From positions 3,808,001-3,872,000 of the forward strand of contig OY759316.1 of the NCBI GenBank assembly GCA_963662275.1: DNA of 64,000 nt. Reading direction: 5' to 3'. The DNA is from Candidatus Cloacimonadales bacterium (GTDB lineage: Bacteria > Cloacimonadota > Cloacimonadia > Cloacimonadales > DAONDQ01). Position 1 is the stretch's first letter, and each line of letters begins with the position of its first letter. The position numbers and the translations under genes are program-made. The notes beneath the pieces are model-generated. The model worked only from the letters and a program-made list of their open reading frames with translations, did not search any database and had not been told where the DNA came from. This document shows, one piece after another, positions 1-64,000 of the stretch.

Positions 1-1
1 G

Positions 2-1042
2 CTTGCACCCATAGTTGCTGCATGTGGAGTTCCGATCCCAATGATTTCAGGAAGAGGCTTGGGACATACCGGTGGTACACTGGATAAACTGGAAGCAATA
101 CCTGGTTTTCGAACCAATTTTAGTGATGAAGAATTTATACAGATGGTACATGACGTCGGTTTCGCCATTATAAGCCAAAGCAGCGAACTTGTTCCCGCAG
201 ATAAGCGTATTTATGCATTACGTGATGTAACAGGAACCGTGGAAAGTCTGCCATTAATCACAGCCAGTATCATGAGTAAAAAAATAGCGGAAGGTGCCCA
301 GAACTTGGTCATAGATTTGAAGGTCGGTTCAGGCGCTTTTATGGATACTTTTGAAAAAGCCCAAGCACTGGCAAAAATGCTGGTAGCGACAGGAGAGAAA
401 TTTGGGCAACGGGTTGCTGTTGTTTTTTCAAATATGAATTCTCCCATCGGTGAATATGCCGGAAATGCCCTGGAAGTACTTGAGACAGTCGAATATCTGC
501 AAGGGAAGAAGATCCCTGATGTTGATATCATCACTCGTTCTTTAGCCGCTGAGATGCTGGTATTAGCAGGAAAAGTTGCAACTCGTGAGGAATCAGAAGC
601 CATGATCGATGAAGTGCTTAAAAGTGGAAAAGCATTGGAATTATTCAGGAAATTCGTGGAAGCCCAGGGTGGTAATGGAGCTATTTGTGATGATACAACT
701 CTATTACCGCAAGCTGCTCACCAAATTCCTATTATTTCACAGTCTGAAGGTTGGATTTCTGCAATAGATTGCCGAAAGATCGGTTATGCCTTAGTGGATA
801 TTGGGGCTGGACGAAAAAAACTTGATGATGTGTTAGATTATAGTGCTGGTGCTTTTCTCCCTAAGAAGATCGGAGATATGCTTTCAATTGGTGAAAATAT
901 GGGTACGGTTTATTGCTCAAATCTCATCCAGGGACAATCTGTGGTTGCACAAATTCTTGAGAGTTATTCAATTTCAGAAGTAGAAATTACTAAACCAGCA
1001 ATTATTCTTGAGCGATGGAATAGATGGATTAAAGAAAGCTAG
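2..1042 (+). CDS. pdp: Pyrimidine-nucleoside/thymidine phosphorylase (5' partial)
   Basis: MISGRGLGHTGGTLDKLE and SIMSKK motifs; the frame is open to the window edge (LAPIVAACG...). Confidence 0.93.
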   Translation, partial: LAPIVAACGVPIPMISGRGLGHTGGTLDKLEAIPGFRTNFSDEEFIQMVHDVGFAIISQSSELVPADKRIYALRDVTGTVESLPLITASIMSKKIAEGAQNLVIDLKVGSGAFMDTFEKAQALAKMLVATGEKFGQRVAVVFSNMNSPIGEYAGNALEVLETVEYLQGKKIPDVDIITRSLAAEMLVLAGKVATREESEAMIDEVLKSGKALELFRKFVEAQGGNGAICDDTTLLPQAAHQIPIISQSEGWISAIDCRKIGYALVDIGAGRKKLDDVLDYSAGAFLPKKIGDMLSIGENMGTVYCSNLIQGQSVVAQILESYSISEVEITKPAIILERWNRWIKES

Positions 1043-1229
1043 ACTGAATACAATTCACATATCCGGTCACTTAACAGAGCAATAACGACCGATATTCTAT
1101 TCAGTTACGTACTATGTACCGTTGATTCCTAAAATTCTTGACAGGCTTGCTTGAGAAAATAATTTGTCTTATTAATTGAAAAATTCATACGTTGAATAAT
1201 AATGTTGATTACTAAAAAGGAAGGATAAA

Positions 1230-1409
1230 ATGGCAGTTCCAAAAAGAAGACAATCAAGCACTCGTGGTGCCAAAAGAAGAACGCATGATAAGCTTACGGC
1301 AACCAAGTGGGTCACATGCAGCAAATGCGGTGAAGCAGTTCTATCTCATCAATTGTGTGCAAAATGCGGTTATTACAATGGGAAACAGGTCATCGAAGTG
1401 AAGGCTTAA
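1230..1409 (+). CDS. rpmF: 50S ribosomal protein L32 (not in ORF track, 59 aa)
   Basis: Manual translation MAVPKRRQSSTRGAKRRTHDK...CSKC...CAKCGYYNGKQVIEVKA*; AAGGAAGG RBS; directly upstream of plsX. Confidence 0.97.
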   Translation: MAVPKRRQSSTRGAKRRTHDKLTATKWVTCSKCGEAVLSHQLCAKCGYYNGKQVIEVKA

Positions 1410-2413
1410 TGCGTATTGCATTAGACGCATTTGGTAGTGATCATGCACCGTATCCTGAAGTCGAGGGAGCGGTGCTGGCAATAAAGGAAGATGTTTGCGA
1501 TAAAATATTTCTAGTTGGCAAGCAGGATATCCTACAAAAAGAATTAAACAAGTATTATTATGATTCACAAAGAATCGAGATTGTGGATGCCTCAGAAGAA
1601 CGTATTTCCATGGATGAAAGTGCATCTTCAGCAGCTAGGTCTAAGCCCGATTCGTCACTAGTCAAAACAGTGAAACTAGTTAAGGATGGGTTAGCTGATG
1701 CCGCTGTGAGTGCGGGTAATACAGGAGCGATGATGGCAGCTTCCTTGTTTACTTACGGGCGTCTTGCCAATGTGTCCAGACCTGCCATTGCAGTTACATT
1801 TCCAACATTGAATAGTTACGTGATCATTCTTGATGTTGGTGCTAATGTGGACTGTGAAGCCATTCATTTAGAGCAATTTGCCGAACTGGGCAGTTTATAT
1901 TTTCATTTACTTTATGGAGGAGATAAGGCTCGTGTATCTCTTTTAAATATTGGAGAGGAAAGTCGGAAAGGAAATGAAATGGTTAAAGAAGCATATCTGA
2001 AAATGGAAAACAATCCGAATATCAATTTTATAGGTAATATAGAAGGAAAAGATGTCATGAAAGGCTCTACAGATGTGATCGTCTGTGATGGTTTTGTGGG
2101 AAATGTCATGCTTAAAACCCTTGAAGGAGCCGTAATATCGATTTTTGAAATATTGAAAGAACAATTTAAAAAAGATTGGATTGCGAAACTAGGTGCAATG
2201 CTTTCTTATCCTGTGTACGTACATTTGAAGAAAAAACTGGACCACACAGAATATGGTGGTGCACTATTAGTTGGATTGAATGGCATATCAGTCATTTCTC
2301 ACGGACGTTCCAATGCTAAGGCGATAAAAAATGCTGTCCGGTTTGCATCCAAGATATCACAATCAGGATACCTTGAACAAGCCATGAATGTTTTTGAAGG
2401 GAGAACTGCATAA
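1409..2413 (+). CDS. plsX: Phosphate acyltransferase PlsX
   Basis: MRIALDAFGSD start overlaps the rpmF stop (TAATG); SAGNTGA, DVGANVD and DGFVGN motifs. Confidence 0.96.
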   Translation: MRIALDAFGSDHAPYPEVEGAVLAIKEDVCDKIFLVGKQDILQKELNKYYYDSQRIEIVDASEERISMDESASSAARSKPDSSLVKTVKLVKDGLADAAVSAGNTGAMMAASLFTYGRLANVSRPAIAVTFPTLNSYVIILDVGANVDCEAIHLEQFAELGSLYFHLLYGGDKARVSLLNIGEESRKGNEMVKEAYLKMENNPNINFIGNIEGKDVMKGSTDVIVCDGFVGNVMLKTLEGAVISIFEILKEQFKKDWIAKLGAMLSYPVYVHLKKKLDHTEYGGALLVGLNGISVISHGRSNAKAIKNAVRFASKISQSGYLEQAMNVFEGRTA

Positions 2414-3405
2414 TGCTCAAATACCATGCTAAAATCAATGGTTGGGGAAGTTATACTCCCAAAAGGATCGTTAATAACTTCGATTTGGAAAAGATTGTTG
2501 ATACAACAGATGAATGGATACGCACCCGTACCGGAATGTTTGAACGACATTATGTTGCAGCAGAAGAAGCTGCCAGTGATTTAGCTTATAATGCAGCAGT
2601 GAATGCTATTGAATCATCCCCTGTGAAGTACAAAGATATCAACCTGATAATCGTAGGTACAATATCCGGTGATCATGCATTTCCATCCACAGCCTGCATT
2701 CTACAGAAAAAACTTGGATTGAAAGGATTTGCAGCATTTGATGTATCTGCCGGTTGTACAGGTTTTGTGTATTCCATGGATATAGCACGTCAGTATATAG
2801 AAAATGGAATTGCCCAAAATGTACTTGTGGTAGGTGTTGATATTCTCACACGTATTACCAATTGGAAAGATCGAAACACTTGTGTATTATTTGGCGATGG
2901 CGCAGGGGCAGTGATTTTATCCAGGACAGAATCCACCGATATCTCACGTATCATTGATACAGATATCCAAGCAGATGGCTCCCAGGGTGAATTCCTGATC
3001 CAGCAAGCTGGTGGTTCACGTATGCCGGCAAGTGAAAAAACAGTAGCTGATAATCTTCATAATATCTATATGGAAGGGAATAAAATCTATAAACTAGCAA
3101 TCAAATCTATGCAATCTACGACCGAGACATTATTAAAAAGAAATAATCTGACAGTACGAGATATCGACTGGCTGATACCTCACCAAGCGAATCTTCGCAT
3201 TATCGAAGCTTTAGGTGAGAAGATGCGAATCCCGTTAGGGAAAGTAATTATCAATATTGAAAAATATGGAAACACCTCATCTGCGACTGTTCCGATAGCA
3301 TTAGACGAAGCAATTAGGAATAAGAAGATTCGTCGTGGTGATATTGTTCTGCTGACATCTTTTGGTGCTGGGCTTACGTGGGGCAGTATTCTGGTTAGAC
3401 TTTAG
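2413..3405 (+). CDS. fabH: 3-oxoacyl-ACP synthase III
   Basis: AGCTGF, HQAN, GNTSSA and FGAGLTWG motifs. Confidence 0.97.
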   Translation: MLKYHAKINGWGSYTPKRIVNNFDLEKIVDTTDEWIRTRTGMFERHYVAAEEAASDLAYNAAVNAIESSPVKYKDINLIIVGTISGDHAFPSTACILQKKLGLKGFAAFDVSAGCTGFVYSMDIARQYIENGIAQNVLVVGVDILTRITNWKDRNTCVLFGDGAGAVILSRTESTDISRIIDTDIQADGSQGEFLIQQAGGSRMPASEKTVADNLHNIYMEGNKIYKLAIKSMQSTTETLLKRNNLTVRDIDWLIPHQANLRIIEALGEKMRIPLGKVIINIEKYGNTSSATVPIALDEAIRNKKIRRGDIVLLTSFGAGLTWGSILVRL

Positions 3406-3425
3406 ATTTTTGTGAGGAATGAAGA

Positions 3426-4379
3426 ATGCAAAAAAGAAACGATCTAGCTTTTGTTTTTCCCGGGCAGGGAGCACAATATATAGGCATGGCAATGGATTTT
3501 GTAGATAAATATGCCGAAGTGAAACAGATACTATTGGATTTTGACAGAAAGCATAGTACCAATCTATATGAAATAATGAAAGATGGACCTGAAGAATTAC
3601 TGAAAGAAACGCGTTATACACAACCTGCAATACTATTTCATTCCATTGCAGCTTGGGAAGGTTTTCAACATCAAATTGAAATAGAGCCTGCTTTCGTAGC
3701 TGGACATTCATTAGGAGAATTCACTGCCCTCGTAGCGAATCGAGTTTTAACTCTTGAAGATGCCATGCATTTAGTTCATCGTCGTGGTGAATTCATGATT
3801 AAAGCGAATGAAGGAAACCCTTTTGCCATGGCTGCGATTATGGGATTGGAATCTGATGTAGTTCGTGAGATTTGTACGGAAGCACAATCTGCTGGAATCG
3901 TTGTTGCTGCTAATTTTAATACTCCAGTCCAGACCGTGATATCCGGTTCTCAAGCCGGGGTAGAACTGGCGTGTGAAATAGCAAAAGCAAAGGGTGCAAA
4001 ACGGGCATTACAACTCGTTGTCGGTGGTCCTTTTCATTCCCCCATGATTGCCAAGGCAGGGCAATGGCTGAAAGAAGAAATGGATCTGATCGATTTCAAG
4101 ACTGCCCAGATACCAGTTGTATCGAATGTGGATGCAAAACCGGTTACAGATCCTGCACAAATAAAAAATAATTTGACTCTTCAAGTTACACATTCCGTAC
4201 TCTGGGTTGATTGTGTTAAGACCATGCTGGCAACAGGAGTAACCACGTTTGTAGAGTTTGGACCACAGAAAGTTTTAAGCGGAATGATAAAAAATATAGA
4301 CAAAGCAGCGATAGTTCTGAATATCGATAAATTAGAAGATATACCTGCTGTTATTAAGGAAATAAAAAATGTCGGATAG
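3426..4379 (+). CDS. fabD: Malonyl-CoA:ACP transacylase
   Basis: FPGQGAQ, GHSLGE and PFHS motifs. Confidence 0.97.
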   Translation: MQKRNDLAFVFPGQGAQYIGMAMDFVDKYAEVKQILLDFDRKHSTNLYEIMKDGPEELLKETRYTQPAILFHSIAAWEGFQHQIEIEPAFVAGHSLGEFTALVANRVLTLEDAMHLVHRRGEFMIKANEGNPFAMAAIMGLESDVVREICTEAQSAGIVVAANFNTPVQTVISGSQAGVELACEIAKAKGAKRALQLVVGGPFHSPMIAKAGQWLKEEMDLIDFKTAQIPVVSNVDAKPVTDPAQIKNNLTLQVTHSVLWVDCVKTMLATGVTTFVEFGPQKVLSGMIKNIDKAAIVLNIDKLEDIPAVIKEIKNVG

Positions 4380-5115
4380 AATGAAAGATAAGATTATTGT
4401 GATCACGGGTGCTGCTCGCGGAATTGGATATTCTTTAGCGGAAGTGTTTGGGCGAGAAGGTGGGAAAGTTATCATCCTGGATTTATTCCAAGAAGCCGTT
4501 GATAATGCTGTCTACCAATTGAAACAAAAAGGCTATTCTGCTGATGGTTATGCTGTAAATATTACCGATTCTCAAGTAGTGGAAACTGTCATAACCCAGA
4601 TTATCACCAATTATGAGCGCATTGATGTGTTGATAAATAATGCAGGGATAACCAAGGATAACCTGATACTTCGCATGAAGGAAGAAGAATGGGATGCTGT
4701 CATTAATGTGAATTTGAAAGGTGCATTTATTTGTACACAAAAGGTTAGCCGTTATATGTTAAAGCAAAAAAGCGGTTCGATCATCAATATGGCTTCAGTG
4801 ATTGGGGTCATGGGAAATGCGGGTCAGGCAAACTATGCTGCTTCCAAAGGTGGGTTGATTGCATTGACAAAATCCTGTGCAAAAGAATTTGGTTCGAGAC
4901 AGATTCGAGTGAACGCGGTTGCTCCAGGTTTTATTCAAACAGAAATGACGACACATCTTCCAGCAGATGTTGTTGCTAAATATGCCGAGGCAATTCCATT
5001 GAACAAAATGGGTACCCCGGAAGATGTTGCGAACGCATGTCTATTTTTAGCTTCTAAGGAAGCTGAATACATCACAGGCCAAACCATCCTTGTTGATGGT
5101 GGCTTATTCATGTAA
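4369..5115 (+). CDS. fabG: 3-oxoacyl-ACP reductase
   Basis: TGAARGIG, NNAGIT and YAASK SDR motifs; fab operon context. Confidence 0.96.
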   Translation: MSDRMKDKIIVITGAARGIGYSLAEVFGREGGKVIILDLFQEAVDNAVYQLKQKGYSADGYAVNITDSQVVETVITQIITNYERIDVLINNAGITKDNLILRMKEEEWDAVINVNLKGAFICTQKVSRYMLKQKSGSIINMASVIGVMGNAGQANYAASKGGLIALTKSCAKEFGSRQIRVNAVAPGFIQTEMTTHLPADVVAKYAEAIPLNKMGTPEDVANACLFLASKEAEYITGQTILVDGGLFM

Positions 5116-5131
5116 ATCATGAGGAGGAAAT

Positions 5132-5371
5132 ATGGAAGATATCACCAGTAAAGTGAAAAAAATCATCATGGAAGAGCTGAATGTAGATGAAGCTCAGATC
5201 ACCATGGAAGCAAACTTCATCGAAGATTTAGGTGCTGATTCACTGGATACCGTTGAATTGGTCATGAAGTTCGAGGAAGAATTCAAAATTACCATTCCGG
5301 ATGAGGATCAGGACAAACTCAGAACAGTCGGTCAAGCAATCGATTATCTGACTTCCAGATTATCCGAGTAA
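5132..5371 (+). CDS. acpP: Acyl carrier protein
   Basis: [12 protein letters not shown] phosphopantetheine motif; GAGGAGG RBS. Confidence 0.98.
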
Positions 5372-5418
5372 AACGATAGTATTGCTCAGTCTTAGGACTG
5401 AGCAATATCGTTTTGTTT
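5371..5418 (+). terminator. Strong hairpin/intrinsic terminator after acpP
   Basis: ATTGCTCAGTC-TTAG-GACTGAGCAAT stem, extended by AAACGATA/TATCGTTT and followed by a T-rich run. Confidence 0.75.
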
Positions 5419-5567
5419 ATCATTGATGGCATGAGTCATCTAGATATATAAATCGTTAAATGCTGCCTATGAAATGGGATAGCAGATGATTCTCATTGTC
5501 CTATTTAGTTAAGTAACTAATCCAGGATTGGAAGAATGATTACAATTCCAAAGATATGAGGTAATTT

Positions 5568-6809
5568 ATGGCTAAAAGAAGAGTCGTCATCACAGGAATG
5601 GGTACAATTAATTCTGTAGGTAAGAACGTTGCTGAAACTTGGCAATCACTTCTTGCAGGCAAATCGGGTGTGGGATATATCACTCATTTTGATACAACAG
5701 ATATGCCATCAAAGATTGCTGCTGAGATTAAAAACTATGATCCATTAGATTATTTTGATCCAAAAAATGCCAAGAAGATGGATCTATATACTCACTTTGC
5801 AGTGATTGCAGCAGCAGAAGCAATTAAGGATACCGGTCTGGAAGATGGGAAATACGATAAAGAAAGAACTGGTGTAATATTAGGTGCCGGCATAGGTGGG
5901 ATTCTCACTTTTGAAGAAGAAGCTAACAAAATGTTCAATGGTGGACCTCGCAAAATCAGCCCTTTCTTTATACCAAAAATGATTTCTAACATTGCTTGTG
6001 CCCATATTGCTATTGATTATGGTTTTAAAGGTATTAATTTCAATATTGCCAGTGCTTGTGCCAGTGCAAATCATGCACTTGGAACAGCATTCCGTTCTAT
6101 CCAGTATGGAGATGCAGATATTATCGTTTCTGGCGGTTGTGAAGCAGCAATAACACCTATGGCTGTTGGTGGTTTTTGTGCCTTGAAAGCATTAAGCACA
6201 CATAACGAAGAACCCACCAAGGCAAGTCGTCCCTTCGATTTGATGCGAGATGGATTTGTTATGGGAGAAGGTGCCGCTATTCTTGTACTGGAGGAGCTTG
6301 AACATGCAAAGGCACGTGGTGCCAGGATTTATGCAGAAATAGTCGGATACGGAGCCACAGATGATGCATTCCATATCACCGCACCGGCTGATGGTGGAGA
6401 AGGAAGCGCTCGGGCAATTTTGATGGCTTTGAAAGATGCAGGTGTTCAACCGGGAGAAGTTGATTATATCAATGCTCATGGTACATCTACCCAAATGAAT
6501 GATAAGTATGAAACGATGTCGATTAAGTCAGTTTTTTGTGAGTATGCATATAAAGTGAAGATTAATTCAACGAAATCCATGGTAGGACATATGCTTGGAG
6601 CTGCTGCAGGAATTGAAGGACAAGCTTGTATTTTATCAATCAGGGATAACAAGATTCATCCTACAATTAATTTGGAACATTCAGATCCTGATTGTGATCT
6701 TGATTATGTTCCTAATCACGCTATTGATCATAACGTCAATATAGCATTAAGCAATTCACTTGGTTTCGGCGGACATAATTCTGCCATTGTCTTTAAAAAA
6801 TATGAATAA
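5568..6809 (+). CDS. fabF: 3-oxoacyl-ACP synthase II
   Basis: SACAS, NAHGTST, KSMVGH and GFGGHN motifs. Confidence 0.97.
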   Translation: MAKRRVVITGMGTINSVGKNVAETWQSLLAGKSGVGYITHFDTTDMPSKIAAEIKNYDPLDYFDPKNAKKMDLYTHFAVIAAAEAIKDTGLEDGKYDKERTGVILGAGIGGILTFEEEANKMFNGGPRKISPFFIPKMISNIACAHIAIDYGFKGINFNIASACASANHALGTAFRSIQYGDADIIVSGGCEAAITPMAVGGFCALKALSTHNEEPTKASRPFDLMRDGFVMGEGAAILVLEELEHAKARGARIYAEIVGYGATDDAFHITAPADGGEGSARAILMALKDAGVQPGEVDYINAHGTSTQMNDKYETMSIKSVFCEYAYKVKINSTKSMVGHMLGAAAGIEGQACILSIRDNKIHPTINLEHSDPDCDLDYVPNHAIDHNVNIALSNSLGFGGHNSAIVFKKYE

Positions 6810-6814
6810 TTAAT

Positions 6815-6839
6815 AAAGGGCGGAGACGCCCTTTTTTTT
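6815..6839 (+). terminator. Intrinsic terminator between fabF and rnc
   Basis: GGGCG-GAGA-CGCCC followed by T8, ending at the rnc ATG. Confidence 0.7.
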
Positions 6840-7622
6840 ATGGAAGCTAAATTGAAAAGAATCATCAAACTAATCACAGAGTATCTCAATGTACGTAAAC
6901 CAACGAAGTCTGATCCAGCTTGGAAGAAAAGACTTGAAAACCTGCAACGGAAAATTGGCATTACTTTCAAAAATGAGACCTTACTCCAAGGTGCTTTAAC
7001 TCATAATTCTTTTCTTCATCGCGGTGAAACAGAGATTGGATTTAATTCTCCTTTTGAAAGAATGGAATTTCTTGGGGATTCAATACTTGGACTAGTCATT
7101 GCTAAAGAATTATTTACGAAATTCCCTGAACAACAGGAAGGATTACTTTCTAAGATGAAATCGCAGATAGTGTCTGAAAAGTATTTGGCTTTAAAAGCAT
7201 TGGAATTGGAGTTAGGAGAATATATCAGAATGAGTCCTGAAGAAATTCGAAATGGAGGAAAAACTAGACCCTCCATTCTTTCTGATGCGATGGAAGCTCT
7301 TATTTGTGCCATTTATTTAGATGCTGGAATGGCGAAAACAACAACTTTCATTAAAAAAATAATTCTAACGAATTTTTCTCATATCATTAGCTTGGAAGCG
7401 CTTACTAATTTTAAAAGTATGCTGCAGGAGTATAGTCAATCACAATACCAAGTTCCACCGAACTATAAAGTTGTTTCAGAAGAGGGACCGGATCATGAAA
7501 AGCTGTTTCATGTTGATGTTTATGTGAATGGTCTTTTAACAGGGCATGGAAATGGATCCAGTAAAAAAGCAGCTCAACAGGATGCAGCAAAAAATGCCTG
7601 TCAACGACTAAAGTTATGCTGA
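6840..7622 (+). CDS. rnc: Ribonuclease III
   Basis: ERMEFLGDS signature, DAMEA, C-terminal dsRBD (GPDH...KKAAQQDAA). Confidence 0.96.
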   Translation: MEAKLKRIIKLITEYLNVRKPTKSDPAWKKRLENLQRKIGITFKNETLLQGALTHNSFLHRGETEIGFNSPFERMEFLGDSILGLVIAKELFTKFPEQQEGLLSKMKSQIVSEKYLALKALELELGEYIRMSPEEIRNGGKTRPSILSDAMEALICAIYLDAGMAKTTTFIKKIILTNFSHIISLEALTNFKSMLQEYSQSQYQVPPNYKVVSEEGPDHEKLFHVDVYVNGLLTGHGNGSSKKAAQQDAAKNACQRLKLC

Positions 7623-8599
7623 TCTTTCCTCTATTCATTCCCCATAGAGGTTGTCCCCAAACCTGTATATATTGTGACCAATATCAAATATCAGGGGTAG
7701 TAAATCCGGATTGGGACTTTCTACTATTACAATTAAAAAGATTTTGTCATCTGCATTTTCAAGAAGAAAAGGAAATTGCTCTTTACGGGGGTAGTTTCAC
7801 ATGTTTGCCTTTACTTCAACAAGCTGAATTATACGATAAGATCTTGCCTTTTCTTGATGATAATACACATCTCAGGTATTCTACTCGTCCCGATGGTATA
7901 TCACCTGCTATTTTAAGAGAAAGCTTCTTTCGTGGCGTAAGAACAATTGAACTTGGAGTACAGGATTTCAATGATCATGTCTTAGAAATGACGCATCGGG
8001 GATACCATAGAGAGCAGGCTTTATCTGCATGCAAAATGGTAAAATCATTCGGTCTGAAATTATCGGTGCAACTAATGCCCGGATTACCAGGATATGATTC
8101 ATCTGTTCTATCAAGTATGATCGAAGATACTATTTCTGTTCATCCTGATTATGTTAGAATCTATCCGACTATAGTGATTGCAGGTACACCATTAGAAGTC
8201 ATGTATCACAATGGAGAATACACACCTCTGACATTAAACAATGCTCTCAATGATACATCTCTGATGATTGATCGGTTTGAAGCAGTTGGAATCAAAGTGA
8301 TTAAAATTGGTTTAACTGGAGTTCAAGAATCGAATGTTATCGCTGGTCCATTTCATCATTCTTTTGGTGAACTAGTACGGTCAGAATCATATATAAAAAA
8401 GATTCTTTCACGATTTGAACCACAGTTGGTTCTAAGCATCAGTAAAATGGATATGTCTTTATTATTAGGTCATAAAAAAGAATATTTGACAAGAATCAAG
8501 CATCATTTTAATCTATCTAGTATAAAAATTAAATTATCTGAATCTCTTAAAAAAGGTGAATTTCAGTGTCTTGAAACTGATGAATTCTTAATTTGGTGA
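7616..8599 (+). CDS. Radical SAM protein (Elp3/YhcC-like, commonly downstream of rnc)
   Basis: CPQTCIYC cluster motif, GGSFT, STRPD and IELGVQ. Confidence 0.85.
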   Translation: MLIFPLFIPHRGCPQTCIYCDQYQISGVVNPDWDFLLLQLKRFCHLHFQEEKEIALYGGSFTCLPLLQQAELYDKILPFLDDNTHLRYSTRPDGISPAILRESFFRGVRTIELGVQDFNDHVLEMTHRGYHREQALSACKMVKSFGLKLSVQLMPGLPGYDSSVLSSMIEDTISVHPDYVRIYPTIVIAGTPLEVMYHNGEYTPLTLNNALNDTSLMIDRFEAVGIKVIKIGLTGVQESNVIAGPFHHSFGELVRSESYIKKILSRFEPQLVLSISKMDMSLLLGHKKEYLTRIKHHFNLSSIKIKLSESLKKGEFQCLETDEFLIW

Positions 8600-8623
8600 A
8601 TTAACTTTATCAAGGAACATTCT

Positions 8624-10138
8624 ATGAAATTGTTTGGATATTTTGTTGTAGGCACAGTTTTGCTGTTATCAATGGTTGGTTGTACATTAAAAAATCCTGA
8701 GATGCCGACTTGGGATATCAATGTAGACCTTCCTTTAATGAACGAATACATGTATGTATCTGATCTTGTGGATTCTGTACATTTCTTTCAAGATGAGAAC
8801 CATGATGTATATTTTTCTTCAAATGGAAACATCGACAGTTTTGATTTAGACAGCTTAGAGATTAAACCCAGTTCTGATGTAGAGATCCCATTGTTTTCCA
8901 CGATTACAGCTACTGGAGCTATGTCTTTAGCATCCATGGTTACTACGAATCAAGTTAAGGTAGCGTATGGTAGAATTCAAAGTGGTTCATTGCAAATCGA
9001 TCCAGTAGGCTTTGATCCACAATTAAACTGGGCAAAAATCAGATTTGATGAATTTTACATAAATAACGAAAATCTGGTAATTACTATTCCCAACAACTCC
9101 TCTCACATTGATTATCCTTTAGCAGGAATCACAATCGGTACGATTGATAATACTACTATCATTGATAGTCTTCATTACACGGTAACGAACTCTTCTTCTT
9201 ATACGTTTCCATTTCATATTGGTGACATAAATATGTCTTTGCATCATATTCTCTCTTTCAATTCTTTCAAGGGGAAAATGGATAATTATACATTACCTGT
9301 AGAAACTTCAACCACAGAAATTGATATTGAATATCCAATGGGCATTGAAAATGCAATCCAGATCAATGATGCAAAACTGCTGCTGACGCTTGATAATGAA
9401 ATTGGCTTTGATTGTAAACTATATGGAAAGCTGTATGCGTATAATGAGACAACAGGCGATAGTGCTTACATTGATATCCTGGATGCTAGCGGACATCCTT
9501 TTGTTCTGCAGGCAGCATATTCAGTAACAAGTCCTAGACCAAGTACATTTTCTCTTGGCAGAGAGAATGGTTTAAATCAATTAACCAATATTATTCCTAC
9601 TCGATTCACCATAAAAGAAGCATCTTTTGTGATGAATAGTGTTGGCACTTCTTTTGGTTTTGCTAATGTTGGACAAAAGGTATCCGGTACTTATATTGAA
9701 GATGTGCCATTTGATTTTACCTTATTTAGTTATATGATTACCCCTCAACGGCTTGATTCTCTTGAGATTACTTCGGAGAACCGAGACTATATCAGGAAGA
9801 ATGTTAATAGTGCAAATCTCATCTTGAGAGTCAAGAATCAGTTACCTATTGGTGCGGGTGTGGCAATCTATTTCAGTACATCATCTGATGTTTTCCAGGA
9901 TTCAATGCTGGTAAGAAGAAAGACGATCAATAGTGGTGGTTATGACAGTGCTTTCCAGGAGATAAATTTTGAACTTTCTCATGATGAAATACAGCTATTC
10001 GATAATCCAATGATCTATTTTCGGACAAGAATTTACATAAAAGAGACAGATGGTCCAGTGACAATTCACGGTTCTTCCTCAGATTATATACAGATTCGTG
10101 GCAGAATACAAATGAACGCCAGGGTGGAGGGAAAATGA
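8624..10138 (+). CDS. Uncharacterised beta-rich lipoprotein
   Basis: Hydrophobic signal ending MVGC (lipobox-like); 504-aa ORF coupled to the next gene. Confidence 0.7.
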   Translation: MKLFGYFVVGTVLLLSMVGCTLKNPEMPTWDINVDLPLMNEYMYVSDLVDSVHFFQDENHDVYFSSNGNIDSFDLDSLEIKPSSDVEIPLFSTITATGAMSLASMVTTNQVKVAYGRIQSGSLQIDPVGFDPQLNWAKIRFDEFYINNENLVITIPNNSSHIDYPLAGITIGTIDNTTIIDSLHYTVTNSSSYTFPFHIGDINMSLHHILSFNSFKGKMDNYTLPVETSTTEIDIEYPMGIENAIQINDAKLLLTLDNEIGFDCKLYGKLYAYNETTGDSAYIDILDASGHPFVLQAAYSVTSPRPSTFSLGRENGLNQLTNIIPTRFTIKEASFVMNSVGTSFGFANVGQKVSGTYIEDVPFDFTLFSYMITPQRLDSLEITSENRDYIRKNVNSANLILRVKNQLPIGAGVAIYFSTSSDVFQDSMLVRRKTINSGGYDSAFQEINFELSHDEIQLFDNPMIYFRTRIYIKETDGPVTIHGSSSDYIQIRGRIQMNARVEGK

Positions 10139-11400
10139 AAATAATACGCATTCTCCTATTTCTGATTCTCGTTTTATTGAGCTTCTCCATCTCAGCAATT
10201 ACAACATCAAGATCACTTGCCTTTTCTGATTGCTATCTTTTAAGAGCTATCGGCTCTGATGCTTTATACTGGAATCCAGCAAATTTAACTACTCAACATG
10301 GCTCATTTGATATACCAATCGTAAATTTCAAATTCAATATTGAAAACAATGGTCTTAATATTCATACTTATAACAAAGTTACCGGACAATTTCTTGATGA
10401 TGCTCTGAAAGATGACGTATTATCTGGTTTCAAAGGACATCTGGGATTCCAGGGAAGCATGCATAGTACAATTCTTGGTATGACTTTAGGACGCATTGGT
10501 TTGGGGATTGGAGTCAATGCAGTTGGTTCAGGTAAATTATCAAAGCAATACATGAATTTGCTTCTTTATGGAAATTCAGAACAGGATGAAATTGTTTTTA
10601 CTAAACATCATAATGATGCAGAAGGAATTGCTTATTCAGATATAACTATCGGTGCGGGTGATTATGAGATATCACGACTGGTTCCGATTTATGTTGAAAA
10701 AGAGTTACCTCCTATAAAAATTGGCTTTTCTGTGAGTGCTTTAACTGGTCTCATGGGATTTGAGGTTTCTTCTTTCAATGGTCATTTCTCAGCAACTGAT
10801 GATGGTATTAATTTAGTACAGGATGTAACCGTTAATGAAGGTACCTTTGGTTATGGGTACAAAGGAATGATCGGTCTAAAATCAGAACCTATTAATCACT
10901 TAGAAGTAGGTCTTACATTTGATAATATCTTGGGAAACATAACATGGTCTGGCAGTAATAAAAAGCACTTTGCTCATGTTGAAGTTGATAGCCTCTATAT
11001 TTCCGATTTGAATTCCGATATCTTTAATCCAACTGATTCAACTGCTGATATGGGATCTTTTACTACTATTTTACCTGCTGAAATGAATATCGGTGTCCTC
11101 TATCGTTTTCCTGTAGCTTCATTTTCCGTAGATTGGAGGCAAGGTTTTCAAAATTCCTTCATCACTTCAAAGCAGCCTCGGATAGCTTTTGGAGCTGAAT
11201 ATCTACCAACAAAGATGGTTCCTATTCAATTTGGTTATTCTTTACCGAATCAATTAGAACCTTATCGTTTTTCATACGGACTTGGATTAAGATTTACTCA
11301 CTTCGAAGTGGGTTTTGCTGTGCAATCATGTCACGCGCTAGTACCATGCAATTTATCAAGGGGATTTACTTTTGCATTACATTCCAGGGTTCTATATTAG
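10135..11400 (+). CDS. Outer-membrane beta-barrel protein (DUF5723/FadL-like fold, inferred)
   Basis: Signal peptide, ALYWNPANL motif, alternating amphipathic strands, C-terminal aromatic residue. Confidence 0.65.
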   Translation: MKIIRILLFLILVLLSFSISAITTSRSLAFSDCYLLRAIGSDALYWNPANLTTQHGSFDIPIVNFKFNIENNGLNIHTYNKVTGQFLDDALKDDVLSGFKGHLGFQGSMHSTILGMTLGRIGLGIGVNAVGSGKLSKQYMNLLLYGNSEQDEIVFTKHHNDAEGIAYSDITIGAGDYEISRLVPIYVEKELPPIKIGFSVSALTGLMGFEVSSFNGHFSATDDGINLVQDVTVNEGTFGYGYKGMIGLKSEPINHLEVGLTFDNILGNITWSGSNKKHFAHVEVDSLYISDLNSDIFNPTDSTADMGSFTTILPAEMNIGVLYRFPVASFSVDWRQGFQNSFITSKQPRIAFGAEYLPTKMVPIQFGYSLPNQLEPYRFSYGLGLRFTHFEVGFAVQSCHALVPCNLSRGFTFALHSRVLY

Positions 11401-13404
11401 ATGACCTATGTCCTAATTGCGTTATTTATCATACCTGTTGTTCTTTATTATCGTAAGACCCTGCCTGTACTGAACCAAAACCAGAAGATCATACTGGGAA
11501 TTCTTCGCTGGTTATCAATTTCCCTAATTTTGCTAATCCTCTTGAATCCTATTCTTTATTTCGTACATAAAATTACATATAAACCTGAGCTATTAATCTT
11601 ACATGACACTTCTAACAGTATGAAGTTGACGATCGAGCAGGTTACAAAAACAAATATGCTTTCTTCCATCGTTCAATCTTTCAAGGAAAAATATGCGAAA
11701 GCAGGATTTAAAGTAGTTGAGGATTCTTTTGCTGATGGTTATCGAGGAAAACCTACTTCAACAAATCTAGTAAATTCTCTTGAAGAAATGGCTCAAACCG
11801 GAAAATTATCTCATACAAACAAGATTCTCCTTGTTTCTGACGGTTGGTTTCGGGATGAAGAGCTTGATTTTCTAAATGATCTTAATATTCCCATTTATAC
11901 GATCAATCAACCAGTGAAACCTGATAGCACAGATGTCCAAATATCCTATTTGAAATATGACCGAATTGCATATAAAAATGAAAAAACAGCAATTTATGCC
12001 GGTGTTAATGCAATGCAATTCAGTGGAAAGGCAATTACTAAAATGTATTTGAATAAAAAACAAATTGCGTCTCAAATCATAGATTTTCAGAAGAATGCTT
12101 TTCAACAGATTGTATTTGAACCGACTTTTCCTCAGACAGGATTACAGCCTTTTGAAATCAAAGTCGAAATGATCGGTAAAAGGGAACGTAATACAGATAA
12201 TAACAGCTATCCTGGAGCAATACAAGTTTTTAGTGATAAATCTAGAATTGTAATATTCACAGATAAATTCAACTGGGATGTAAAATTCATCGCGGATGCA
12301 ATCCATACTAATGCCAGGTGGCGGACAGATATCTACCAAGTGCATGATGGACAGATATGGAGAGGTAACAGAATAGCTTCTATGAATGAACTTTCAGCAC
12401 TTCCAACAGAATCTGTTATTTTAATTAATAACGGTAATTTAGTCTTTCCAGAAATCATCAAACAATATGTCATGAATGCTGTACAAAGAGGATGTGGCTT
12501 ATGTGCGCTAGGGAAGCCAATAGCAAATTTTGGGGATATACTTCCGGCAACGATATCTAACATATCCAACTCATATCAATCGGGGTTCAGACTTAATCCA
12601 TCTGCTGGAGCTTATACTTTTTTAGATTATGATACTAAAGCGATTGCTGATATTCCTCCGGTACAGTATTATTATGTTCAACCTCGTCCAGGTAGTACGA
12701 TCTTGGGGACAATTGAGAATGATCAGCATAGTCCGGCAATTCTGGAGAAACAGTTTGGCAAAGGGAAAGTGCTGGAATTTGTCTTCCTGGATCTTTGGAA
12801 ATGGCAATTATGGTCGAATAACAATGAATACCAGAAACTCATAACGAATATGCTCTACTGGTTGGGTAACCAGGAACAGAAGCGCTTTCAAGCACAAACT
12901 ACTAAGAATAGTTATTTTCTAGGTGAGAGCATTCGAATCCATTTAACGGCTGTTGATGATAAGCAAATGCCCATGAATGATCTGGATGCTAGGATTCAAG
13001 TCAAAAATAGTTTAGGGAAAACAGTCTTTGATGATTATCTTGTCCGACAAGGAGATGATTTTCAATCTCTTCTACCAGATTTGAATTCTGATAGCTACAA
13101 GTTCAAAATTTTCGACGAAAAAACCAAACAACAGACTGAAGGAGCATTTATCGTTAGCAATCAGAATCTTGAAACCAGAGATTTTGGTTTCAACCAGCCT
13201 CTGTTGTTTTATACATCACAGATAACAAATGGAAAAAGTCAGACTCCTGCAGATATTAGTTCTCTAAAACCTGTAAAGGAACAGGCAATGATGGAAGATA
13301 AAAGATTGGAAATACCATTATATCGAAAATGGTACATCATAGCGCTTTTCCTGCTAAGCTTCTGTCTTGAATTGTTTCTCCGCAGATTTTGGGGATTATT
13401 GTAG
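11401..13404 (+). CDS. Membrane-anchored vWA-domain protein
   Basis: N- and C-terminal TM helices; MIDAS-like DTSNS...T...SDG; C-terminal LELFLRRFWGLL. Confidence 0.7.
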   Translation: MTYVLIALFIIPVVLYYRKTLPVLNQNQKIILGILRWLSISLILLILLNPILYFVHKITYKPELLILHDTSNSMKLTIEQVTKTNMLSSIVQSFKEKYAKAGFKVVEDSFADGYRGKPTSTNLVNSLEEMAQTGKLSHTNKILLVSDGWFRDEELDFLNDLNIPIYTINQPVKPDSTDVQISYLKYDRIAYKNEKTAIYAGVNAMQFSGKAITKMYLNKKQIASQIIDFQKNAFQQIVFEPTFPQTGLQPFEIKVEMIGKRERNTDNNSYPGAIQVFSDKSRIVIFTDKFNWDVKFIADAIHTNARWRTDIYQVHDGQIWRGNRIASMNELSALPTESVILINNGNLVFPEIIKQYVMNAVQRGCGLCALGKPIANFGDILPATISNISNSYQSGFRLNPSAGAYTFLDYDTKAIADIPPVQYYYVQPRPGSTILGTIENDQHSPAILEKQFGKGKVLEFVFLDLWKWQLWSNNNEYQKLITNMLYWLGNQEQKRFQAQTTKNSYFLGESIRIHLTAVDDKQMPMNDLDARIQVKNSLGKTVFDDYLVRQGDDFQSLLPDLNSDSYKFKIFDEKTKQQTEGAFIVSNQNLETRDFGFNQPLLFYTSQITNGKSQTPADISSLKPVKEQAMMEDKRLEIPLYRKWYIIALFLLSFCLELFLRRFWGLL

Positions 13405-13412
13405 AGGTAAGT

Positions 13413-14471
13413 GTGGAACGTAAATATACTCAGACAATACATGTCGGAACAACTCCTATTGGGGGAGGACATCCCATTTCGATTCAATCAATGACGAATA
13501 CAGATACCGCAAATGTGAGAGCAACCGTTGCCCAGATTCACCTGTTACAAAAAGCCGGGTGCGACATTATCAGGGTTGCTGTTCCTGATCAGAATGCTGC
13601 TGAAGCCTTGGGAAAGATACGTTCACAAATTCATATTCCATTGATTGCTGATATTCATTTTGATCATCAATTGGCATTAACTGCTCTCGAACAGGGAGTG
13701 GATGGTTTACGACTGAATCCGGGAAATATAGGAAGCAAAGATAAGATCAGAGCAGTTGTTGCTGCTGCAAAAGAACGGATGGTTCCAATTCGGATTGGTG
13801 TTAATAGCGGTTCTTTATCCAAAGAAATATTAACTCAATATGGCTATACACCAGAGGCTCTCGTAGAAAGTGCCCTTGAGCATGTGATGATTTTGGAAAA
13901 AATGGGATATGAGGCAATCAAGATTTCCGTAAAAGCTTCTTCGGTTCTAATGACAGTTAAGAGTTATCGACTTCTCTCTCAAAAAGTTTCTTATCCGTTG
14001 CATATTGGTATTACCGAAGCAGGAACTGAGTTTAGCGGTACGATTAAATCTTCCATGGGCATTGGAGCTTTGCTGATGGAAGGAATTGGTGATACGATAC
14101 GCATATCCCTGACTGCTGATCCAATTACTGAAGTGAATGTCGGAATGGAAATACTGAAAGGGTTAGGTCTTCGAAAAGGTCTACAGATAATATCCTGCCC
14201 AACCTGCGGTAGAACACGCATCGATTTAATACATTTAGCAAAGCAAGTGGAAAAAGCTCTTGTTCCATATCAAAAGCTGAATATTACTGTAGCTGTCATG
14301 GGCTGTGCTGTTAACGGACCGGGTGAAGCCAGGGAAGCTGATTATGGAATAGCAGGTGGAAATGGAGAAGGAATTATTTTCAGGAAAGGCGAAATTGTAG
14401 CTAAGATGCCCGAAACAGAACTTCTCTTATCTTTGCTGGATTTGATTCAATCTGAAAATCCAGTTCATTGA
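13413..14471 (+). CDS. ispG: HMBPP synthase IspG
   Basis: QSMTNT, ADIHF, RLNPGN, CPTCGR and MGCAVNGPGE; probable GTG start after GAGG. Confidence 0.96.
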   Translation: MERKYTQTIHVGTTPIGGGHPISIQSMTNTDTANVRATVAQIHLLQKAGCDIIRVAVPDQNAAEALGKIRSQIHIPLIADIHFDHQLALTALEQGVDGLRLNPGNIGSKDKIRAVVAAAKERMVPIRIGVNSGSLSKEILTQYGYTPEALVESALEHVMILEKMGYEAIKISVKASSVLMTVKSYRLLSQKVSYPLHIGITEAGTEFSGTIKSSMGIGALLMEGIGDTIRISLTADPITEVNVGMEILKGLGLRKGLQIISCPTCGRTRIDLIHLAKQVEKALVPYQKLNITVAVMGCAVNGPGEAREADYGIAGGNGEGIIFRKGEIVAKMPETELLLSLLDLIQSENPVH

Positions 14472-14475
14472 GATC

Positions 14476-16179
14476 ATGTCTCACAAATTTATCCTGATTG
14501 CAGTTATTGTTTTCCATATTTCCTTTCTGCTTGCACAAGTTATAGTCAGTGAAGTGGTATTCAAAGGTAATAAAGCTGTTGAAGATAAGAATCTATTGAA
14601 TCGAGTTAGTTTGAAACCTGGTTCTATTTTTGACTCTGAGATGTTAAAAGCAGATAGTGAAAAGTTACAGCAGTATTATGAAAAACTAGGTTTTTTTCAA
14701 GCTCAGATTCATTATCCCCAAGTTGTGCCTCTCACCGCTGAATTAATACAAATTGTTTATCAGATTGAGGAAAATGGAAAAAGCAAGATAACCAAAATCA
14801 ATATCAGGGGAAATCGGTATTTTCCAGTTTCAAAATTGGAAGAAATCCTAAGTTATACATCTGAAACAACCTGGGATTTTACAGAGATCAATCAGCTTTT
14901 ACAGAATATCACTGATTTATATACTTCGAGAGGATATCTATTTGCTGCTGTTTCTATGGATAGTTTAAAACAACTTAGTCCAGGTTATACAGCTTATATC
15001 AAAATTGAAGAAGGCAGTCTCTGTCATATTACGAATTATCAATTTCAAGGAAATAAAAATACTAAACCAGCTACTTTGCTGAAATTGTCAGGTTTAGAGC
15101 AAGTATCAATGATAACACCTTCAGTGATTAACCAGGCAGAAGAAAACATTAGATCTAAACAATATATCAAGAATTGCAGAATTATCCCCATCAACGAATC
15201 TACTCTGTTAATTTCGGTTGAAGAGGATAAAATGACCAGGATTGCCGGTTTTGTCGGTTACAACAATGCCAATGTCGCAACCAGCCAAAAACTAAGCGGT
15301 AATTTGCAATTTCAATTTTTAAATCTCTATGGAACAGATAGGAATCTATCATTCCAATGGTTCCAGATCCAAAATCAACACCAAACACTTGAACTTGCCT
15401 ATCATGAGTCAGGACCATTTCGAATTCCTTTGGCAGGTAATATTTCGCTATATCGAGAGCAGGCAGATTCGACTTGGATCAAGACCAGGATTACTCTCAA
15501 CTTATATTATTATTTGCTTTTTAACCAGGTCGGATTCAATTTAATTACTGATGATGTCTTTCCCGGATCAAGAAGACCACCTATTATTGATAATGATCAT
15601 GAAAAGACCATCGGTATCTTTTGGAAATTCACGAATGTAGATTATAGTCCGAACCCTGGAATCGGTATGTCTGCCTCTGTCAATCTCGACCAGGTTTTTG
15701 TTCACACCGATAGCTTGAAATCAACTCGCAATGCCTTCACTTTTACATGGAATAATTATCATCCGGTCGGGAAAAAATTTGTCTGGTTTTTAGGATTAAA
15801 TGGTAAGCAATTATCAGATAAAAATGCTCCTTATTACAGATTGTTTCAATTAGGTGGTTTCAGTAATTTACGAGGTTTCACCGAAAATAATTTTACAGGC
15901 TGGCGAGTTGGTTGTGTCAATAATGAATTTCGACTTCGAACTGGAAAAGATTCAAGAATTCAGATATTTCTTGATTATGGATATGTTGAATTTCAGCAAA
16001 TCCTGCTACAGTCAAAAAGGGAACGTATACTTGATAAGCTTTTCGGTACAGGGATCGGTTTACGAATCAATACACGTCTCGGTGTAGTCGGTATTGACTA
16101 TGCCTTGGGGTACGATGGACACAAATGGACTGACCCTTTGAATGGTATTATTCACTTCGGTTTGGACACAAAATTCTGA
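14476..16179 (+). CDS. Omp85 family (BamA/TamA-like) protein with POTRA domains
   Basis: Signal peptide, three POTRA-like GN repeats, LGGFSNLRGF loop-6 motif, C-terminal Phe. Confidence 0.85.
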   Translation: MSHKFILIAVIVFHISFLLAQVIVSEVVFKGNKAVEDKNLLNRVSLKPGSIFDSEMLKADSEKLQQYYEKLGFFQAQIHYPQVVPLTAELIQIVYQIEENGKSKITKINIRGNRYFPVSKLEEILSYTSETTWDFTEINQLLQNITDLYTSRGYLFAAVSMDSLKQLSPGYTAYIKIEEGSLCHITNYQFQGNKNTKPATLLKLSGLEQVSMITPSVINQAEENIRSKQYIKNCRIIPINESTLLISVEEDKMTRIAGFVGYNNANVATSQKLSGNLQFQFLNLYGTDRNLSFQWFQIQNQHQTLELAYHESGPFRIPLAGNISLYREQADSTWIKTRITLNLYYYLLFNQVGFNLITDDVFPGSRRPPIIDNDHEKTIGIFWKFTNVDYSPNPGIGMSASVNLDQVFVHTDSLKSTRNAFTFTWNNYHPVGKKFVWFLGLNGKQLSDKNAPYYRLFQLGGFSNLRGFTENNFTGWRVGCVNNEFRLRTGKDSRIQIFLDYGYVEFQQILLQSKRERILDKLFGTGIGLRINTRLGVVGIDYALGYDGHKWTDPLNGIIHFGLDTKF

Positions 16180-16514
16180 GAAAACAATGTTTTTATTATT
16201 AGCGAATTTGCTATAATATAGATACAAAATAAAAAATACCTTGCCATTTTTTATTAATTTGTTTTTATTGAGACTGAATTAGAGAATGACATTTATAGTG
16301 TGAGTAAGGACTGTGTCGAAACGAACAAATACCACCGGTATTTGATTTATTTATTTTGAAAATTAACCTATTACAAGCATTATAAATCGTTCTAAAATGC
16401 ACAGGATATAAAAAAAAACTTGCACAAAATATCCTGTTTAAATCATTGAATCTATAAAGAATGCAATGCAATGCATTACCCGAAAAATATGATGTACAAA
16501 AAATGGAGGAATCA

Positions 16515-16712
16515 ATGTTCAAAAAAATCGCACTTATCACTCTGTTAGTTATCGCTGTTACGTTTGCCATAATGATGACAGGTTGCGCCAAAAAAGCTGC
16601 TACAACTGAAACACCAGTTGATACAACAATGACAGCGCCTGCGCCTGATACCACAATGGCACCAGCTCCAGCTCCAGAAGCTCCGGCTCCAGAAGCTCCA
16701 GCTAAAAAATAA
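16515..16712 (+). CDS. Small Pro/Ala-rich lipoprotein
   Basis: GGAGGA RBS, MFKK...MMTGC signal, DTTM-APAP/EAPAP repeats, own terminator. Confidence 0.8.
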   Translation: MFKKIALITLLVIAVTFAIMMTGCAKKAATTETPVDTTMTAPAPDTTMAPAPAPEAPAPEAPAKK

Positions 16713-16750
16713 TCGTTACATTAATTTGTGACTGATTAACACAGTCCTTT

Positions 16751-16783
16751 TGGGCAGGCAAGACGTTGCCTGCCCATTTTTTT
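16751..16783 (+). terminator. Intrinsic terminator of the small lipoprotein gene
   Basis: TGGGCAGGCAA-GACG-TTGCCTGCCCA followed by T7. Confidence 0.85.
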
Positions 16784-16787
16784 AAAC

Positions 16788-16817
16788 AAAAAAAAGGAAC
16801 GCTTTAGCGTTCCTTTT
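16788..16817 (-). terminator. Intrinsic terminator of panDC
   Basis: AAAAGGAACGCT-TT-AGCGTTCCTTTT with an A-run on the left (U-tract on the minus strand). Confidence 0.8.
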
Positions 16818-16829
16818 CATTTAAATATC

Positions 16830-17669
16830 CTAGATTTCTATATTATCTATCAATCGTGTCTTGCCAAAATATACTGCCACAAGAGCGCGATTACCGTGCA
16901 CCAGTGTTACCACAGGTTCCAGTGTTTTTGCATCTACTATTTCCACATAATCTATCTTTCCTTGTGCACGATTCAAAATGTCTAGCATGATCTTTTTTGC
17001 CTCGTGGATATTGTTCTCTCCAGAATGAGCATATTCATGAATTACCTGGAGTGATTTGGAAAGTGATAGAGCTCTTTGTCTTTCTTCAGAGCTTAAGTAT
17101 TTGTTCCTGGAACTCATTGCCAGACCGTCAGTTTCTCTGACTATTGGGCATCTTTTGATCACAGTTGGGAGATCAAGATCAGTAATCATCTTCTCCAGGA
17201 TTACAATCTGCTGATAATCTTTTAATCCCATATACATATAGGAGGGATTGACCAGGTTCATCAGCTTTGCCACAATAGTAGTGACCCCTTTGAAGTGTTC
17301 GGGTCTGCTTTTTCCACAAAGAACATTCGATAAATCATCTACCTTGATCCAAGTTTTAAAGCCTTGCGGGTAAATGTCGATGTCTAGTGGGCAAAAAACG
17401 TAATTTACGTGACATGAAGCTAAAAGTGATAAATCATGCTCAAGGTCACGCGGATACGCTGAGAAGTCTTCATTTGGAGCAAATTGACTAGGATTCACAT
17501 AAATACTGACAACGATGATTTCGCATTCCTTTTCTGCAGCTCGAATAAGGCTGATATGACCTTCATGGAGATATCCCATTGTCGGTATGAATCCAATCTT
17601 TTTACCTGGTTTCCAATGGCGGGAGATCGCAAGCATTTCCGGCAGTGTGCGGATGATTATCGGAATCAT
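16830..17669 (-). CDS. panC: Pantoate--beta-alanine ligase
   Basis: PTMGYLHEGH, KDYQQ, AMSSRN and RLIDN motifs. Confidence 0.97.
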   Translation of the reverse strand: MIPIIIRTLPEMLAISRHWKPGKKIGFIPTMGYLHEGHISLIRAAEKECEIIVVSIYVNPSQFAPNEDFSAYPRDLEHDLSLLASCHVNYVFCPLDIDIYPQGFKTWIKVDDLSNVLCGKSRPEHFKGVTTIVAKLMNLVNPSYMYMGLKDYQQIVILEKMITDLDLPTVIKRCPIVRETDGLAMSSRNKYLSSEERQRALSLSKSLQVIHEYAHSGENNIHEAKKIMLDILNRAQGKIDYVEIVDAKTLEPVVTLVHGNRALVAVYFGKTRLIDNIEI

Positions 17670-18028
17670 CTCAATCTTTCACTCACAGGCTGGTTGTTTT
17701 CATCTACAGTAATTACTTTTGGTGTGTGTTTACCCATCTCTTCCTCAGTCATTAAACCGTAATTCACGATGATAACTTTATCCCCTCGATGTACAAGCCG
17801 GGCTGCTGCGCCATTAATACCGATTTCGCCGGTTCCGTACGTTCCTGTGATGATATATGTCTCAAATCGATTACCATTGGAGAGATCAAAGATTTCGACT
17901 TTTTCAAATTCTCTCATACCGGTAATTTCCATTAATTGGGCATCTATTGTAATGCTACCGACATAATCGATATCAGTCTGGGTAATTGTAGCTCTATGAA
18001 TTTTTGATAAAAGTATGCTTCTTAGCAT
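17666..18028 (-). CDS. panD: Aspartate 1-decarboxylase
   Basis: KIHRAT...YVGSITID self-cleavage site and NGAAAR; GGAGG RBS before ATG 18028. Confidence 0.96.
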   Translation of the reverse strand: MLRSILLSKIHRATITQTDIDYVGSITIDAQLMEITGMREFEKVEIFDLSNGNRFETYIITGTYGTGEIGINGAAARLVHRGDKVIIVNYGLMTEEEMGKHTPKVITVDENNQPVSERLR

Positions 18029-18134
18029 GAGACCTCCAATGTTTATCAATACAAACTATTCGAGGCAGGATTTTTGTAAATTATTTTTATTTGATTCACA
18101 ATTACGTGGCTTATAAATCTATTCATTATATTCA

Positions 18135-18484
18135 TGGTGGAGGTGGCGGGAATCGAACCCGCGTCCAAAGAATGACAAAACAAGGAATCTACATGTTTAG
18201 TTGTCTGTTAATCTCACGGAAACGTCACCAGACAATCAGAGCAGCGGTTCCGCCAGCTTGTTAAATTGTCGGCAAATGGGACAAGCTTTCCATTCGCTTA
18301 GCTGTCATTATGCCGTTTGACCCGTTGCCAGACAGCGAAGGCAACGGCAAACGCTAGCAGGTTAAGCCGCTAGAGCGTAATTATCGTTTGCAATTAGTTT
18401 TTATCACCATTGTTAACGGGTAAGATGATTTCCCCGACATGCATCCCTGATCCCTCTATTCCCTGTCGAAACCAGGTCACCCCC
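18135..18484 (-). ncRNA. ssrA: tmRNA; tag peptide ANDNYALAA at 18391..18362
   Basis: 5' GGGGGTGA...TTCGAC; 3' T-arm GCGGGTTCGATTCCCGCCACCTCCACCA; internal reading frame GCA AAC GAT AAT TAC GCT CTA GCG GCT TAA. Confidence 0.97.
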
Positions 18485-18513
18485 ATATGTCATAATTCAA
18501 AGATCTATGATAC

Positions 18514-18542
18514 ATAGTATTTAAGAGTTGCAGGGTTGTCAA
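18514..18542 (-). promoter_or_regulatory. sigma70-type promoter for ssrA
   Basis: TTGACA-17 nt-TACTAT about 30 nt upstream of the mature 5' end. Confidence 0.7.
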
Positions 18543-18573
18543 AGGAAAAGAAGAAATGAACCCATGACATTCC

Positions 18574-21096
18574 TCAATCTTTCACATGCTTGTAAAAGAA
18601 ATGTTTTGCCAACTCTGCGGTAGCAATGTAGAGAACGATAATCAAAGCCAGCCAGGGTATGAATTTCAGTGGTAAATCACCAAATCCAAATATGTGTGCT
18701 ATGGGTGTAAACGGTAAAGTTATGGTTAAACCAACGACGATCAATGTTGAAATCAGTAATGCATTCCCGGGTTTGCTCTTATAGAAAGGCTTTCGTGTTC
18801 TAACAACGAGTACGATCAAGGAAGCTGAAACAATAGATTCCATGAACCATCCGGTTCTGAATTCCTCAGGAGTTGCATGAAGAATAAGCATCAGCAATCC
18901 AAAGGTTGCATAATCAAAAATAGAACTAACCAGTCCGAAAGTGATCATGAACTTACGAATGAATTTGATATCCCATCTCCTGGGTATAGCCACCATTTCC
19001 TTATCAACAGAATCTCGGGCAATATTCATTTCCGGGAAATCAGTCATCAGGTTCATCATCAGTATTTGTTTTGGCAATAAAGGTAAGAATGGCAGGAATA
19101 AAGAAGCACCTGCCATGCTGAACATATTTCCGAAATTGGCACTGGTAGCCATGAATACATATTTTTGGGTATTGGCGAAAGTAGTTCTTCCTAGTTGAAT
19201 ACCATGATTCAGCACTTTCAGGTTTTTCTCCATCAAAACGATATCTGCTGCTTCCTTGGCAACATCGACTGCACTTTCCACCGAGATACCCACATCCGCT
19301 GCATGAAGTGCAGATGCATCGTTGATACCGTCACCCATGTAACCGACAACATTACCGCTTTTTCTCAGAGCCATGATGATACGTTCCTTCTGATTCGGTT
19401 CGATTTCAGCAAAGATATTGGTCTTGGAAGCTTTATTGCGAAGAGCTGAATCACTCATCTTGTGCAATTCACTACCAGTCAATATCTTCGGGTCGGCTAA
19501 ACCCATTTCAGTCCCGAGATGCATGGCTATGAGATGATTATCACCTGTGATTATTTTGAGACTAACTCCATTATTCTTCAGATCTTCCACGATCTTCACG
19601 ATTCCCTTTTTCAGCGGATCATGTAAGACAATGAACCCTAGGAAGGTCATTCCTGCCTCTGTCTCTTTATGCAGTTTGACATCTTCCTTTGTTATTTTAT
19701 AGGAAATTCCCAAAGTCCGCATACCCAAATTACTGGTAGCTGCAAACTGCTTGTGAATCACAGGCAGCACTTGGGCAATCGGCACCTTGTTACCATCTAA
19801 CATTTCTGCATCAGTACAGACTTCCAGGATGTTTGTCAAAGCACCTTTTGTGATCATCAAATTCTCATTATCCTTACTGACTACTATGCTGAGACGTTTC
19901 CGATCAAAATCGTAGGGGATTTCATCCAATTTCTTATAGGTACTCACATCAAATGTCTTATGGTCCCGAATTGCTTTGTCGATCGGATTCGTAAATCCTG
20001 ATTCATTGACTGCATTCAAATATGCATATAACATCACTTTTTCACTGGGCTTTCCATTACCATCGAGAGCATCCTGCAATGTAACGACTCCTTCCGTTAA
20101 GGTGCCGGTTTTATCTGAACAAAGTACATTCATGGAACCGAAGTTTTCGATAGAAGCCAGTCTTTTGACAATGACCTTTTCTTTTGCCATCTTCTTAGCA
20201 CCATAAGCTAAATTAATGCTGATGATTGCCGGCAGTAACTGAGGTGTTAAACCAACTGCCAATGCAAGCGAGAACATGAAGGAATCTAATACAGGTTTGT
20301 GAAGGAAGACATTCACACCAAAGATTAATATGACCAGCAGGAGTGTCACTTCCATTAGGAAATACCCGAAACGGCGCACTCCACGTTCAAAATCAGTTTC
20401 CGGAGGATGAAGCTGCAAGCGTTCACTTATCTTTCCGAATTCTGTCTGTTTCCCTGTATGAACAACGATGGCTTTAGCACTGCCACTTACGATATGGGTT
20501 CCCATCCAGATGGAATTTGATCTTTCCGACATCGTTGTATCTGCTTCAATCAAGGAGACAGATTTGTAGGCAGGATAGGTTTCTCCTGTCAATGTCGCTT
20601 CATCAACATATAAGTCTTTTGACTCCAACAATCGGCAATCACCGGGAACCGTGTCCCCTGCATCAAATATGACAACATCGCCCGGTACAACATCTTCTAC
20701 AGCGATTTCTCTTTCTTTGCCATCCCGTACTATCGCTGCTGTGATACGAACTAAGTCCAATAATCGTGAGATGGCATTGGCTGCCCCTTTTTCCTGGAAA
20801 AAACCAAGCAGACCGCTGATGAAAACAATAGTAAGAATTATAACTGTATCTGTCACATCATGAAGGAATATGGAGACAAGGGCAGCAGCAATCAATATGA
20901 GGATGATAGGACTGGAAAACTGTGCAAGCAATAATCTGAGTATCGAATGTGAATGTTCTTTTTTGAGGGTGTTCCTGCCATTTTCCTGTAATCGTTGTTT
21001 CGCAGAGGCACTGCTTAATCCATTTCCATCAGTGTTTAATTGTTTGAGTATTTCTTCGAGTGGAATACTCCAAAAAGGTTTCGGATTTTCATTCAT
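18574..21096 (-). CDS. mgtA: Mg2+-translocating P-type ATPase (P3B)
   Basis: CSDKTGT, TGET, KGA, TGD and GDGIND motifs; SANFGNMFS typical of MgtA/B. Confidence 0.88.
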   Translation of the reverse strand: MNENPKPFWSIPLEEILKQLNTDGNGLSSASAKQRLQENGRNTLKKEHSHSILRLLLAQFSSPIILILIAAALVSIFLHDVTDTVIILTIVFISGLLGFFQEKGAANAISRLLDLVRITAAIVRDGKEREIAVEDVVPGDVVIFDAGDTVPGDCRLLESKDLYVDEATLTGETYPAYKSVSLIEADTTMSERSNSIWMGTHIVSGSAKAIVVHTGKQTEFGKISERLQLHPPETDFERGVRRFGYFLMEVTLLLVILIFGVNVFLHKPVLDSFMFSLALAVGLTPQLLPAIISINLAYGAKKMAKEKVIVKRLASIENFGSMNVLCSDKTGTLTEGVVTLQDALDGNGKPSEKVMLYAYLNAVNESGFTNPIDKAIRDHKTFDVSTYKKLDEIPYDFDRKRLSIVVSKDNENLMITKGALTNILEVCTDAEMLDGNKVPIAQVLPVIHKQFAATSNLGMRTLGISYKITKEDVKLHKETEAGMTFLGFIVLHDPLKKGIVKIVEDLKNNGVSLKIITGDNHLIAMHLGTEMGLADPKILTGSELHKMSDSALRNKASKTNIFAEIEPNQKERIIMALRKSGNVVGYMGDGINDASALHAADVGISVESAVDVAKEAADIVLMEKNLKVLNHGIQLGRTTFANTQKYVFMATSANFGNMFSMAGASLFLPFLPLLPKQILMMNLMTDFPEMNIARDSVDKEMVAIPRRWDIKFIRKFMITFGLVSSIFDYATFGLLMLILHATPEEFRTGWFMESIVSASLIVLVVRTRKPFYKSKPGNALLISTLIVVGLTITLPFTPIAHIFGFGDLPLKFIPWLALIIVLYIATAELAKHFFYKHVKD

Positions 21097-21125
21097 ATTA
21101 TTTCCCTATCACACAGACTTCGGAA

Positions 21126-21248
21126 TTTACACGAAAGCTAAGTGTTTGGAGTTCAATTTCCCATGCAAAACTAGCAGTAACCACCTAGCTAAAAGGGAAA
21201 ATGGACTTCAAATCGACTTTTCATCATCGGTAGCGAAAACCTGCTTTC
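21126..21248 (+). repeat. MITE-like dispersed repeat, family A (~120 bp)
   Basis: Aligns by eye with the reverse complement of 28361..28475 and partly with 26439..26506 and 56901..56947. Confidence 0.75.
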
Positions 21249-21266
21249 AGTTGAGTTCTTACTTCT

Positions 21267-21412
21267 AACTCCGCACTCTCCAACCTATACTTCGACTCCG
21301 CTCAGTAACCGCACCTCCAAAGGGAAGAATCCATATTTAGCCACCCTCTTTTGAGCACAAGAGAGGGGCAGGGGGGGAGTTACACAAAGAGAGGGATTAA
21401 GGGTGAGTTTGA
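21267..21412. repeat. Cluster of REP-like palindromic repeats
   Basis: AACTCCGCACTCTCC and CTTCGACTCCGCTCAG also occur near 23910-23975; GAGGGATTAAGGGTGAGTTTG is the inverse of the 28493 unit. Confidence 0.6.
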
Positions 21413-21453
21413 TTCTCTTCTCTTTCTGAACCTGTCACCTGAAACCTTCTGCA

Positions 21454-21582
21454 CTATTTCACAAACAACATCTTCCTATCCTAAGAGATATAGCAGAAAT
21501 ACAATCCGGAAGCTATAACTTTACCATTATCATCTTTACCATTCCAAGTAACAAAGTGCTGGACTGTATCTTGATGTTCATT
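21454..21582 (-). pseudogene. Remnant of a FlgD-Ig/T9SS-type C-terminal sorting domain
   Basis: Translates NEHQDTVQHFVTWNGKDDNGKVIASGLYFCYIS*DRKMLFVK*; internal stop, no upstream gene body. Confidence 0.7.
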
Positions 21583-21783
21583 TATTATAATATATATAAT
21601 ATTTCTTAGATATCCTTGTCAAGATTATACATTTTGAAATCTTTTCCCACTATATTGTTAACATAATTTAACAGCTTATGGAGTATGTGCAGAAGTTTTC
21701 AAGTATCAAAGCGGACCAGAGCATAGAATTTCGCATGAATGAAAGTAATAATGACAATCAAGTCCGGTACGGACGATAGATAA

Positions 21784-23653
21784 ATAGGGGTAGGGGAGTA
21801 ATCCATTACTGGCTCCCCTCCCTCCGAACCGTACGTGCGGTTCTCCCGCATACGGCTCTCCAGAAAACGAGTTCTCATTTAAGAGATTGACATAATTCCT
21901 GATGGGCTTTGGTTAATGAGAAAAACCCAGCATTATCAAAGATGTAATTTGGATACCTGATATTGTCTTTTCCTGTGGCAATACCATAGCGCTTTTTCCT
22001 CTTTCTGAGGATACTGCGTAGCCTGTGTCTTACCCAGCCATCCAAGTTAGGAAAGACTGTTTTGTAACAGTGTTTGTAATACTCGAACCAACCTCTTTGA
22101 ATCGGCTTGATTTTAGCTATTATGGTTTGTAAGCTGTGGGCATTACTGCGTCCGGTACATTTACGGATGCTGTCTTTGAACTTGTTGATACTCTTCTGTC
22201 TGGGGTATCTTTTACCCTTGAAGAAGTGGTATCCTAAAAATTCCACCGCTTCCGTTTCTGCGTCCAGTATTTTAGTCTTTTCAGGATGCAAAACCAGACC
22301 TGCTTTTTCAACCCATTCGCCTATTGTACATAAAGCCATTTCTGCTTCCTCTCGACTTTGACACATGACTACAAAATCATCCGCATAGCGTATCATTCTA
22401 TAGCCTTTGCCTGCCATAAGCCAGTCCAGAGGATTCAGATAAATGTTTGCCAGTAATGGACTGATAACTGCTCCCTGAGGTGTTCCCGTTTCCGGTGTCC
22501 AGGTTGACGTTGTATCCATTACTTTTTGATTCAAATAGTCATTGATAAGATTCAGAACTTTCCCGTCTGCTATCTTTTCTCCTACACGCTTCATCAGCTT
22601 GTCCTGCGGTATACTGTCAAAGTATCCTTTCAGGTCTGCATCCACAACAAAGACGTATCCCTGCTTGAGAAGTCCATCGACTTGTCTTAAAGCATCTTTG
22701 CAGTCGCGTTTGGGACGAAAGCCATAACTGTGTTCGGCAAATCCCTGTTCAAATATCGGTTCGATTACATTGCGCAGTGCTGTTTGTACTACTCTGTCCG
22801 TGACGGTCGGTATGCCCAAAGGTCTCTTTTCCTTACTGCCCGGTTTATCTATCCAGACACGTTTGATTCCATTGGGTTGATACGCTTCCTTTTGCAACAG
22901 TTCGGAGGTTCGTACTAATCTTGCCAGCGCATGTCTTTTGTAGTGCTGGATGCTGACATTGTCGATACCGGCACTACCTCTGTTGGATGCCACGTGTTTC
23001 CAAGCTGATGCAAGGTTTGCCATGGCATATACCTTGTCTATCAGACTGAACCATTTTCCACCTTTGACGCCCATTTCGAGCGCTGCCAACATTTTGTCAG
23101 ACCATACTGACGGTTCCACCCAACTCCATTGCGGAGGGATTTCTCGTTCTTGTTTAGCCGTTTTCGGCAATAATGAACGTTGATCTTCCATCAATACTCC
23201 TTTCAAAATTCATTTTCCTGTGCCCCTTCGCTACTTTCAGGTTATAGTGTCCTGAATATCATCGCTACTATGAACACTCTGACTCCTGCTGATGTCTCTT
23301 CCCATCAGCAGGTCTCATAGCTTGAGATAGAAACCTTCACAACATTCCGTCTCCAGTCACTTGATACAATCAGTACATGGCTTTTGCACGTCATCTCAGC
23401 CTGTCTGCCATCTTCCGGGGGAAACTCCGGTTCACCCGAAGTGCATCATTCCAGAAGATTTTGGTCTTCGCTTAAGGCTAGCAAGCTCGACATTGTATCC
23501 TGCCGAATCGAGTTCGTTATCCTACGGACTGCTGTTTCGTCATTTGTTACTCCCCACCCCATCTCACGATGAAGCAGTTACATAGACTACCAGGCATGAC
23601 GTAGCCTGAAATGGGACTTGCACCCATCCGATTTCTATCTATCACTATCGTAC
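21784..23653 (-). mobile_element. Group II intron, class IIC (1870 nt)
   Basis: Domain V GAGCCGTATGCGGGAGAACCGCACGTACGGTTC, domain VI ending CCCCTAT; 5' GTACG just downstream of a hairpin; removing the intron restores a REP unit. Confidence 0.9.
21875..23191 (-). CDS. ltrA: Group II intron reverse transcriptase/maturase (no endonuclease domain)
   Basis: RPLGIP, GTPQG and RYADD motifs plus maturase X domain (GWFEYY); AAGGAG RBS before ATG 23191. Confidence 0.93.
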   Translation of the reverse strand: MEDQRSLLPKTAKQEREIPPQWSWVEPSVWSDKMLAALEMGVKGGKWFSLIDKVYAMANLASAWKHVASNRGSAGIDNVSIQHYKRHALARLVRTSELLQKEAYQPNGIKRVWIDKPGSKEKRPLGIPTVTDRVVQTALRNVIEPIFEQGFAEHSYGFRPKRDCKDALRQVDGLLKQGYVFVVDADLKGYFDSIPQDKLMKRVGEKIADGKVLNLINDYLNQKVMDTTSTWTPETGTPQGAVISPLLANIYLNPLDWLMAGKGYRMIRYADDFVVMCQSREEAEMALCTIGEWVEKAGLVLHPEKTKILDAETEAVEFLGYHFFKGKRYPRQKSINKFKDSIRKCTGRSNAHSLQTIIAKIKPIQRGWFEYYKHCYKTVFPNLDGWVRHRLRSILRKRKKRYGIATGKDNIRYPNYIFDNAGFFSLTKAHQELCQSLK

Positions 23654-23875
23654 TAACGCTCGGATTTCAATCCGGCGAGAAGTATCCCCCGCATAAAGTA
23701 GTCCTGTAGGGACGAAAGATGATGAAAAACAGTGAAGAATGGAGACTGTAATCTGTCATCCCAATGGGATTTAGTCAACTCAACAATCGTAACACCGGAT
23801 TAAAATCCAGTGTTAATATCTATCTTCCCCGATGGGAATCAGAGCATAAGGAAGTCAGGTACTGACGATAGATGA
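23654..23875. repeat. REP/REPIN-like hairpin cluster; contains the intron target
   Basis: CGGATTTCAATCCG, GTCCTGTAGGGAC, ATCCCAATGGGAT and CACCGGATTAAAATCCAGTG palindromes. Confidence 0.75.
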
Positions 23876-24024
23876 TGGGGGAAAACAGAAATAGAGATGA
23901 CTCAACTTAACTCCGCACTCTCCGTCAGCTTTTCAAACTCTCCGACACTATGCTTCGACTACGCTCAGCAACCACCACCTCTATTTATCCAAAGAGAGGA
24001 ATGTTTGAAAACAGTGCCACGTTA

Positions 24025-24432
24025 TTATAATACTGTCTTTACATAGGGCAAATAAACTTCGTATTCATCTGCAGGTAAACGATATGGTCTGCCATCTTTC
24101 ACAAAAGCACCGTGGATGGAAGCTCTGCTGCATAATTCCTGTTTGGAGTTGTAAACTTCCTGTATCCAGATTGCTCGCATTCGATTGCCTTTGTCTATCC
24201 ATGTTTTTACAGATATGATATCTTCAAGCTGCAAGCCTTTGATATAATCTATTTCCAAATGAGTAAGATAAATGAAAATACCCTTTTCCTTAAGATTCTT
24301 AATAGACATTTTCATGTCATACAGCGCTTCACTTCTTGCCGCTTCTAAAAGGTTCAGGTAACTGGCATTATTCATGTGTCCATATGAGTCACATTCATAC
24401 CCATAGACTCTTTTTTGAAAAGTAAAGACCAT
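24025..24432 (-). CDS. Acyl-CoA thioesterase (YbgC/4HBT hot-dog fold)
   Basis: ECDSYGHMNNASYL...EAAR motif. Confidence 0.88.
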   Translation of the reverse strand: MVFTFQKRVYGYECDSYGHMNNASYLNLLEAARSEALYDMKMSIKNLKEKGIFIYLTHLEIDYIKGLQLEDIISVKTWIDKGNRMRAIWIQEVYNSKQELCSRASIHGAFVKDGRPYRLPADEYEVYLPYVKTVL

Positions 24433-24558
24433 GAGACACCTCATTAGTTTTTAATGTCCCGATAAAAGATGCTTTGCTTTTCTTGACAATTTAATTTTAT
24501 TTAAAATATGAATTCTTGTAGGGGTTTGCGGTAGTAAATCCGTTCTGAATGAGGTATA

Positions 24559-25362
24559 ATGAAGAAAGTATATCATTACTCAAAAGAAAAATATGACCTC
24601 TTTGCTCCTGAAAAAAAGGAACGCATTCTCAATGAAATCCTAGATGCCCTTCATGCCAACTGGGATGACGTGGAAATGAGAATCACTCTTATCGTCTCCT
24701 ATATGGAATGTGTTGCTTATAGCCCTGAAATTATGCCTGCAAGTTTCTCGGCAATTGTTGAAAAGCTCTCTAACTGTGATACTTTGGAGGATTTTCTCTC
24801 TTTAACTCAAAAGAATGGCATTTTTCCGGGGGCTGGTTATCGAATGGATCAACCTGCTATCCGCCGATATGATGGCATACGGGAAAAGCAGGACTTTCCT
24901 TTCATTGGTGTGCTACATAATCTGCGTTCCGTGTTTAATGTGGGTTCCATCTTTAGAACTACTGAATGTCTGGGTTGGGAAAAGCTCTATCTATGCGAGA
25001 ATACTCCTACACCTGATCAATTGCAGGTTCAGCAGGCATCTATGGGAACTCATGAAGTGGTTGCCTGGGAAGCAAAGGCTGATACAATTGAACTACTGAA
25101 AGAATTGAAAGGAAAAGGCTATCATCTCTATGCGCTTGAGACTTCATCCAATGCTACTTCTCTTAGAGATGTGAAGATAACATATCCCGCAGCCCTAGTT
25201 GTTGGTAACGAAGCATTGGGATTGACTGAAGACATCTTAGAAACCTGTGATGAAGTCATAGAAATACCTATCTTTGGCTGGAAGAATTCATTAAATGTAT
25301 CTGTTGCATTTGCCGTATGTGGCTATGAATGTAATCGACAATACGATAAGGAGAAAACATGA
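24559..25362 (+). CDS. TrmH/SpoU family RNA methyltransferase
   Basis: NVGSIFRT, VVGNEALG and SLNVSVA SPOUT motifs; N-terminal extension. Confidence 0.9.
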   Translation: MKKVYHYSKEKYDLFAPEKKERILNEILDALHANWDDVEMRITLIVSYMECVAYSPEIMPASFSAIVEKLSNCDTLEDFLSLTQKNGIFPGAGYRMDQPAIRRYDGIREKQDFPFIGVLHNLRSVFNVGSIFRTTECLGWEKLYLCENTPTPDQLQVQQASMGTHEVVAWEAKADTIELLKELKGKGYHLYALETSSNATSLRDVKITYPAALVVGNEALGLTEDILETCDEVIEIPIFGWKNSLNVSVAFAVCGYECNRQYDKEKT

Positions 25363-25907
25363 TCAATCGTGAAGATGCAAAAGCTCTTCTTTTTTCTCAC
25401 CTTAAAACCCAAAGTCTGCAGAATCACTGCCTGGCTGTTGCTTATGTCATGGAAGCTCTGGCTCCAAGACTTTCTTTGAATGCTGAAGAATGTTTCATCG
25501 CAGGTCTCCTGCATGATATTGACCTTGATTATATCGGAACTGATTTCAGCCAGCACGGGCAGAAAGCGATGGATTTGCTTAAGGATGCAGGTCTTACCGA
25601 TGAAATGAAGAAAGCGATCCGTGCCCATACCGGAAATGAACCTGTTGAAACTATCTTCGACCAGGCTTTGTGGATCGCTGATCCAATCACAGGACTCATC
25701 ACAGCCAGTGCTTATATGCGACCGGATAGAAAGGTATCAACGATAGAGCTTCCCTCTTTGAAGAAAAAGTTCAAGTCAAAAGGATTTGCAGCCGGTGTTT
25801 CACGTGAACAGGTCCAGGAATGTGAAAAGCTGGATATCAGCTTGGATGATTATCTTTCCTTAGCCTTGAAAGCCATGGCAGATCATGAAGCAGAACTTGG
25901 ATTTTAA
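25359..25907 (+). CDS. HD/HDIG-domain metal-dependent hydrolase
   Basis: H...GLLHDID...H...AH...D motif; KKKFKSKGFAAG. Confidence 0.88.
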   Translation: MINREDAKALLFSHLKTQSLQNHCLAVAYVMEALAPRLSLNAEECFIAGLLHDIDLDYIGTDFSQHGQKAMDLLKDAGLTDEMKKAIRAHTGNEPVETIFDQALWIADPITGLITASAYMRPDRKVSTIELPSLKKKFKSKGFAAGVSREQVQECEKLDISLDDYLSLALKAMADHEAELGF

Positions 25908-26242
25908 TGATATTGAATAATTACCAACTTAGCCAGGTGCTGTCTGTCATCTTTGTCATCCTGAATATCCTGGATGGTCATTCCACTTACATCGTTCTGC
26001 GTCCTGATCATTTCAAGCGAGAGCGTAATCCCATTGCCCGTTGGATTTTCAGGAAACTAAGTGTTTTAAGAGGAATAATCATTTGGAAGTCTGTGTTATT
26101 AATTGCTCTTTTAGTTCTTATCTTCACCCAATACCTTGATGAACCTTATTTTTTGAATATTATCCTGATAATCGCCAATCTCTTCTTCACTTGGGTGGTG
26201 ATACATAATTATAGCGTCTACAAAAAATTAAAAAATTGCTGA
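25907..26242 (+). CDS. Small membrane protein (DUF5658-like)
   Basis: LNILDGHST...ERNP motif, three hydrophobic helices, coupled to the upstream stop. Confidence 0.65.
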   Translation: MILNNYQLSQVLSVIFVILNILDGHSTYIVLRPDHFKRERNPIARWIFRKLSVLRGIIIWKSVLLIALLVLIFTQYLDEPYFLNIILIIANLFFTWVVIHNYSVYKKLKNC

Positions 26243-26299
26243 GAAGACCGTTGGGTATATGCGATTTTCATTATTGAGAGTTGTTGTTGTCACTAATAC

Positions 26300-26367
26300 G
26301 CATTACGGTAGCAATACGGTAGCAATACGGTAGCATTACGGTAAAAAACCGTATTAGTACCGTAATG
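26300..26367 (+). repeat. 11-bp tandem repeat with terminal inverted copies
   Basis: GCA(T/A)TACGGTA x4, then AAAAACCGTATTAGTACCGTAATG; near-identical inverted copy at 57334..57402. Confidence 0.85.
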
Positions 26368-26438
26368 ATATAGTAGTGGAACGGTAATTCAATTGGAGAA
26401 AGTGTTAGGTGCCAGGTGTTTGTTTCAGAGAGAGTTTT

Positions 26439-26691
26439 GCTGAGACTTTTGGAGTTCAATTTCCCAAACTGAATATCAATGAATACCTTACTAAAAGGGC
26501 AAATGGCTTTACATGAAAGCTAAGAGCCGGTTCATTGAGTGATTTCGACGAAGGAGAAATTGTATCGAAATGACCCAATGTGACCCTATAAGGTTGTGCA
26601 ATGTCGTCTCCTCGATACAAATAGATAAATCTCTTCACTCGAAGAACTCAGCTTTCATCCTCAGTAGCGGAAACCTGCTTTCTGGGAAGTT
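26439..26691 (+). repeat. Composite MITE-like repeat: partial family A joined to family B
   Basis: 26439-26506 matches family A; 26508-26691 matches the reverse complement of 63366-63547; subterminal IR ATGAAAGCT/AGCTTTCAT. Confidence 0.8.
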
Positions 26692-26748
26692 AAAAAATCG
26701 AGCATAAACCCATTTTCAATGAGGTTCTGAAAAAGAAGTACTTAACTT

Positions 26749-28338
26749 CTATTTATGTTTGTTAATACGCAGCATTACAAAGGACTTGAGTTGTTTTTTC
26801 TCCCAGCCTTTCAAACTTATCAGGTATGTTGTTGTCAGGTAGAAAATAGAAGAAAGAACAGCATAAATGAGTACTGTGATGAGTTTTTGAGGGTAGGACA
26901 GAATGTATAGTCCTATGGCAAAAGCAAAGCTGAGGATAGCTACAATTACGGTTCTAAAAACAACCGTCTTATAATACTCTAAAATACTGATTTGAGCAAA
27001 ACGGCACGCTTTGGGTATATTGAAAGAGAATGCTAAAATGACATTGGGAATGATTGTACCTAAAGCAACTCCTATTATCGCTGAATCTTTGATCTGGTAA
27101 CCCCAATTTGATAAGATTCCAGGTAATGTATGCATTAAAAGGATACTCAGCCCCAGATTAGCCACAGCTTCGATCATCGCGATACGAGCCAATATCTTGT
27201 GTTCATTTGCCATCAGCAGTACATACACAGAGGACGAACGGAAAAAGAGAAGGATGTACATTGATAATAACAAAAGGATGGCGCATATGATTCCGGCAGT
27301 ATCATTCAAATTAAGCCACAGGTTGAGCAGGGGTTTCACATAAACCAGGAGGGGAATCAAAAGCAACGTTGAGATCATCCCCATTAAACGGTTCGATTGC
27401 AGCATGATTTCTGTCATCTTGGATTTATTCCCTGCTGCAAAGAGTGTTGCCGAAACTGGTCCGAGATTATCCAGGAATTGAGCTGAGAACTTCTGATACG
27501 TATCAGCCAATCGGATAGATATTTGGTAAACTGCCACCATGGCGACGCTGCCAAAGATCGAAATAACGAGCTGATCTGTCTTCATAATGATAATATTCGT
27601 GAAAGTAATGAGATAGGCATAGACTGAAAAACCCATCACAGAACGAAGCAGGGAGCGGTCATAATGCTGCCAGCGAATCTTGAATTCAGGAATGAAACGA
27701 TGCACTACGAGCATCATACTCAAACTTGCACCCAGGTTTGTACCGATGGCAACGAATGCCATACCGACCAGGTTGAGTTTGAAATGAATCATCAGTGCCA
27801 TACCAACGAAATTGAGCGTGATAAAAGTGATCTGGATGAGATTACGAGCATGCATTTTCTGCAATCCGCGCAGGATTTCAGCAAAAAAGCCAAAGGGAAA
27901 AGTGAGTGCAGAACCGATACCGAAGATGATGAGAACTTTTCGGAAATACATGATATTTTCTGCGTGAAAGCCAAAGATACGCTGCAGGTTGAAACTCAGA
28001 ATAACGGAGAAAGCAGCGATGAGAATAGCAAAGAAAGCGTAATTAAAGAAGATCGTGCTGACAATTCGATTGTATTTATTCCAATCCTTAGTCGTGCTGC
28101 ATTCGCTTGTATATTTTTGAATCGATGTACCGAATCCGAAATCCAGGAGAAGAGAATATCCAAATATTGACCACAATAATGCCCAAAAACCATATTCTTC
28201 CCTAGTTAAGCCTAGGAAAAGAATTCGTGTGAGAAAAATGGTAATGAAAATACCAATAATCATCTTTCCATAATTGGAAAGAGTATTGATCAGCATGCGC
28301 TTTCGTAATCCAAGCCCAGGGTTTTCTGCTGTATTCAA
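26749..28338 (-). CDS. wzx: Oligosaccharide flippase (Wzx/MOP)
   Basis: Multi-TM protein with LTREEYG and LLDFGFG motifs; last gene of the polysaccharide operon. Confidence 0.85.
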   Translation of the reverse strand: MNTAENPGLGLRKRMLINTLSNYGKMIIGIFITIFLTRILFLGLTREEYGFWALLWSIFGYSLLLDFGFGTSIQKYTSECSTTKDWNKYNRIVSTIFFNYAFFAILIAAFSVILSFNLQRIFGFHAENIMYFRKVLIIFGIGSALTFPFGFFAEILRGLQKMHARNLIQITFITLNFVGMALMIHFKLNLVGMAFVAIGTNLGASLSMMLVVHRFIPEFKIRWQHYDRSLLRSVMGFSVYAYLITFTNIIIMKTDQLVISIFGSVAMVAVYQISIRLADTYQKFSAQFLDNLGPVSATLFAAGNKSKMTEIMLQSNRLMGMISTLLLIPLLVYVKPLLNLWLNLNDTAGIICAILLLLSMYILLFFRSSSVYVLLMANEHKILARIAMIEAVANLGLSILLMHTLPGILSNWGYQIKDSAIIGVALGTIIPNVILAFSFNIPKACRFAQISILEYYKTVVFRTVIVAILSFAFAIGLYILSYPQKLITVLIYAVLSSIFYLTTTYLISLKGWEKKQLKSFVMLRINKHK

Positions 28339-28360
28339 ATGATATCTCCTTGTTAATCAT

Positions 28361-28475
28361 GTTTTCGCCACCGAGGATGAAAGATCGGTTTGAAGTCCAT
28401 TTGCCCTTTTAGTCAGGTATTCAATGATAATTTGTTCAGGGCAATTGAACTCCAAATCCTCAGCTTTCATGTAAA
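28361..28475 (-). repeat. MITE-like repeat, family A, inside the EPS operon
   Basis: Reverse complement aligns with 21126..21241. Confidence 0.75.
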
Positions 28476-28492
28476 CTTCCACAATCGCAGAA

Positions 28493-28590
28493 TCAAACTC
28501 TCCCTTAATCCCTCCCTTTATCCAAAGGGAGGGAAATCAGACCGGATGCCTGTTTTGTTCATTCCTCCCTTTATCCAAAGGGAGGGAAAT
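28493..28590. repeat. Duplicated palindromic REP-like unit
   Basis: CCTCCCTTTATCCAAAGGGAGGGAAAT occurs twice. Confidence 0.75.
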
Positions 28591-28605
28591 TAGACCAAAT
28601 GCTGT

Positions 28606-29784
28606 TTATCCATTCCTCGCTTGTAATATTTTATAGAGGATAACCTCTATCTTTTTTTTCACAAGAGAAATCTCGTAATTATTGATAATTTTCAGCCTTG
28701 CCTGATTCCTGATCGTCTCAATTTCATCGAATGGAAGTAACTCCAGCTTCATTATCTTTTCAGCAAGAGCAGCACTTGAACATCTTTCGAAAAGGAAGCC
28801 ATCGGAGCCATTGGAAATAATCTCCTTAGGACCATAAGCATCTGTGGCAATCACAATCAGACGTTGAGCCATGGCTTCGATAATGACTCTTCCAAATGCC
28901 TCTTCAGCCAGGGTTGGCATAAGCATCACATCATAGTCAGGGAAAATGGATTGCAGTTTGAGGCTTTTTCCCATAAAGTGAAAATGCGAATCCAAGTGCA
29001 AGTCTTGAATTAGTTTTCTGCAGGCTTCTCCATATTCAGGATCTTCCTCACCATAAATATCCAAAGTGAATTCGAAACCTGGCTTCTCTTGTAAAATTTG
29101 GCTAAGTGCTCTGATGATGATATCCAACCCTTTCAATGGTTCTATTCTACCAGCAAAAATATACTTTATGGGCTTTGTTAAAACTCGGGGATTATCTTCT
29201 GGAATCCTAATCCCACGGGGTATGACATAGATTTCTTTGCTTCCATATCTCTCAGCTACCTGGCTTTCCATCCATTTTGACAGTACGATGACTGGTTCCA
29301 GGTGTATTTTCCCTCCAATCGTGAAAGGTAAAACCTGCTTCATTATACGAAACAAACGGCTTTTGAAACCTGATGTTACATAAGTTCTGAGCCAAATATC
29401 TCCCAGGTCAAAGACATGAGGCTGTTTAAGATGTTGGATAGCGATCACAGGAGAAATCGACAAAGCCTTCATATTCCCCAGGTAGACTATATCCGGATGC
29501 AATTGCTGAATCAGTGATTTTGTGATACGATAATTAAACACTTCCACACGATGCTTATCAAAAAAAGAACCATTGAGATAATCTATGTATCTGAGAATCC
29601 GCAGAGGCTTGTTTGGTTTGATGCTGCCAATTTCTTCACTCGGATTATCAATTCCTTTGATGCCGCAAAGAATATAGACTTCATGACTTTGCTCGTTCAT
29701 GTAATCCATTGTCTCTTTTACCGAGATTTCATAGCCTCCTTCAAAATAGGGAGGGTAATAATTGGAAATGCACAGTATCTTCAC
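28606..29784 (-). CDS. Glycosyltransferase family 4
   Basis: YYPPYFEGGYE, FAGRIEPLKG and EAFGRVIIEAM (EX7E) motifs. Confidence 0.9.
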   Translation of the reverse strand: MKILCISNYYPPYFEGGYEISVKETMDYMNEQSHEVYILCGIKGIDNPSEEIGSIKPNKPLRILRYIDYLNGSFFDKHRVEVFNYRITKSLIQQLHPDIVYLGNMKALSISPVIAIQHLKQPHVFDLGDIWLRTYVTSGFKSRLFRIMKQVLPFTIGGKIHLEPVIVLSKWMESQVAERYGSKEIYVIPRGIRIPEDNPRVLTKPIKYIFAGRIEPLKGLDIIIRALSQILQEKPGFEFTLDIYGEEDPEYGEACRKLIQDLHLDSHFHFMGKSLKLQSIFPDYDVMLMPTLAEEAFGRVIIEAMAQRLIVIATDAYGPKEIISNGSDGFLFERCSSAALAEKIMKLELLPFDEIETIRNQARLKIINNYEISLVKKKIEVILYKILQARNG

Positions 29785-29786
29785 GA

Positions 29787-30188
29787 TTATCTCCTTAACA
29801 TACCATTAATAACATCTATCAGATGCTTATCGGGATAGATATTGATGCCCAGATAGGATTTTATTAGGTATAGCATGAAAAGAATGACGATTAACATCAT
29901 TAACAAAATAAAAATATAGGTAAAGGCTTTGGCAATGTAAGTAAGACCCTTGTCCATGCTGCCTCTATCCATAGCTTTGAATTGGTTTCGATTATCTTTT
30001 CCGAAGATAATGACGAGATACCAATATCTGAAAAACCAAATTGAAAAACGAATATCAATAATACCACGGGATGGTACAGGAGGAAGCATACGCTTCATTA
30101 ACCCCATTAATTCCTTACGTTGTTCAAAGGTTAGGTTTTCGGTATTCTTCTTGTTAGAAATATTATTCTGATCAGGAGTTTCTATCAT
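29787..30188 (-). CDS. Small membrane protein of unknown function
   Basis: IDIRFSIWFFRYWYLVIIFGKDNR segment plus a C-terminal TM helix; 2-bp gaps to both neighbours. Confidence 0.7.
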   Translation of the reverse strand: MIETPDQNNISNKKNTENLTFEQRKELMGLMKRMLPPVPSRGIIDIRFSIWFFRYWYLVIIFGKDNRNQFKAMDRGSMDKGLTYIAKAFTYIFILLMMLIVILFMLYLIKSYLGINIYPDKHLIDVINGMLRR

Positions 30189-30190
30189 TT

Positions 30191-31579
30191 TTACCCATTG
30201 TTCAGAGCTAGGGACTCTGTTGTTAGCTGTTGAGAGATTTTTTTGTTCTTTTGTGTATTTCTGATTGATAGCTTCTTCAAGACTGCGATTAAAGCAAAAA
30301 TGAGCATGAGTTGGTAAAAATTATTGGTTTGCTTGAGAACCCACTCTAGAGTGGATTCCGTATAGATTGCCAGTAGACCTCCAATTAATCCTATCGAGAA
30401 GAACTGATAGTCTGTTTTTTTATACCTGAAATAATTCTGAATATTCATGAAATAGAAGTAGAAAAGGAAGCAGAAAAAGATGAATAGTGTGTGCCAACCG
30501 CATTCAGCTGCGATCATTAAATAGATGGTTTCCACCAAGCCATTTTTCTCATCAGGATCATCAGGATTCAGCATCTCAATATGATTGCTATACTGCCAGG
30601 GCGGATTGATCTTGATACCGAAATTATTCAACCCAATCCCCAAAGGTTTATCCTTCACCATTTTCAGGGCTGCAATAGCAAGTTCCTTACGCACATTTGT
30701 TGATTCTTCAGGAGCTGTTCGAAATCTCTCACTGATAGAATCCCAAGCCTGTACCAGGACAACGATACCTAAAATGAGCAAGAGAAACGTGACCCCCAGT
30801 TTTTTCATAGAGAAACCGCTGGAAAAGGATAGAATTAAAACGATACAGATAGACAACGCATACAGCACCATTCCTGCCCTGGATAGTGTTGATATCACAA
30901 CGACGGAGATCATGCCGAAGAGAATCAGCCACACAAAGAACTTAATGAATTTAACATTCTTTTTGTTCAAAAGATAGGAAAAGACCAAAGAACCGAGAAT
31001 GATTGAATACATAACCAGTGAGTTCTGATGCGGAAAGGGACCTGACGATTGAAACTTCCCCTGCACATACTTCTGTACCATCACCTGGTAGAAGATAAAG
31101 GCAATAATTGCAGCCACACCCCTCATAAAGTCATTGAATTGCTTATAATCGTTTACGTAATTATAGATAACAAAGAAGTAAACAAACATCCTCATCATCT
31201 TCCAAAGTTCAAAAAGTGAAAAGATGATGACACTTGAATTTACGATAGATAGGGCACTGAAGGCAAAATAGGCAAAGAAAATATATGATCCAGGCGGTAG
31301 GTGAATGGGGTATTTGTTTTTACGGTGCAGAACTAATAGTAAGATCACCGTTGTTGCAATATCAACCATTCCTATTTCAAAGCCTTTTGAAGTTAATCTG
31401 AAAGTTTCGCGTGATACAAAGTTGATATCCTGCATCTGGATGGTGAAAAACACCATCAAAAAGAAGATGACTTTCTCAACCATAGGGTTTTTAAGTGAAA
31501 GAAAATAACCTGAGGGAACTCCAATCAGTAGAACTGCAAAGAAAACGAAGTATTTAACATTGGATAGCAGGTCAGTCAT
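30191..31579 (-). CDS. O-antigen ligase/Wzy-type polymerase
   Basis: Multi-TM protein; GPFPHQN, TLSRAG and PLGIGLNNF motifs. Confidence 0.85.
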   Translation of the reverse strand: MTDLLSNVKYFVFFAVLLIGVPSGYFLSLKNPMVEKVIFFLMVFFTIQMQDINFVSRETFRLTSKGFEIGMVDIATTVILLLVLHRKNKYPIHLPPGSYIFFAYFAFSALSIVNSSVIIFSLFELWKMMRMFVYFFVIYNYVNDYKQFNDFMRGVAAIIAFIFYQVMVQKYVQGKFQSSGPFPHQNSLVMYSIILGSLVFSYLLNKKNVKFIKFFVWLILFGMISVVVISTLSRAGMVLYALSICIVLILSFSSGFSMKKLGVTFLLLILGIVVLVQAWDSISERFRTAPEESTNVRKELAIAALKMVKDKPLGIGLNNFGIKINPPWQYSNHIEMLNPDDPDEKNGLVETIYLMIAAECGWHTLFIFFCFLFYFYFMNIQNYFRYKKTDYQFFSIGLIGGLLAIYTESTLEWVLKQTNNFYQLMLIFALIAVLKKLSIRNTQKNKKISQQLTTESLALNNG

Positions 31580-31709
31580 GATAAAATCTTGAGCTTAACT
31601 ATCGCATGTCTGTTTGGCAACTCAGAGCTATAGGAATGAATTTGTGAAAAAAGAGAACCAGGCAAATAGGCTTTATTGATAGTTAAGTAACCTGGTACAA
31701 GATAAGACA

Positions 31710-32771
31710 TTAATTACCACCTGCTTTCTGGATCATATCATTAACGAACCATGCGGATTGAAATGCTTGGAGACTGGGTAGTGCCATAGTTACAACATCA
31801 TTCCATTTCGCTATTGGATTCTTGGGAACAAAGATAATATCATTTGGTTGTAAGGCGAAATCAAATTTTCTTGCATGCATGATAGCTCTGACATGTATTT
31901 TGTAGAGATGTGGACTGGAAAGACTACCCCTGATGACATATACGGTAGATATAGCAGTTGATTTAAATCCTTGAGCAAATGAGATGCTCTGCAACAGCGT
32001 CATATTTTCCTGGTAAAAGAAATGACCCGCCAGATTCACTTCACCCAATATATATATTTCCTTGCTGGTAGCGGAAGGCACATAGATGTAGTCTTTATCG
32101 ATAAGAGGAATATTATAACGGGTATTGCCTTTTTGAACAAGTTCAACAAAATCTATTGGTAGAATCTTATTGTCACGAGTCAGGAAAGTTCTTTCCAAAT
32201 CAGCCAGTTCAATGGTGGCAGTTGGATAATATCCCAAAGCAAAACCTCCGGCATTAGCGATTGCATCAAGTACTCTCATGCTTCCTGAAATCTTGAAAGT
32301 GCCCGGATGCATGACCTTTCCTAAGAGTGTTACTGTTGAATTCCTGGTTTCAATTAGAATGATTGATACCTTGGGATACAGTAAATATGCCTGTAGTTTA
32401 TGTTCAAGCAACGTTGTGGCTTCAGCGATAGTGAGTCCTCCCACCTGCACTTCACCGACCAGGCGAAAGGATAGAGTCCCATCCTCTTTCACTATGACAA
32501 CATCTGTATCCAGCTCCGGTTCATCATAGACATAGATTTTCATCTTATCCCCCGGCTCAAGCTTGTATGGAGGCAAGACGATATTGTTTAAACTGTCTAT
32601 TTGTGCATAAATTGTATCCTGGGACGTGATCTGAGTTTCTTCCAGATAATCAGGTGTGATTTTACGATTTACTTTACTATTCGACAAGCCTTTGTTTGAT
32701 GTGCATGATGCGAATAGGAAGATACTCAACATTAATAAAATTAGCTTGATTGGTGTATTTATTTTTATCAT
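31710..32771 (-). CDS. wza: Polysaccharide export lipoprotein (Wza/OPX)
   Basis: LFASC lipobox, YKLEPGD poly_export motif, SLBB repeats. Confidence 0.88.
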   Translation of the reverse strand: MIKINTPIKLILLMLSIFLFASCTSNKGLSNSKVNRKITPDYLEETQITSQDTIYAQIDSLNNIVLPPYKLEPGDKMKIYVYDEPELDTDVVIVKEDGTLSFRLVGEVQVGGLTIAEATTLLEHKLQAYLLYPKVSIILIETRNSTVTLLGKVMHPGTFKISGSMRVLDAIANAGGFALGYYPTATIELADLERTFLTRDNKILPIDFVELVQKGNTRYNIPLIDKDYIYVPSATSKEIYILGEVNLAGHFFYQENMTLLQSISFAQGFKSTAISTVYVIRGSLSSPHLYKIHVRAIMHARKFDFALQPNDIIFVPKNPIAKWNDVVTMALPSLQAFQSAWFVNDMIQKAGGN

Positions 32772-32775
32772 GCTA

Positions 32776-34773
32776 TTACTCTTTTGGAAAGAAGTCTTTA
32801 TGTACATAATTTAAAACTCCATAGACATTTGTGAATTTTCTCTCTTTCAGATATTTGTTGATTTTTACCAAGCTGCTTCTACTGCTCCTCTTGAAACGGC
32901 CTACCATAATGAGGGCATCTGCAGCAGTGACAATACTAGAGAAAAGCAACGGACTGTGCTGGTAATCGAAAAGCTCCCAAAAAATATAATCATACTCCGT
33001 TTGAGAATCGAGAAATGCACTGACTCGCTTGGAATCTAACAAGAGAGAAAAGACATGTTCGTCTGATAAAAAATAGGCATGGGATATGTTTGAGCTTCGT
33101 TTTTGTATTTGATATTTATCCGTGATATCGTAGAGGTAGTTGTTGAGCAAATATGGTTCTGTATCGGCAGTAGGGATTTGGATGGAATCAATGTACAGGA
33201 TTCTTTTCTTCTGATCTGACAGCATTCTGATAATGTCACAAATCAGGAAAGACTTACCTGTTTCCGGGACATCACTCCCAAAAGCTAATACTGATTTCCG
33301 ATTATCACTCGAAAGGCGCATAATGTTATCGACAAGTACCTGTAGATTTTTTAAATACACATTCTTTTCAAATTGATCTTCATCGGGTAACAGTCCGATT
33401 AATGGCATCATTCCGTTACCTGAAAAATCCTTATCGGATTTGAGATAAGGATCTAGAATTTCCTTTCCGATAACAAAGACCGAACATAGCCCAAAAATCA
33501 ATATTCCTATCCCCAGTACCACCATTTTGCGGTTTGTTCCTTCAGGAAACACGGGAGGTTTGGCTGACTCTATGATCTCGTAATCACTGACATTCGACTG
33601 AATTGACATCTGTGATTCAGCCAACCTGGCTTCAACGATGCGAAGAATATCACGATTCAGTTGCAGTTGTCTATCTATCTCCAGAAATTCCTTCTCCACG
33701 GTTGTCAGATCGCCCAGGGAAGTTCTAATACTATCAATTTTAGTTTTGAATTCTTTATTCATTTTCAGTGAAGCCTGTCTTTCAGCTTCAAAACGTGATT
33801 TATCAATGGTATAGACATCCTTCAAACCACTGGGTCCCCATGTTTCCGCATCCGGCAGATCACGGGAATCTCCGCTCGTTGTTTTCTGAAGCTCCCTGAT
33901 ATCATCAATTACTTTACTTACCTTGGGATTATCATCCGTATATCTGGTTCTTAATGTTTCCAATTCTCTCTGTAAATCCAACAGCCTTCTCTGGTCTGTC
34001 TGCGAATAAGTCCAATTCAGCATATTTTTGGCTGGAACATCCGCAAGCTTCTTGTTCATTTCCGATATTTTGCTATCCATTTCTGTTGCTTTTAACTGGT
34101 TTTTAATCATCTCAATTTCGACTTCTTTCAACTGGTCAAACTTGCTTTGTGATTCCTGGGAAACCGAGATGACACCATATTGTTCACGAAACTGATCGTT
34201 TTTGAACTCCAGGTTCTGAATTGCTAACAATCTATTTTGTTTCTCCTGTAAGTAATACTGATAGATTTTTTGAGTGGCTGAATTCATGAGCCTGATATTA
34301 TTCGTAATAAATGAAGTCGCTGTTGCATTGGCAATCTTAGCTGCCATTTCACGATCAGGCCAAGTAGCCGTAAAGCTGAGAACACTGGATCGATTGCCAC
34401 GCTGTACATCAACAGCTTTGAAGAGGGCTTCGGGAGTTGTTTTTAAATCCAGTTTTTTGATGACATCTACTAGCACATCCCTGATTCGCACAGTTTCAAG
34501 AACTGTATGTATATCAAAAGTCTGATAGAGATAGGGCATTTCAACCGGAGTGGACATATTTTTAGGAGCCATGATCATGAAACATCGTGCTTTCCAGGTT
34601 GGAGAGATATTCACTTTTGCCCAGATACCAGCTATAATCATGCAAATAATAGTGAAAATGATGATGTACCGTATTTTTTTACGATACACAATGAAAAGTA
34701 TCCTGCGATCAATAATAAGAGAAGGACCGCTGGATTCCTGACTTTCTTCGACAGATGTATTTTCGTTAGACAA
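32776..34773 (-). CDS. Polysaccharide co-polymerase (GumC/Wzc-like) with degenerate kinase domain
   Basis: Two TMs flanking a coiled coil, YTDDNPKV, C-terminal ETGKS; TTG start after GGAG. Confidence 0.8.
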   Translation of the reverse strand: MSNENTSVEESQESSGPSLIIDRRILFIVYRKKIRYIIIFTIICMIIAGIWAKVNISPTWKARCFMIMAPKNMSTPVEMPYLYQTFDIHTVLETVRIRDVLVDVIKKLDLKTTPEALFKAVDVQRGNRSSVLSFTATWPDREMAAKIANATATSFITNNIRLMNSATQKIYQYYLQEKQNRLLAIQNLEFKNDQFREQYGVISVSQESQSKFDQLKEVEIEMIKNQLKATEMDSKISEMNKKLADVPAKNMLNWTYSQTDQRRLLDLQRELETLRTRYTDDNPKVSKVIDDIRELQKTTSGDSRDLPDAETWGPSGLKDVYTIDKSRFEAERQASLKMNKEFKTKIDSIRTSLGDLTTVEKEFLEIDRQLQLNRDILRIVEARLAESQMSIQSNVSDYEIIESAKPPVFPEGTNRKMVVLGIGILIFGLCSVFVIGKEILDPYLKSDKDFSGNGMMPLIGLLPDEDQFEKNVYLKNLQVLVDNIMRLSSDNRKSVLAFGSDVPETGKSFLICDIIRMLSDQKKRILYIDSIQIPTADTEPYLLNNYLYDITDKYQIQKRSSNISHAYFLSDEHVFSLLLDSKRVSAFLDSQTEYDYIFWELFDYQHSPLLFSSIVTAADALIMVGRFKRSSRSSLVKINKYLKERKFTNVYGVLNYVHKDFFPKE

Positions 34774-35899
34774 GTTCACTCTCCATGGTTTTTCTGATAT
34801 CTGTGATCGATTGAATATTCTCGGGTATCTGTCTATTGGATAACATAATTGAATAGGAATGGATGGCATCAGGATGATAACCATGCATGCCCGGAATGAC
34901 TTTTAAACCCATGTAACTTGGGTTGATCAGGATTCCTTCATTCATCAGGAAGAACATCTCTCCAAAGAGATTATGAGGAAAAGAGACTCTCAGCTTTTTC
35001 ATCTCTTCATCACGAACGATGTAGCCACTGGAAACCTTTTGTAATGCCGTTGTGATATCTTTCTTTGCCTGATCATTGAAGAACCAGAATCTTGCCATCG
35101 TCGAATCATAAAACCCGATGTAATCTTTCCCATATTCATAGCCCAAAGCCGTAATATCCTTGACCAGGTCATATGAACCTGTTACAGGAGCCATGCCATG
35201 ATCAGAAATGACATACAGACTCACTTCATCATAGAGTTTACCTGCAAAGCGATAAAGATCTTCAATTTGGCTTTCCAGGGAATGCAGCTTATCCTGGGTG
35301 GCTTGTGAAAATGGTCCATGAGCGTGCATGACACTATCAAGTTTCGGCAGATACACATAAACGAATTTTACTTTTGCCTCTGAAATCATTCTTTTATTGG
35401 CAATCAGCACTTCAGCTTCCGATTCTCTCCAGTTTGAACAGTAATAGGGAATATCCTTTTCAATACACCAATCGAAGATAGTATCTGTCTTTAATATTCC
35501 ACCTGGAACGAAGTAATCTCTCTTTTCCAAGTAATCAAAATATGGCAGGTACCGAAAAGGTACGCTATAAAGCTCAAAATACCCGGTATAAGAATTGAGA
35601 CGTTTAATGATTTTACTGAGGTTATGGCGCACTCTCCATCGATCAAATACTGTCGGCAGCATCGCCATATATTTCATCCATTTGAATGGAGAATTCTCAG
35701 GGTCATAAATAAAACTCGACCAATGAGTATGTTCATCCGGATATCTGCCTGTAAGTATGGAAGGATCAGCAGCAGAGGAAAAGCCGAATGTGGTTTGCAA
35801 ACGTCGGGAGTTAGGAGCTACCTTATTCAGGAAGCCGTACTTTTGATAGATTTCCCATCCTAATGCATCTATAAAAACATACATGGCGAGTTTTTTCAT
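34766..35899 (-). CDS. Alkaline phosphatase superfamily protein (nucleotide pyrophosphatase/phosphodiesterase type)
   Basis: FIDALG, SILTG, DSVMHAHG, SDHGM and GMHGY metal-ligand motifs; no signal peptide. Confidence 0.85.
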   Translation of the reverse strand: MKKLAMYVFIDALGWEIYQKYGFLNKVAPNSRRLQTTFGFSSAADPSILTGRYPDEHTHWSSFIYDPENSPFKWMKYMAMLPTVFDRWRVRHNLSKIIKRLNSYTGYFELYSVPFRYLPYFDYLEKRDYFVPGGILKTDTIFDWCIEKDIPYYCSNWRESEAEVLIANKRMISEAKVKFVYVYLPKLDSVMHAHGPFSQATQDKLHSLESQIEDLYRFAGKLYDEVSLYVISDHGMAPVTGSYDLVKDITALGYEYGKDYIGFYDSTMARFWFFNDQAKKDITTALQKVSSGYIVRDEEMKKLRVSFPHNLFGEMFFLMNEGILINPSYMGLKVIPGMHGYHPDAIHSYSIMLSNRQIPENIQSITDIRKTMESELV

Positions 35900-35908
35900 G
35901 ATAAACTC

Positions 35909-37048
35909 CTAATTGTATCTCTGCCACAAGCGTACAAAACGCTTTTGCAGGAGTACGGTATCCTCTGTGTGACTCAGCCCAAGTTTCTGACAGAGCTCTT
36001 TGATGTCCATGTTCTCTCCAAAAATCAGCCAAGGTAAAGTATAAAACAAACGGAGACGCGGATAGCTTTTAAATAATGTCCATTCAAATCCATTGGCTCT
36101 GGTGTCTTTCAGGTTCAAAGCCAGATTCTTCAGATTGCTCAATAGTCCATTATCTCCTAGATGAGTGTTCCTCAATTCTTCAAGGTAAACTTGATAATCA
36201 ATTTGATCTATACAAAAAAACAAAGCCCACATTTCAAAATACACGTCCTTGAACATACTGACAGCTTCCTGGTGCCGATTATACAAGATATCAGATGTCT
36301 CGGGTTTAATCTGAGGTTGCAACTTAAAAGCCATAGCTTCATGGAAGCGGGTTTTGAATTTATCGTTGGTCGTATATTTTGAAACATCAGTGTTATGGAT
36401 GCGTGATATTCTCTCGACATTCGACCAATGATATGTACCCTCGGCGATGAGAATTGCCTCTCCTAAAGCCTGGTAAGCTTTATGTATGTTGCGATTGATA
36501 AAATCATATTCGCAAGTTTCCTTGCCTGTATCTAGATATTCTTTAGCAAAATATAATCCCATTGCTCGATTCAAAAGCAGCTTCAGGGCTTCCATCAGGG
36601 GAATCTGATTTCCTTTCCAGTCAGGTAGATACCGGAGTATGTTCTCTCTTCCATAAATCACTTTGTGCCCCTGTTTGAGGTCATACCACATCAGTGTGAA
36701 AGGTGCTTTGGGAAGAGTATCAATTGCCTTCAAATCTGAAAAATCAATATCCACTCCATATTTCTCACTCAATTCATGATGCAAATCCTTCAATTTGTGC
36801 TCGATCTGTTTTTTTTCCCAAGGGTGAAGTTTCTTGGAGATAACGAAGAAATCCATATCATTGTATAGCTTTTCACCCTCTAGTGTTTGCAGCACTCCTC
36901 CTTCACCTCTGCCGTATCCACCACCCAGGATGAGGGCATGAATGTTCACACAATCAATTACCTGCTGAAACTTTAAACTGATATCAGCAAGAATGGCAGC
37001 TATGTATTCATCAAATGAGTCTGAGCCATAAACAGAATATTTACTCAT
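35909..37048 (-). CDS. Pol-beta-superfamily nucleotidyltransferase-like protein
   Basis: LILGGGYGRGEG...NDMDF and a distal DIDF; helical C-terminal domain. Confidence 0.7.
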   Translation of the reverse strand: MSKYSVYGSDSFDEYIAAILADISLKFQQVIDCVNIHALILGGGYGRGEGGVLQTLEGEKLYNDMDFFVISKKLHPWEKKQIEHKLKDLHHELSEKYGVDIDFSDLKAIDTLPKAPFTLMWYDLKQGHKVIYGRENILRYLPDWKGNQIPLMEALKLLLNRAMGLYFAKEYLDTGKETCEYDFINRNIHKAYQALGEAILIAEGTYHWSNVERISRIHNTDVSKYTTNDKFKTRFHEAMAFKLQPQIKPETSDILYNRHQEAVSMFKDVYFEMWALFFCIDQIDYQVYLEELRNTHLGDNGLLSNLKNLALNLKDTRANGFEWTLFKSYPRLRLFYTLPWLIFGENMDIKELCQKLGLSHTEDTVLLQKRFVRLWQRYN

Positions 37049-37089
37049 GTTATATCCTAAAACTGAGATTTATTTCGTACTTGAGGACT

Positions 37090-38490
37090 TTACTGGGTTG
37101 TGATCTTTGGAGTGCTTCGTAGTCTTCTTAAAATAGTCTTAGCTATGATCTTCAGGTTGTTTTTTGTCGAGATTTTGTTCATATATTCAAGTTCATAGAA
37201 AACACTCACTTCCTGGGTTTCAATATCCACTGTTTCGGGAAGTGAGAAAACGCCAGGTGCATAAATTGGGAGTTCATGTACTAACTTGCGATTTTGGATT
37301 GAATTTAGATAAAGATGATTCCCAACTAAATGAAGTTTTCCGAAGACTACTTTCCAGAGCAGTCCAAACTTATCCAGGCAGAACTTCATCATAAATCTAC
37401 CGAACAAAGTGCTGGAGAGTTTCCTCTGGTCAGCTGCGAAATCAAGTTGATAGCTCTTATTGAGCAGATGTTCACTTCTCAATTTCCCTGCAATCAGGCT
37501 GAAAGGTAAATACAATAATACCCATGGCAGCAATTGAAGAATGATTAAAAGGAAGGTGAAGAGAATCTGCGTTAAACGGTTAAAAATTGATATCACAATC
37601 CCTTGTTCTAATTCAGAAACGAGTATTTTATCAGAGATATGGATGATTTCGCCTGATATCCCACTGATCAGGTTTTTACCGTATACGATCTTCTCATGAA
37701 TATCAAGCTCTGTTCCGATGTACGTGTTATCGTAAATAATACTATCGGTTACAGCACTATTCTCGTCAACAATGACGTTGTTTCCTATGATGCTGTTGGA
37801 TCCGATAATGGTATATTTCTGGAAACGGCATCCATTCCCGATCATTATGGGTGGCTTGATCTCTGAACTGTTTGGATAAATGATGTTAATCCCTAGAAAT
37901 GTATTGGCTTCGTTTGAGTATCCGGGAAGAACATAAGATTGATTACGGTTCTTCAGTATTTCCATTGAAAGTTGATAATAATCGACAACCCCATGTATTT
38001 CTCGAATCACAAGCTGAGCATTTGGATCTTCGTCACTAGGCAGGAGAGATTTGATCTTTTCTCCTTTGGGAAGATAGATGAAGCGACGATCAGAATTACC
38101 CAAACAGAATTTCTGTTCCAGGCTCACACCTTTTCCAAGTTCTTTTCGGTCATACTGAACAAAGAAAAACCCATCCCAAAAAAGCATATCCTGGTCTTTG
38201 CAAAAGGAATAGTTCTTGAGATACACATCTTCGAGGCTATCTTCAGGTTTCGTGAGGGCATAGCTGATATTCACACCCCACTTTGCACCATCCTTAAAAT
38301 ACTCTTCAATCCCCTTGATAGATTTATCTGAAACGATTCTCAGTTCAGTTACTTTCAATAAGGAAACCAGATCAAGACTATACTCAAGAAGCGGTTTGTT
38401 CACGATTTTTAACATGTAGGGATCTTGTTTTGGAAAATATTCATTCAGCCAAAGTAAATCATTACTCTTGGCGTAGATCAAACAACGCAT
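37090..38490 (-). CDS. NDP-sugar pyrophosphorylase-like + LbH + degenerate sugar-transferase fusion
   Basis: MLKIVNKPLLEY and DGAKWGVNISY, hexapeptide repeats, C-terminal ...LHLVG...PGVF. Confidence 0.7.
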   Translation of the reverse strand: MRCLIYAKSNDLLWLNEYFPKQDPYMLKIVNKPLLEYSLDLVSLLKVTELRIVSDKSIKGIEEYFKDGAKWGVNISYALTKPEDSLEDVYLKNYSFCKDQDMLFWDGFFFVQYDRKELGKGVSLEQKFCLGNSDRRFIYLPKGEKIKSLLPSDEDPNAQLVIREIHGVVDYYQLSMEILKNRNQSYVLPGYSNEANTFLGINIIYPNSSEIKPPIMIGNGCRFQKYTIIGSNSIIGNNVIVDENSAVTDSIIYDNTYIGTELDIHEKIVYGKNLISGISGEIIHISDKILVSELEQGIVISIFNRLTQILFTFLLIILQLLPWVLLYLPFSLIAGKLRSEHLLNKSYQLDFAADQRKLSSTLFGRFMMKFCLDKFGLLWKVVFGKLHLVGNHLYLNSIQNRKLVHELPIYAPGVFSLPETVDIETQEVSVFYELEYMNKISTKNNLKIIAKTILRRLRSTPKITTQ

Positions 38491-38522
38491 ACAACCCCCT
38501 GTTATAAAAACTAGGCTATTGA

Positions 38523-38861
38523 CTATTCACTTTCAAAACTGAGTATTGCTGCATCCAGATCGTCGAAAATATCAAATATCTTATGTGCGCGTGTAATGTC
38601 GAAAACCATACGTGGCTTATCTTGTAAACACGCGATCCTGACATCTCCACCACCTTGCGAGGCAGCCTTTAAACACGCCACTATTGTTCCTAAGCCAGTA
38701 CTGTCGATAAAGTCGCATTCTGCCAAATTGAGAACAAAGTTCGTTGCTTTTTCCGATGCTTGCTCAAAGACAGTTTTTAATTCAGGTGCATTGTACGCAT
38801 CCAATCGACCATATACTTCGATAACTCCAACGTTGCCTGCTAGTTTGAATTCAGTTTTCAT
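38523..38861 (-). CDS. STAS-domain anti-anti-sigma factor
   Basis: GRLDAYNA and FIDSTGLG with the phosphorylatable Ser. Confidence 0.9.
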   Translation of the reverse strand: MKTEFKLAGNVGVIEVYGRLDAYNAPELKTVFEQASEKATNFVLNLAECDFIDSTGLGTIVACLKAASQGGGDVRIACLQDKPRMVFDITRAHKIFDIFDDLDAAILSFESE

Positions 38862-38927
38862 AATGAACTCCTTGTATTTTATGATTATTTAAGACTATAA
38901 AATTAGGCAGTTATGCCATTCAAATCA

Positions 38928-39659
38928 CTAATAGGCACCTTTTCCGCCAATGACGGCTGGTATGGTTTTTAAAAGAATCATGACATCATTCCAGAAGCTT
39001 TGGCTTCTTATATAGCGCATATCAAGCTGAACCTGCTGTTGAAAAGGTATATCACTTCGTCCGCCAATCTGCCAAAGGCAGGTAATACCGGGTTTGACAT
39101 GCAATCTTTTTCTATCTTCCAATGTATATTCCAACACTTCCCGAGGTAAAGGTGGTCTTGGACCAACCAGGCTCATATCACCAACCAGTACATTGATTAA
39201 CTGTGGTAATTCGTCAATGCTGAATCTACGGATGATACGCCCAATCGATGTTACTCTCGGGTCGTTTTTCATCTTGAAGATAACTCCATCTTTTGATTCA
39301 TTTTGTTCAATCAATTTATCTTTCATTTTATCTGCATTTACATACATGGAACGGAACTTGATGAAACCAAAAGTAATTCCATTCAGTCCGACCCTTGGAG
39401 CAGTATAAAACACGGGACCAGGATCAGTAAAATAAATGATCAGTGCTGTAAGGATAAATATCGGTGATAAGAGGATAAGAAGGATCAGGGATGCAAGAAA
39501 ATCCAATGCTGTTTTTAGAAATTTCGCAAAACTAACAGTCCATTCCCAAACAGATATCTTGAGACGCATCTGTAGTTGGTTGCGTTTCTTATTCAAAAGC
39601 ATGAGACGCTCAATTTCCTTAATTCTCTGTCTTTGAACCAATCCGTTTTTCGGAGACAT
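38928..39659 (-). CDS. Priming sugar-phosphate transferase (WcaJ/EpsE-like)
   Basis: KFRSM, DPRVT, DELPQL, SLVGPRP and KPGIT motifs. Confidence 0.92.
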   Translation of the reverse strand: MSPKNGLVQRQRIKEIERLMLLNKKRNQLQMRLKISVWEWTVSFAKFLKTALDFLASLILLILLSPIFILTALIIYFTDPGPVFYTAPRVGLNGITFGFIKFRSMYVNADKMKDKLIEQNESKDGVIFKMKNDPRVTSIGRIIRRFSIDELPQLINVLVGDMSLVGPRPPLPREVLEYTLEDRKRLHVKPGITCLWQIGGRSDIPFQQQVQLDMRYIRSQSFWNDVMILLKTIPAVIGGKGAY

Positions 39660-39692
39660 ATTTACCTCTTATTGATATTATAATCAATACTG

Positions 39693-41021
39693 TTAAACAG
39701 TCCTATTCATTTTCCAACGAAAAACCCTAAACAAAAATAATGGGTTGCCGATGATATACCGTTTCCACATTCTTTTAGGTTCTTTCATAAGCCTAAATAC
39801 CCATTCCAATCCTATCTGTCTCATCCAAAGAGGGGCTCTAGTAATTCTATCAGAGTAAAAGTCAAATAAACCTCCTACGCCCATTTGGATGTTGGCATTT
39901 ATTGAATTTCCGTAACGAGTAATGAATTTCTCTTGATTGGGTGCCCCAAAAGCTACAAGCAGGATATCTGTACCAGCTTGGTTTATCTCAGAGATAACCT
40001 GATCTGCTTCCTTTTCCCAATTAAAGAATCCATGCCTGGTTCCGCTAATCTCCAGTTTTGCGTATTTTTGCTGCAATTTAGCTTTCATCGTTTCTGCTAC
40101 AGAAGGACCAGCACCTAAAAGATAGATTTTGTATCCCTTAGATTGTGCTAATTCACATATATGGGGCAGCATATCCGTACCATTTAAGTTTTGACGTAAA
40201 GGAGTTCCCAGCATTTTCCCGGCGAGATTGATCCCAATTCCATCAGGGAACACCACTTCGTTCATTTGTAAAATACGATAATAGTCTTTGTCAATGAAAA
40301 CCTTGTTTAAACAATCGGGGTTCACAAAAAAGACAGGTGTCTTATGCTTATCGGTTAGTCTCTGGTCAATCAGTTCAATTGCCTCACTCATCATGATGTT
40401 GAGCATTTTAATGCCAAAAATATCAATTTCTCTATCATGATTCTCTTCAGTATGATGATATAGAAGAGCTGGAATGGATAGCAGAAGCAGCATTAAATCA
40501 CTTAAGCCTTTTCGGTGATGCAGATAATCCCAGTCCGTTTGATTTTGTGTTCCTGCTGCGATTCGTGAACTGCTCTGAATGAAGTGAAGATTGATGATTC
40601 CTGGTTTGAAACGCAACAGCCAGGGATCACCTTCCATGATATTTACTGTTTCGTAATCCCTAAAACTTACGCCGACAAGACTCAGTTTTCGGGAAAGCAC
40701 ATGAATAAATAGAGAAGAATGCCGAGGTAGCCAAGCATTTACATTGAATAATTGAAGCTTCAAAGGTCTAGCATCGGCACCGTAAATCATCTTTTGGACG
40801 AAAACATCTTTACCTGTAAATAACTTACGAATGCTAAGAATGAACAAGCTGGGGAGGGTAAAGACAAGTATGAAAAGAATACTCAATAAGATTTCGATGA
40901 TGGCATATAGACAACGGACAAGGAACAACCCGATATCTTGAGGAAGGAGGTGAAACCTGTTTTTAGGTGAACGACCTAATCTTTTCTCAAAAGTTTCAAG
41001 CTGCCTGATGTCTTTATTCAT
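39693..41021 (-). CDS. WecG/TagA/CpsF glycosyltransferase with N-terminal degenerate sugar-transferase domain
   Basis: PDGIG, GAPNQE, GVGGLFDF, RAP and LEW...EPKR; N-terminal LSLVG...KPGI. Confidence 0.88.
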   Translation of the reverse strand: MNKDIRQLETFEKRLGRSPKNRFHLLPQDIGLFLVRCLYAIIEILLSILFILVFTLPSLFILSIRKLFTGKDVFVQKMIYGADARPLKLQLFNVNAWLPRHSSLFIHVLSRKLSLVGVSFRDYETVNIMEGDPWLLRFKPGIINLHFIQSSSRIAAGTQNQTDWDYLHHRKGLSDLMLLLLSIPALLYHHTEENHDREIDIFGIKMLNIMMSEAIELIDQRLTDKHKTPVFFVNPDCLNKVFIDKDYYRILQMNEVVFPDGIGINLAGKMLGTPLRQNLNGTDMLPHICELAQSKGYKIYLLGAGPSVAETMKAKLQQKYAKLEISGTRHGFFNWEKEADQVISEINQAGTDILLVAFGAPNQEKFITRYGNSINANIQMGVGGLFDFYSDRITRAPLWMRQIGLEWVFRLMKEPKRMWKRYIIGNPLFLFRVFRWKMNRTV

Positions 41022-42195
41022 TTTTGCCGATCAACTCAGCTAGAGGTTCTAATAACGAATTGGAATACTTCTCAAAGTTATAATCCCTTTCTACCATCTG
41101 ATATCCTGCCTTGCCATATTTCAAGCGAAGCTCTTTATCATTGAGTAGTGTTTTCAGGGCAATCGCAAACTTCGCATAATCACCAGGTCTCACGAGAAGC
41201 CCGTTCACCTTGTGCTTTAGCCATTGTGGAATACCCCCATTGGCAAACGCAACGACTGGCTTTTTATGGGCAAATGCTTCCAAGCCAACCAAACCAAAAG
41301 GCTCCTGCCAACGCGATGGGACTACCACGATATCTGCCTGATCATAGATTTCAGAGACATTAGCAGTCCAGCCTACAAATTCTACCTTCTCATTCAACTT
41401 CAATTCGCATGCCAATTCCTCTAAAAAGAGCTTATCGTTGCCTTGTCCCACAATCTTGCATTGGAAAGGTTCTGAAAGCAATGAAAGCGACTGGAGCAGG
41501 AGATCGACTCCCTTTCCTCTTACCAATTGCCCAACGTACAGAATTATCGGACAGGTATTATTAACTGCCTCATTGATCGGCACGATGGGTTGATAGGGTA
41601 TAAGCTTTTTGATTTTCCTTTTGTCCCATCCATTCATGATGAGGTTATGTTTCATATAATCAGAAAGAACAAAACTCAAGTCACATTTCCGAATCTGCTG
41701 CAGCATGCGATAGCGCTGGTCTAAATCTATCAAGCTGATCTTGCCATTTTTCTTTTCAATCATACCCGCGCAGATTGAGCAATAAATCATGGAAAAGGGA
41801 AGAAAGCAGTTTTTGCGGATAACGGGGTAGTACTTATGCCTTCTTAAACAATAATAATCATGATCATGCACGATCACCACTGTTAGAAAGTGCTTTTGAA
41901 GGGTCTTGACCCATTTCCAATGATTCGTCTTATGGATGCAGACATATTGTATTCCGATGGACTTATATTGCGTGATGAGTTGCTCGATATCGTCTTCTTT
42001 ACTAATCGTTACATCTTCAAAAGCTGCATCGAAGAGAGGATCTTCAAAGACAGTATTTTCGAAGAGACCATACACTTGCCAGCCATGTTGCTTGAGCGTC
42101 TCTGCCATATTGACCATGAGTCGCTCAACACCGCCGATAAAACCTCGGCTGCTATTCAGCATGAGTATTTTGGGATGCTTCCCAAGATGCTCCAT
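41014..42195 (-). CDS. Glycosyltransferase family 4
   Basis: GGVER, VGQLVRGKG and EPFGLVGLEA motifs. Confidence 0.9.
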   Translation of the reverse strand: MEHLGKHPKILMLNSSRGFIGGVERLMVNMAETLKQHGWQVYGLFENTVFEDPLFDAAFEDVTISKEDDIEQLITQYKSIGIQYVCIHKTNHWKWVKTLQKHFLTVVIVHDHDYYCLRRHKYYPVIRKNCFLPFSMIYCSICAGMIEKKNGKISLIDLDQRYRMLQQIRKCDLSFVLSDYMKHNLIMNGWDKRKIKKLIPYQPIVPINEAVNNTCPIILYVGQLVRGKGVDLLLQSLSLLSEPFQCKIVGQGNDKLFLEELACELKLNEKVEFVGWTANVSEIYDQADIVVVPSRWQEPFGLVGLEAFAHKKPVVAFANGGIPQWLKHKVNGLLVRPGDYAKFAIALKTLLNDKELRLKYGKAGYQMVERDYNFEKYSNSLLEPLAELIGKNE

Positions 42196-44576
42196 TACCT
42201 GTTTCCCTGTTTATTCTTGAGAAGTTTCTTATAGGTTTGAGAGTATAATCCAATTAAGTATTCGTATGTGTATTTGCTCATGACAAGTTCTTTCCCCGTA
42301 ACTGCCATTTGGGGGAGAAGCTCTTTGTTCTGATATGCCAGGATCATTTTCTGTGAACATTCATGAACATCTTCACTCTTGAAAATATAACCGTTCTTTC
42401 CTTCCACGACGAGGTTGGGATCGACTACATCACTTTGCAGGACGGGAGTATCGCTGATCCAGCTTTCCACAACAACGGCACCTGAATTCATGAAACGAAC
42501 AGGAATCACGTGGATGTCAGAATATCGCAACCAGCCTAAAACTTCATCACGTTCCACCATACCCGTAAAAAACACCTTATCTTGAAGAGAATTCTGCGCA
42601 ATAAAGGCTTGCATATCAGCATAAAAGTCTTTTTCATAATCCGTTCTTCCAACGAATACGAGTTTTGCATTCGGCATATCTTTTGCAGCTTCTCCGAATG
42701 CTTTTAAAGCGATATCCTGACCTTTAATATTGGAAACTCTTCCCAAGCTCAGGAAGATAAAGTCATTCTCGGTAAAGCCCAGCTTTGAGCGGGGATTTGC
42801 TACGGGAGTACTGTATTCATCGGGAAGAATGGGTACCGGTGAATACTCAATCTTGGGATTAAATTGCTTAATAAATTGAATCTCTTTTTCCGCAATGGCA
42901 AACGCGTAATCCATTCCTTTCAGAACGATTCTCTGATATAAACTGGGATGAACACTTTTGAGAATGTTCGGATCAATTCTTCCCTCTGTTTTCGCTAATC
43001 CAGCATAATCAATGAAATCAAAGAAGCAGAGGATATAGGGAATCTTTCTTATCTTTGCTGCAATGAAGGTGATCACATTATTATAATTCAAGGCTGGAAA
43101 ACACTGGATGATGTCATAATCACTCTGAAGCAGATAGAAAAACAATTCAGGGCATAGTGTTTTCGAGGACAGGTTCGGGTAGCGGGGAGGAATATTGAAA
43201 ACATCCTGCATCCTGATGATTCTGAAACCATCAGTAAGTTCCTCTTTGGGTTTATCGATCCTCTTGGGACAGATAACTGTCAGGTCATAATCTTTGGCAA
43301 GCAGCCTGGCTTGATAATAAATATTGGTTTCAGCTCCCCCTACTTCCGGGAAGAATCGATTTGTGATAATGGCAAGTTTCAGTCTTTTCCCCGTAATCTG
43401 TGTAGTCGCTGGCTTTACATCCTGGTTTAGTTTAGCTATCAGTTCTTTGGCAACGACCTCTGGAGCATATTGGCTCACAGCTTTGGTATACAGCTTTTTC
43501 CCCATCGTTATTGCTCTCTCGGGATTCTCGATCAGATCAATCATACTTGTGGCAAAAGCATCTGCAGTATCCTGTATCACCACTTCATCGGGTTCAAAAA
43601 GAAATCCTTCAACGCCGATCGTGGTTGTTATCACTGCTTTCTCTACGGCAGCAGCTTCCAATATTCGTGTCCTCGTTCCCGAGGCGATTCTCAATGGGAG
43701 AACGACGAACAGTGAATTTGCAATTTGAGATTCAATATCTTCAACAGGTCCAATGACCTTGATTCTCTCTCCGCCAAATTGGCTATGTATGGAGCCTGGA
43801 TTCTTACCAACGATATAAACACTGATGTCTTTTTCTTTCAACACGCTTTCGATTCGCGGATAGATCTCTTTTACAAGATAGAGATAAGCGTCCTGGTTCG
43901 CCATGGAATCCAGTGTTCCAAAGAAGAGAATGTAATTTTCCTCTTGTTTACGTGGTGTAATTGTCCGAGTCGCTTCCTTGGGCATCATATTGGGTATGAT
44001 ATAGGCGTTTTCGGGTAGCAGATGATAGTCTCTAATTGCCATATCACGTTCTAAATAATTCGTAAAATAGAAGGAAAAGTTACTAGTGAATGCTTTCTTT
44101 TCAAATGCTTTTAGTTTGATCATTTCCAGCAGATGATAGCGATTGTGAATATTCTTATTATCCTGCCATGAAAGCTCTGAAATACGTGAAAACAGCATAT
44201 CAACATCGATGGCTATCTTACAATTAGGGAGAGTTTTCTCGGCAATTTCAGCCAAATGATAGGTACTAAGAAAGCGAAAAACAATGATATCATATTGATG
44301 GAGCTTTAGTAATTCTTCGAACTTATGCTTCTGTGAATTGTGAAATTGATAGATTGCTGAAGACTGATAAGGAAGAGATTTTGTAATGACAAGATGGAAA
44401 TTATGGATGTATCCGCTATGCTCAGGAGCCTTTTTGAATGCGTATTCAGGAGCTAAGAGAAGCAATAGGTCTGCTTCATATTCTTTCCTTAAAGTACTCC
44501 AGATAAAATTGCTGCGGTTTTTATCCCCACCCTTAATATTGGCAAACGGCACATCGACATACAAGAGCTTTTTCAT
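42195..44576 (-). CDS. Double-domain GT4 glycosyltransferase, first gene of the EPS operon
   Basis: Two GT-B units (SGTRTRILEA; GRVSNIKGQD...GAVVVES); GAGGT RBS before ATG 44576. Confidence 0.85.
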   Translation of the reverse strand: MKKLLYVDVPFANIKGGDKNRSNFIWSTLRKEYEADLLLLLAPEYAFKKAPEHSGYIHNFHLVITKSLPYQSSAIYQFHNSQKHKFEELLKLHQYDIIVFRFLSTYHLAEIAEKTLPNCKIAIDVDMLFSRISELSWQDNKNIHNRYHLLEMIKLKAFEKKAFTSNFSFYFTNYLERDMAIRDYHLLPENAYIIPNMMPKEATRTITPRKQEENYILFFGTLDSMANQDAYLYLVKEIYPRIESVLKEKDISVYIVGKNPGSIHSQFGGERIKVIGPVEDIESQIANSLFVVLPLRIASGTRTRILEAAAVEKAVITTTIGVEGFLFEPDEVVIQDTADAFATSMIDLIENPERAITMGKKLYTKAVSQYAPEVVAKELIAKLNQDVKPATTQITGKRLKLAIITNRFFPEVGGAETNIYYQARLLAKDYDLTVICPKRIDKPKEELTDGFRIIRMQDVFNIPPRYPNLSSKTLCPELFFYLLQSDYDIIQCFPALNYNNVITFIAAKIRKIPYILCFFDFIDYAGLAKTEGRIDPNILKSVHPSLYQRIVLKGMDYAFAIAEKEIQFIKQFNPKIEYSPVPILPDEYSTPVANPRSKLGFTENDFIFLSLGRVSNIKGQDIALKAFGEAAKDMPNAKLVFVGRTDYEKDFYADMQAFIAQNSLQDKVFFTGMVERDEVLGWLRYSDIHVIPVRFMNSGAVVVESWISDTPVLQSDVVDPNLVVEGKNGYIFKSEDVHECSQKMILAYQNKELLPQMAVTGKELVMSKYTYEYLIGLYSQTYKKLLKNKQGNR

Positions 44577-44608
44577 ATTCACCTCTTTACGAATCATACC
44601 AATTACAA

Positions 44609-44637
44609 AATGTACTAAAACAATGTACTGCTGTCAA
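44609..44637 (-). promoter_or_regulatory. sigma70-type promoter of the EPS operon
   Basis: TTGACA-17 nt-TACATT, overlapped by AGTACATT direct repeats. Confidence 0.6.
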
Positions 44638-44828
44638 GCTTAATTGCTTATCAAAGGTCAACATATATAACAGAAGATGAAACATAAACCGTTGTAAATG
44701 TACTTTGGAAAGAACAGGGTGCTCTAGCGCATGCAAATAGCTGCAATGTTTGTAAGCTTATATCTAGTATTCATCGAGCACAAAACATCACAAACTACGC
44801 GTAACAGTCTTTCGAATATCGGAGAATA

Positions 44829-45443
44829 TTAACTCAGAATTGCCTGGATCCTAGAGACAAGCATATCAATTCCTATCTTATTCTGCCCCCCTTCTGGAAT
44901 GATCACATCCGCAAAACGCTTTGTCGCTTCAACAAACTGAATATGCATGGGACGTACTGAATCATAATACTGCTTAATGATTGATTCCAGGGTTCTGCCG
45001 CGTTCACTGATATCACGTTCAATACGACGCAGGATACGGATATCAGCATCTGTATCGACGAATATTTTGATATCCATTAAATTCCGTAACTCTTCATTTT
45101 CGAAAATCAATATACCTTCCACAATGATGATCCGATTGGGTAGCCTGGTAATCGTTTCATCCATTCTGCAATGATCCTTGAAATCATAACAGGGCATTTC
45201 AATCGGAACTCTTGACTTCAATGCACGTACATGCTTGATCAGCAAATCCATATCAAGTGCATTGGGATGATCAAAATTGATTTTGTTTCGTTCTTCCATG
45301 GGGAGATCTCTAAATTGTCTGTAATAGGAATCCTGGGAAATGATAGTCAGTTCATCCTTGACCTGTGCATGAATAGCATCTGTGATACAGGTCTTACCTG
45401 AGCCTGTTCCTCCTGCGATTCCTATGATTACCGGATCTTGCAT
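44829..45443 (-). CDS. udk: Uridine kinase
   Basis: GGTGSGKT, QDSYY, NFDHP, VEGIL and RRIERD motifs. Confidence 0.95.
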   Translation of the reverse strand: MQDPVIIGIAGGTGSGKTCITDAIHAQVKDELTIISQDSYYRQFRDLPMEERNKINFDHPNALDMDLLIKHVRALKSRVPIEMPCYDFKDHCRMDETITRLPNRIIIVEGILIFENEELRNLMDIKIFVDTDADIRILRRIERDISERGRTLESIIKQYYDSVRPMHIQFVEATKRFADVIIPEGGQNKIGIDMLVSRIQAILS

Positions 45444-45472
45444 AGTATCTCCTTTATAAATTTATATAGACT

Positions 45473-47443
45473 TTATGGATTTTGATAGAGATAATTCTGA
45501 TCTCGATATCCATCACTATTCAAATACCAATCAGTATAAGATCTGCCACTGGTTTGAGCCCAATTCTGAAACTTCTTATATGCCCTGGTCAGTTGTGCAC
45601 CTTCTGATGGATAATTCCAACTGCTAGGGATGTTTACTGCCCAAGGCAGATTATCAGCAGTTTTAAACCATCTGTTGTGAAGACTGTCATCATTATAAGT
45701 TCCGAACAGCGTTGTATCCATCCTGCCTGTGGCAGTATAGCCAGGCAGATGTATCTCATGAGATCGGTTTCCATTAACAAAGATAAAAGGATTATAGGGT
45801 GGCGTTGGTGTGACACTTGTAATGGAAACAGGTGTTGTGAGTAGGAAGCTTACGCTAAAAACAACAGGCTGGTGGTAAGACTGATTTGATTGGGTATTGA
45901 TGAAGCTGTTTGGCTGTTGCGGTATCAGGTCAAAAGCGCTGTTAAAGAATCTGAATACTGCCTTGGAGCCTATTTCATGTTCAAATAACGCCGGATGGCT
46001 GGTCTGGATATTCGTTATGTTTGAACTGGCAAAGGGAAGTTCCACGGCAAAACCATTAGGATTACGAGCACCGATAGCACGTAGTTTGAATTGCATATCT
46101 ACTTTTTTTACCAGATTGCCAGCTTTGGTAATCTGATTATAATTGTAATCTACAACTAGATCATTAAAATCATAATCTCCCATGGAAGGCCAAAGATCTT
46201 CAAAAGAGAGTGTACCCCATGAGTTCTGCCCAAACGTGTAATTATTAAAAGCGAGTTGCACATCGTCAGGATAATTATCTAATACATCGGTTATTCCATC
46301 ACCATCCCTATCTGCCGAAGGATCCATAGGTTGTACTTGGGTTAAATCAACCGCAGTGATAGGGTTAACAGTAACAAAAAATATCATGTCATTGAAATCG
46401 TCATCACTGCCGCTTGTCCTGTTCATATCTTCAAAGCTGACTAATAGCCGATCTGAGATGGTGTCATGAAAAAGAATACTGTGTTGCTTTTTAGTTGCCA
46501 CGTTCTCAGGGTTTAGCTGAGAGAGAGAGTAATAAATTGGCTGTGAAGTACTTACGCCAGAATTTGAAGTAAACCCATTGGCGACTACGAACCAGCCAAC
46601 GGTTGTTCCTGGTTGAAAAACACCCAAGTGTATTGTATTGCCTGCTTGTAAGCCACCACCACTACCGGATAATGAAGCATTTGGGAAAACAATTGTCTTT
46701 GCTCCTACCTGGGCTGTGGTTTGTGGCACCGAGCCTGATGGATAGGTGAAGAACCCCATCGAGTTCAAATACGAAGCTCCCTCATGTACAAAAGTTATCC
46801 AGACATCTGCTGCCTGGTCAATCTTGATATCGGTTTGATTGCTTGTCGCTAAATAGGAAGGATGGAAAGTGGGTACCGCTTTATACTCAGGGAGAGTAGC
46901 ATCTAATCTCTGTAAAAAGCTTGCTTCAATAGGTGCCGTAGTCATGGAAGACGGTACTCCATTGCTGCTGAAGGTGATGTTTGGTAAATATGACCAGGGT
47001 GAAACAACTCTCGGAGGAGCTTGAGTAGCACCTTGAATTTGTTTAGTTGCTCCGCCAAAAGTATAGGAGGCATGATCATTAACGATGGGTATTTCAACCG
47101 TGCTCATATAACCTACAGCCCAAATTTTATTCAGGCATGTGGGTATATTGATTAATGTTATAAATTTGCCATCAGAGGTAGTCGCCCCTTTAGCTATCTC
47201 TGTACTTGCTCCTCTCGGGTCAGCATTGTAAATTTCAAATGCAATATTTTCCACAGGTGCATTTTCATTGGTGAAAACTTCCAGACTAATCTCTACGGTA
47301 CGATCAACCTTCCAGTTAAAATCGTCAGCTACTACCAGATCTTTCACAGGAATAAATGTATCTTCGTTATTCTTGTGAGAACATCCTGAAAAAAAGAGGC
47401 TAATCAGAGCAATTATGATAAGAAAATTGAATGTTGTTTTCAT
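45473..47443 (-). CDS. LruC-domain (DUF4842) lipoprotein with DUF4114-like domain
   Basis: FFSGC lipobox, FEDM...DDDFND, DRDGDGITD Ca-binding-type motif, FEDLWP..GDYDFND and EIHLP. Confidence 0.8.
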   Translation of the reverse strand: MKTTFNFLIIIALISLFFSGCSHKNNEDTFIPVKDLVVADDFNWKVDRTVEISLEVFTNENAPVENIAFEIYNADPRGASTEIAKGATTSDGKFITLINIPTCLNKIWAVGYMSTVEIPIVNDHASYTFGGATKQIQGATQAPPRVVSPWSYLPNITFSSNGVPSSMTTAPIEASFLQRLDATLPEYKAVPTFHPSYLATSNQTDIKIDQAADVWITFVHEGASYLNSMGFFTYPSGSVPQTTAQVGAKTIVFPNASLSGSGGGLQAGNTIHLGVFQPGTTVGWFVVANGFTSNSGVSTSQPIYYSLSQLNPENVATKKQHSILFHDTISDRLLVSFEDMNRTSGSDDDFNDMIFFVTVNPITAVDLTQVQPMDPSADRDGDGITDVLDNYPDDVQLAFNNYTFGQNSWGTLSFEDLWPSMGDYDFNDLVVDYNYNQITKAGNLVKKVDMQFKLRAIGARNPNGFAVELPFASSNITNIQTSHPALFEHEIGSKAVFRFFNSAFDLIPQQPNSFINTQSNQSYHQPVVFSVSFLLTTPVSITSVTPTPPYNPFIFVNGNRSHEIHLPGYTATGRMDTTLFGTYNDDSLHNRWFKTADNLPWAVNIPSSWNYPSEGAQLTRAYKKFQNWAQTSGRSYTDWYLNSDGYRDQNYLYQNP

Positions 47444-47605
47444 TTCACAGACCTCCATTTTTAATTAAACTATCTACATATTAATGTAACAGTACCCAAA
47501 AGCAAAGGAGATTTAAAGTCAGCAATTCGAGCATTCCTGCTGATCATCTCCCTTATCATATAACAGCGAAGATTCTTTTTACAGCAATCCATTCACACGG
47601 ATTTC

Positions 47606-49819
47606 TTACAACGGTTTTGAAAGCTGCTTTGATAATACTTGATATAGAGAATCCCTTTCGATCGGTTTCATGATAAGCGCATTAAAAATGTTGCTTATAT
47701 CAAGATCACTTTCATCAGCTATTGCATAGGAACTAAGCCCTATCATAGACATAGATGGATTCGTACTCCTGATGAGCTTAGCAATCTGATATCCATTACA
47801 GGCAGGCATTTCCAGATCTATCAGGATCGCACTGATTTGCGAATTAACATTTACATTTCCAACTGTTTCCTGCTCGATATTGCCTTCAATGATCCTGGCT
47901 CCTGTCATTTCCAGCATACTACGGATGATCGTCATTGTGATTTTATCGTCTTCCACAATCATAATTGAATATTTCGTAAAATCAGGGATCTCTTCTTTTA
48001 TCTGATCCTGTCCTTCTGCATCAATTTGAACATCATAGCTTTCACAGGGAAGCTCCAGATAAAAACTGCTTCCTTTGCCTTCTGCGGAATCAAGGATCAG
48101 TTTACCGTTCATGATTTCAGTCGCCTTTTTCGAGATTGCCAAACCGATGCCGATACCTTTATAAATACGTGTATTGCTGATATCTCCCTGGCGGAAGAAA
48201 TCATAGATGATTTCCTGCTTTTCAGCAGCGATACCGATACCTGTGTCTTTGACGTAATATTGTATCAGGTTTTCGGATAATAACTGAAAACCAAACTCTA
48301 TCTTGCCTGTATGCGTAAATTTAATGGCATTGCTGAAGAGATTGCTTAACACTTGATTCACTTTGCCGACATCAATAGTGATGATTAGATTTTCAGATAT
48401 GGAAGCGGGGGAAAATACAAGCTCCACGACATCCTGCTTCCCTGATAATGCTAAAAGGTTTTCCAAATAATCTCTGTTTCTCTTAAAATGTTCAGCACAA
48501 TTGACTGTTTGTACACGTGGCTGCAGGATACCCTGGTCAGCAATTGCCAAATCAAAGATATCCTGGATCATTGTTAACAGCACATCACCGCTATTATAAA
48601 TAAGTGTGGCATAATTCAAGATTTCATTCTGACTTTTAGCTTTTGTGATCAACTGGCTGAAACCCATGATATGATTTAAAGGTGTACGCAGTTCATGATT
48701 CATAGATGCGAGAAAAGCTGATTTAAGCTGATCACTTTCTTCGGCTTTTTCCTTTTCAATAATGAGCTCTTCTTTCACTTTATAGAGTGACACCAGCATC
48801 AGGTTAATGCTCTTGGAAAGATCAGTTAGTTCATCGTTACCACTATATTCCACACTTCCCTGCTGATCAGGATGCAAAGCGATTTCTTTGATTTGTTCCT
48901 GAGCCAGGATGACTCGTTCGATTATCTTTTTATTGATATTGCGATACAAAATATAGCTCTGGATCATAAAAATCAGGATGAATATCAGGAGAATTAAGTT
49001 TCTTGTCGTTTTTTCAATTTTTGTTGCTTCCATGGTACTGCTAACTTCTACCCAAAAGACATCTACACCATTGATATCCTTGATAGTATCCATCGCAGAG
49101 ATCATAGATTCCCCTGAAAAACGTATTTTATCACCGGATTTAATATGTAACAATAATAATTTAATCTTGGGATTCACGATCATCATTCTACTTAAATCAA
49201 TAGCAGAAACTTGTATGTTTCGAAAACCGGGTAGTTTTGTAATATAATCTTCCTTCAAAAAGCGTGCCATAAGTAAATAACCATTAATAGGTCCACTGAG
49301 ATCACTTTTCAAGACAGGAATAATGACAAACATCACGCTACCACCGGGAGTCTTTAACAAGCCCTTGTACGTATCCTGCTCAGCCAGCTTCTTCAGCTCT
49401 GGATGAAACCCTCGCAGGAATGGTTCAAGCATTGGTGGGATCGCTGTAACACTCTGATTTTCCAGGTCACAGTAACCTGCATATAGAATTTTCCCATCAT
49501 TATTGAAAATAGCAGATATATTCATATCGTAATTGAAGTATGTATTGGAAGTAAAATTGGTCTCGATGAATCTTTGATTAGGTTTGCTCACATACTCCCA
49601 GGTATCATCCCAATGTGCCCAATCTCGCGTAGTCTTTTCCATTTCTAAATATGTCTGATCGATTGTCTCTTGCAATCTTCCCAATTTTGAAAGTATGGCA
49701 TTCTTTTCCATATTCATAAAGGAATGATTAATTACCTGGTTAGTCGTGAGCAGGATAACACCCAGGAAGATCAGAGCTACAATGTTAATGCTTATAAGAG
49801 TACTATACTTGATGCTCAT
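47606..49819 (-). CDS. Hybrid sensor histidine kinase (CHASE4-HAMP-HisKA-HATPase-REC)
   Basis: DWAHWDDT CHASE4 motif, HELRTPL, NAIKFT, DTGIG, GIGLAI; receiver EDD...D...KP. Confidence 0.9.
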   Translation of the reverse strand: MSIKYSTLISINIVALIFLGVILLTTNQVINHSFMNMEKNAILSKLGRLQETIDQTYLEMEKTTRDWAHWDDTWEYVSKPNQRFIETNFTSNTYFNYDMNISAIFNNDGKILYAGYCDLENQSVTAIPPMLEPFLRGFHPELKKLAEQDTYKGLLKTPGGSVMFVIIPVLKSDLSGPINGYLLMARFLKEDYITKLPGFRNIQVSAIDLSRMMIVNPKIKLLLLHIKSGDKIRFSGESMISAMDTIKDINGVDVFWVEVSSTMEATKIEKTTRNLILLIFILIFMIQSYILYRNINKKIIERVILAQEQIKEIALHPDQQGSVEYSGNDELTDLSKSINLMLVSLYKVKEELIIEKEKAEESDQLKSAFLASMNHELRTPLNHIMGFSQLITKAKSQNEILNYATLIYNSGDVLLTMIQDIFDLAIADQGILQPRVQTVNCAEHFKRNRDYLENLLALSGKQDVVELVFSPASISENLIITIDVGKVNQVLSNLFSNAIKFTHTGKIEFGFQLLSENLIQYYVKDTGIGIAAEKQEIIYDFFRQGDISNTRIYKGIGIGLAISKKATEIMNGKLILDSAEGKGSSFYLELPCESYDVQIDAEGQDQIKEEIPDFTKYSIMIVEDDKITMTIIRSMLEMTGARIIEGNIEQETVGNVNVNSQISAILIDLEMPACNGYQIAKLIRSTNPSMSMIGLSSYAIADESDLDISNIFNALIMKPIERDSLYQVLSKQLSKPL

Positions 49820-49830
49820 GCCATATGCTC

Positions 49831-50787
49831 CTAATACTTTAGCATCTTTAGTGATTTACGCGCTATGCTTGAAAGCTGATAGCGCACATCCCTATATGAT
49901 CCCCGAATACTAGCGCTTAGAAATTCTCTATTTTTATTCTCTAATTTAAGCGAAGAAGTCAATTTTGGTAACTTGATCTTTTGTTGAATTGCCCAGTGAA
50001 TCAGGTGTTGAATCTCATGATACGACGAAAATGCCTGTTTAGTCCAATGTTCCCAGGGTTTGGGACTCAATCCAAAATGAATGCAATATGCATTTGGATC
50101 TTTATCCATTAGATATCCATAAATCTGCGGAGCCTGTGAAGAAAAGGCAAATAATGAATTCAAGACAGATTCATCTGTCATCGAATACGCCACACTATCA
50201 CTGGCATACACTCCTTTCGTTCCAAGTGGAATCACTTTTTCCATCTGTGACTGCCATAAAGAGATAAAGGGTAGATGAGCTTTTGTAAGAACAAAGCAAT
50301 TTGTCTGGCATACGCTGCTAATTTGCGATTGTTTCAAATCATTTACATCGTCTTTCCATTGAGATAATACTTTCTTCGGAATATCACCGCTTCTATCCTC
50401 TCTTCCATAATAATTACGATAGACAGATGCGTTTTCAATACATCCTCGAAAACGAATTTGAAGCTTTCCATCCGGACAAACAAAGAATGGTTCCAGATTT
50501 CCATGTGCCAGGCAATCAGCATCCATCCATACGATAATATCAGTCTTGGCAGTCAATATTGCCATGGGTTTTTGTGTGCATACACTTCGTTCATCCAGCC
50601 TGGTTGTCGGAAATACTACTGTGTCAGGTATGCTCTGTAATATCTCCACATCATTTTCGCAAAGATCATATCCCAAAACATGATACATGCTTTTGATACC
50701 ATAAAATCTTAAAGACAAACCTAGAAGCACTGCACCCCACACAAATTTGTCATCGCATGCAGTAACAATAGTTGAGTTGCTGCTCAT
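49831..50787 (-). CDS. GT-A fold (GT8-like) glycosyltransferase
   Basis: WMDAD DxD motif, DESVLN and HFGLSPKPW. Confidence 0.65.
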   Translation of the reverse strand: MSSNSTIVTACDDKFVWGAVLLGLSLRFYGIKSMYHVLGYDLCENDVEILQSIPDTVVFPTTRLDERSVCTQKPMAILTAKTDIIVWMDADCLAHGNLEPFFVCPDGKLQIRFRGCIENASVYRNYYGREDRSGDIPKKVLSQWKDDVNDLKQSQISSVCQTNCFVLTKAHLPFISLWQSQMEKVIPLGTKGVYASDSVAYSMTDESVLNSLFAFSSQAPQIYGYLMDKDPNAYCIHFGLSPKPWEHWTKQAFSSYHEIQHLIHWAIQQKIKLPKLTSSLKLENKNREFLSASIRGSYRDVRYQLSSIARKSLKMLKY

Positions 50788-50998
50788 TACTTATTACGTC
50801 CAATTTCAGTATCGAAGCCATTTAATACCCAATAATGACTAGAATTTATGCCAGTCGTTACATAGAACTAATGAGAATAGAAGTAGTACCAGTTTTTTTA
50901 TGCTAAATTTCAAAATAGAACAATCTGATAATTCTTGTCAACTTGTTTCAATTGGTATTCAGTACTTACATGCTCTTTCGTAAAGCAGAATGCTGATC

Positions 50999-51643
50999 CT
51001 ACTCCCAATCTCCAGGTTCATCCAACTTTCCAATCCTCTGCAAAGCAGTTTTGCTTGCTTCATAGGAAAAGCCTTTTCTCACAAGATATTCCATACATTT
51101 TTGGAAACGTTCGCGTGGTGGATGTTTTCTGAATCTATCTAATGCTTTACGGGCAGTGTCTTTTAAAATTTGCTTTTCCATCTCAATGGAGAAATGCTCC
51201 TGCAGAACTTCTGTAATAACATCTGAATCAATTCCTGCAGCTTTCAGCTTCATCCGTATTTCTATGCGGCTTTTACCTTTTTCAGCTTGGGAATGAACCA
51301 GCATTTCAGCATAGCGATGATTATCAACATAGCCTTTGTTTTCTGCATTCATAATGAGTTCATCAGCGATTATAGGGTTTAACAGGAGTTTCCTTAAGAA
51401 AACTTTACATTCCCGAGTCGTACGTTCACGGGCTGCAAGATGATCAAGCAGTTTATTCCAGGCATATTTACGTATTTCAGCCAGTATTTCAGTAAATAAT
51501 TCTTCATTTACTAACGGTTCAGTTTCATTTCCCAAAAAAGAAAAGAGGATCCTTTTAGTAAGGATCCCCCATACTTTATCTTCTTCAGAAATAATGAGCT
51601 GTTGTGAATAACCTGGTCTAGATACTATCTTCAGATGTTTCAT
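50999..51643 (-). CDS. recX: Regulatory protein RecX
   Basis: Overlaps the recA end; [15 protein letters not shown] and LVRKGF motifs. Confidence 0.85.
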
Positions 51644-52664
51644 CTTTCATAGGTGCTTCAAAGGCAGCAGGTGTAATAACTTGCTTAATCTGCTCTACAA
51701 TCGTCTTCATAATCTCAGGATTGTCTTTCATATAGACTTTAACTTTGTCAGATCCTTGTCCGAGTCGGACATCACCATAAGAGAACCAGGAGCCGGATTT
51801 CTTGACGATATCGTTATTGACGGCAAGATCAAGTACGATATCCAGATGAGAAATGCCTTCTCCAAAGATGATGGGGAATTCCACAACTTTAAAAGGTGGA
51901 GCAAACTTATTCTTCACGATTTTAACTTTTGTACGAGCGCCAATCACAACATTATCTGCCCCAACTTCCTTAATAGCACCACCATTACGTACTTCCAGGC
52001 GTACAGAAGAATAAAATTTCAACGCCACACCACCAGTCGTTGTTTCAGGATTTACATAAGATGGAACGCCAATCTTCATTCGGGTCTGGTTAATGAAGAT
52101 GACAGCTACATTGGATTTGGAAACAATAGCAGTTAGCTTACGCAGTGCTTGAGACATCAAACGGGCTTGCAGTCCAACATGACTGTCACCCATATCACCT
52201 TCGATTTCCTGCTTGGGAACGAGGGCAGCTACGGAGTCAACAATAATGAGATCAATAGCGTTACTGCGTACGAGAGCTTCCACGATTTCCAAGGCTTGTT
52301 CACCACCATCTGGCTGGGAAAGAAGGAGGTTATCGATATCCACCCCAAGTCTCTTGGCGTATGATGGATCAAGGGCATGTTCAGCATCTACAAATGCGAC
52401 AATGCCACCCAATATCTGTGCCTGTGCAGCAATATGAAGCGATAATGTTGTTTTACCAGAGGCTTCCGCACCGTATATTTCTGTGATTCTTCCTTTAGGA
52501 ATACCACCAATACCTAGAGCGATATCTAAATTCATAGCACCTGTGGGAATGACATCAACTGCGACGATGGGTTTGTCACCCATCCGCATAAGTGTGCCAA
52601 TGCCGTATTTCTTTTCCAATTGGCTGATTGCTGTTTTTAAGGCTGCTTCTTTTGCTTTATCCAT
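51618..52664 (-). CDS. recA: Recombinase RecA
   Basis: [22 protein letters not shown] and [18 protein letters not shown] before ATG 52664. Confidence 0.99.
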
Positions 52665-52739
52665 GCTTTGGTCCTCCATTAATTATTCATTTCATATATC
52701 GTGTTTTAATATTCAGTAAGAGCAGAGTCTTATTCAACG

Positions 52740-53294
52740 TTATAGATTCAAATCATATTCATCGATTGCTCTATATATTGGACCCGTAGGTGTTAATCGA
52801 CTTTCAAACAAGACAAGATTAGAAAGAGTACATTCCGTCAAGGGAAGAAATGTACTGTTAATTTCCCGTTCTGAAGCTACCGGCAATACAGTCTTAATGC
52901 GCCCTAAAGTTACATGATACTGAAGTGGTTTAATATCCGGTTCATATCCCATTTCCCTAAAAATCCGCCGAAACTCCTGCAGGAATTTAGGTATCAGTTG
53001 TTCTTCTGAATGGAATTTAAGCCACAAAATACGGGGATGATTTGCCGGATAGATTTCACAACCCTGATAAGTAATTTTTACCGGATACAGCAATCCAACC
53101 TTGGAAGCAATAAATTCCCTAAGCTCTGGAAGATCTGATGTTTTCACCTCACCCATGAATTGCACTGTGAAATGCAACTGATGAGAAGCTACCCAATTAA
53201 TTCCCTGCGGATATCTTCTTTTGTAAAGAGCAAGCAGCTCTGAGATTGGACGCAATACATCTGCAGGTAAGGTAAATGCAATAAATAATCTCAT
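52740..53294 (-). CDS. thpR: RNA 2',3'-cyclic phosphodiesterase (2H family)
   Basis: MRLFIA, HFTV and HVTL motifs, ESRL..TGPIY. Confidence 0.9.
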   Translation of the reverse strand: MRLFIAFTLPADVLRPISELLALYKRRYPQGINWVASHQLHFTVQFMGEVKTSDLPELREFIASKVGLLYPVKITYQGCEIYPANHPRILWLKFHSEEQLIPKFLQEFRRIFREMGYEPDIKPLQYHVTLGRIKTVLPVASEREINSTFLPLTECTLSNLVLFESRLTPTGPIYRAIDEYDLNL

Positions 53295-53327
53295 ATGCTG
53301 CCTACTAAATCAAGAACGAAGTTTTGC

Positions 53328-53813
53328 TCAACGCTTATACCCAATATCCAATAAGAACTTCTTACGTGCTGAGACATCTGTGTCTAGTTCGGTACCTTTA
53401 GGTGAAAAGCCATCCACAATGCCTATGACACCTCTACCCAAATCCGTTTTAGCTAAGATCACATCTACTGGATTTGCTGTTGCACAAAAGATATTCACAA
53501 CCTCCCGACAGTCTTTGATTGCAGGTAGGACATTGATTGGGTAAGCATTTCGCATGACGATCAGAAATGTGTGACCTGCCCCGATTCGACGCATATTCTC
53601 AACTGCTAGCTCAATAAGATCGAAGTCATTTCCTTCTTTACGCAGTAAACAAGGACCTGATGCTTCAGCAAAGACCAATCCGAATTTTACTTGGGGAACT
53701 GAATTGATCATAGCTTCATACAAATCTTCAACTGTTTTGATAAAATGCGCTTGTCCGAAGATGATATTGCAATCTTCAGGGACTTTGATTCTTTCAACGA
53801 TGTTTTCCATCAT
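53328..53813 (-). CDS. Adenosine-specific kinase family protein
   Basis: GQAHFIKTVED, EASG, CATANP and C-terminal GYKR. Confidence 0.85.
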   Translation of the reverse strand: MMENIVERIKVPEDCNIIFGQAHFIKTVEDLYEAMINSVPQVKFGLVFAEASGPCLLRKEGNDFDLIELAVENMRRIGAGHTFLIVMRNAYPINVLPAIKDCREVVNIFCATANPVDVILAKTDLGRGVIGIVDGFSPKGTELDTDVSARKKFLLDIGYKR

Positions 53814-53868
53814 CTACTCCTTTCAAAAAAGTGAGAAAACAGATCTAAATTATTTTCATATTCCTTCT

Positions 53869-54672
53869 TTACGGCTGCAACGTCAGCTCCAAAAGCATCA
53901 TTAATGCAAAACCAATCAGTACACTGACTGTAGCAAAATGATTATGTTTATCTCTTTCCGCTTCCGGTATTATTTCCTCTGCAACTACATAAATCATGGC
54001 ACCTGCTGCAAAAGCCAAAGCATAAGGTAGAACTGGTTTGGCAAAGAATGCCAGGGACGCTCCTATGACTGCGGCAATGGGTTCAACCATTCCAGAGAAC
54101 TGTCCCCAGAAGAAACTCTTTAACCTGCTCATCCCATGTCCATGTAGTGGGAGTGAGACTGCTGCTCCTTCAGGGAGATCCTGCAATGCTAAACCTGCTG
54201 TCAGTGCCAGAGCTCCGGCTATCGTAGCTCCTGATCCAGCATCGCCGCCAGAAGCTGCTACAGCCCCAAAGCCAACACCCACAGCCAGCCCTTCCGGTAT
54301 GTTATGGAGAGTGATGGCTAAAAAGAGCAAAGTTTCTTTACCCCAAGGGGTCTTGATTCCTTCATGAGTTTTTGCATTACGATGTTGATGAGGAATGAAA
54401 TGATCTAACGAACGCAAGAACAATCCTCCCAGTAAAAAACCGCAAATTGGTGGAAACCACCAACCATTTGATAAAGATATAGCTGGAGCTAAAAGAGACC
54501 AGTAGGAAGCAGCAATCATGATTCCAGCAGCAAAACCCAGCATGGTTTCAAGAAAAAGCTTGTTGATCTTATGAAAAAAGAAAACTGTTGCTGAACCGAT
54601 AGCTGTTGCTATCCATGTAAAGCCAGTACCAATCAGCGCTTGGACAACAGGGTTCAATTCACTAAACATCAT
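53869..54672 (-). CDS. ZIP family metal transporter (ZupT/GufA-like)
   Basis: GFAAGIM, HNIPEG, PEGAA and AAGAM motifs. Confidence 0.92.
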   Translation of the reverse strand: MMFSELNPVVQALIGTGFTWIATAIGSATVFFFHKINKLFLETMLGFAAGIMIAASYWSLLAPAISLSNGWWFPPICGFLLGGLFLRSLDHFIPHQHRNAKTHEGIKTPWGKETLLFLAITLHNIPEGLAVGVGFGAVAASGGDAGSGATIAGALALTAGLALQDLPEGAAVSLPLHGHGMSRLKSFFWGQFSGMVEPIAAVIGASLAFFAKPVLPYALAFAAGAMIYVVAEEIIPEAERDKHNHFATVSVLIGFALMMLLELTLQP

Positions 54673-54840
54673 ACTTACCTCAATTCAGATGGATATCATG
54701 TGGCTATCGTTATTCATTGTGATCATACGGACACGTTAGACACATACCATCCTTATTTAATAATAGTTAGTATTGTAAAATGAATTAATGTTTTTGTGAA
54801 GTCAAGTTTTTTATTTATTAGTTCTTATCTCTAAAAAAAT

Positions 54841-56701
54841 GAGACTGTTCAAAATTAACCTCCATTTTACGCAGCCTTATTGGTAGTGACAGAGAAAAAG
54901 TGGTCTAAGTGCGACCAATCCACATTTTCTTGACATATGCGGGAGATATTTAAACTTGCTAAAAGTGATTCCTGACGCATGATTGGTTGACCTTTATCGA
55001 CCAGTTCTTTGAACCAAAGCGAAAACACAAGGTTGCGGGTGGTTTCTTCAGATTTTAGTCCAAATCTACCGGATGTCACCTTCTTGATTTTGCGGTTCCA
55101 GCGTTCAGAGACATTGGAAGTCAAACCTTTGCTGAGGTGTCTCCAATCACTAATGATATTGCTTTTGATGTATTCGGCGGCGGTTGGGGGAGTAATAGCT
55201 GTCAGGCTTGCGATACCCTTTTTCCTTCCGCCCGCCGTTTCTCTTCGGAAAGCTTTCATAATCCTCTTCTTAAAGAACTTGTCCCTGTCTTCAGGGAGAT
55301 GACATTGACTGATTCTTTTGAAGAGATTTCGTATCTTATGGAACTTACAGAGTTGGTAATGGACTTTTGGAAACACTGTTTTTCTTGCAACTGCTAACGA
55401 TTTACTGCCATCACTGACAATCAGGGTTGGATCTTTCCTGTAGAGCTGTCTGAAGGTTCTGAAACATGCTTCGAATGATTCTTTCTTTGTGTCAGGATAC
55501 AACTCACAAAACAGAGGGATGTGAGTCACAAAATCAACAATACTGATGACATAGTACGGAATACCTTTGATCTTCACATATTTCTCATCAATGCTGATCT
55601 TTCCGCTCCACTTACCGATTGAGTTCAGAATCAGGCTCTGCAGGTCAGCGATTTCATGCCAGAGATTTGAGACTGTAGCTTTACAGGTGTTGAGCAGCAA
55701 AGCTATCGTCTCGAAGTTCATACCGCTTCCAACCAGGTAATGTACCAGCAGACACAGGTTCTTGCGTTCCAGACTATGGAACGGCTTTGCATCGGCGGTT
55801 CTATGGGATGTATTGCCTTTAGCAGTCTTCATTTGTTCCAGGAGTCTGTCACAGATAACAGGTGTATTCTGCTGACCGGCAAGCAGTTTCAGCAGATGTA
55901 CAGCATCACCGCCTACTGTCTTTTTCAGAAGAAGCTTCTGAGCTTGCTTAACTACAGACAGAGAATTGACCTGAGAAGCATATTTGCAGAAAGTGGTATA
56001 GGACATTTTAAAATCATGATGGCTGATGAACTCCTGATACATGACATTTAAAGGTAAAAGCAGGTTATTGATAACAAAATTCTCGATCTGAGGAATACAC
56101 TCCAGCAGGTCAACTTTCCGGCTTAAATATGCCAGGATATCATGACCATGCTGCTCAAACTCTTGCCAGAAATTATGTACATTCCTGCGGTCTGCGTAGT
56201 TAAACAGATCAGCTATTTGCTGAAGTGTAAGGAGGTTGTCTCCGCCTATTCCTACTAATAAGCGTAGAAACGCTATTAAGAACTTGTGGTTTGATGTTGT
56301 CTCAGGCAAAGTGAATGAAAATGGTACGTTAATACTTACATGGTATTGGTTACTTTCATGACTAACACTTACCGCTTCTTGAATTGGAGTGTTTTTTTGT
56401 CATAATATCCTCCCTTTTGTTACCAGGTAACAAATGCCATTGAAGCTATAGCAAAAAACTTGTAAAGAACTATTTTATATGATTTTAACTACACATTTAG
56501 TCAGAAACGGCTTCGAAACATTACTTATAATCGCGTGTTTTTCAATTTTAGTCAAAAAGCTTAACTTGTGATTTGGTGTCCTTAGCAGAGCTTATCTGTC
56601 AATTCTGGAAGGTATGTTAAATTATGACCGTTTCGACCACTTTTTTCAACTTGCTACTTTCTAACTTATTGAATATTATGAATAACTTCATGAACAGTCT
56701 C
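54841..56701 (-). mobile_element. Mutator/IS256-superfamily insertion sequence (1861 bp)
   Basis: Terminal IR GAGACTGTTCA/TGAACAGTCTC; 8-bp TSD AAAAAAAT at 54833-54840 and 56702-56709. Confidence 0.9.
54867..56403 (-). CDS. DDE transposase (MULE-type); 5' end frameshifted at an A7 run
   Basis: IDEK, IVSDG, CKFH (CxxH) and SNVSE motifs; RBS+ATG at 56403 is one base out of frame with ORF 54867..56309. Confidence 0.8.
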
Positions 56702-56755
56702 AAAAAAATAGCATGAGAATGATTTATATGCCACTATCAGTCCTCTTACATCAGA

Positions 56756-56824
56756 ACCGCAGCACTACCGCAACACTACCGCTACACTACCGCAGGACCA
56801 CCGCTCCTAGGAGCGGTAGTGTTG
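56756..56824 (+). repeat. 11-bp tandem repeat with terminal palindrome
   Basis: Five 11-bp units starting ACCGC (first three ACCGCnnCACT), ending in ACCGCTCCTAGGAGCGGT. Confidence 0.8.
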
Positions 56825-56942
56825 GGGTCATGTTGCCGTATTTATATGGTTCTTTCTTCCTGGTATTCCAAGAGACAAGAAGATGGGATTTGATATGTAA
56901 GCTAAGGCATTTGGAGTTATATGAAAGCTGAGGTTTTGGAGT

Positions 56943-57205
56943 TCATCTCAGCCTGTCTGCCATCTTCAGGGGGAAACTCCGGTTCACCCGAAGTGCATCA
57001 TTCCAGAAGATTTTGGTCTTCGCTTAAGGCTAGCAAGCTCGACATTGTATCCTGCCGAATCGAGTTCGTTATCCTACGGACTGCTGTTTCGTCATTTGTT
57101 ACTCCCCACCCCATCTCACGATGACGCAGTTACATAGACTACCAGGCATGACGTAGCCTGAAATGGGACTTGCACCCATCCGATTTCTATCTATCACTAT
57201 CGTAC
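56943..57205 (-). mobile_element. 5' fragment (263 nt) of the group IIC intron
   Basis: Matches 23391..23653 with two mismatches seen; the flanking 25 nt of 5' exon are also identical. Confidence 0.9.
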
Positions 57206-57333
57206 TAACGCTCGGATTTCAATCCGGCGAAATAACTATTTGATGTCCTTGAATTTCCAAACACCTTTCACACTTACTATTGCGAACGTTACACTCAACA
57301 AGTCATAAAGGGAAATATGGTATGATTACTATA

Positions 57334-57402
57334 GCATTACGGTACAAATACGGTTTTTTACCGTAATGCTACTGTATTGCTACCGTATTGGTACCGTAAT
57401 GC
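57334..57402 (-). repeat. 11-bp tandem repeat, inverted copy of 26300..26367
   Basis: Reverse complement GCATTACGGTACCAATACGGTAGCAATACAGTAGCATTACGGTAAAAAACCGTATTTGTACCGTAATGC. Confidence 0.85.
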
Positions 57403-57526
57403 TTTTTAGGGATAAAAGAAACCGTACTATTCGGGAGAATTTGTCGTTTGTATTCTCATCCTTGACAAACAAGCTTCATATTCTTCATATGAAAAGTCAG
57501 TTCTATTGATACTTGCGAGGTAATCA

Positions 57527-58567
57527 ATGTACATCATTATTCTGCTAGTCTATTCCATCGGTCACTTCATCATTGATTTGACGACAGGATTGGCTCATTA
57601 TGGTCAGAATGAGTTTTATTATTCCGGTTTCGGCTGGAGCGTCGGTCAGACTTTCATGTATAATACACTGGCATTCGGGATCCAGCCTTTTCTCGGGTAT
57701 TTGATAGACCGTTGGAATATTAGCCGTTTTGCTGCTATCTTGGGATGTCTCTTAGCAGGATCATCCCTCCTTCTTTTACCGAATCCTTCGCTCTCCATCG
57801 TATTTGCAGGAATCGGGAATGCCCTCTACCATTTGGGAGCTGGCGTTTCTGTATGGCGTTTATTTCCCCGAAAAGCCTGGGCTCTCGGTGTTCTTGTGGG
57901 ACCCGGCGCTTTGGGGATTACGTGGAGCCGAACATTAGGAGCAGACGTGGGATATTACATGTCACCTGTTATAACGGTGCTGATGTTTCTGACTATGATG
58001 ATCATCTTCCTGCCGAATTTAGAGAAAATCAAGAGAATTTATGAACCTTTGAAGATTCCCCGGGGGGCAATGCCGATCATTCTTTTATTGCTCATTTCCA
58101 CCATGATACGGTCTTACATCGGCATGAATCTTAATTTTCCCTGGAAAACCGGTGCAAATATGGCTTTGTTTCTTGTACTAGCGATTGCATCAGGTAAAAT
58201 GTTGGGCGGTTTCGCAGCGGATCATTTTGGCAGGATCAAAGCCTCAGCCATTGCTCTCGTACTCGCTGCTCCTCTAATTGCCTGGGGCACATCTGTTCCG
58301 ATAAGTGGTATATTCGGGACATTCCTGTTTCAATCAACGATGGCAGTTACACTTTTAGGTTTATTCCTGGAACTTCCTGAAAATCCAGCCTTTGCGTTTG
58401 GTTTACTTTGTTTCGCATTATGGGTGGGTATGTTCTTTACCCAGGTTGTACCTGTTAAGTTGCCTCATCCAGCAATATACTGCATCGTTATCATACTTAC
58501 ATCATGTGCTGCCTTATGTAGTGGGTTATGGCTTCAGCTCAAAAAAGAACATTCTAGAAACGAATAA
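57527..58567 (+). CDS. MFS-like transporter
   Basis: About 11-12 TMs; GYLIDRW and GGFAADHFGR motif-A-like loops; GAGG RBS. Confidence 0.7.
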   Translation: MYIIILLVYSIGHFIIDLTTGLAHYGQNEFYYSGFGWSVGQTFMYNTLAFGIQPFLGYLIDRWNISRFAAILGCLLAGSSLLLLPNPSLSIVFAGIGNALYHLGAGVSVWRLFPRKAWALGVLVGPGALGITWSRTLGADVGYYMSPVITVLMFLTMMIIFLPNLEKIKRIYEPLKIPRGAMPIILLLLISTMIRSYIGMNLNFPWKTGANMALFLVLAIASGKMLGGFAADHFGRIKASAIALVLAAPLIAWGTSVPISGIFGTFLFQSTMAVTLLGLFLELPENPAFAFGLLCFALWVGMFFTQVVPVKLPHPAIYCIVIILTSCAALCSGLWLQLKKEHSRNE

Positions 58568-58654
58568 TTAAGCCAAATAAGGCAACAATACAAGTCCAGC
58601 AGAATAAGAAGCCAGGTTACAGGCAGCCGATTAGAAAAGAGCTTTTATAATGCT
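58568..58654 (-). pseudogene. Detached remnant of a C-terminal membrane domain, probably from the 58674..59381 gene
   Basis: SIIKALF*SAACNLASYSAGLVLLPYLA* aligns with the paralog C-terminus NALILSVACNFNSYIAGVLQLPYLF*. Confidence 0.75.
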
Positions 58655-58673
58655 GGAATTTGCCTATATTTAT

Positions 58674-59381
58674 TTACTTTTGAGAATCTGACATGATTAC
58701 TTTATGATTTTTTAAAGTTGGGGCATAGTCTAATACTCCGTAAATTCTTTGTTTTTGAGCTTTCTGATACGAACTCAAGCTCTTTTCTGGATGTATATGG
58801 AGATGAGAGAAATAAGCTGGTAACGCTTTGAAATTATCCGTTACTATAATTTGATAGTACTTATTCTGATAGATTATTTTATAAAGAAACAGAGAATATT
58901 GGGGACTATCAGGTTTTGATTTAACACCTGTTTTAGTCATTTTGTAATAACTATCCACTTGCTCGAATGCATCAGAACGAAAACTATCAACTGGAAAATT
59001 GATTGGTTCTTGTTTCGCTATATCTTTGTCCGTAACACCTGTATCAATGCGATATTCTCCGAAACGTCCGTGTTTTTCATATACAAACTTCGGATACCAT
59101 GGGGTTATAATATCGCTAGTCCATTTAGAATATTCAACGACTATCGAATCCGTGACGATTTTGTTACACTTGCCTTGCCGACGTTTGACGAAGTAAAAAT
59201 CAGTTTTCGGATATGCTTTTAGTCCTGTTATATGTACAATATTCTTGCTATACTTTATGGGAACAAGTGTTTTTTCACGCTTAATTTCTGCCAATTCTGC
59301 TTTTGAAAGTGCTATATCACTCCATAAAGATATAGATAAAATTATCATAGCTACGAAAAAGAACAATTTGTTTTTTAACAT
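58674..59381 (-). CDS. Secreted hypothetical protein, truncated paralog of the adjacent gene
   Basis: Signal peptide ...ISLWSDI; shares KIVTD, DTG, DSYY, IHP and LKxHKVxM with 59430..60602. Confidence 0.7.
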   Translation of the reverse strand: MLKNKLFFFVAMIILSISLWSDIALSKAELAEIKREKTLVPIKYSKNIVHITGLKAYPKTDFYFVKRRQGKCNKIVTDSIVVEYSKWTSDIITPWYPKFVYEKHGRFGEYRIDTGVTDKDIAKQEPINFPVDSFRSDAFEQVDSYYKMTKTGVKSKPDSPQYSLFLYKIIYQNKYYQIIVTDNFKALPAYFSHLHIHPEKSLSSYQKAQKQRIYGVLDYAPTLKNHKVIMSDSQK

Positions 59382-59429
59382 GCTTCACTTCCTTTTTTTT
59401 AAGTTCAATCAAAACAAACGCAATAAGTA

Positions 59430-60602
59430 TCAAAACAAATATGGCAACTGCAAAACCCCTGCGATATAGGAATTAAAGTTACAGGCGACAGATAAGATGA
59501 GAGCATTTTTAAAGGATATTTTGAATACTTTGGCATACACCAGCGCTTCCACGATAACAGCGAAGAGTTCTGTGGCGATCAGGTTCGGAAGATACTGATT
59601 GATGAATGCAGGGAATATCCACCAGTTGATGGAAATGGTGAATCCGGTCGCTGCTGCACAGGTGATGAAGATTGTAATAAATTGTTCCAGTTTGAAAGGT
59701 GAAACCAAGGTAACGGGCTTGAATAGGATGAGCAGAACTAAAAATTCTATCAGAATTGAATAAATAAGCGCTCTGATAAAATTCCTCTTAAATATTCTCA
59801 TGTCAGGGCTATTCTCAGCATTCATTGCTTTACTAATTTGATTGATAGTTTTCCTTGGAGGATATTTCGCTTGGTCTGGATTTTGAAGACTATTATCTTT
59901 TACATTTATGGGATCATCATTCGTACTTCCAACACTAGGACCCATCCTAACCTTGTGATCTTTCAACTTCCTGGCATAAGACACTACTTCGTCCACATTG
60001 TAGCTCGGATGTATTTGTTCGCTATAGGTTTGTCTTTTATTAAGAAATGTTTGAAATTTGTCGAAATCACCTGTTTCAATGATCTGCAACTGACTATCCT
60101 TGAAGATGCGCTTATTGATTGCAAGAGAATACTTCAGATCATTCTTAGCGGAAGCTGGATTGGATTCCCTGATTTCATAATAACTATCAATTTTATCAAA
60201 TTCCTGATATTTTGGACAATAGGCTGTTAATGTCATCGCTTTCTTGTGATCAATGCTCTTATCTCTCACTAAATCTGCTTCATCATACAGCTTAATGCCA
60301 GTATCTGCTAAATTATATTCCTCTCCTTCCTGGAGTTTCTTAAACTCAGGATCCCAAGAGATAAATTGAGCAAAATATAAGGTGCCGGAACTTACTGTAA
60401 CCACATCAGTCACAATCTTTGTAAATGTGAGTTTTCTTGGGATTCCCGTTGTCTGAACCAGGTAAAAAGTGGTTGGAATCTTCCGAAAGCCTTTGATATA
60501 TGATTGTGATTTGCAATGAGACTGAGGTGTCGGGATGTCTGACCATAAAGAGATACATAAAATAAGCATCACAGCGAATAGGAACAATCGGATCTTATCC
60601 AT
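59430..60602 (-). CDS. Hypothetical protein: signal peptide, exported domain, ~4-TM C-terminal domain
   Basis: 390-aa ORF with GGGAG RBS; hydrophobic C-terminal helices containing polar E/T/N residues. Confidence 0.75.
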   Translation of the reverse strand: MDKIRLFLFAVMLILCISLWSDIPTPQSHCKSQSYIKGFRKIPTTFYLVQTTGIPRKLTFTKIVTDVVTVSSGTLYFAQFISWDPEFKKLQEGEEYNLADTGIKLYDEADLVRDKSIDHKKAMTLTAYCPKYQEFDKIDSYYEIRESNPASAKNDLKYSLAINKRIFKDSQLQIIETGDFDKFQTFLNKRQTYSEQIHPSYNVDEVVSYARKLKDHKVRMGPSVGSTNDDPINVKDNSLQNPDQAKYPPRKTINQISKAMNAENSPDMRIFKRNFIRALIYSILIEFLVLLILFKPVTLVSPFKLEQFITIFITCAAATGFTISINWWIFPAFINQYLPNLIATELFAVIVEALVYAKVFKISFKNALILSVACNFNSYIAGVLQLPYLF

Positions 60603-60774
60603 CTTTGAATCTCCCTTTATTTTCCCTTTCTTGATATTTCCATAAAGAGCAACTTATGTGTCAAGATTAATTTCATTTTCATTTATTTTTGTTCGCTTGT
60701 GACTGTTCACAGTTCTTCATTACCGAGCTAATAGATTGTAGAGAAAAATAACTTTCTCCGAATTTGTACTTATA

Positions 60775-62420
60775 CAGGCATCCCCCCGTAATTTTCTTAA
60801 CAATTAGTTTAGAAGCGTTTATAGTAACAGTCAAACGTTTTGCCGACTTTGAAAATCTGTTTAACATCACTGGTTGGTCAAAACTCCTAAACAGAAACTA
60901 GTGCAATTTGTAATTTACGGTAAACAGAAGAGTTGTGTTTTCACGGTAAAAGCAAAAAGCAGGTATTTTAATAAAACTTATAAAATTATGTGAGAAAATA
61001 AGATAACTATATAGAATGTCCATAATAAAACTGTACAAAAAAAGTGTCTCCGATCTTTTGTTCAAGCACTAAACCAAACCTAAGAAGGAGACACCCATGA
61101 TTAATAAGAAGCAAATCAAAACCAGAGAAACCTTGCAAGTAAAATTGTTACAATTTCTGAATAATTTTAGAGAAACGCAATCTCTACCTGTGTATAAGTT
61201 CATACAGGATATCTGCTTAGGGATACTGAAAAGTAAATCTGTAATTATGCTCCAAATAGCGAAACAGCTAAATGAACCAATCACGGTTAAAAAGCTCTGC
61301 GAACGTTTCACCCGACATTTGAATAAGAAGCCCTTAGGAGATAAGCTGCAAGCGGAAATAATTAGGCATCAGTGCCAGGGTTTTGATGATGAGACAGGCA
61401 TCATAGTTGATGAAAGTGATATCGTAAAAACCAAAGCCAAAAAGATGGAGGGATTGCAGAAGGTGCGTGATGGCAGCACCGGCAGTCATGATCAGCAGGG
61501 CTATGCATTGCTGAATATAATTGCCTATCAGGCAGGCAGTACAGGCTATGAGATAAAACCCATCAGTTCAGACCTGATAGCCCGAAACATGGAACTGGAT
61601 AGCGTCTCTCAGATCATGGAAGACCGGCTAGTGGGGATTATTCTTGCAAGTGGTAACCGTGGAGTAACTATTTTCGACCGTGGCTTTGACAACCGAAATC
61701 TATTCAGCTTTCTGCATGAACATGGACTAAGCTATATCATCAGATCAACAGGTGAAAGAAGTCTTATCATGGATGGCTGCGAACAGAACTTCATGGCAGT
61801 GGCAAAGACAGTGAAACTCGATCATACATTCAATCTGCAAGAATCAGGACAACAGATAAAATGTGGTTTAACGCGGGTGAAGCTGCGTTTGAATCCTTAC
61901 CCTGTAAAATACCCTGATACTACAGATGCCTGGCTTATTGTTGCACAGTTCAGTCCCGATGCTAGTGGCAGACAGGGATATTTCTATTTCATCTGCGACT
62001 TTCCGACACAACCTTATCTGACGGAAAATGCTATCATGGAGAAGGTTTTGCGGATGTATCGCATACGCTGGAAAATCGAAGAGGTCCATCGCCATATCAA
62101 GCAGGAATATGGTTGGGAAAAGATACAACTGAAATCATATACCCGTCTGAAAAACATGAACCAGCTGCTTCTGCTAGCTATGTGCTACCTGTATTCTCTG
62201 AAAAAGTATGCTGGCGTATTTTTAGATGCCTTCCCAAATCTTATGAAATACTCAAATAAACAGTGGAAGCAGATATATGACTTTGTGTATTATCGTCTGT
62301 CAATGCTGATAGAGATGTGTTTTGCCACCGTGACAAGGTACAGGCTCAATCCTTTTGCAGGAAAATGGCTGGATAATCAGCAGCTAAAAATACCTGGTTT
62401 GAAAAACGGGGGGATGTGAG
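60775..62420 (+). mobile_element. IS4-superfamily insertion sequence (1646 bp)
   Basis: Imperfect IR CnnnCATCCCCCCGT at both ends; 14-bp direct repeat AATTTGTACTTATA at 60761-60774 and 62421-62434. Confidence 0.88.
61097..62419 (+). CDS. IS4-type DDE transposase
   Basis: VDESD, FDRGF and YRIRWKIEE (YREK-like) motifs. Confidence 0.88.
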   Translation: MINKKQIKTRETLQVKLLQFLNNFRETQSLPVYKFIQDICLGILKSKSVIMLQIAKQLNEPITVKKLCERFTRHLNKKPLGDKLQAEIIRHQCQGFDDETGIIVDESDIVKTKAKKMEGLQKVRDGSTGSHDQQGYALLNIIAYQAGSTGYEIKPISSDLIARNMELDSVSQIMEDRLVGIILASGNRGVTIFDRGFDNRNLFSFLHEHGLSYIIRSTGERSLIMDGCEQNFMAVAKTVKLDHTFNLQESGQQIKCGLTRVKLRLNPYPVKYPDTTDAWLIVAQFSPDASGRQGYFYFICDFPTQPYLTENAIMEKVLRMYRIRWKIEEVHRHIKQEYGWEKIQLKSYTRLKNMNQLLLLAMCYLYSLKKYAGVFLDAFPNLMKYSNKQWKQIYDFVYYRLSMLIEMCFATVTRYRLNPFAGKWLDNQQLKIPGLKNGGM

Positions 62421-62536
62421 AATTTGTACTTATAACATTGACATATTTTCCAAATTTGTAAAAAATCCGACGGATGTATATAAGGTAAAATGAACTTTTT
62501 CCAGTTGTACATATATTTAGCTGCATAGGAGTATCT

Positions 62537-63202
62537 ATGAACATCGATACTGTATATAAAGTACTTGAAGCTCGATTCCAAACGTATAAAACACCGGTTG
62601 TGGATTTCATTGAGGCTCAGACAAAAGATCCATTCAAGGTGCTTGTCGCTACTATTTTAAGTGCTCGGACAAAAGATGAGACAACTACTGAAACTGTGAA
62701 TATCCTTTTTCAGAAAGTGAATACACCTGATGACCTGGAACAATTGACAGAAGCGGAATTGGATAAAATGATCTTCAAAGTTGGTTTTCATCATACAAAA
62801 GCCAAGCATCTGAAACAATTGCCAGTTGTTCTCAGGGAGAAATTCAACGGTATCATTCCTGATGAGATTGATGATCTTATTCAGTTACCGGGAGTTGGAC
62901 GTAAAACTGCCAACCTGGTGCGAGTTATTGCCTTCAAAAAACCGGGAATATGTGTCGATGTGCATGTACATCGTATTTCAAATCGCTTAGGTTATGTGAA
63001 GACAAAGAACCCATTTGAAACAGAAATGGCATTAAGAAAAATACTACCTGGTAAGTACTGGCTATGTATCAATTCCTATATGGTTGCGTTTGGGCAGAAT
63101 CATTGCACTCCGCTGAATCCATATTGCGATACTTGCCCTATATATGAGGAATGTGATAGAGTAGGAGTCAAAACGAAGTTCGAAGTGCGAAGTGCGAAGT
63201 AA
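62537..63202 (+). CDS. nth: Endonuclease III
   Basis: LPGVGRKTAN HhH, VDVHVHR, C-x6-C-x2-C-x5-C Fe-S motif. Confidence 0.95.
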   Translation: MNIDTVYKVLEARFQTYKTPVVDFIEAQTKDPFKVLVATILSARTKDETTTETVNILFQKVNTPDDLEQLTEAELDKMIFKVGFHHTKAKHLKQLPVVLREKFNGIIPDEIDDLIQLPGVGRKTANLVRVIAFKKPGICVDVHVHRISNRLGYVKTKNPFETEMALRKILPGKYWLCINSYMVAFGQNHCTPLNPYCDTCPIYEECDRVGVKTKFEVRSAK

Positions 63203-63365
63203 CAGAAAGGAAGAGAAGTTCGAAGAGAACAAAAGCAGGTTTCCGCTGACGATGATGAAAAGGAGTGCAGCATGTTGGACTTCGAATCACTTTTATAAAC
63301 TTATAAATACTCTCGACTATAGGTGATTCTGAGTTCAATCCCGTTTTTCCAATTTCACCGGTTAG

Positions 63366-63547
63366 AACTTCCCAAAAAAAGAGTTTTCGCTACCGAGAAT
63401 GAAAGCTGAGTTCTCCGAGTGAACAGATTTATCTATTTGTATCGAGGAGACGACATTGCACAACCTTATAGTGTCACATTGGGTCATTTCGATACAATTT
63501 CTCCTTCGTCGAAATCACTCAATGAACCGGCTCTTAGCTTTCATGTA
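63366..63547 (-). repeat. MITE-like repeat, family B
   Basis: Near-identical to 26508..26691 in reverse orientation; an extra right-end copy at about 63233..63263. Confidence 0.85.
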
Positions 63548-63570
63548 TCACTAAAATTTTAGTTTTAACG

Positions 63571-63597
63571 AAAAGAGACGCCCGCAAGAGCGTCTCT
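63571..63597 (-). terminator. Intrinsic terminator of the last gene
   Basis: AGAGACGCTC-TTGC-GGGCGTCTCT followed by TTT on the minus strand. Confidence 0.75.
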
Positions 63598-63645
63598 GTA
63601 TAAGACACCCATAAAGAGCATCTTCACTTGCGTAGGAGGAGCAAG

Positions 63646-63999
63646 TTAAAATCCTTCTGCGTCACTATAGGTAGTTCTACACATGTATGTATTCAAATTG
63701 ATATTCATCTGCACCATTGGTCTCTTTCCTGATTTAGCTTCATGTCCTAATCCTTTCAGGATGAGCACATCATTCTCCAGTCCGACAACAATAAAATCAC
63801 CATTCTCTGAAGTTGTCCCATAGTTACCGTTATAGGGACCTCCTCGAAAAGTCTGAAAACCAATTGCGAGAGCGATATCGCCAGCCCTGATATGCCTGAT
63901 TTCTGCACCAGCACCGCCTTGAGAAGTAGGAGTTTTCCAGTATTGAACACTTGCCTTTACATATTGCTGCATTTCATTGGCAACTGTTAATCTGTTGGC
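63646..63999 (-). CDS. Hypothetical pilin-like protein (5' partial)
   Basis: Frame open to the window edge: ANRLTVANEMQQYVKASVQYWKTPTSQGGAG, resembling FCB 'ANR...QY.++P...GG.G' pilin-like proteins. Confidence 0.5.
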   Translation of the reverse strand, partial: ANRLTVANEMQQYVKASVQYWKTPTSQGGAGAEIRHIRAGDIALAIGFQTFRGGPYNGNYGTTSENGDFIVVGLENDVLILKGLGHEAKSGKRPMVQMNINLNTYMCRTTYSDAEGF

Positions 64000-64000
64000 A

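Follow-up and report, generated by a model that had tools for sequence, protein, structure and literature searches.

The nucleotidyltransferase (NTase) P0001 and the phosphodiesterase P0002 are encoded together inside a Wzx/Wzy-type exopolysaccharide (EPS) operon in the window, the 64,000-nucleotide stretch of Candidatus Cloacimonadales DNA analysed here (Table 1), and we see an even chance that they are functionally coupled and work in the cytoplasm as one glycan-tailoring module, belonging to a Wzx/Wzy-type EPS system that is widely distributed. Both have recognisable folds and intact catalytic residues, and their families belong to a conserved EPS cluster, co-occur across genomes and form gene fusions; we regard the pairing as real because of the co-occurrence, the shared clusters and the fusions. 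The recurrence of the pair across distant bacteria, together with these fusions, points to an undescribed step in the tailoring of bacterial surface sugars.

Table 1. Genes and other features of the EPS cluster in the window, ordered by position.
Feature	Coordinates	Strand	Length	Remarks
Wzx-like flippase	26749..28338	-		
GT4	28606..29784	-		
Conserved unknown	29787..30188	-	133 aa	
Wzy-like polymerase	30191..31579	-		
Wza-type exporter	31710..32807	-		
GumC/PCP-like polysaccharide co-polymerase	32776..34773	-		C-terminal P-loop-like domain; start uncertain
Phosphodiesterase P0002	34766..35899	-	377 aa	Predicted NPP-clade enzyme, alkaline-phosphatase superfamily
NTase/phosphodiesterase spacer	35900..35908	-	9 bp	
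NTase P0001	35909..37048	-	379 aa	Predicted Pol-beta-fold domain, HEPN-like four-helix bundle, more helices
P0243	37090..38490	-	466 aa	
STAS (anti-sigma antagonist-like)	38523..38861	-		DSTGLG conserved, Ser54
Bac_transf initiating polyprenyl-phosphate phosphoglycosyl transferase (PGT)	38928..39659	-		
WecG/TagA-type glycosyltransferase	39693..41021	-		
GT4	41014..42195	-		
Double GT4	42195..44597	-	800 aa	
Uridine kinase (udk)	44829..45443	-		Head of cluster

The first-pass annotation had placed the two genes 9 bp apart in an EPS operon, with the phosphodiesterase stop overlapping the co-polymerase start, and the ORF coordinates and surrounding genes (PGT, STAS, PCP/GumC-like, Wza, Wzy, Wzx and GT4/WecG) agree with this layout. 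The phosphodiesterase gene lies downstream of the NTase gene, and its ribosome-binding site, AGGAG, shares bases with the NTase stop codon; at the sequence level this overlap suggests translational coupling of the two. The phosphodiesterase stop codon (TAA, 34768–34766) falls within the co-polymerase ORF, the longest form of which extends to 34884, and translation of the co-polymerase probably starts at a TTG at 34773 with GGAG ahead of it, giving an 8-nt overlap. P0243 consists of a degenerate NTP_transferase-like domain, a left-handed beta-helix, a predicted (hydrophobic) membrane segment and a degenerate Bac_transf-like domain, with catalytic motifs that we take to be degenerate. The window udk scores 296 against an equivalog cut-off of 180, and GT2 is absent from the window's cluster.

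P0001 contains GGGYGRGEGG, NDMD and DIDF motifs and retains the full G-G...DxD...D catalytic set, which is invariant amongst 38 homologues (G43, G44, Y45, G46, E49, G50, G51, N63, D64, D66 and D102). The AF2 model (pLDDT 94.9) is that of a Pol-beta NTase domain (about residues 9–140) and a HEPN-like four-helix bundle (about residues 150–280), followed by further helices. Foldseek matched the model to ANT(9) (6xz0, E 1.9e-5), and the best whole-protein structural matches were the sugar-hydroxyl adenylyltransferases ANT(3'')(9) (7uy4; Z 12.0, 219 aligned, rmsd 3.5) and ANT(9) (6sxj; Z 11.5); the modelled fold is equally that of the protein AMPylators DrrA (6yx5, Z 11.1), GlnE (3k7d, Z 9.4 and 1v4a, Z 8.9) and MntA, with HEPN and MNT chains at Z 9–12. 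There was no sequence-model match in Pfam, NCBIfam or PDB, the GlnE/GlnD Pfam models giving none even at E ≤ 10, and the RxxxxH HEPN nuclease motif is absent from the family, as that helix conserves only R186, N187 and K190. With 3034 representatives, the NTase family is large; it is also unnamed and uncharacterised, and our literature search found no biochemical or genetic work on it or on the NPP family.

P0002 matches PF01663 with 59.1 bits (gathering cut-off 23 bits) and, judging from its model, is an NPP-clade enzyme. The metal ligands D11, D188, H192, D233, H234 and H339 and the Ser at the nucleophile position (S41) are invariant in 28 homologues, and an invariant YDST motif is particular to the family. 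Profile matches included ENPP7 (3.1e-8) and ENPP6 (4.8e-8), and the model (pLDDT 95.4) aligned with ENPP6, ENPP4, ENPP7, Xac NPP and ENPP1 at Z 27.5–29.4 (about 315 aligned, rmsd 3.0), compared with Z 16.8–17.4 for phosphoglycerate and phosphopentose mutases and Z 15.7 for EptA/MCR-1. The first strand, on which D11 lies, already starts at residue 3; this leaves no space for a signal peptide, and P0002 is predicted to be cytoplasmic. The earlier description of a Pol-beta-fold NTase with a helical domain, next to an NPP-like enzyme with its metal ligands, a Ser at the likely nucleophile position and no signal peptide, is borne out by these motifs, matches and models, and the searches gave no close characterised homologue of the NTase.

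The two families also occur together: among 232 Cloacimonadota genomes searched, 51 had both, two only the NTase, three only the NPP (one of these resting on a match at E 2.5e-7) and 176 neither, so that the pair is complete in 51 of the 56 genomes with either. Within family f12, the NPP was found in 15 of 17 NTase-positive genomes, with the genes on different contigs except in genome G145, and a sample of 400 Gammaproteobacteria genomes contained four with both, none with the NPP alone and one with only the NTase (a weak partial match). We examined every one of the 80 genome loci that the NTase recovered, most of which have EPS genes in a conserved order (PGT in 52, Wza in 50, Wzy in 44, STAS in 42, PCP in 38 and NPP in 36); the co-polymerase gene directly follows the NTase gene in 26, a P0243-type 466-aa protein is present in 55 and immediately upstream of the NTase in 18, and udk is directly upstream in 22, with the 466-aa protein just beyond it in most of these. 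The claim that the pair is conserved and linked to polysaccharide genes was upheld by co-occurrence, shared clusters and fusions, but strict adjacency is a minority arrangement seen in only 10 of the 71 loci with room. The NPP gene of many lineages has another place in the cluster, adjoins Wzx or is far away, and Wzx neighbours or lies near the NPP in Verrucomicrobia, Victivallales and one gammaproteobacterium.

Natural fusions include three NPP–NTase proteins (P0248, P0249 and P0251), a methyltransferase–NPP–NTase protein (P0250) and five GT2–NTase proteins (P0246, P0247, P0317, P0355 and P0360), and AlkP–GT2–NTase gene triplets are found at three loci (L055, L136 and L132). A metagenome survey with the fusion alignment found 74 loci, with the fused gene in 15 and both genes as separate ORFs in another 15 (14 of these pairs being 0.9–2.2 kb apart); assembly artefacts are unlikely, as the fusions are on 15 separate contigs. 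Fused genes are neighboured by GT41/TPR, GT4, GT2, methyltransferase, sulfotransferase and epimerase genes, or directly follow flagellar genes. In the fused NPP domains all six metal ligands are retained, but the nucleophile position is occupied by L, V, G or Y, with Ser in none of the 12; the domain may not act as a classical covalent phosphodiesterase in this branch.

For such a module we propose the following scheme, in which the acceptor, the nucleotide, the way the phosphodiester is cleaved and what udk does are all inferred. The ANT-like NTase would use an NTP to O-nucleotidylylate a hydroxyl, producing a sugar-O-P-O-nucleoside phosphodiester and PPi; the hydroxyl would be that of a sugar in the undecaprenyl-linked repeat unit, or of a substituent that is later attached to this unit. 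Before Wzx flips the unit, the NPP-clade enzyme would process this phosphodiester on the cytoplasmic side of the membrane, most likely releasing the nucleoside so that the glycan keeps a phosphate-type anionic group ('cover-uncover' phosphorylation), or else taking the NMP off again. Counting against this scheme, the classical NPP reaction releases NMP rather than a nucleoside, and to our knowledge an O-nucleotidylylated polysaccharide has never been reported. The udk copies beside the NTase in many clusters could salvage released uridine or cytidine; 193 of the 232 Cloacimonadota genomes have udk as a housekeeping gene, and the copy next to the NTase is an extra one in family f5, but in the window the link may be incidental, since this is the genome's only full copy and lies at the cluster edge.

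Aminoglycoside and lincosamide O-nucleotidyltransferases, which move an NMP onto the hydroxyl of a sugar-like small molecule, have the same two-domain build of Pol-beta NTase and helical HEPN-like acceptor domain as P0001 (ANT(3'')(9)/AadA, ANT(9), ANT(4')/KNTase and LinB; further matches 6nlt, Z 9.9, and 3jyy, Z 8.9). However, they are only 8–14% identical to P0001, have about 100 fewer C-terminal helical residues and are found in resistance contexts rather than polysaccharide clusters. GlnE/GlnD/DrrA-type enzymes and MntA–HepT also combine an NTase with a helical domain, and we take the GGYGRGE loop of P0001 to resemble the GlnD motif, but the whole-protein rmsd to these proteins is 6–7 Å and P0001 has no HD or second NTase removal domain, its partner being a separate NPP enzyme. 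P0002 shares the fold and bimetal ligand set of Xac NPP and ENPP4/5/6/7/1 at 12–18% identity, and differs in having no signal peptide, an EPS-cluster location, family members fused to an NTase, and Ser where NPPs presumably have Thr. In the Man-6-P route, GlcNAc-1-phosphotransferase and the uncovering enzyme build a phosphodiester on a sugar hydroxyl and trim it to leave phosphate, and the chain terminator WbdD, a kinase-methyltransferase, has phosphorylation fused to a methyltransferase in a way that recalls P0250; the folds are unrelated and the likeness is in logic only, and we offer both analogies for the pair as a hypothesis.

SypA/SypE of Vibrio fischeri reportedly control polysaccharide initiation through a STAS protein. 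The same is reported for All4160/HenR/Alr3423 of Anabaena (10.64898/2026.04.08.717354). In both systems the STAS gene adjoins that of a Bac_transf enzyme in an EPS cluster, as in the window, and SpoIIE + HATPase_c_2 regulators are also found in clusters related to the window's; in contrast, neither system as described has an NTase/NPP pair, and the window's STAS is a separate gene and the regulator is unlinked in the genome.

The first-pass annotation, partly supported overall, had offered either transfer of an activated substituent to the repeat unit or a writer/eraser switch. The glycan-directed reading fits better, as the NTase forms fusions or tight gene groups with GT2 and methyltransferase and the module occurs in loci without STAS. 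In the switch, the NTase would nucleotidylylate a protein that regulates or assembles the system, on a Ser or Tyr (candidates being STAS Ser54, the co-polymerase tail and the PGT or pseudo-PGT) and the NPP would remove the NMP, gating EPS initiation or polymerisation. The AMPylator likeness, the invariant D-S-x-G-L-G of the cluster STAS, the semi-conserved K-x-Y-[YF] of the co-polymerase tail and the position of the co-polymerase gene directly after the NTase are consistent with this, as is the STAS regulation of Bac_transf enzymes outlined for All4160 (10.64898/2026.04.08.717354). We nevertheless consider it unlikely, and weakened at least for STAS, because related clusters have a conventional SpoIIE + HATPase_c_2 (kinase/phosphatase) protein beside STAS (L136, L132 and Haloferula L039); the window's genome also encodes such a protein (543 aa), other HATPase_c_2 genes and two SpoIIE domains, and little more than half of the NTase loci have STAS at all. 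Alternatively, the NTase might make a small messenger (a linear oligonucleotide or NMP adduct) degraded by the NPP; the 466-aa pseudo-PGT protein would sense it through its degenerate nucleotide-sugar-binding domain and control initiation. The P0001 model matches signal-synthesising HalB (9dbh; Z 10.4, 197 aligned), NPPs hydrolyse nucleotides and cyclic dinucleotides (ENPP1 entries), and the frequency and position of the 466-aa protein, with its presumably degenerate motifs, and of udk would suit such a signal. Yet a messenger system would predict neither a synthase fused to its own degrading enzyme nor GT2 or methyltransferase fusions, fused genes occur in loci without the 466-aa protein, and the receptor role is purely putative; we regard this reading as distinctly improbable.

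The AlkP–GT2–NTase triplets and GT2–NTase fusions might also reflect a precursor pathway, in which the AlkP-superfamily enzyme would be a sugar-phosphate mutase and the NTase an unorthodox sugar-1-phosphate nucleotidylyltransferase, supplying an NDP-sugar donor to the neighbouring or fused GT2. Weak PF01676 'Metalloenzyme' matches in two fused proteins and the apparently degenerate NTP_transferase-like domain of the cluster point the same way, but the P0002 model is much nearer to NPPs than to phosphopentomutase (Z 16.8) or iPGM (Z 17.0–17.4), the fused branch has no Ser, which a mutase requires as its phosphorylated catalytic residue, and the window's cluster has no GT2. We know of no Pol-beta-fold sugar-1-phosphate nucleotidylyltransferase, and give this pathway little credence. 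Finally, the two might be independent accessory genes sharing a mobile EPS cluster, the NPP being, for example, a housekeeping nucleotide-sugar hydrolase. The NPP is far more conserved across phyla than the NTase (57–86% compared with 30–56% identity), and in genomes of family f5 and of some Victivallales it lies at a distance from the cluster, but this explanation is already disfavoured by the recurrent one-polypeptide fusions, co-occurrence holds where the genes are unlinked (f12) and in Gammaproteobacteria, and we think it hardly likely at all. In family f5 of the Cloacimonadota, the NPP homologue (about 43% identical) is 0.14–1.8 Mb away from the cluster; homologues of the window-cluster proteins were not found near it at five loci, and at two a long PGT-like gene lies within 4–6 kb.

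The minus-strand operon that holds P0001, a nucleotidyltransferase (NTase), and P0002, an NPP-clade phosphodiesterase (NPP), reads in order LruC/DUF4842 protein, uridine kinase (udk), double GT4, GT4, WecG-type transferase, Bac_transf phosphoglycosyl transferase (PGT), STAS, a 466-aa NTP_transferase-like/LbH/Bac_transf-like protein, P0001, P0002, GumC/PCP-like co-polymerase (PCP), Wza, Wzy-like polymerase, a 133-aa unknown (u133), GT4 and Wzx-like flippase. With a PGT, flippase, polymerase, co-polymerase and Wza exporter within one operon this is a Wzx/Wzy-dependent exopolysaccharide (EPS) cluster, and the gene order is the same in related loci. The Bac_transf, Wzy_C and Poly_export models all match cluster proteins, with the Wzx-like match (NF041503, E 6.5e-10) and those of chain-length-determinant models to the co-polymerase falling below cut-off. 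P0001 and P0002 are 9 bp apart with an AGGAG overlapping the P0001 stop codon, and the P0002 stop falls within the co-polymerase ORF which, as judged from the sequence, probably starts at the TTG at 34773 that follows a GGAG. The ORFs, spacing and gene order read from the window agree with the site as the first-pass annotation had described it.

Positions of the features discussed, in the window unless a related locus (L number) is named
Feature	Position	Strand	Remark
Transposase genes, MULE-type and DDE_Tnp_1	54867-56309 and 61097-62419	minus and plus, respectively	upstream of the cluster region
CHASE4-HisKA-HATPase_c-REC hybrid histidine kinase	47606-49819	minus	directly upstream of the LruC-domain protein
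EPS operon	~47458 down to 26749	minus	
LruC-domain/DUF4842+DUF4114 protein	45473-47458	minus	operon head
WecG/TagA-type glycosyltransferase	39693-41021	minus	
466-aa protein	37090-38490	minus	
P0001 (NTase), 379 aa	35909-37048	minus	ORF
P0002 (NPP), 377 aa	34766-35899	minus	ORF
Co-polymerase	32776-34884	minus	
Group II intron reverse transcriptase/maturase (RVT_1 + GIIM)	21875-23206	minus	ORF, ~3.5 kb past the EPS operon end
GT4-like gene, 346 aa	L091:10514-11554	minus	genome G145
Fused NPP-NTase gene	L106:9956-12364		metagenome
Fused NPP-NTase gene	L110:9941-12397		metagenome

P0001 has the Pol-beta-like NTase motifs, namely the hG[GS] loop (G43/G44), the [DE]x[DE] pair (D64/D66) and a third carboxylate on the adjacent strand (D102). 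All of these are invariant amongst 38 diverse family members, as are Y45, G46, E49, G50, G51 and N63 in the same domain and E153, N160, R161, R186, N187, K190, K242, N308, R331 and W375 in the helical part. The AlphaFold model (pLDDT 94.9, pTM 0.92) shows the alpha/beta NTase core fold, matching ANT, MNT, HalB and GlnE chains; the top Foldseek ranks were taken by spectinomycin, streptomycin, kanamycin and lincosamide nucleotidyltransferases, MntA and HalB, and VIA-align indicated an NTase domain at ~9-140 and then a HEPN-like bundle at ~150-280 (2hsb, Z 12.1). Over the whole protein the structural matches were to ANT(3'')(9) (7uy4; Z 12.0, rmsd 3.5, 219 aligned), ANT(9) (6sxj; Z 11.5), DrrA (Z 11.1, rmsd 6.9), HalB (Z 10.4), ANT(4') (Z 9.9) and GlnE (Z 9.4 and 8.9). 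Because of the invariant motifs and these matches, P0001 is predicted to be catalytically complete and to belong with the NTases that carry a helical acceptor domain; such enzymes transfer NMP onto a hydroxyl of a small sugar-like molecule or a protein.

By its modelled fold P0001 would work like ANT-type and GlnE/DrrA-type enzymes, yet it falls outside every sequence-model family with which it was compared. Searched by sequence, it had no match in NCBIfam or the PDB, nor in Pfam with E values up to 10 allowed, and a 38-sequence profile searched against the PDB gave chance matches only (ribosomal protein L10, E 0.0073; T4 lysozyme, E 1.1); these searches likewise give it no place in the KNTase/ANT models. 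There was no GlnE or GlnD_UR_UTase match in Pfam, and at 379 aa the protein has no further domain (no HD or second NTase removal domain), with a structural similarity to GlnE/GlnD of Z 8.9–9.4 at an rmsd of ~6 Å. For LicD/fukutin there was no Pfam match and no such chain among the structural matches listed. The ESM Atlas returned unnamed clusters at 0.98, with the nearest named cluster (PF01909/PF18765) at 0.88 to be taken as a lead only. Homologues numbered 505 proteins at E <= 0.001 in a 90%-clustered collection, with a Pfam domain in 0 of 120 listed, and amongst 1.84 billion 50%-cluster representatives there were 3034 at E <= 1e-3, 2129 at 1e-10 and 908 at 1e-30, making up a family which has no name and no studied member.

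P0002 is a member of PF01663 (59.1 bits, cut-off 23) and of the NPP structural clade. It has the six bimetal ligands (D11, D188, H192, D233, H234 and H339) and a hydroxyl nucleophile after strand 2 (S41), and these, H57 and the family-specific motif Y264-D265-S266-T267 are invariant in 28 relatives including ~40%-identical members. In a low-scoring part of a HMMER alignment S41 is paired with the Thr in 'MTSPCH' of ENPP7, a residue that we take to be the nucleophile there. The model (pLDDT 95.4) matched ENPP6, ENPP4, ENPP7, Xac NPP and ENPP1 (Z 27.5–29.4 over ~315 residues, rmsd 3.0), then phosphonoacetate hydrolase (Z 25.2), PafA-type phosphatases (Z 21–22), phosphoglycerate and phosphopentose mutases (Z 16.8–17.4), EptA/MCR-1 (Z 15.7) and sulfatases (Z 14–17), and this comparison places it in the NPP clade over the mutase, sulfatase and PEtN-transferase clades. 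Characterised NPPs are typically secreted or ecto-enzymes. In contrast, a leader is absent from P0002, which is probably cytoplasmic because its first strand begins at residue 3, and it also differs from the usual NPPs in its predicted Ser nucleophile and in being bound to glycan clusters. A Pol-beta fold with a helical C-domain for the one protein, and for the other an NPP-like enzyme with its metal ligands, a Ser at the nucleophile position and no signal peptide, had both been proposed from the sequence, and both are borne out by the invariant residues and models.

Relatives of P0002 (2543 matches in all) that are 57–86% identical occur in Cloacimonadota, Shewanella, Poseidonibacter, Sedimentisphaera and Pseudomonadales records, and across phyla this range compares with 29–56% for the NTase partner. 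Conservation of this degree points to a small-molecule-like substrate under tight constraint and perhaps to the cluster having spread horizontally. P0002 scored below the cut-off of the PglZ model (PF08665; 19.9 bits, cut-off 25), and a defence-system reading (PglZ/BREX, Hailong-like) was dropped as PADLOC was negative for four cluster proteins including the NTase and NPP.

A scan for the NTase in one genome per species gave 505 confirmed places, and in the best 80 of these, many on truncated contigs, tblastn with 16 window proteins recovered the recurrent order GT4-GT4-WecG-PGT-STAS-(466-aa protein)-(udk)-NTase-(NPP)-PCP-Wza-Wzy-u133-GT4-Wzx. Amongst these 80 loci the 466-aa protein was found in 55, PGT in 52, Wza in 50, Wzy in 44, STAS in 42, PCP in 38, NPP in 36 and udk in 27. 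Immediately upstream of the NTase was udk in 22 of the 80 and the gene for the 466-aa protein in 18; immediately downstream was NPP in only 10 of the 71 loci with room and PCP in 26. In the Verrucomicrobiota, Spirochaetia, Hydrogenedentota and Planctomycetota loci both genes lie in the same cluster with the order shuffled. By record names the NTase occurs in EPS clusters of at least seven phylum-level lineages (Cloacimonadota, Lentisphaerota/Victivallales, Verrucomicrobiota, Planctomycetota, Hydrogenedentota, Spirochaetia and Gammaproteobacteria), with one record labelled as an Akkermansia muciniphila MAG. Cultured carriers include Haloferula luteola, H. sargassicola and Prosthecobacter fluviatilis for NTase loci, and Shewanella violacea, Poseidonibacter lekithochrous and Sedimentisphaera cyanobacteriorum for the NPP. 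A plasmid collection searched by tblastn with P0001 and P0002 gave no match.

Across 232 genomes, all from the phylum of the window, the NTase is present in 53 and the NPP in 54, with both in 51 and neither in 176; two have the NTase alone (G170 and G171) and three the NPP alone (G111, G121 and G117, the last at E 2.5e-7). It should be noted that these counts include related, non-independent genomes. In family f3 the identical 20 of 98 genomes carry both genes, adjacent to one another. In family f5 the NPP (~43% identical) lies 0.14–1.8 Mb from the cluster, where five loci showed no homologue of the window's cluster proteins and two had a long PGT-like gene within 4–6 kb. In family f12 the NPP accompanies the NTase in 15 of 17 genomes, and every one of the 15 NPP-positive genomes has the NTase; the two genes are on different contigs except in G145. 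We note that in G145 the slot between the 466-aa gene and NPP gene is occupied by a GT4-like gene, and a divergent NTase homologue (31% identity, ORF of 419 aa) is found ~11 kb away on the same contig. Each of five genomes whose clusters have no adjoining NPP carries the gene at another place (close to a Wzx homologue in two, at the cluster head in one and in no obvious EPS context in one, with the fifth covered by locus L085). Amongst 400 scored Gammaproteobacteria, the NPP was found in four and an NTase match in five (one weak and partial), and all four NPP carriers also have the NTase; as this sample was centred on an NTase-positive genome, three of the four are independent.

A search for longer P0001 relatives found six proteins (P0246–P0251), of which P0248, P0249 and P0251 (785–805 aa) join a PF01663 domain at the N terminus to an NTase at the C terminus, P0250 (1054 aa) has a further N-terminal SAM methyltransferase ahead of NPP and NTase, and P0246 and P0247 have an N-terminal GT2 before the NTase, as do three more proteins amongst the family representatives (P0317, P0355 and P0360). 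P0248 aligns with P0002 over residues 8–371 (28% identity, E 2e-39, including the DSTMARFWF motif) and with P0001 over residues 420–656 (32%, E 2e-21), and profile–profile comparison gave a probability of 100 (E 8.9e-55). A metagenome scan with the fusion alignment returned 74 loci; in 15 of these a single ORF holds both domains and in another 15 NPP and NTase are separate genes (14 of these 0.9–2.2 kb apart), whilst 41 have NPP only (many on short contigs, or distant paralogues) and three have neither. All six metal ligands are retained in the fused NPP domains of P0248–P0251 and the 15 metagenome ORFs, but the nucleophile position is taken by L, V, G or Y. Ser occurs there in none of the 12 fused domains in which this column is present, compared with 11 of 13 unfused NPPs whose locus also encodes an NTase. 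Once fused, the NPP domain may use a different mechanism or else have turned into a binding module. Shared clusters, co-occurrence and fusions together uphold the earlier claim that the pair is conserved and EPS-linked, although the close side-by-side arrangement of the window is retained in only a minority of loci.

In two metagenome loci (L106 and L110) the fused gene directly follows flagellar genes (flgA, H, I, N, K, flagellin-like and fliW), a layout which looks like a flagellin glycosylation island. In L110 the fused gene also precedes one for a 1863-aa GT2-TPR-GT4-radical SAM/SPASM protein. Other fused genes (L109, L114, L115 and L120) lie amid GT41/TPR, GT4, GT2, methyltransferase, sulfotransferase and epimerase genes, and the unfused L136 is a STAS-NPP-GT2-NTase-...-WecG-PGT-GT4 cluster in which, as in L055, a GT2 sits between the NPP and NTase. 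A GAF-SpoIIE-HATPase_c_2 protein is encoded close upstream of the module in L136 and L132, one or two genes from STAS or the NPP gene, respectively, and a regulator of this kind also separates the 466-aa-type gene from NPP in the Haloferula locus L039. Besides a gene for a 543-aa SpoIIE + HATPase_c_2 protein, the genome of the window itself has other HATPase_c_2 genes as well as two additional STAS genes. A recent preprint shows that ordinary Ser phosphorylation controls the STAS domain that is fused to Bac_transf in All4160 (10.64898/2026.04.08.717354). These neighbours, the genomic copy and the All4160 precedent are the reasons why STAS most likely answers to a conventional kinase/phosphatase and not to the NTase/NPP pair.

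The udk of the window is a true equivalog (296 bits compared with 180) and the sole full copy in its genome. As udk is near-universal in the phylum, scoring above cut-off in 193 of 232 genomes with or without the cluster, we rejected it in general as a system-specific gene, and only extra cluster-embedded copies are suggestive. The second copy in f5 genomes and the position of udk directly upstream of the NTase in more than a quarter of the loci hint that the module may produce or consume a nucleoside.

The first-pass annotation had offered two readings of the pair, a pathway that decorates the lipid-linked repeat unit and a writer/eraser switch over EPS synthesis, and of these we favour the glycan-directed one and rank the switch below it. 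We consider it about evenly balanced whether the pair is a glycan-tailoring module, in which the NTase would O-nucleotidylylate a sugar in the lipid-linked repeat unit, or in a substituent, at a hydroxyl group and the NPP would process the resulting phosphodiester before flipping. In our favoured but, in this specific form, rather unlikely variant, surface glycans would be O-nucleotidylylated at the cytoplasmic face and the cytoplasmic NPP would release the nucleoside and leave a phosphate-type decoration on the glycan, with the cluster-encoded udk salvaging the nucleoside. That the two enzymes write and erase a mark on a protein seems distinctly unlikely; STAS would be the target at hand, but its probable control by a conventional kinase/phosphatase speaks against this, and a complex prediction for NTase and STAS (0.00, against a mark of 0.32) was counted neither for nor against binding. 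We regard a pair that makes and breaks a nucleotide messenger as very unlikely, and similarly a precursor route of mutase plus NDP-sugar synthase, against which P0002 scores far higher with NPPs (Z 27.5–29.4) than with mutases (Z 16.8–17.4). Mere co-residence of NTase and NPP is extremely unlikely, and the remaining probability belongs to explanations beyond those named.

Wzx/Wzy pathways are regarded as well mapped, and full-text searches of the main texts of openly accessible papers gave no paper on the pair or either family. The pair would be polysaccharide-tailoring enzymes built from known folds with possibly new chemistry, and co-occurrence and fusion tie the NTase family to an NPP-type phosphodiesterase of the cytoplasm. 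Should it prove that the two enzymes add or edit a phosphate or phosphodiester group, this would be a new tailoring chemistry affecting EPS charge, biofilm properties and phage and immune recognition, and bearing on the annotation of thousands of 'hypothetical' genes. The nucleoside-releasing variant would amount to a kinase-independent 'cover-uncover' route to phosphorylated polysaccharides and flagellar glycans or, with the fused methyltransferase, to methyl-phosphorylated ones. A pair that modifies proteins or makes a signal instead would bring a new level of control to EPS synthesis. The question is directly testable because cultured carriers are named in the records.

Several other genes of the region deserve mention. 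The 466-aa protein looks like a double pseudoenzyme, with an NTP_transferase-like N-domain that has no G-x-G-T-R loop and, after a hydrophobic segment, a C-terminal Bac_transf-like domain that has D-K in place of the PGT D-E dyad; in L132 the gene directly upstream of NPP is a bona fide NTP_transferase+LbH gene (E 2.6e-55). An N-terminal stretch of the WecG/TagA-type glycosyltransferase matches the end of Bac_transf (profile positions 94–177, E 2.2e-5), and the cluster therefore has three Bac_transf-like domains, only one of them complete. The C-terminal ~200 residues of the co-polymerase form a P-loop-like domain (…PETGKS…, YDYIFWE…), and where a tyrosine cluster would be expected there is a short tail, K-x-Y-[YF], that is semi-conserved. 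The domain may be a degenerate BY-kinase module as two relatives, in L011 and L024, have S in place of the Walker lysine. The hybrid histidine kinase next to the operon head may be the cluster's sensor, and a DUF4842 homologue also adjoins the unlinked NPP gene in L090. Mobile-element genes, encoding the group II intron protein and two transposases, lie on either side of the operon.
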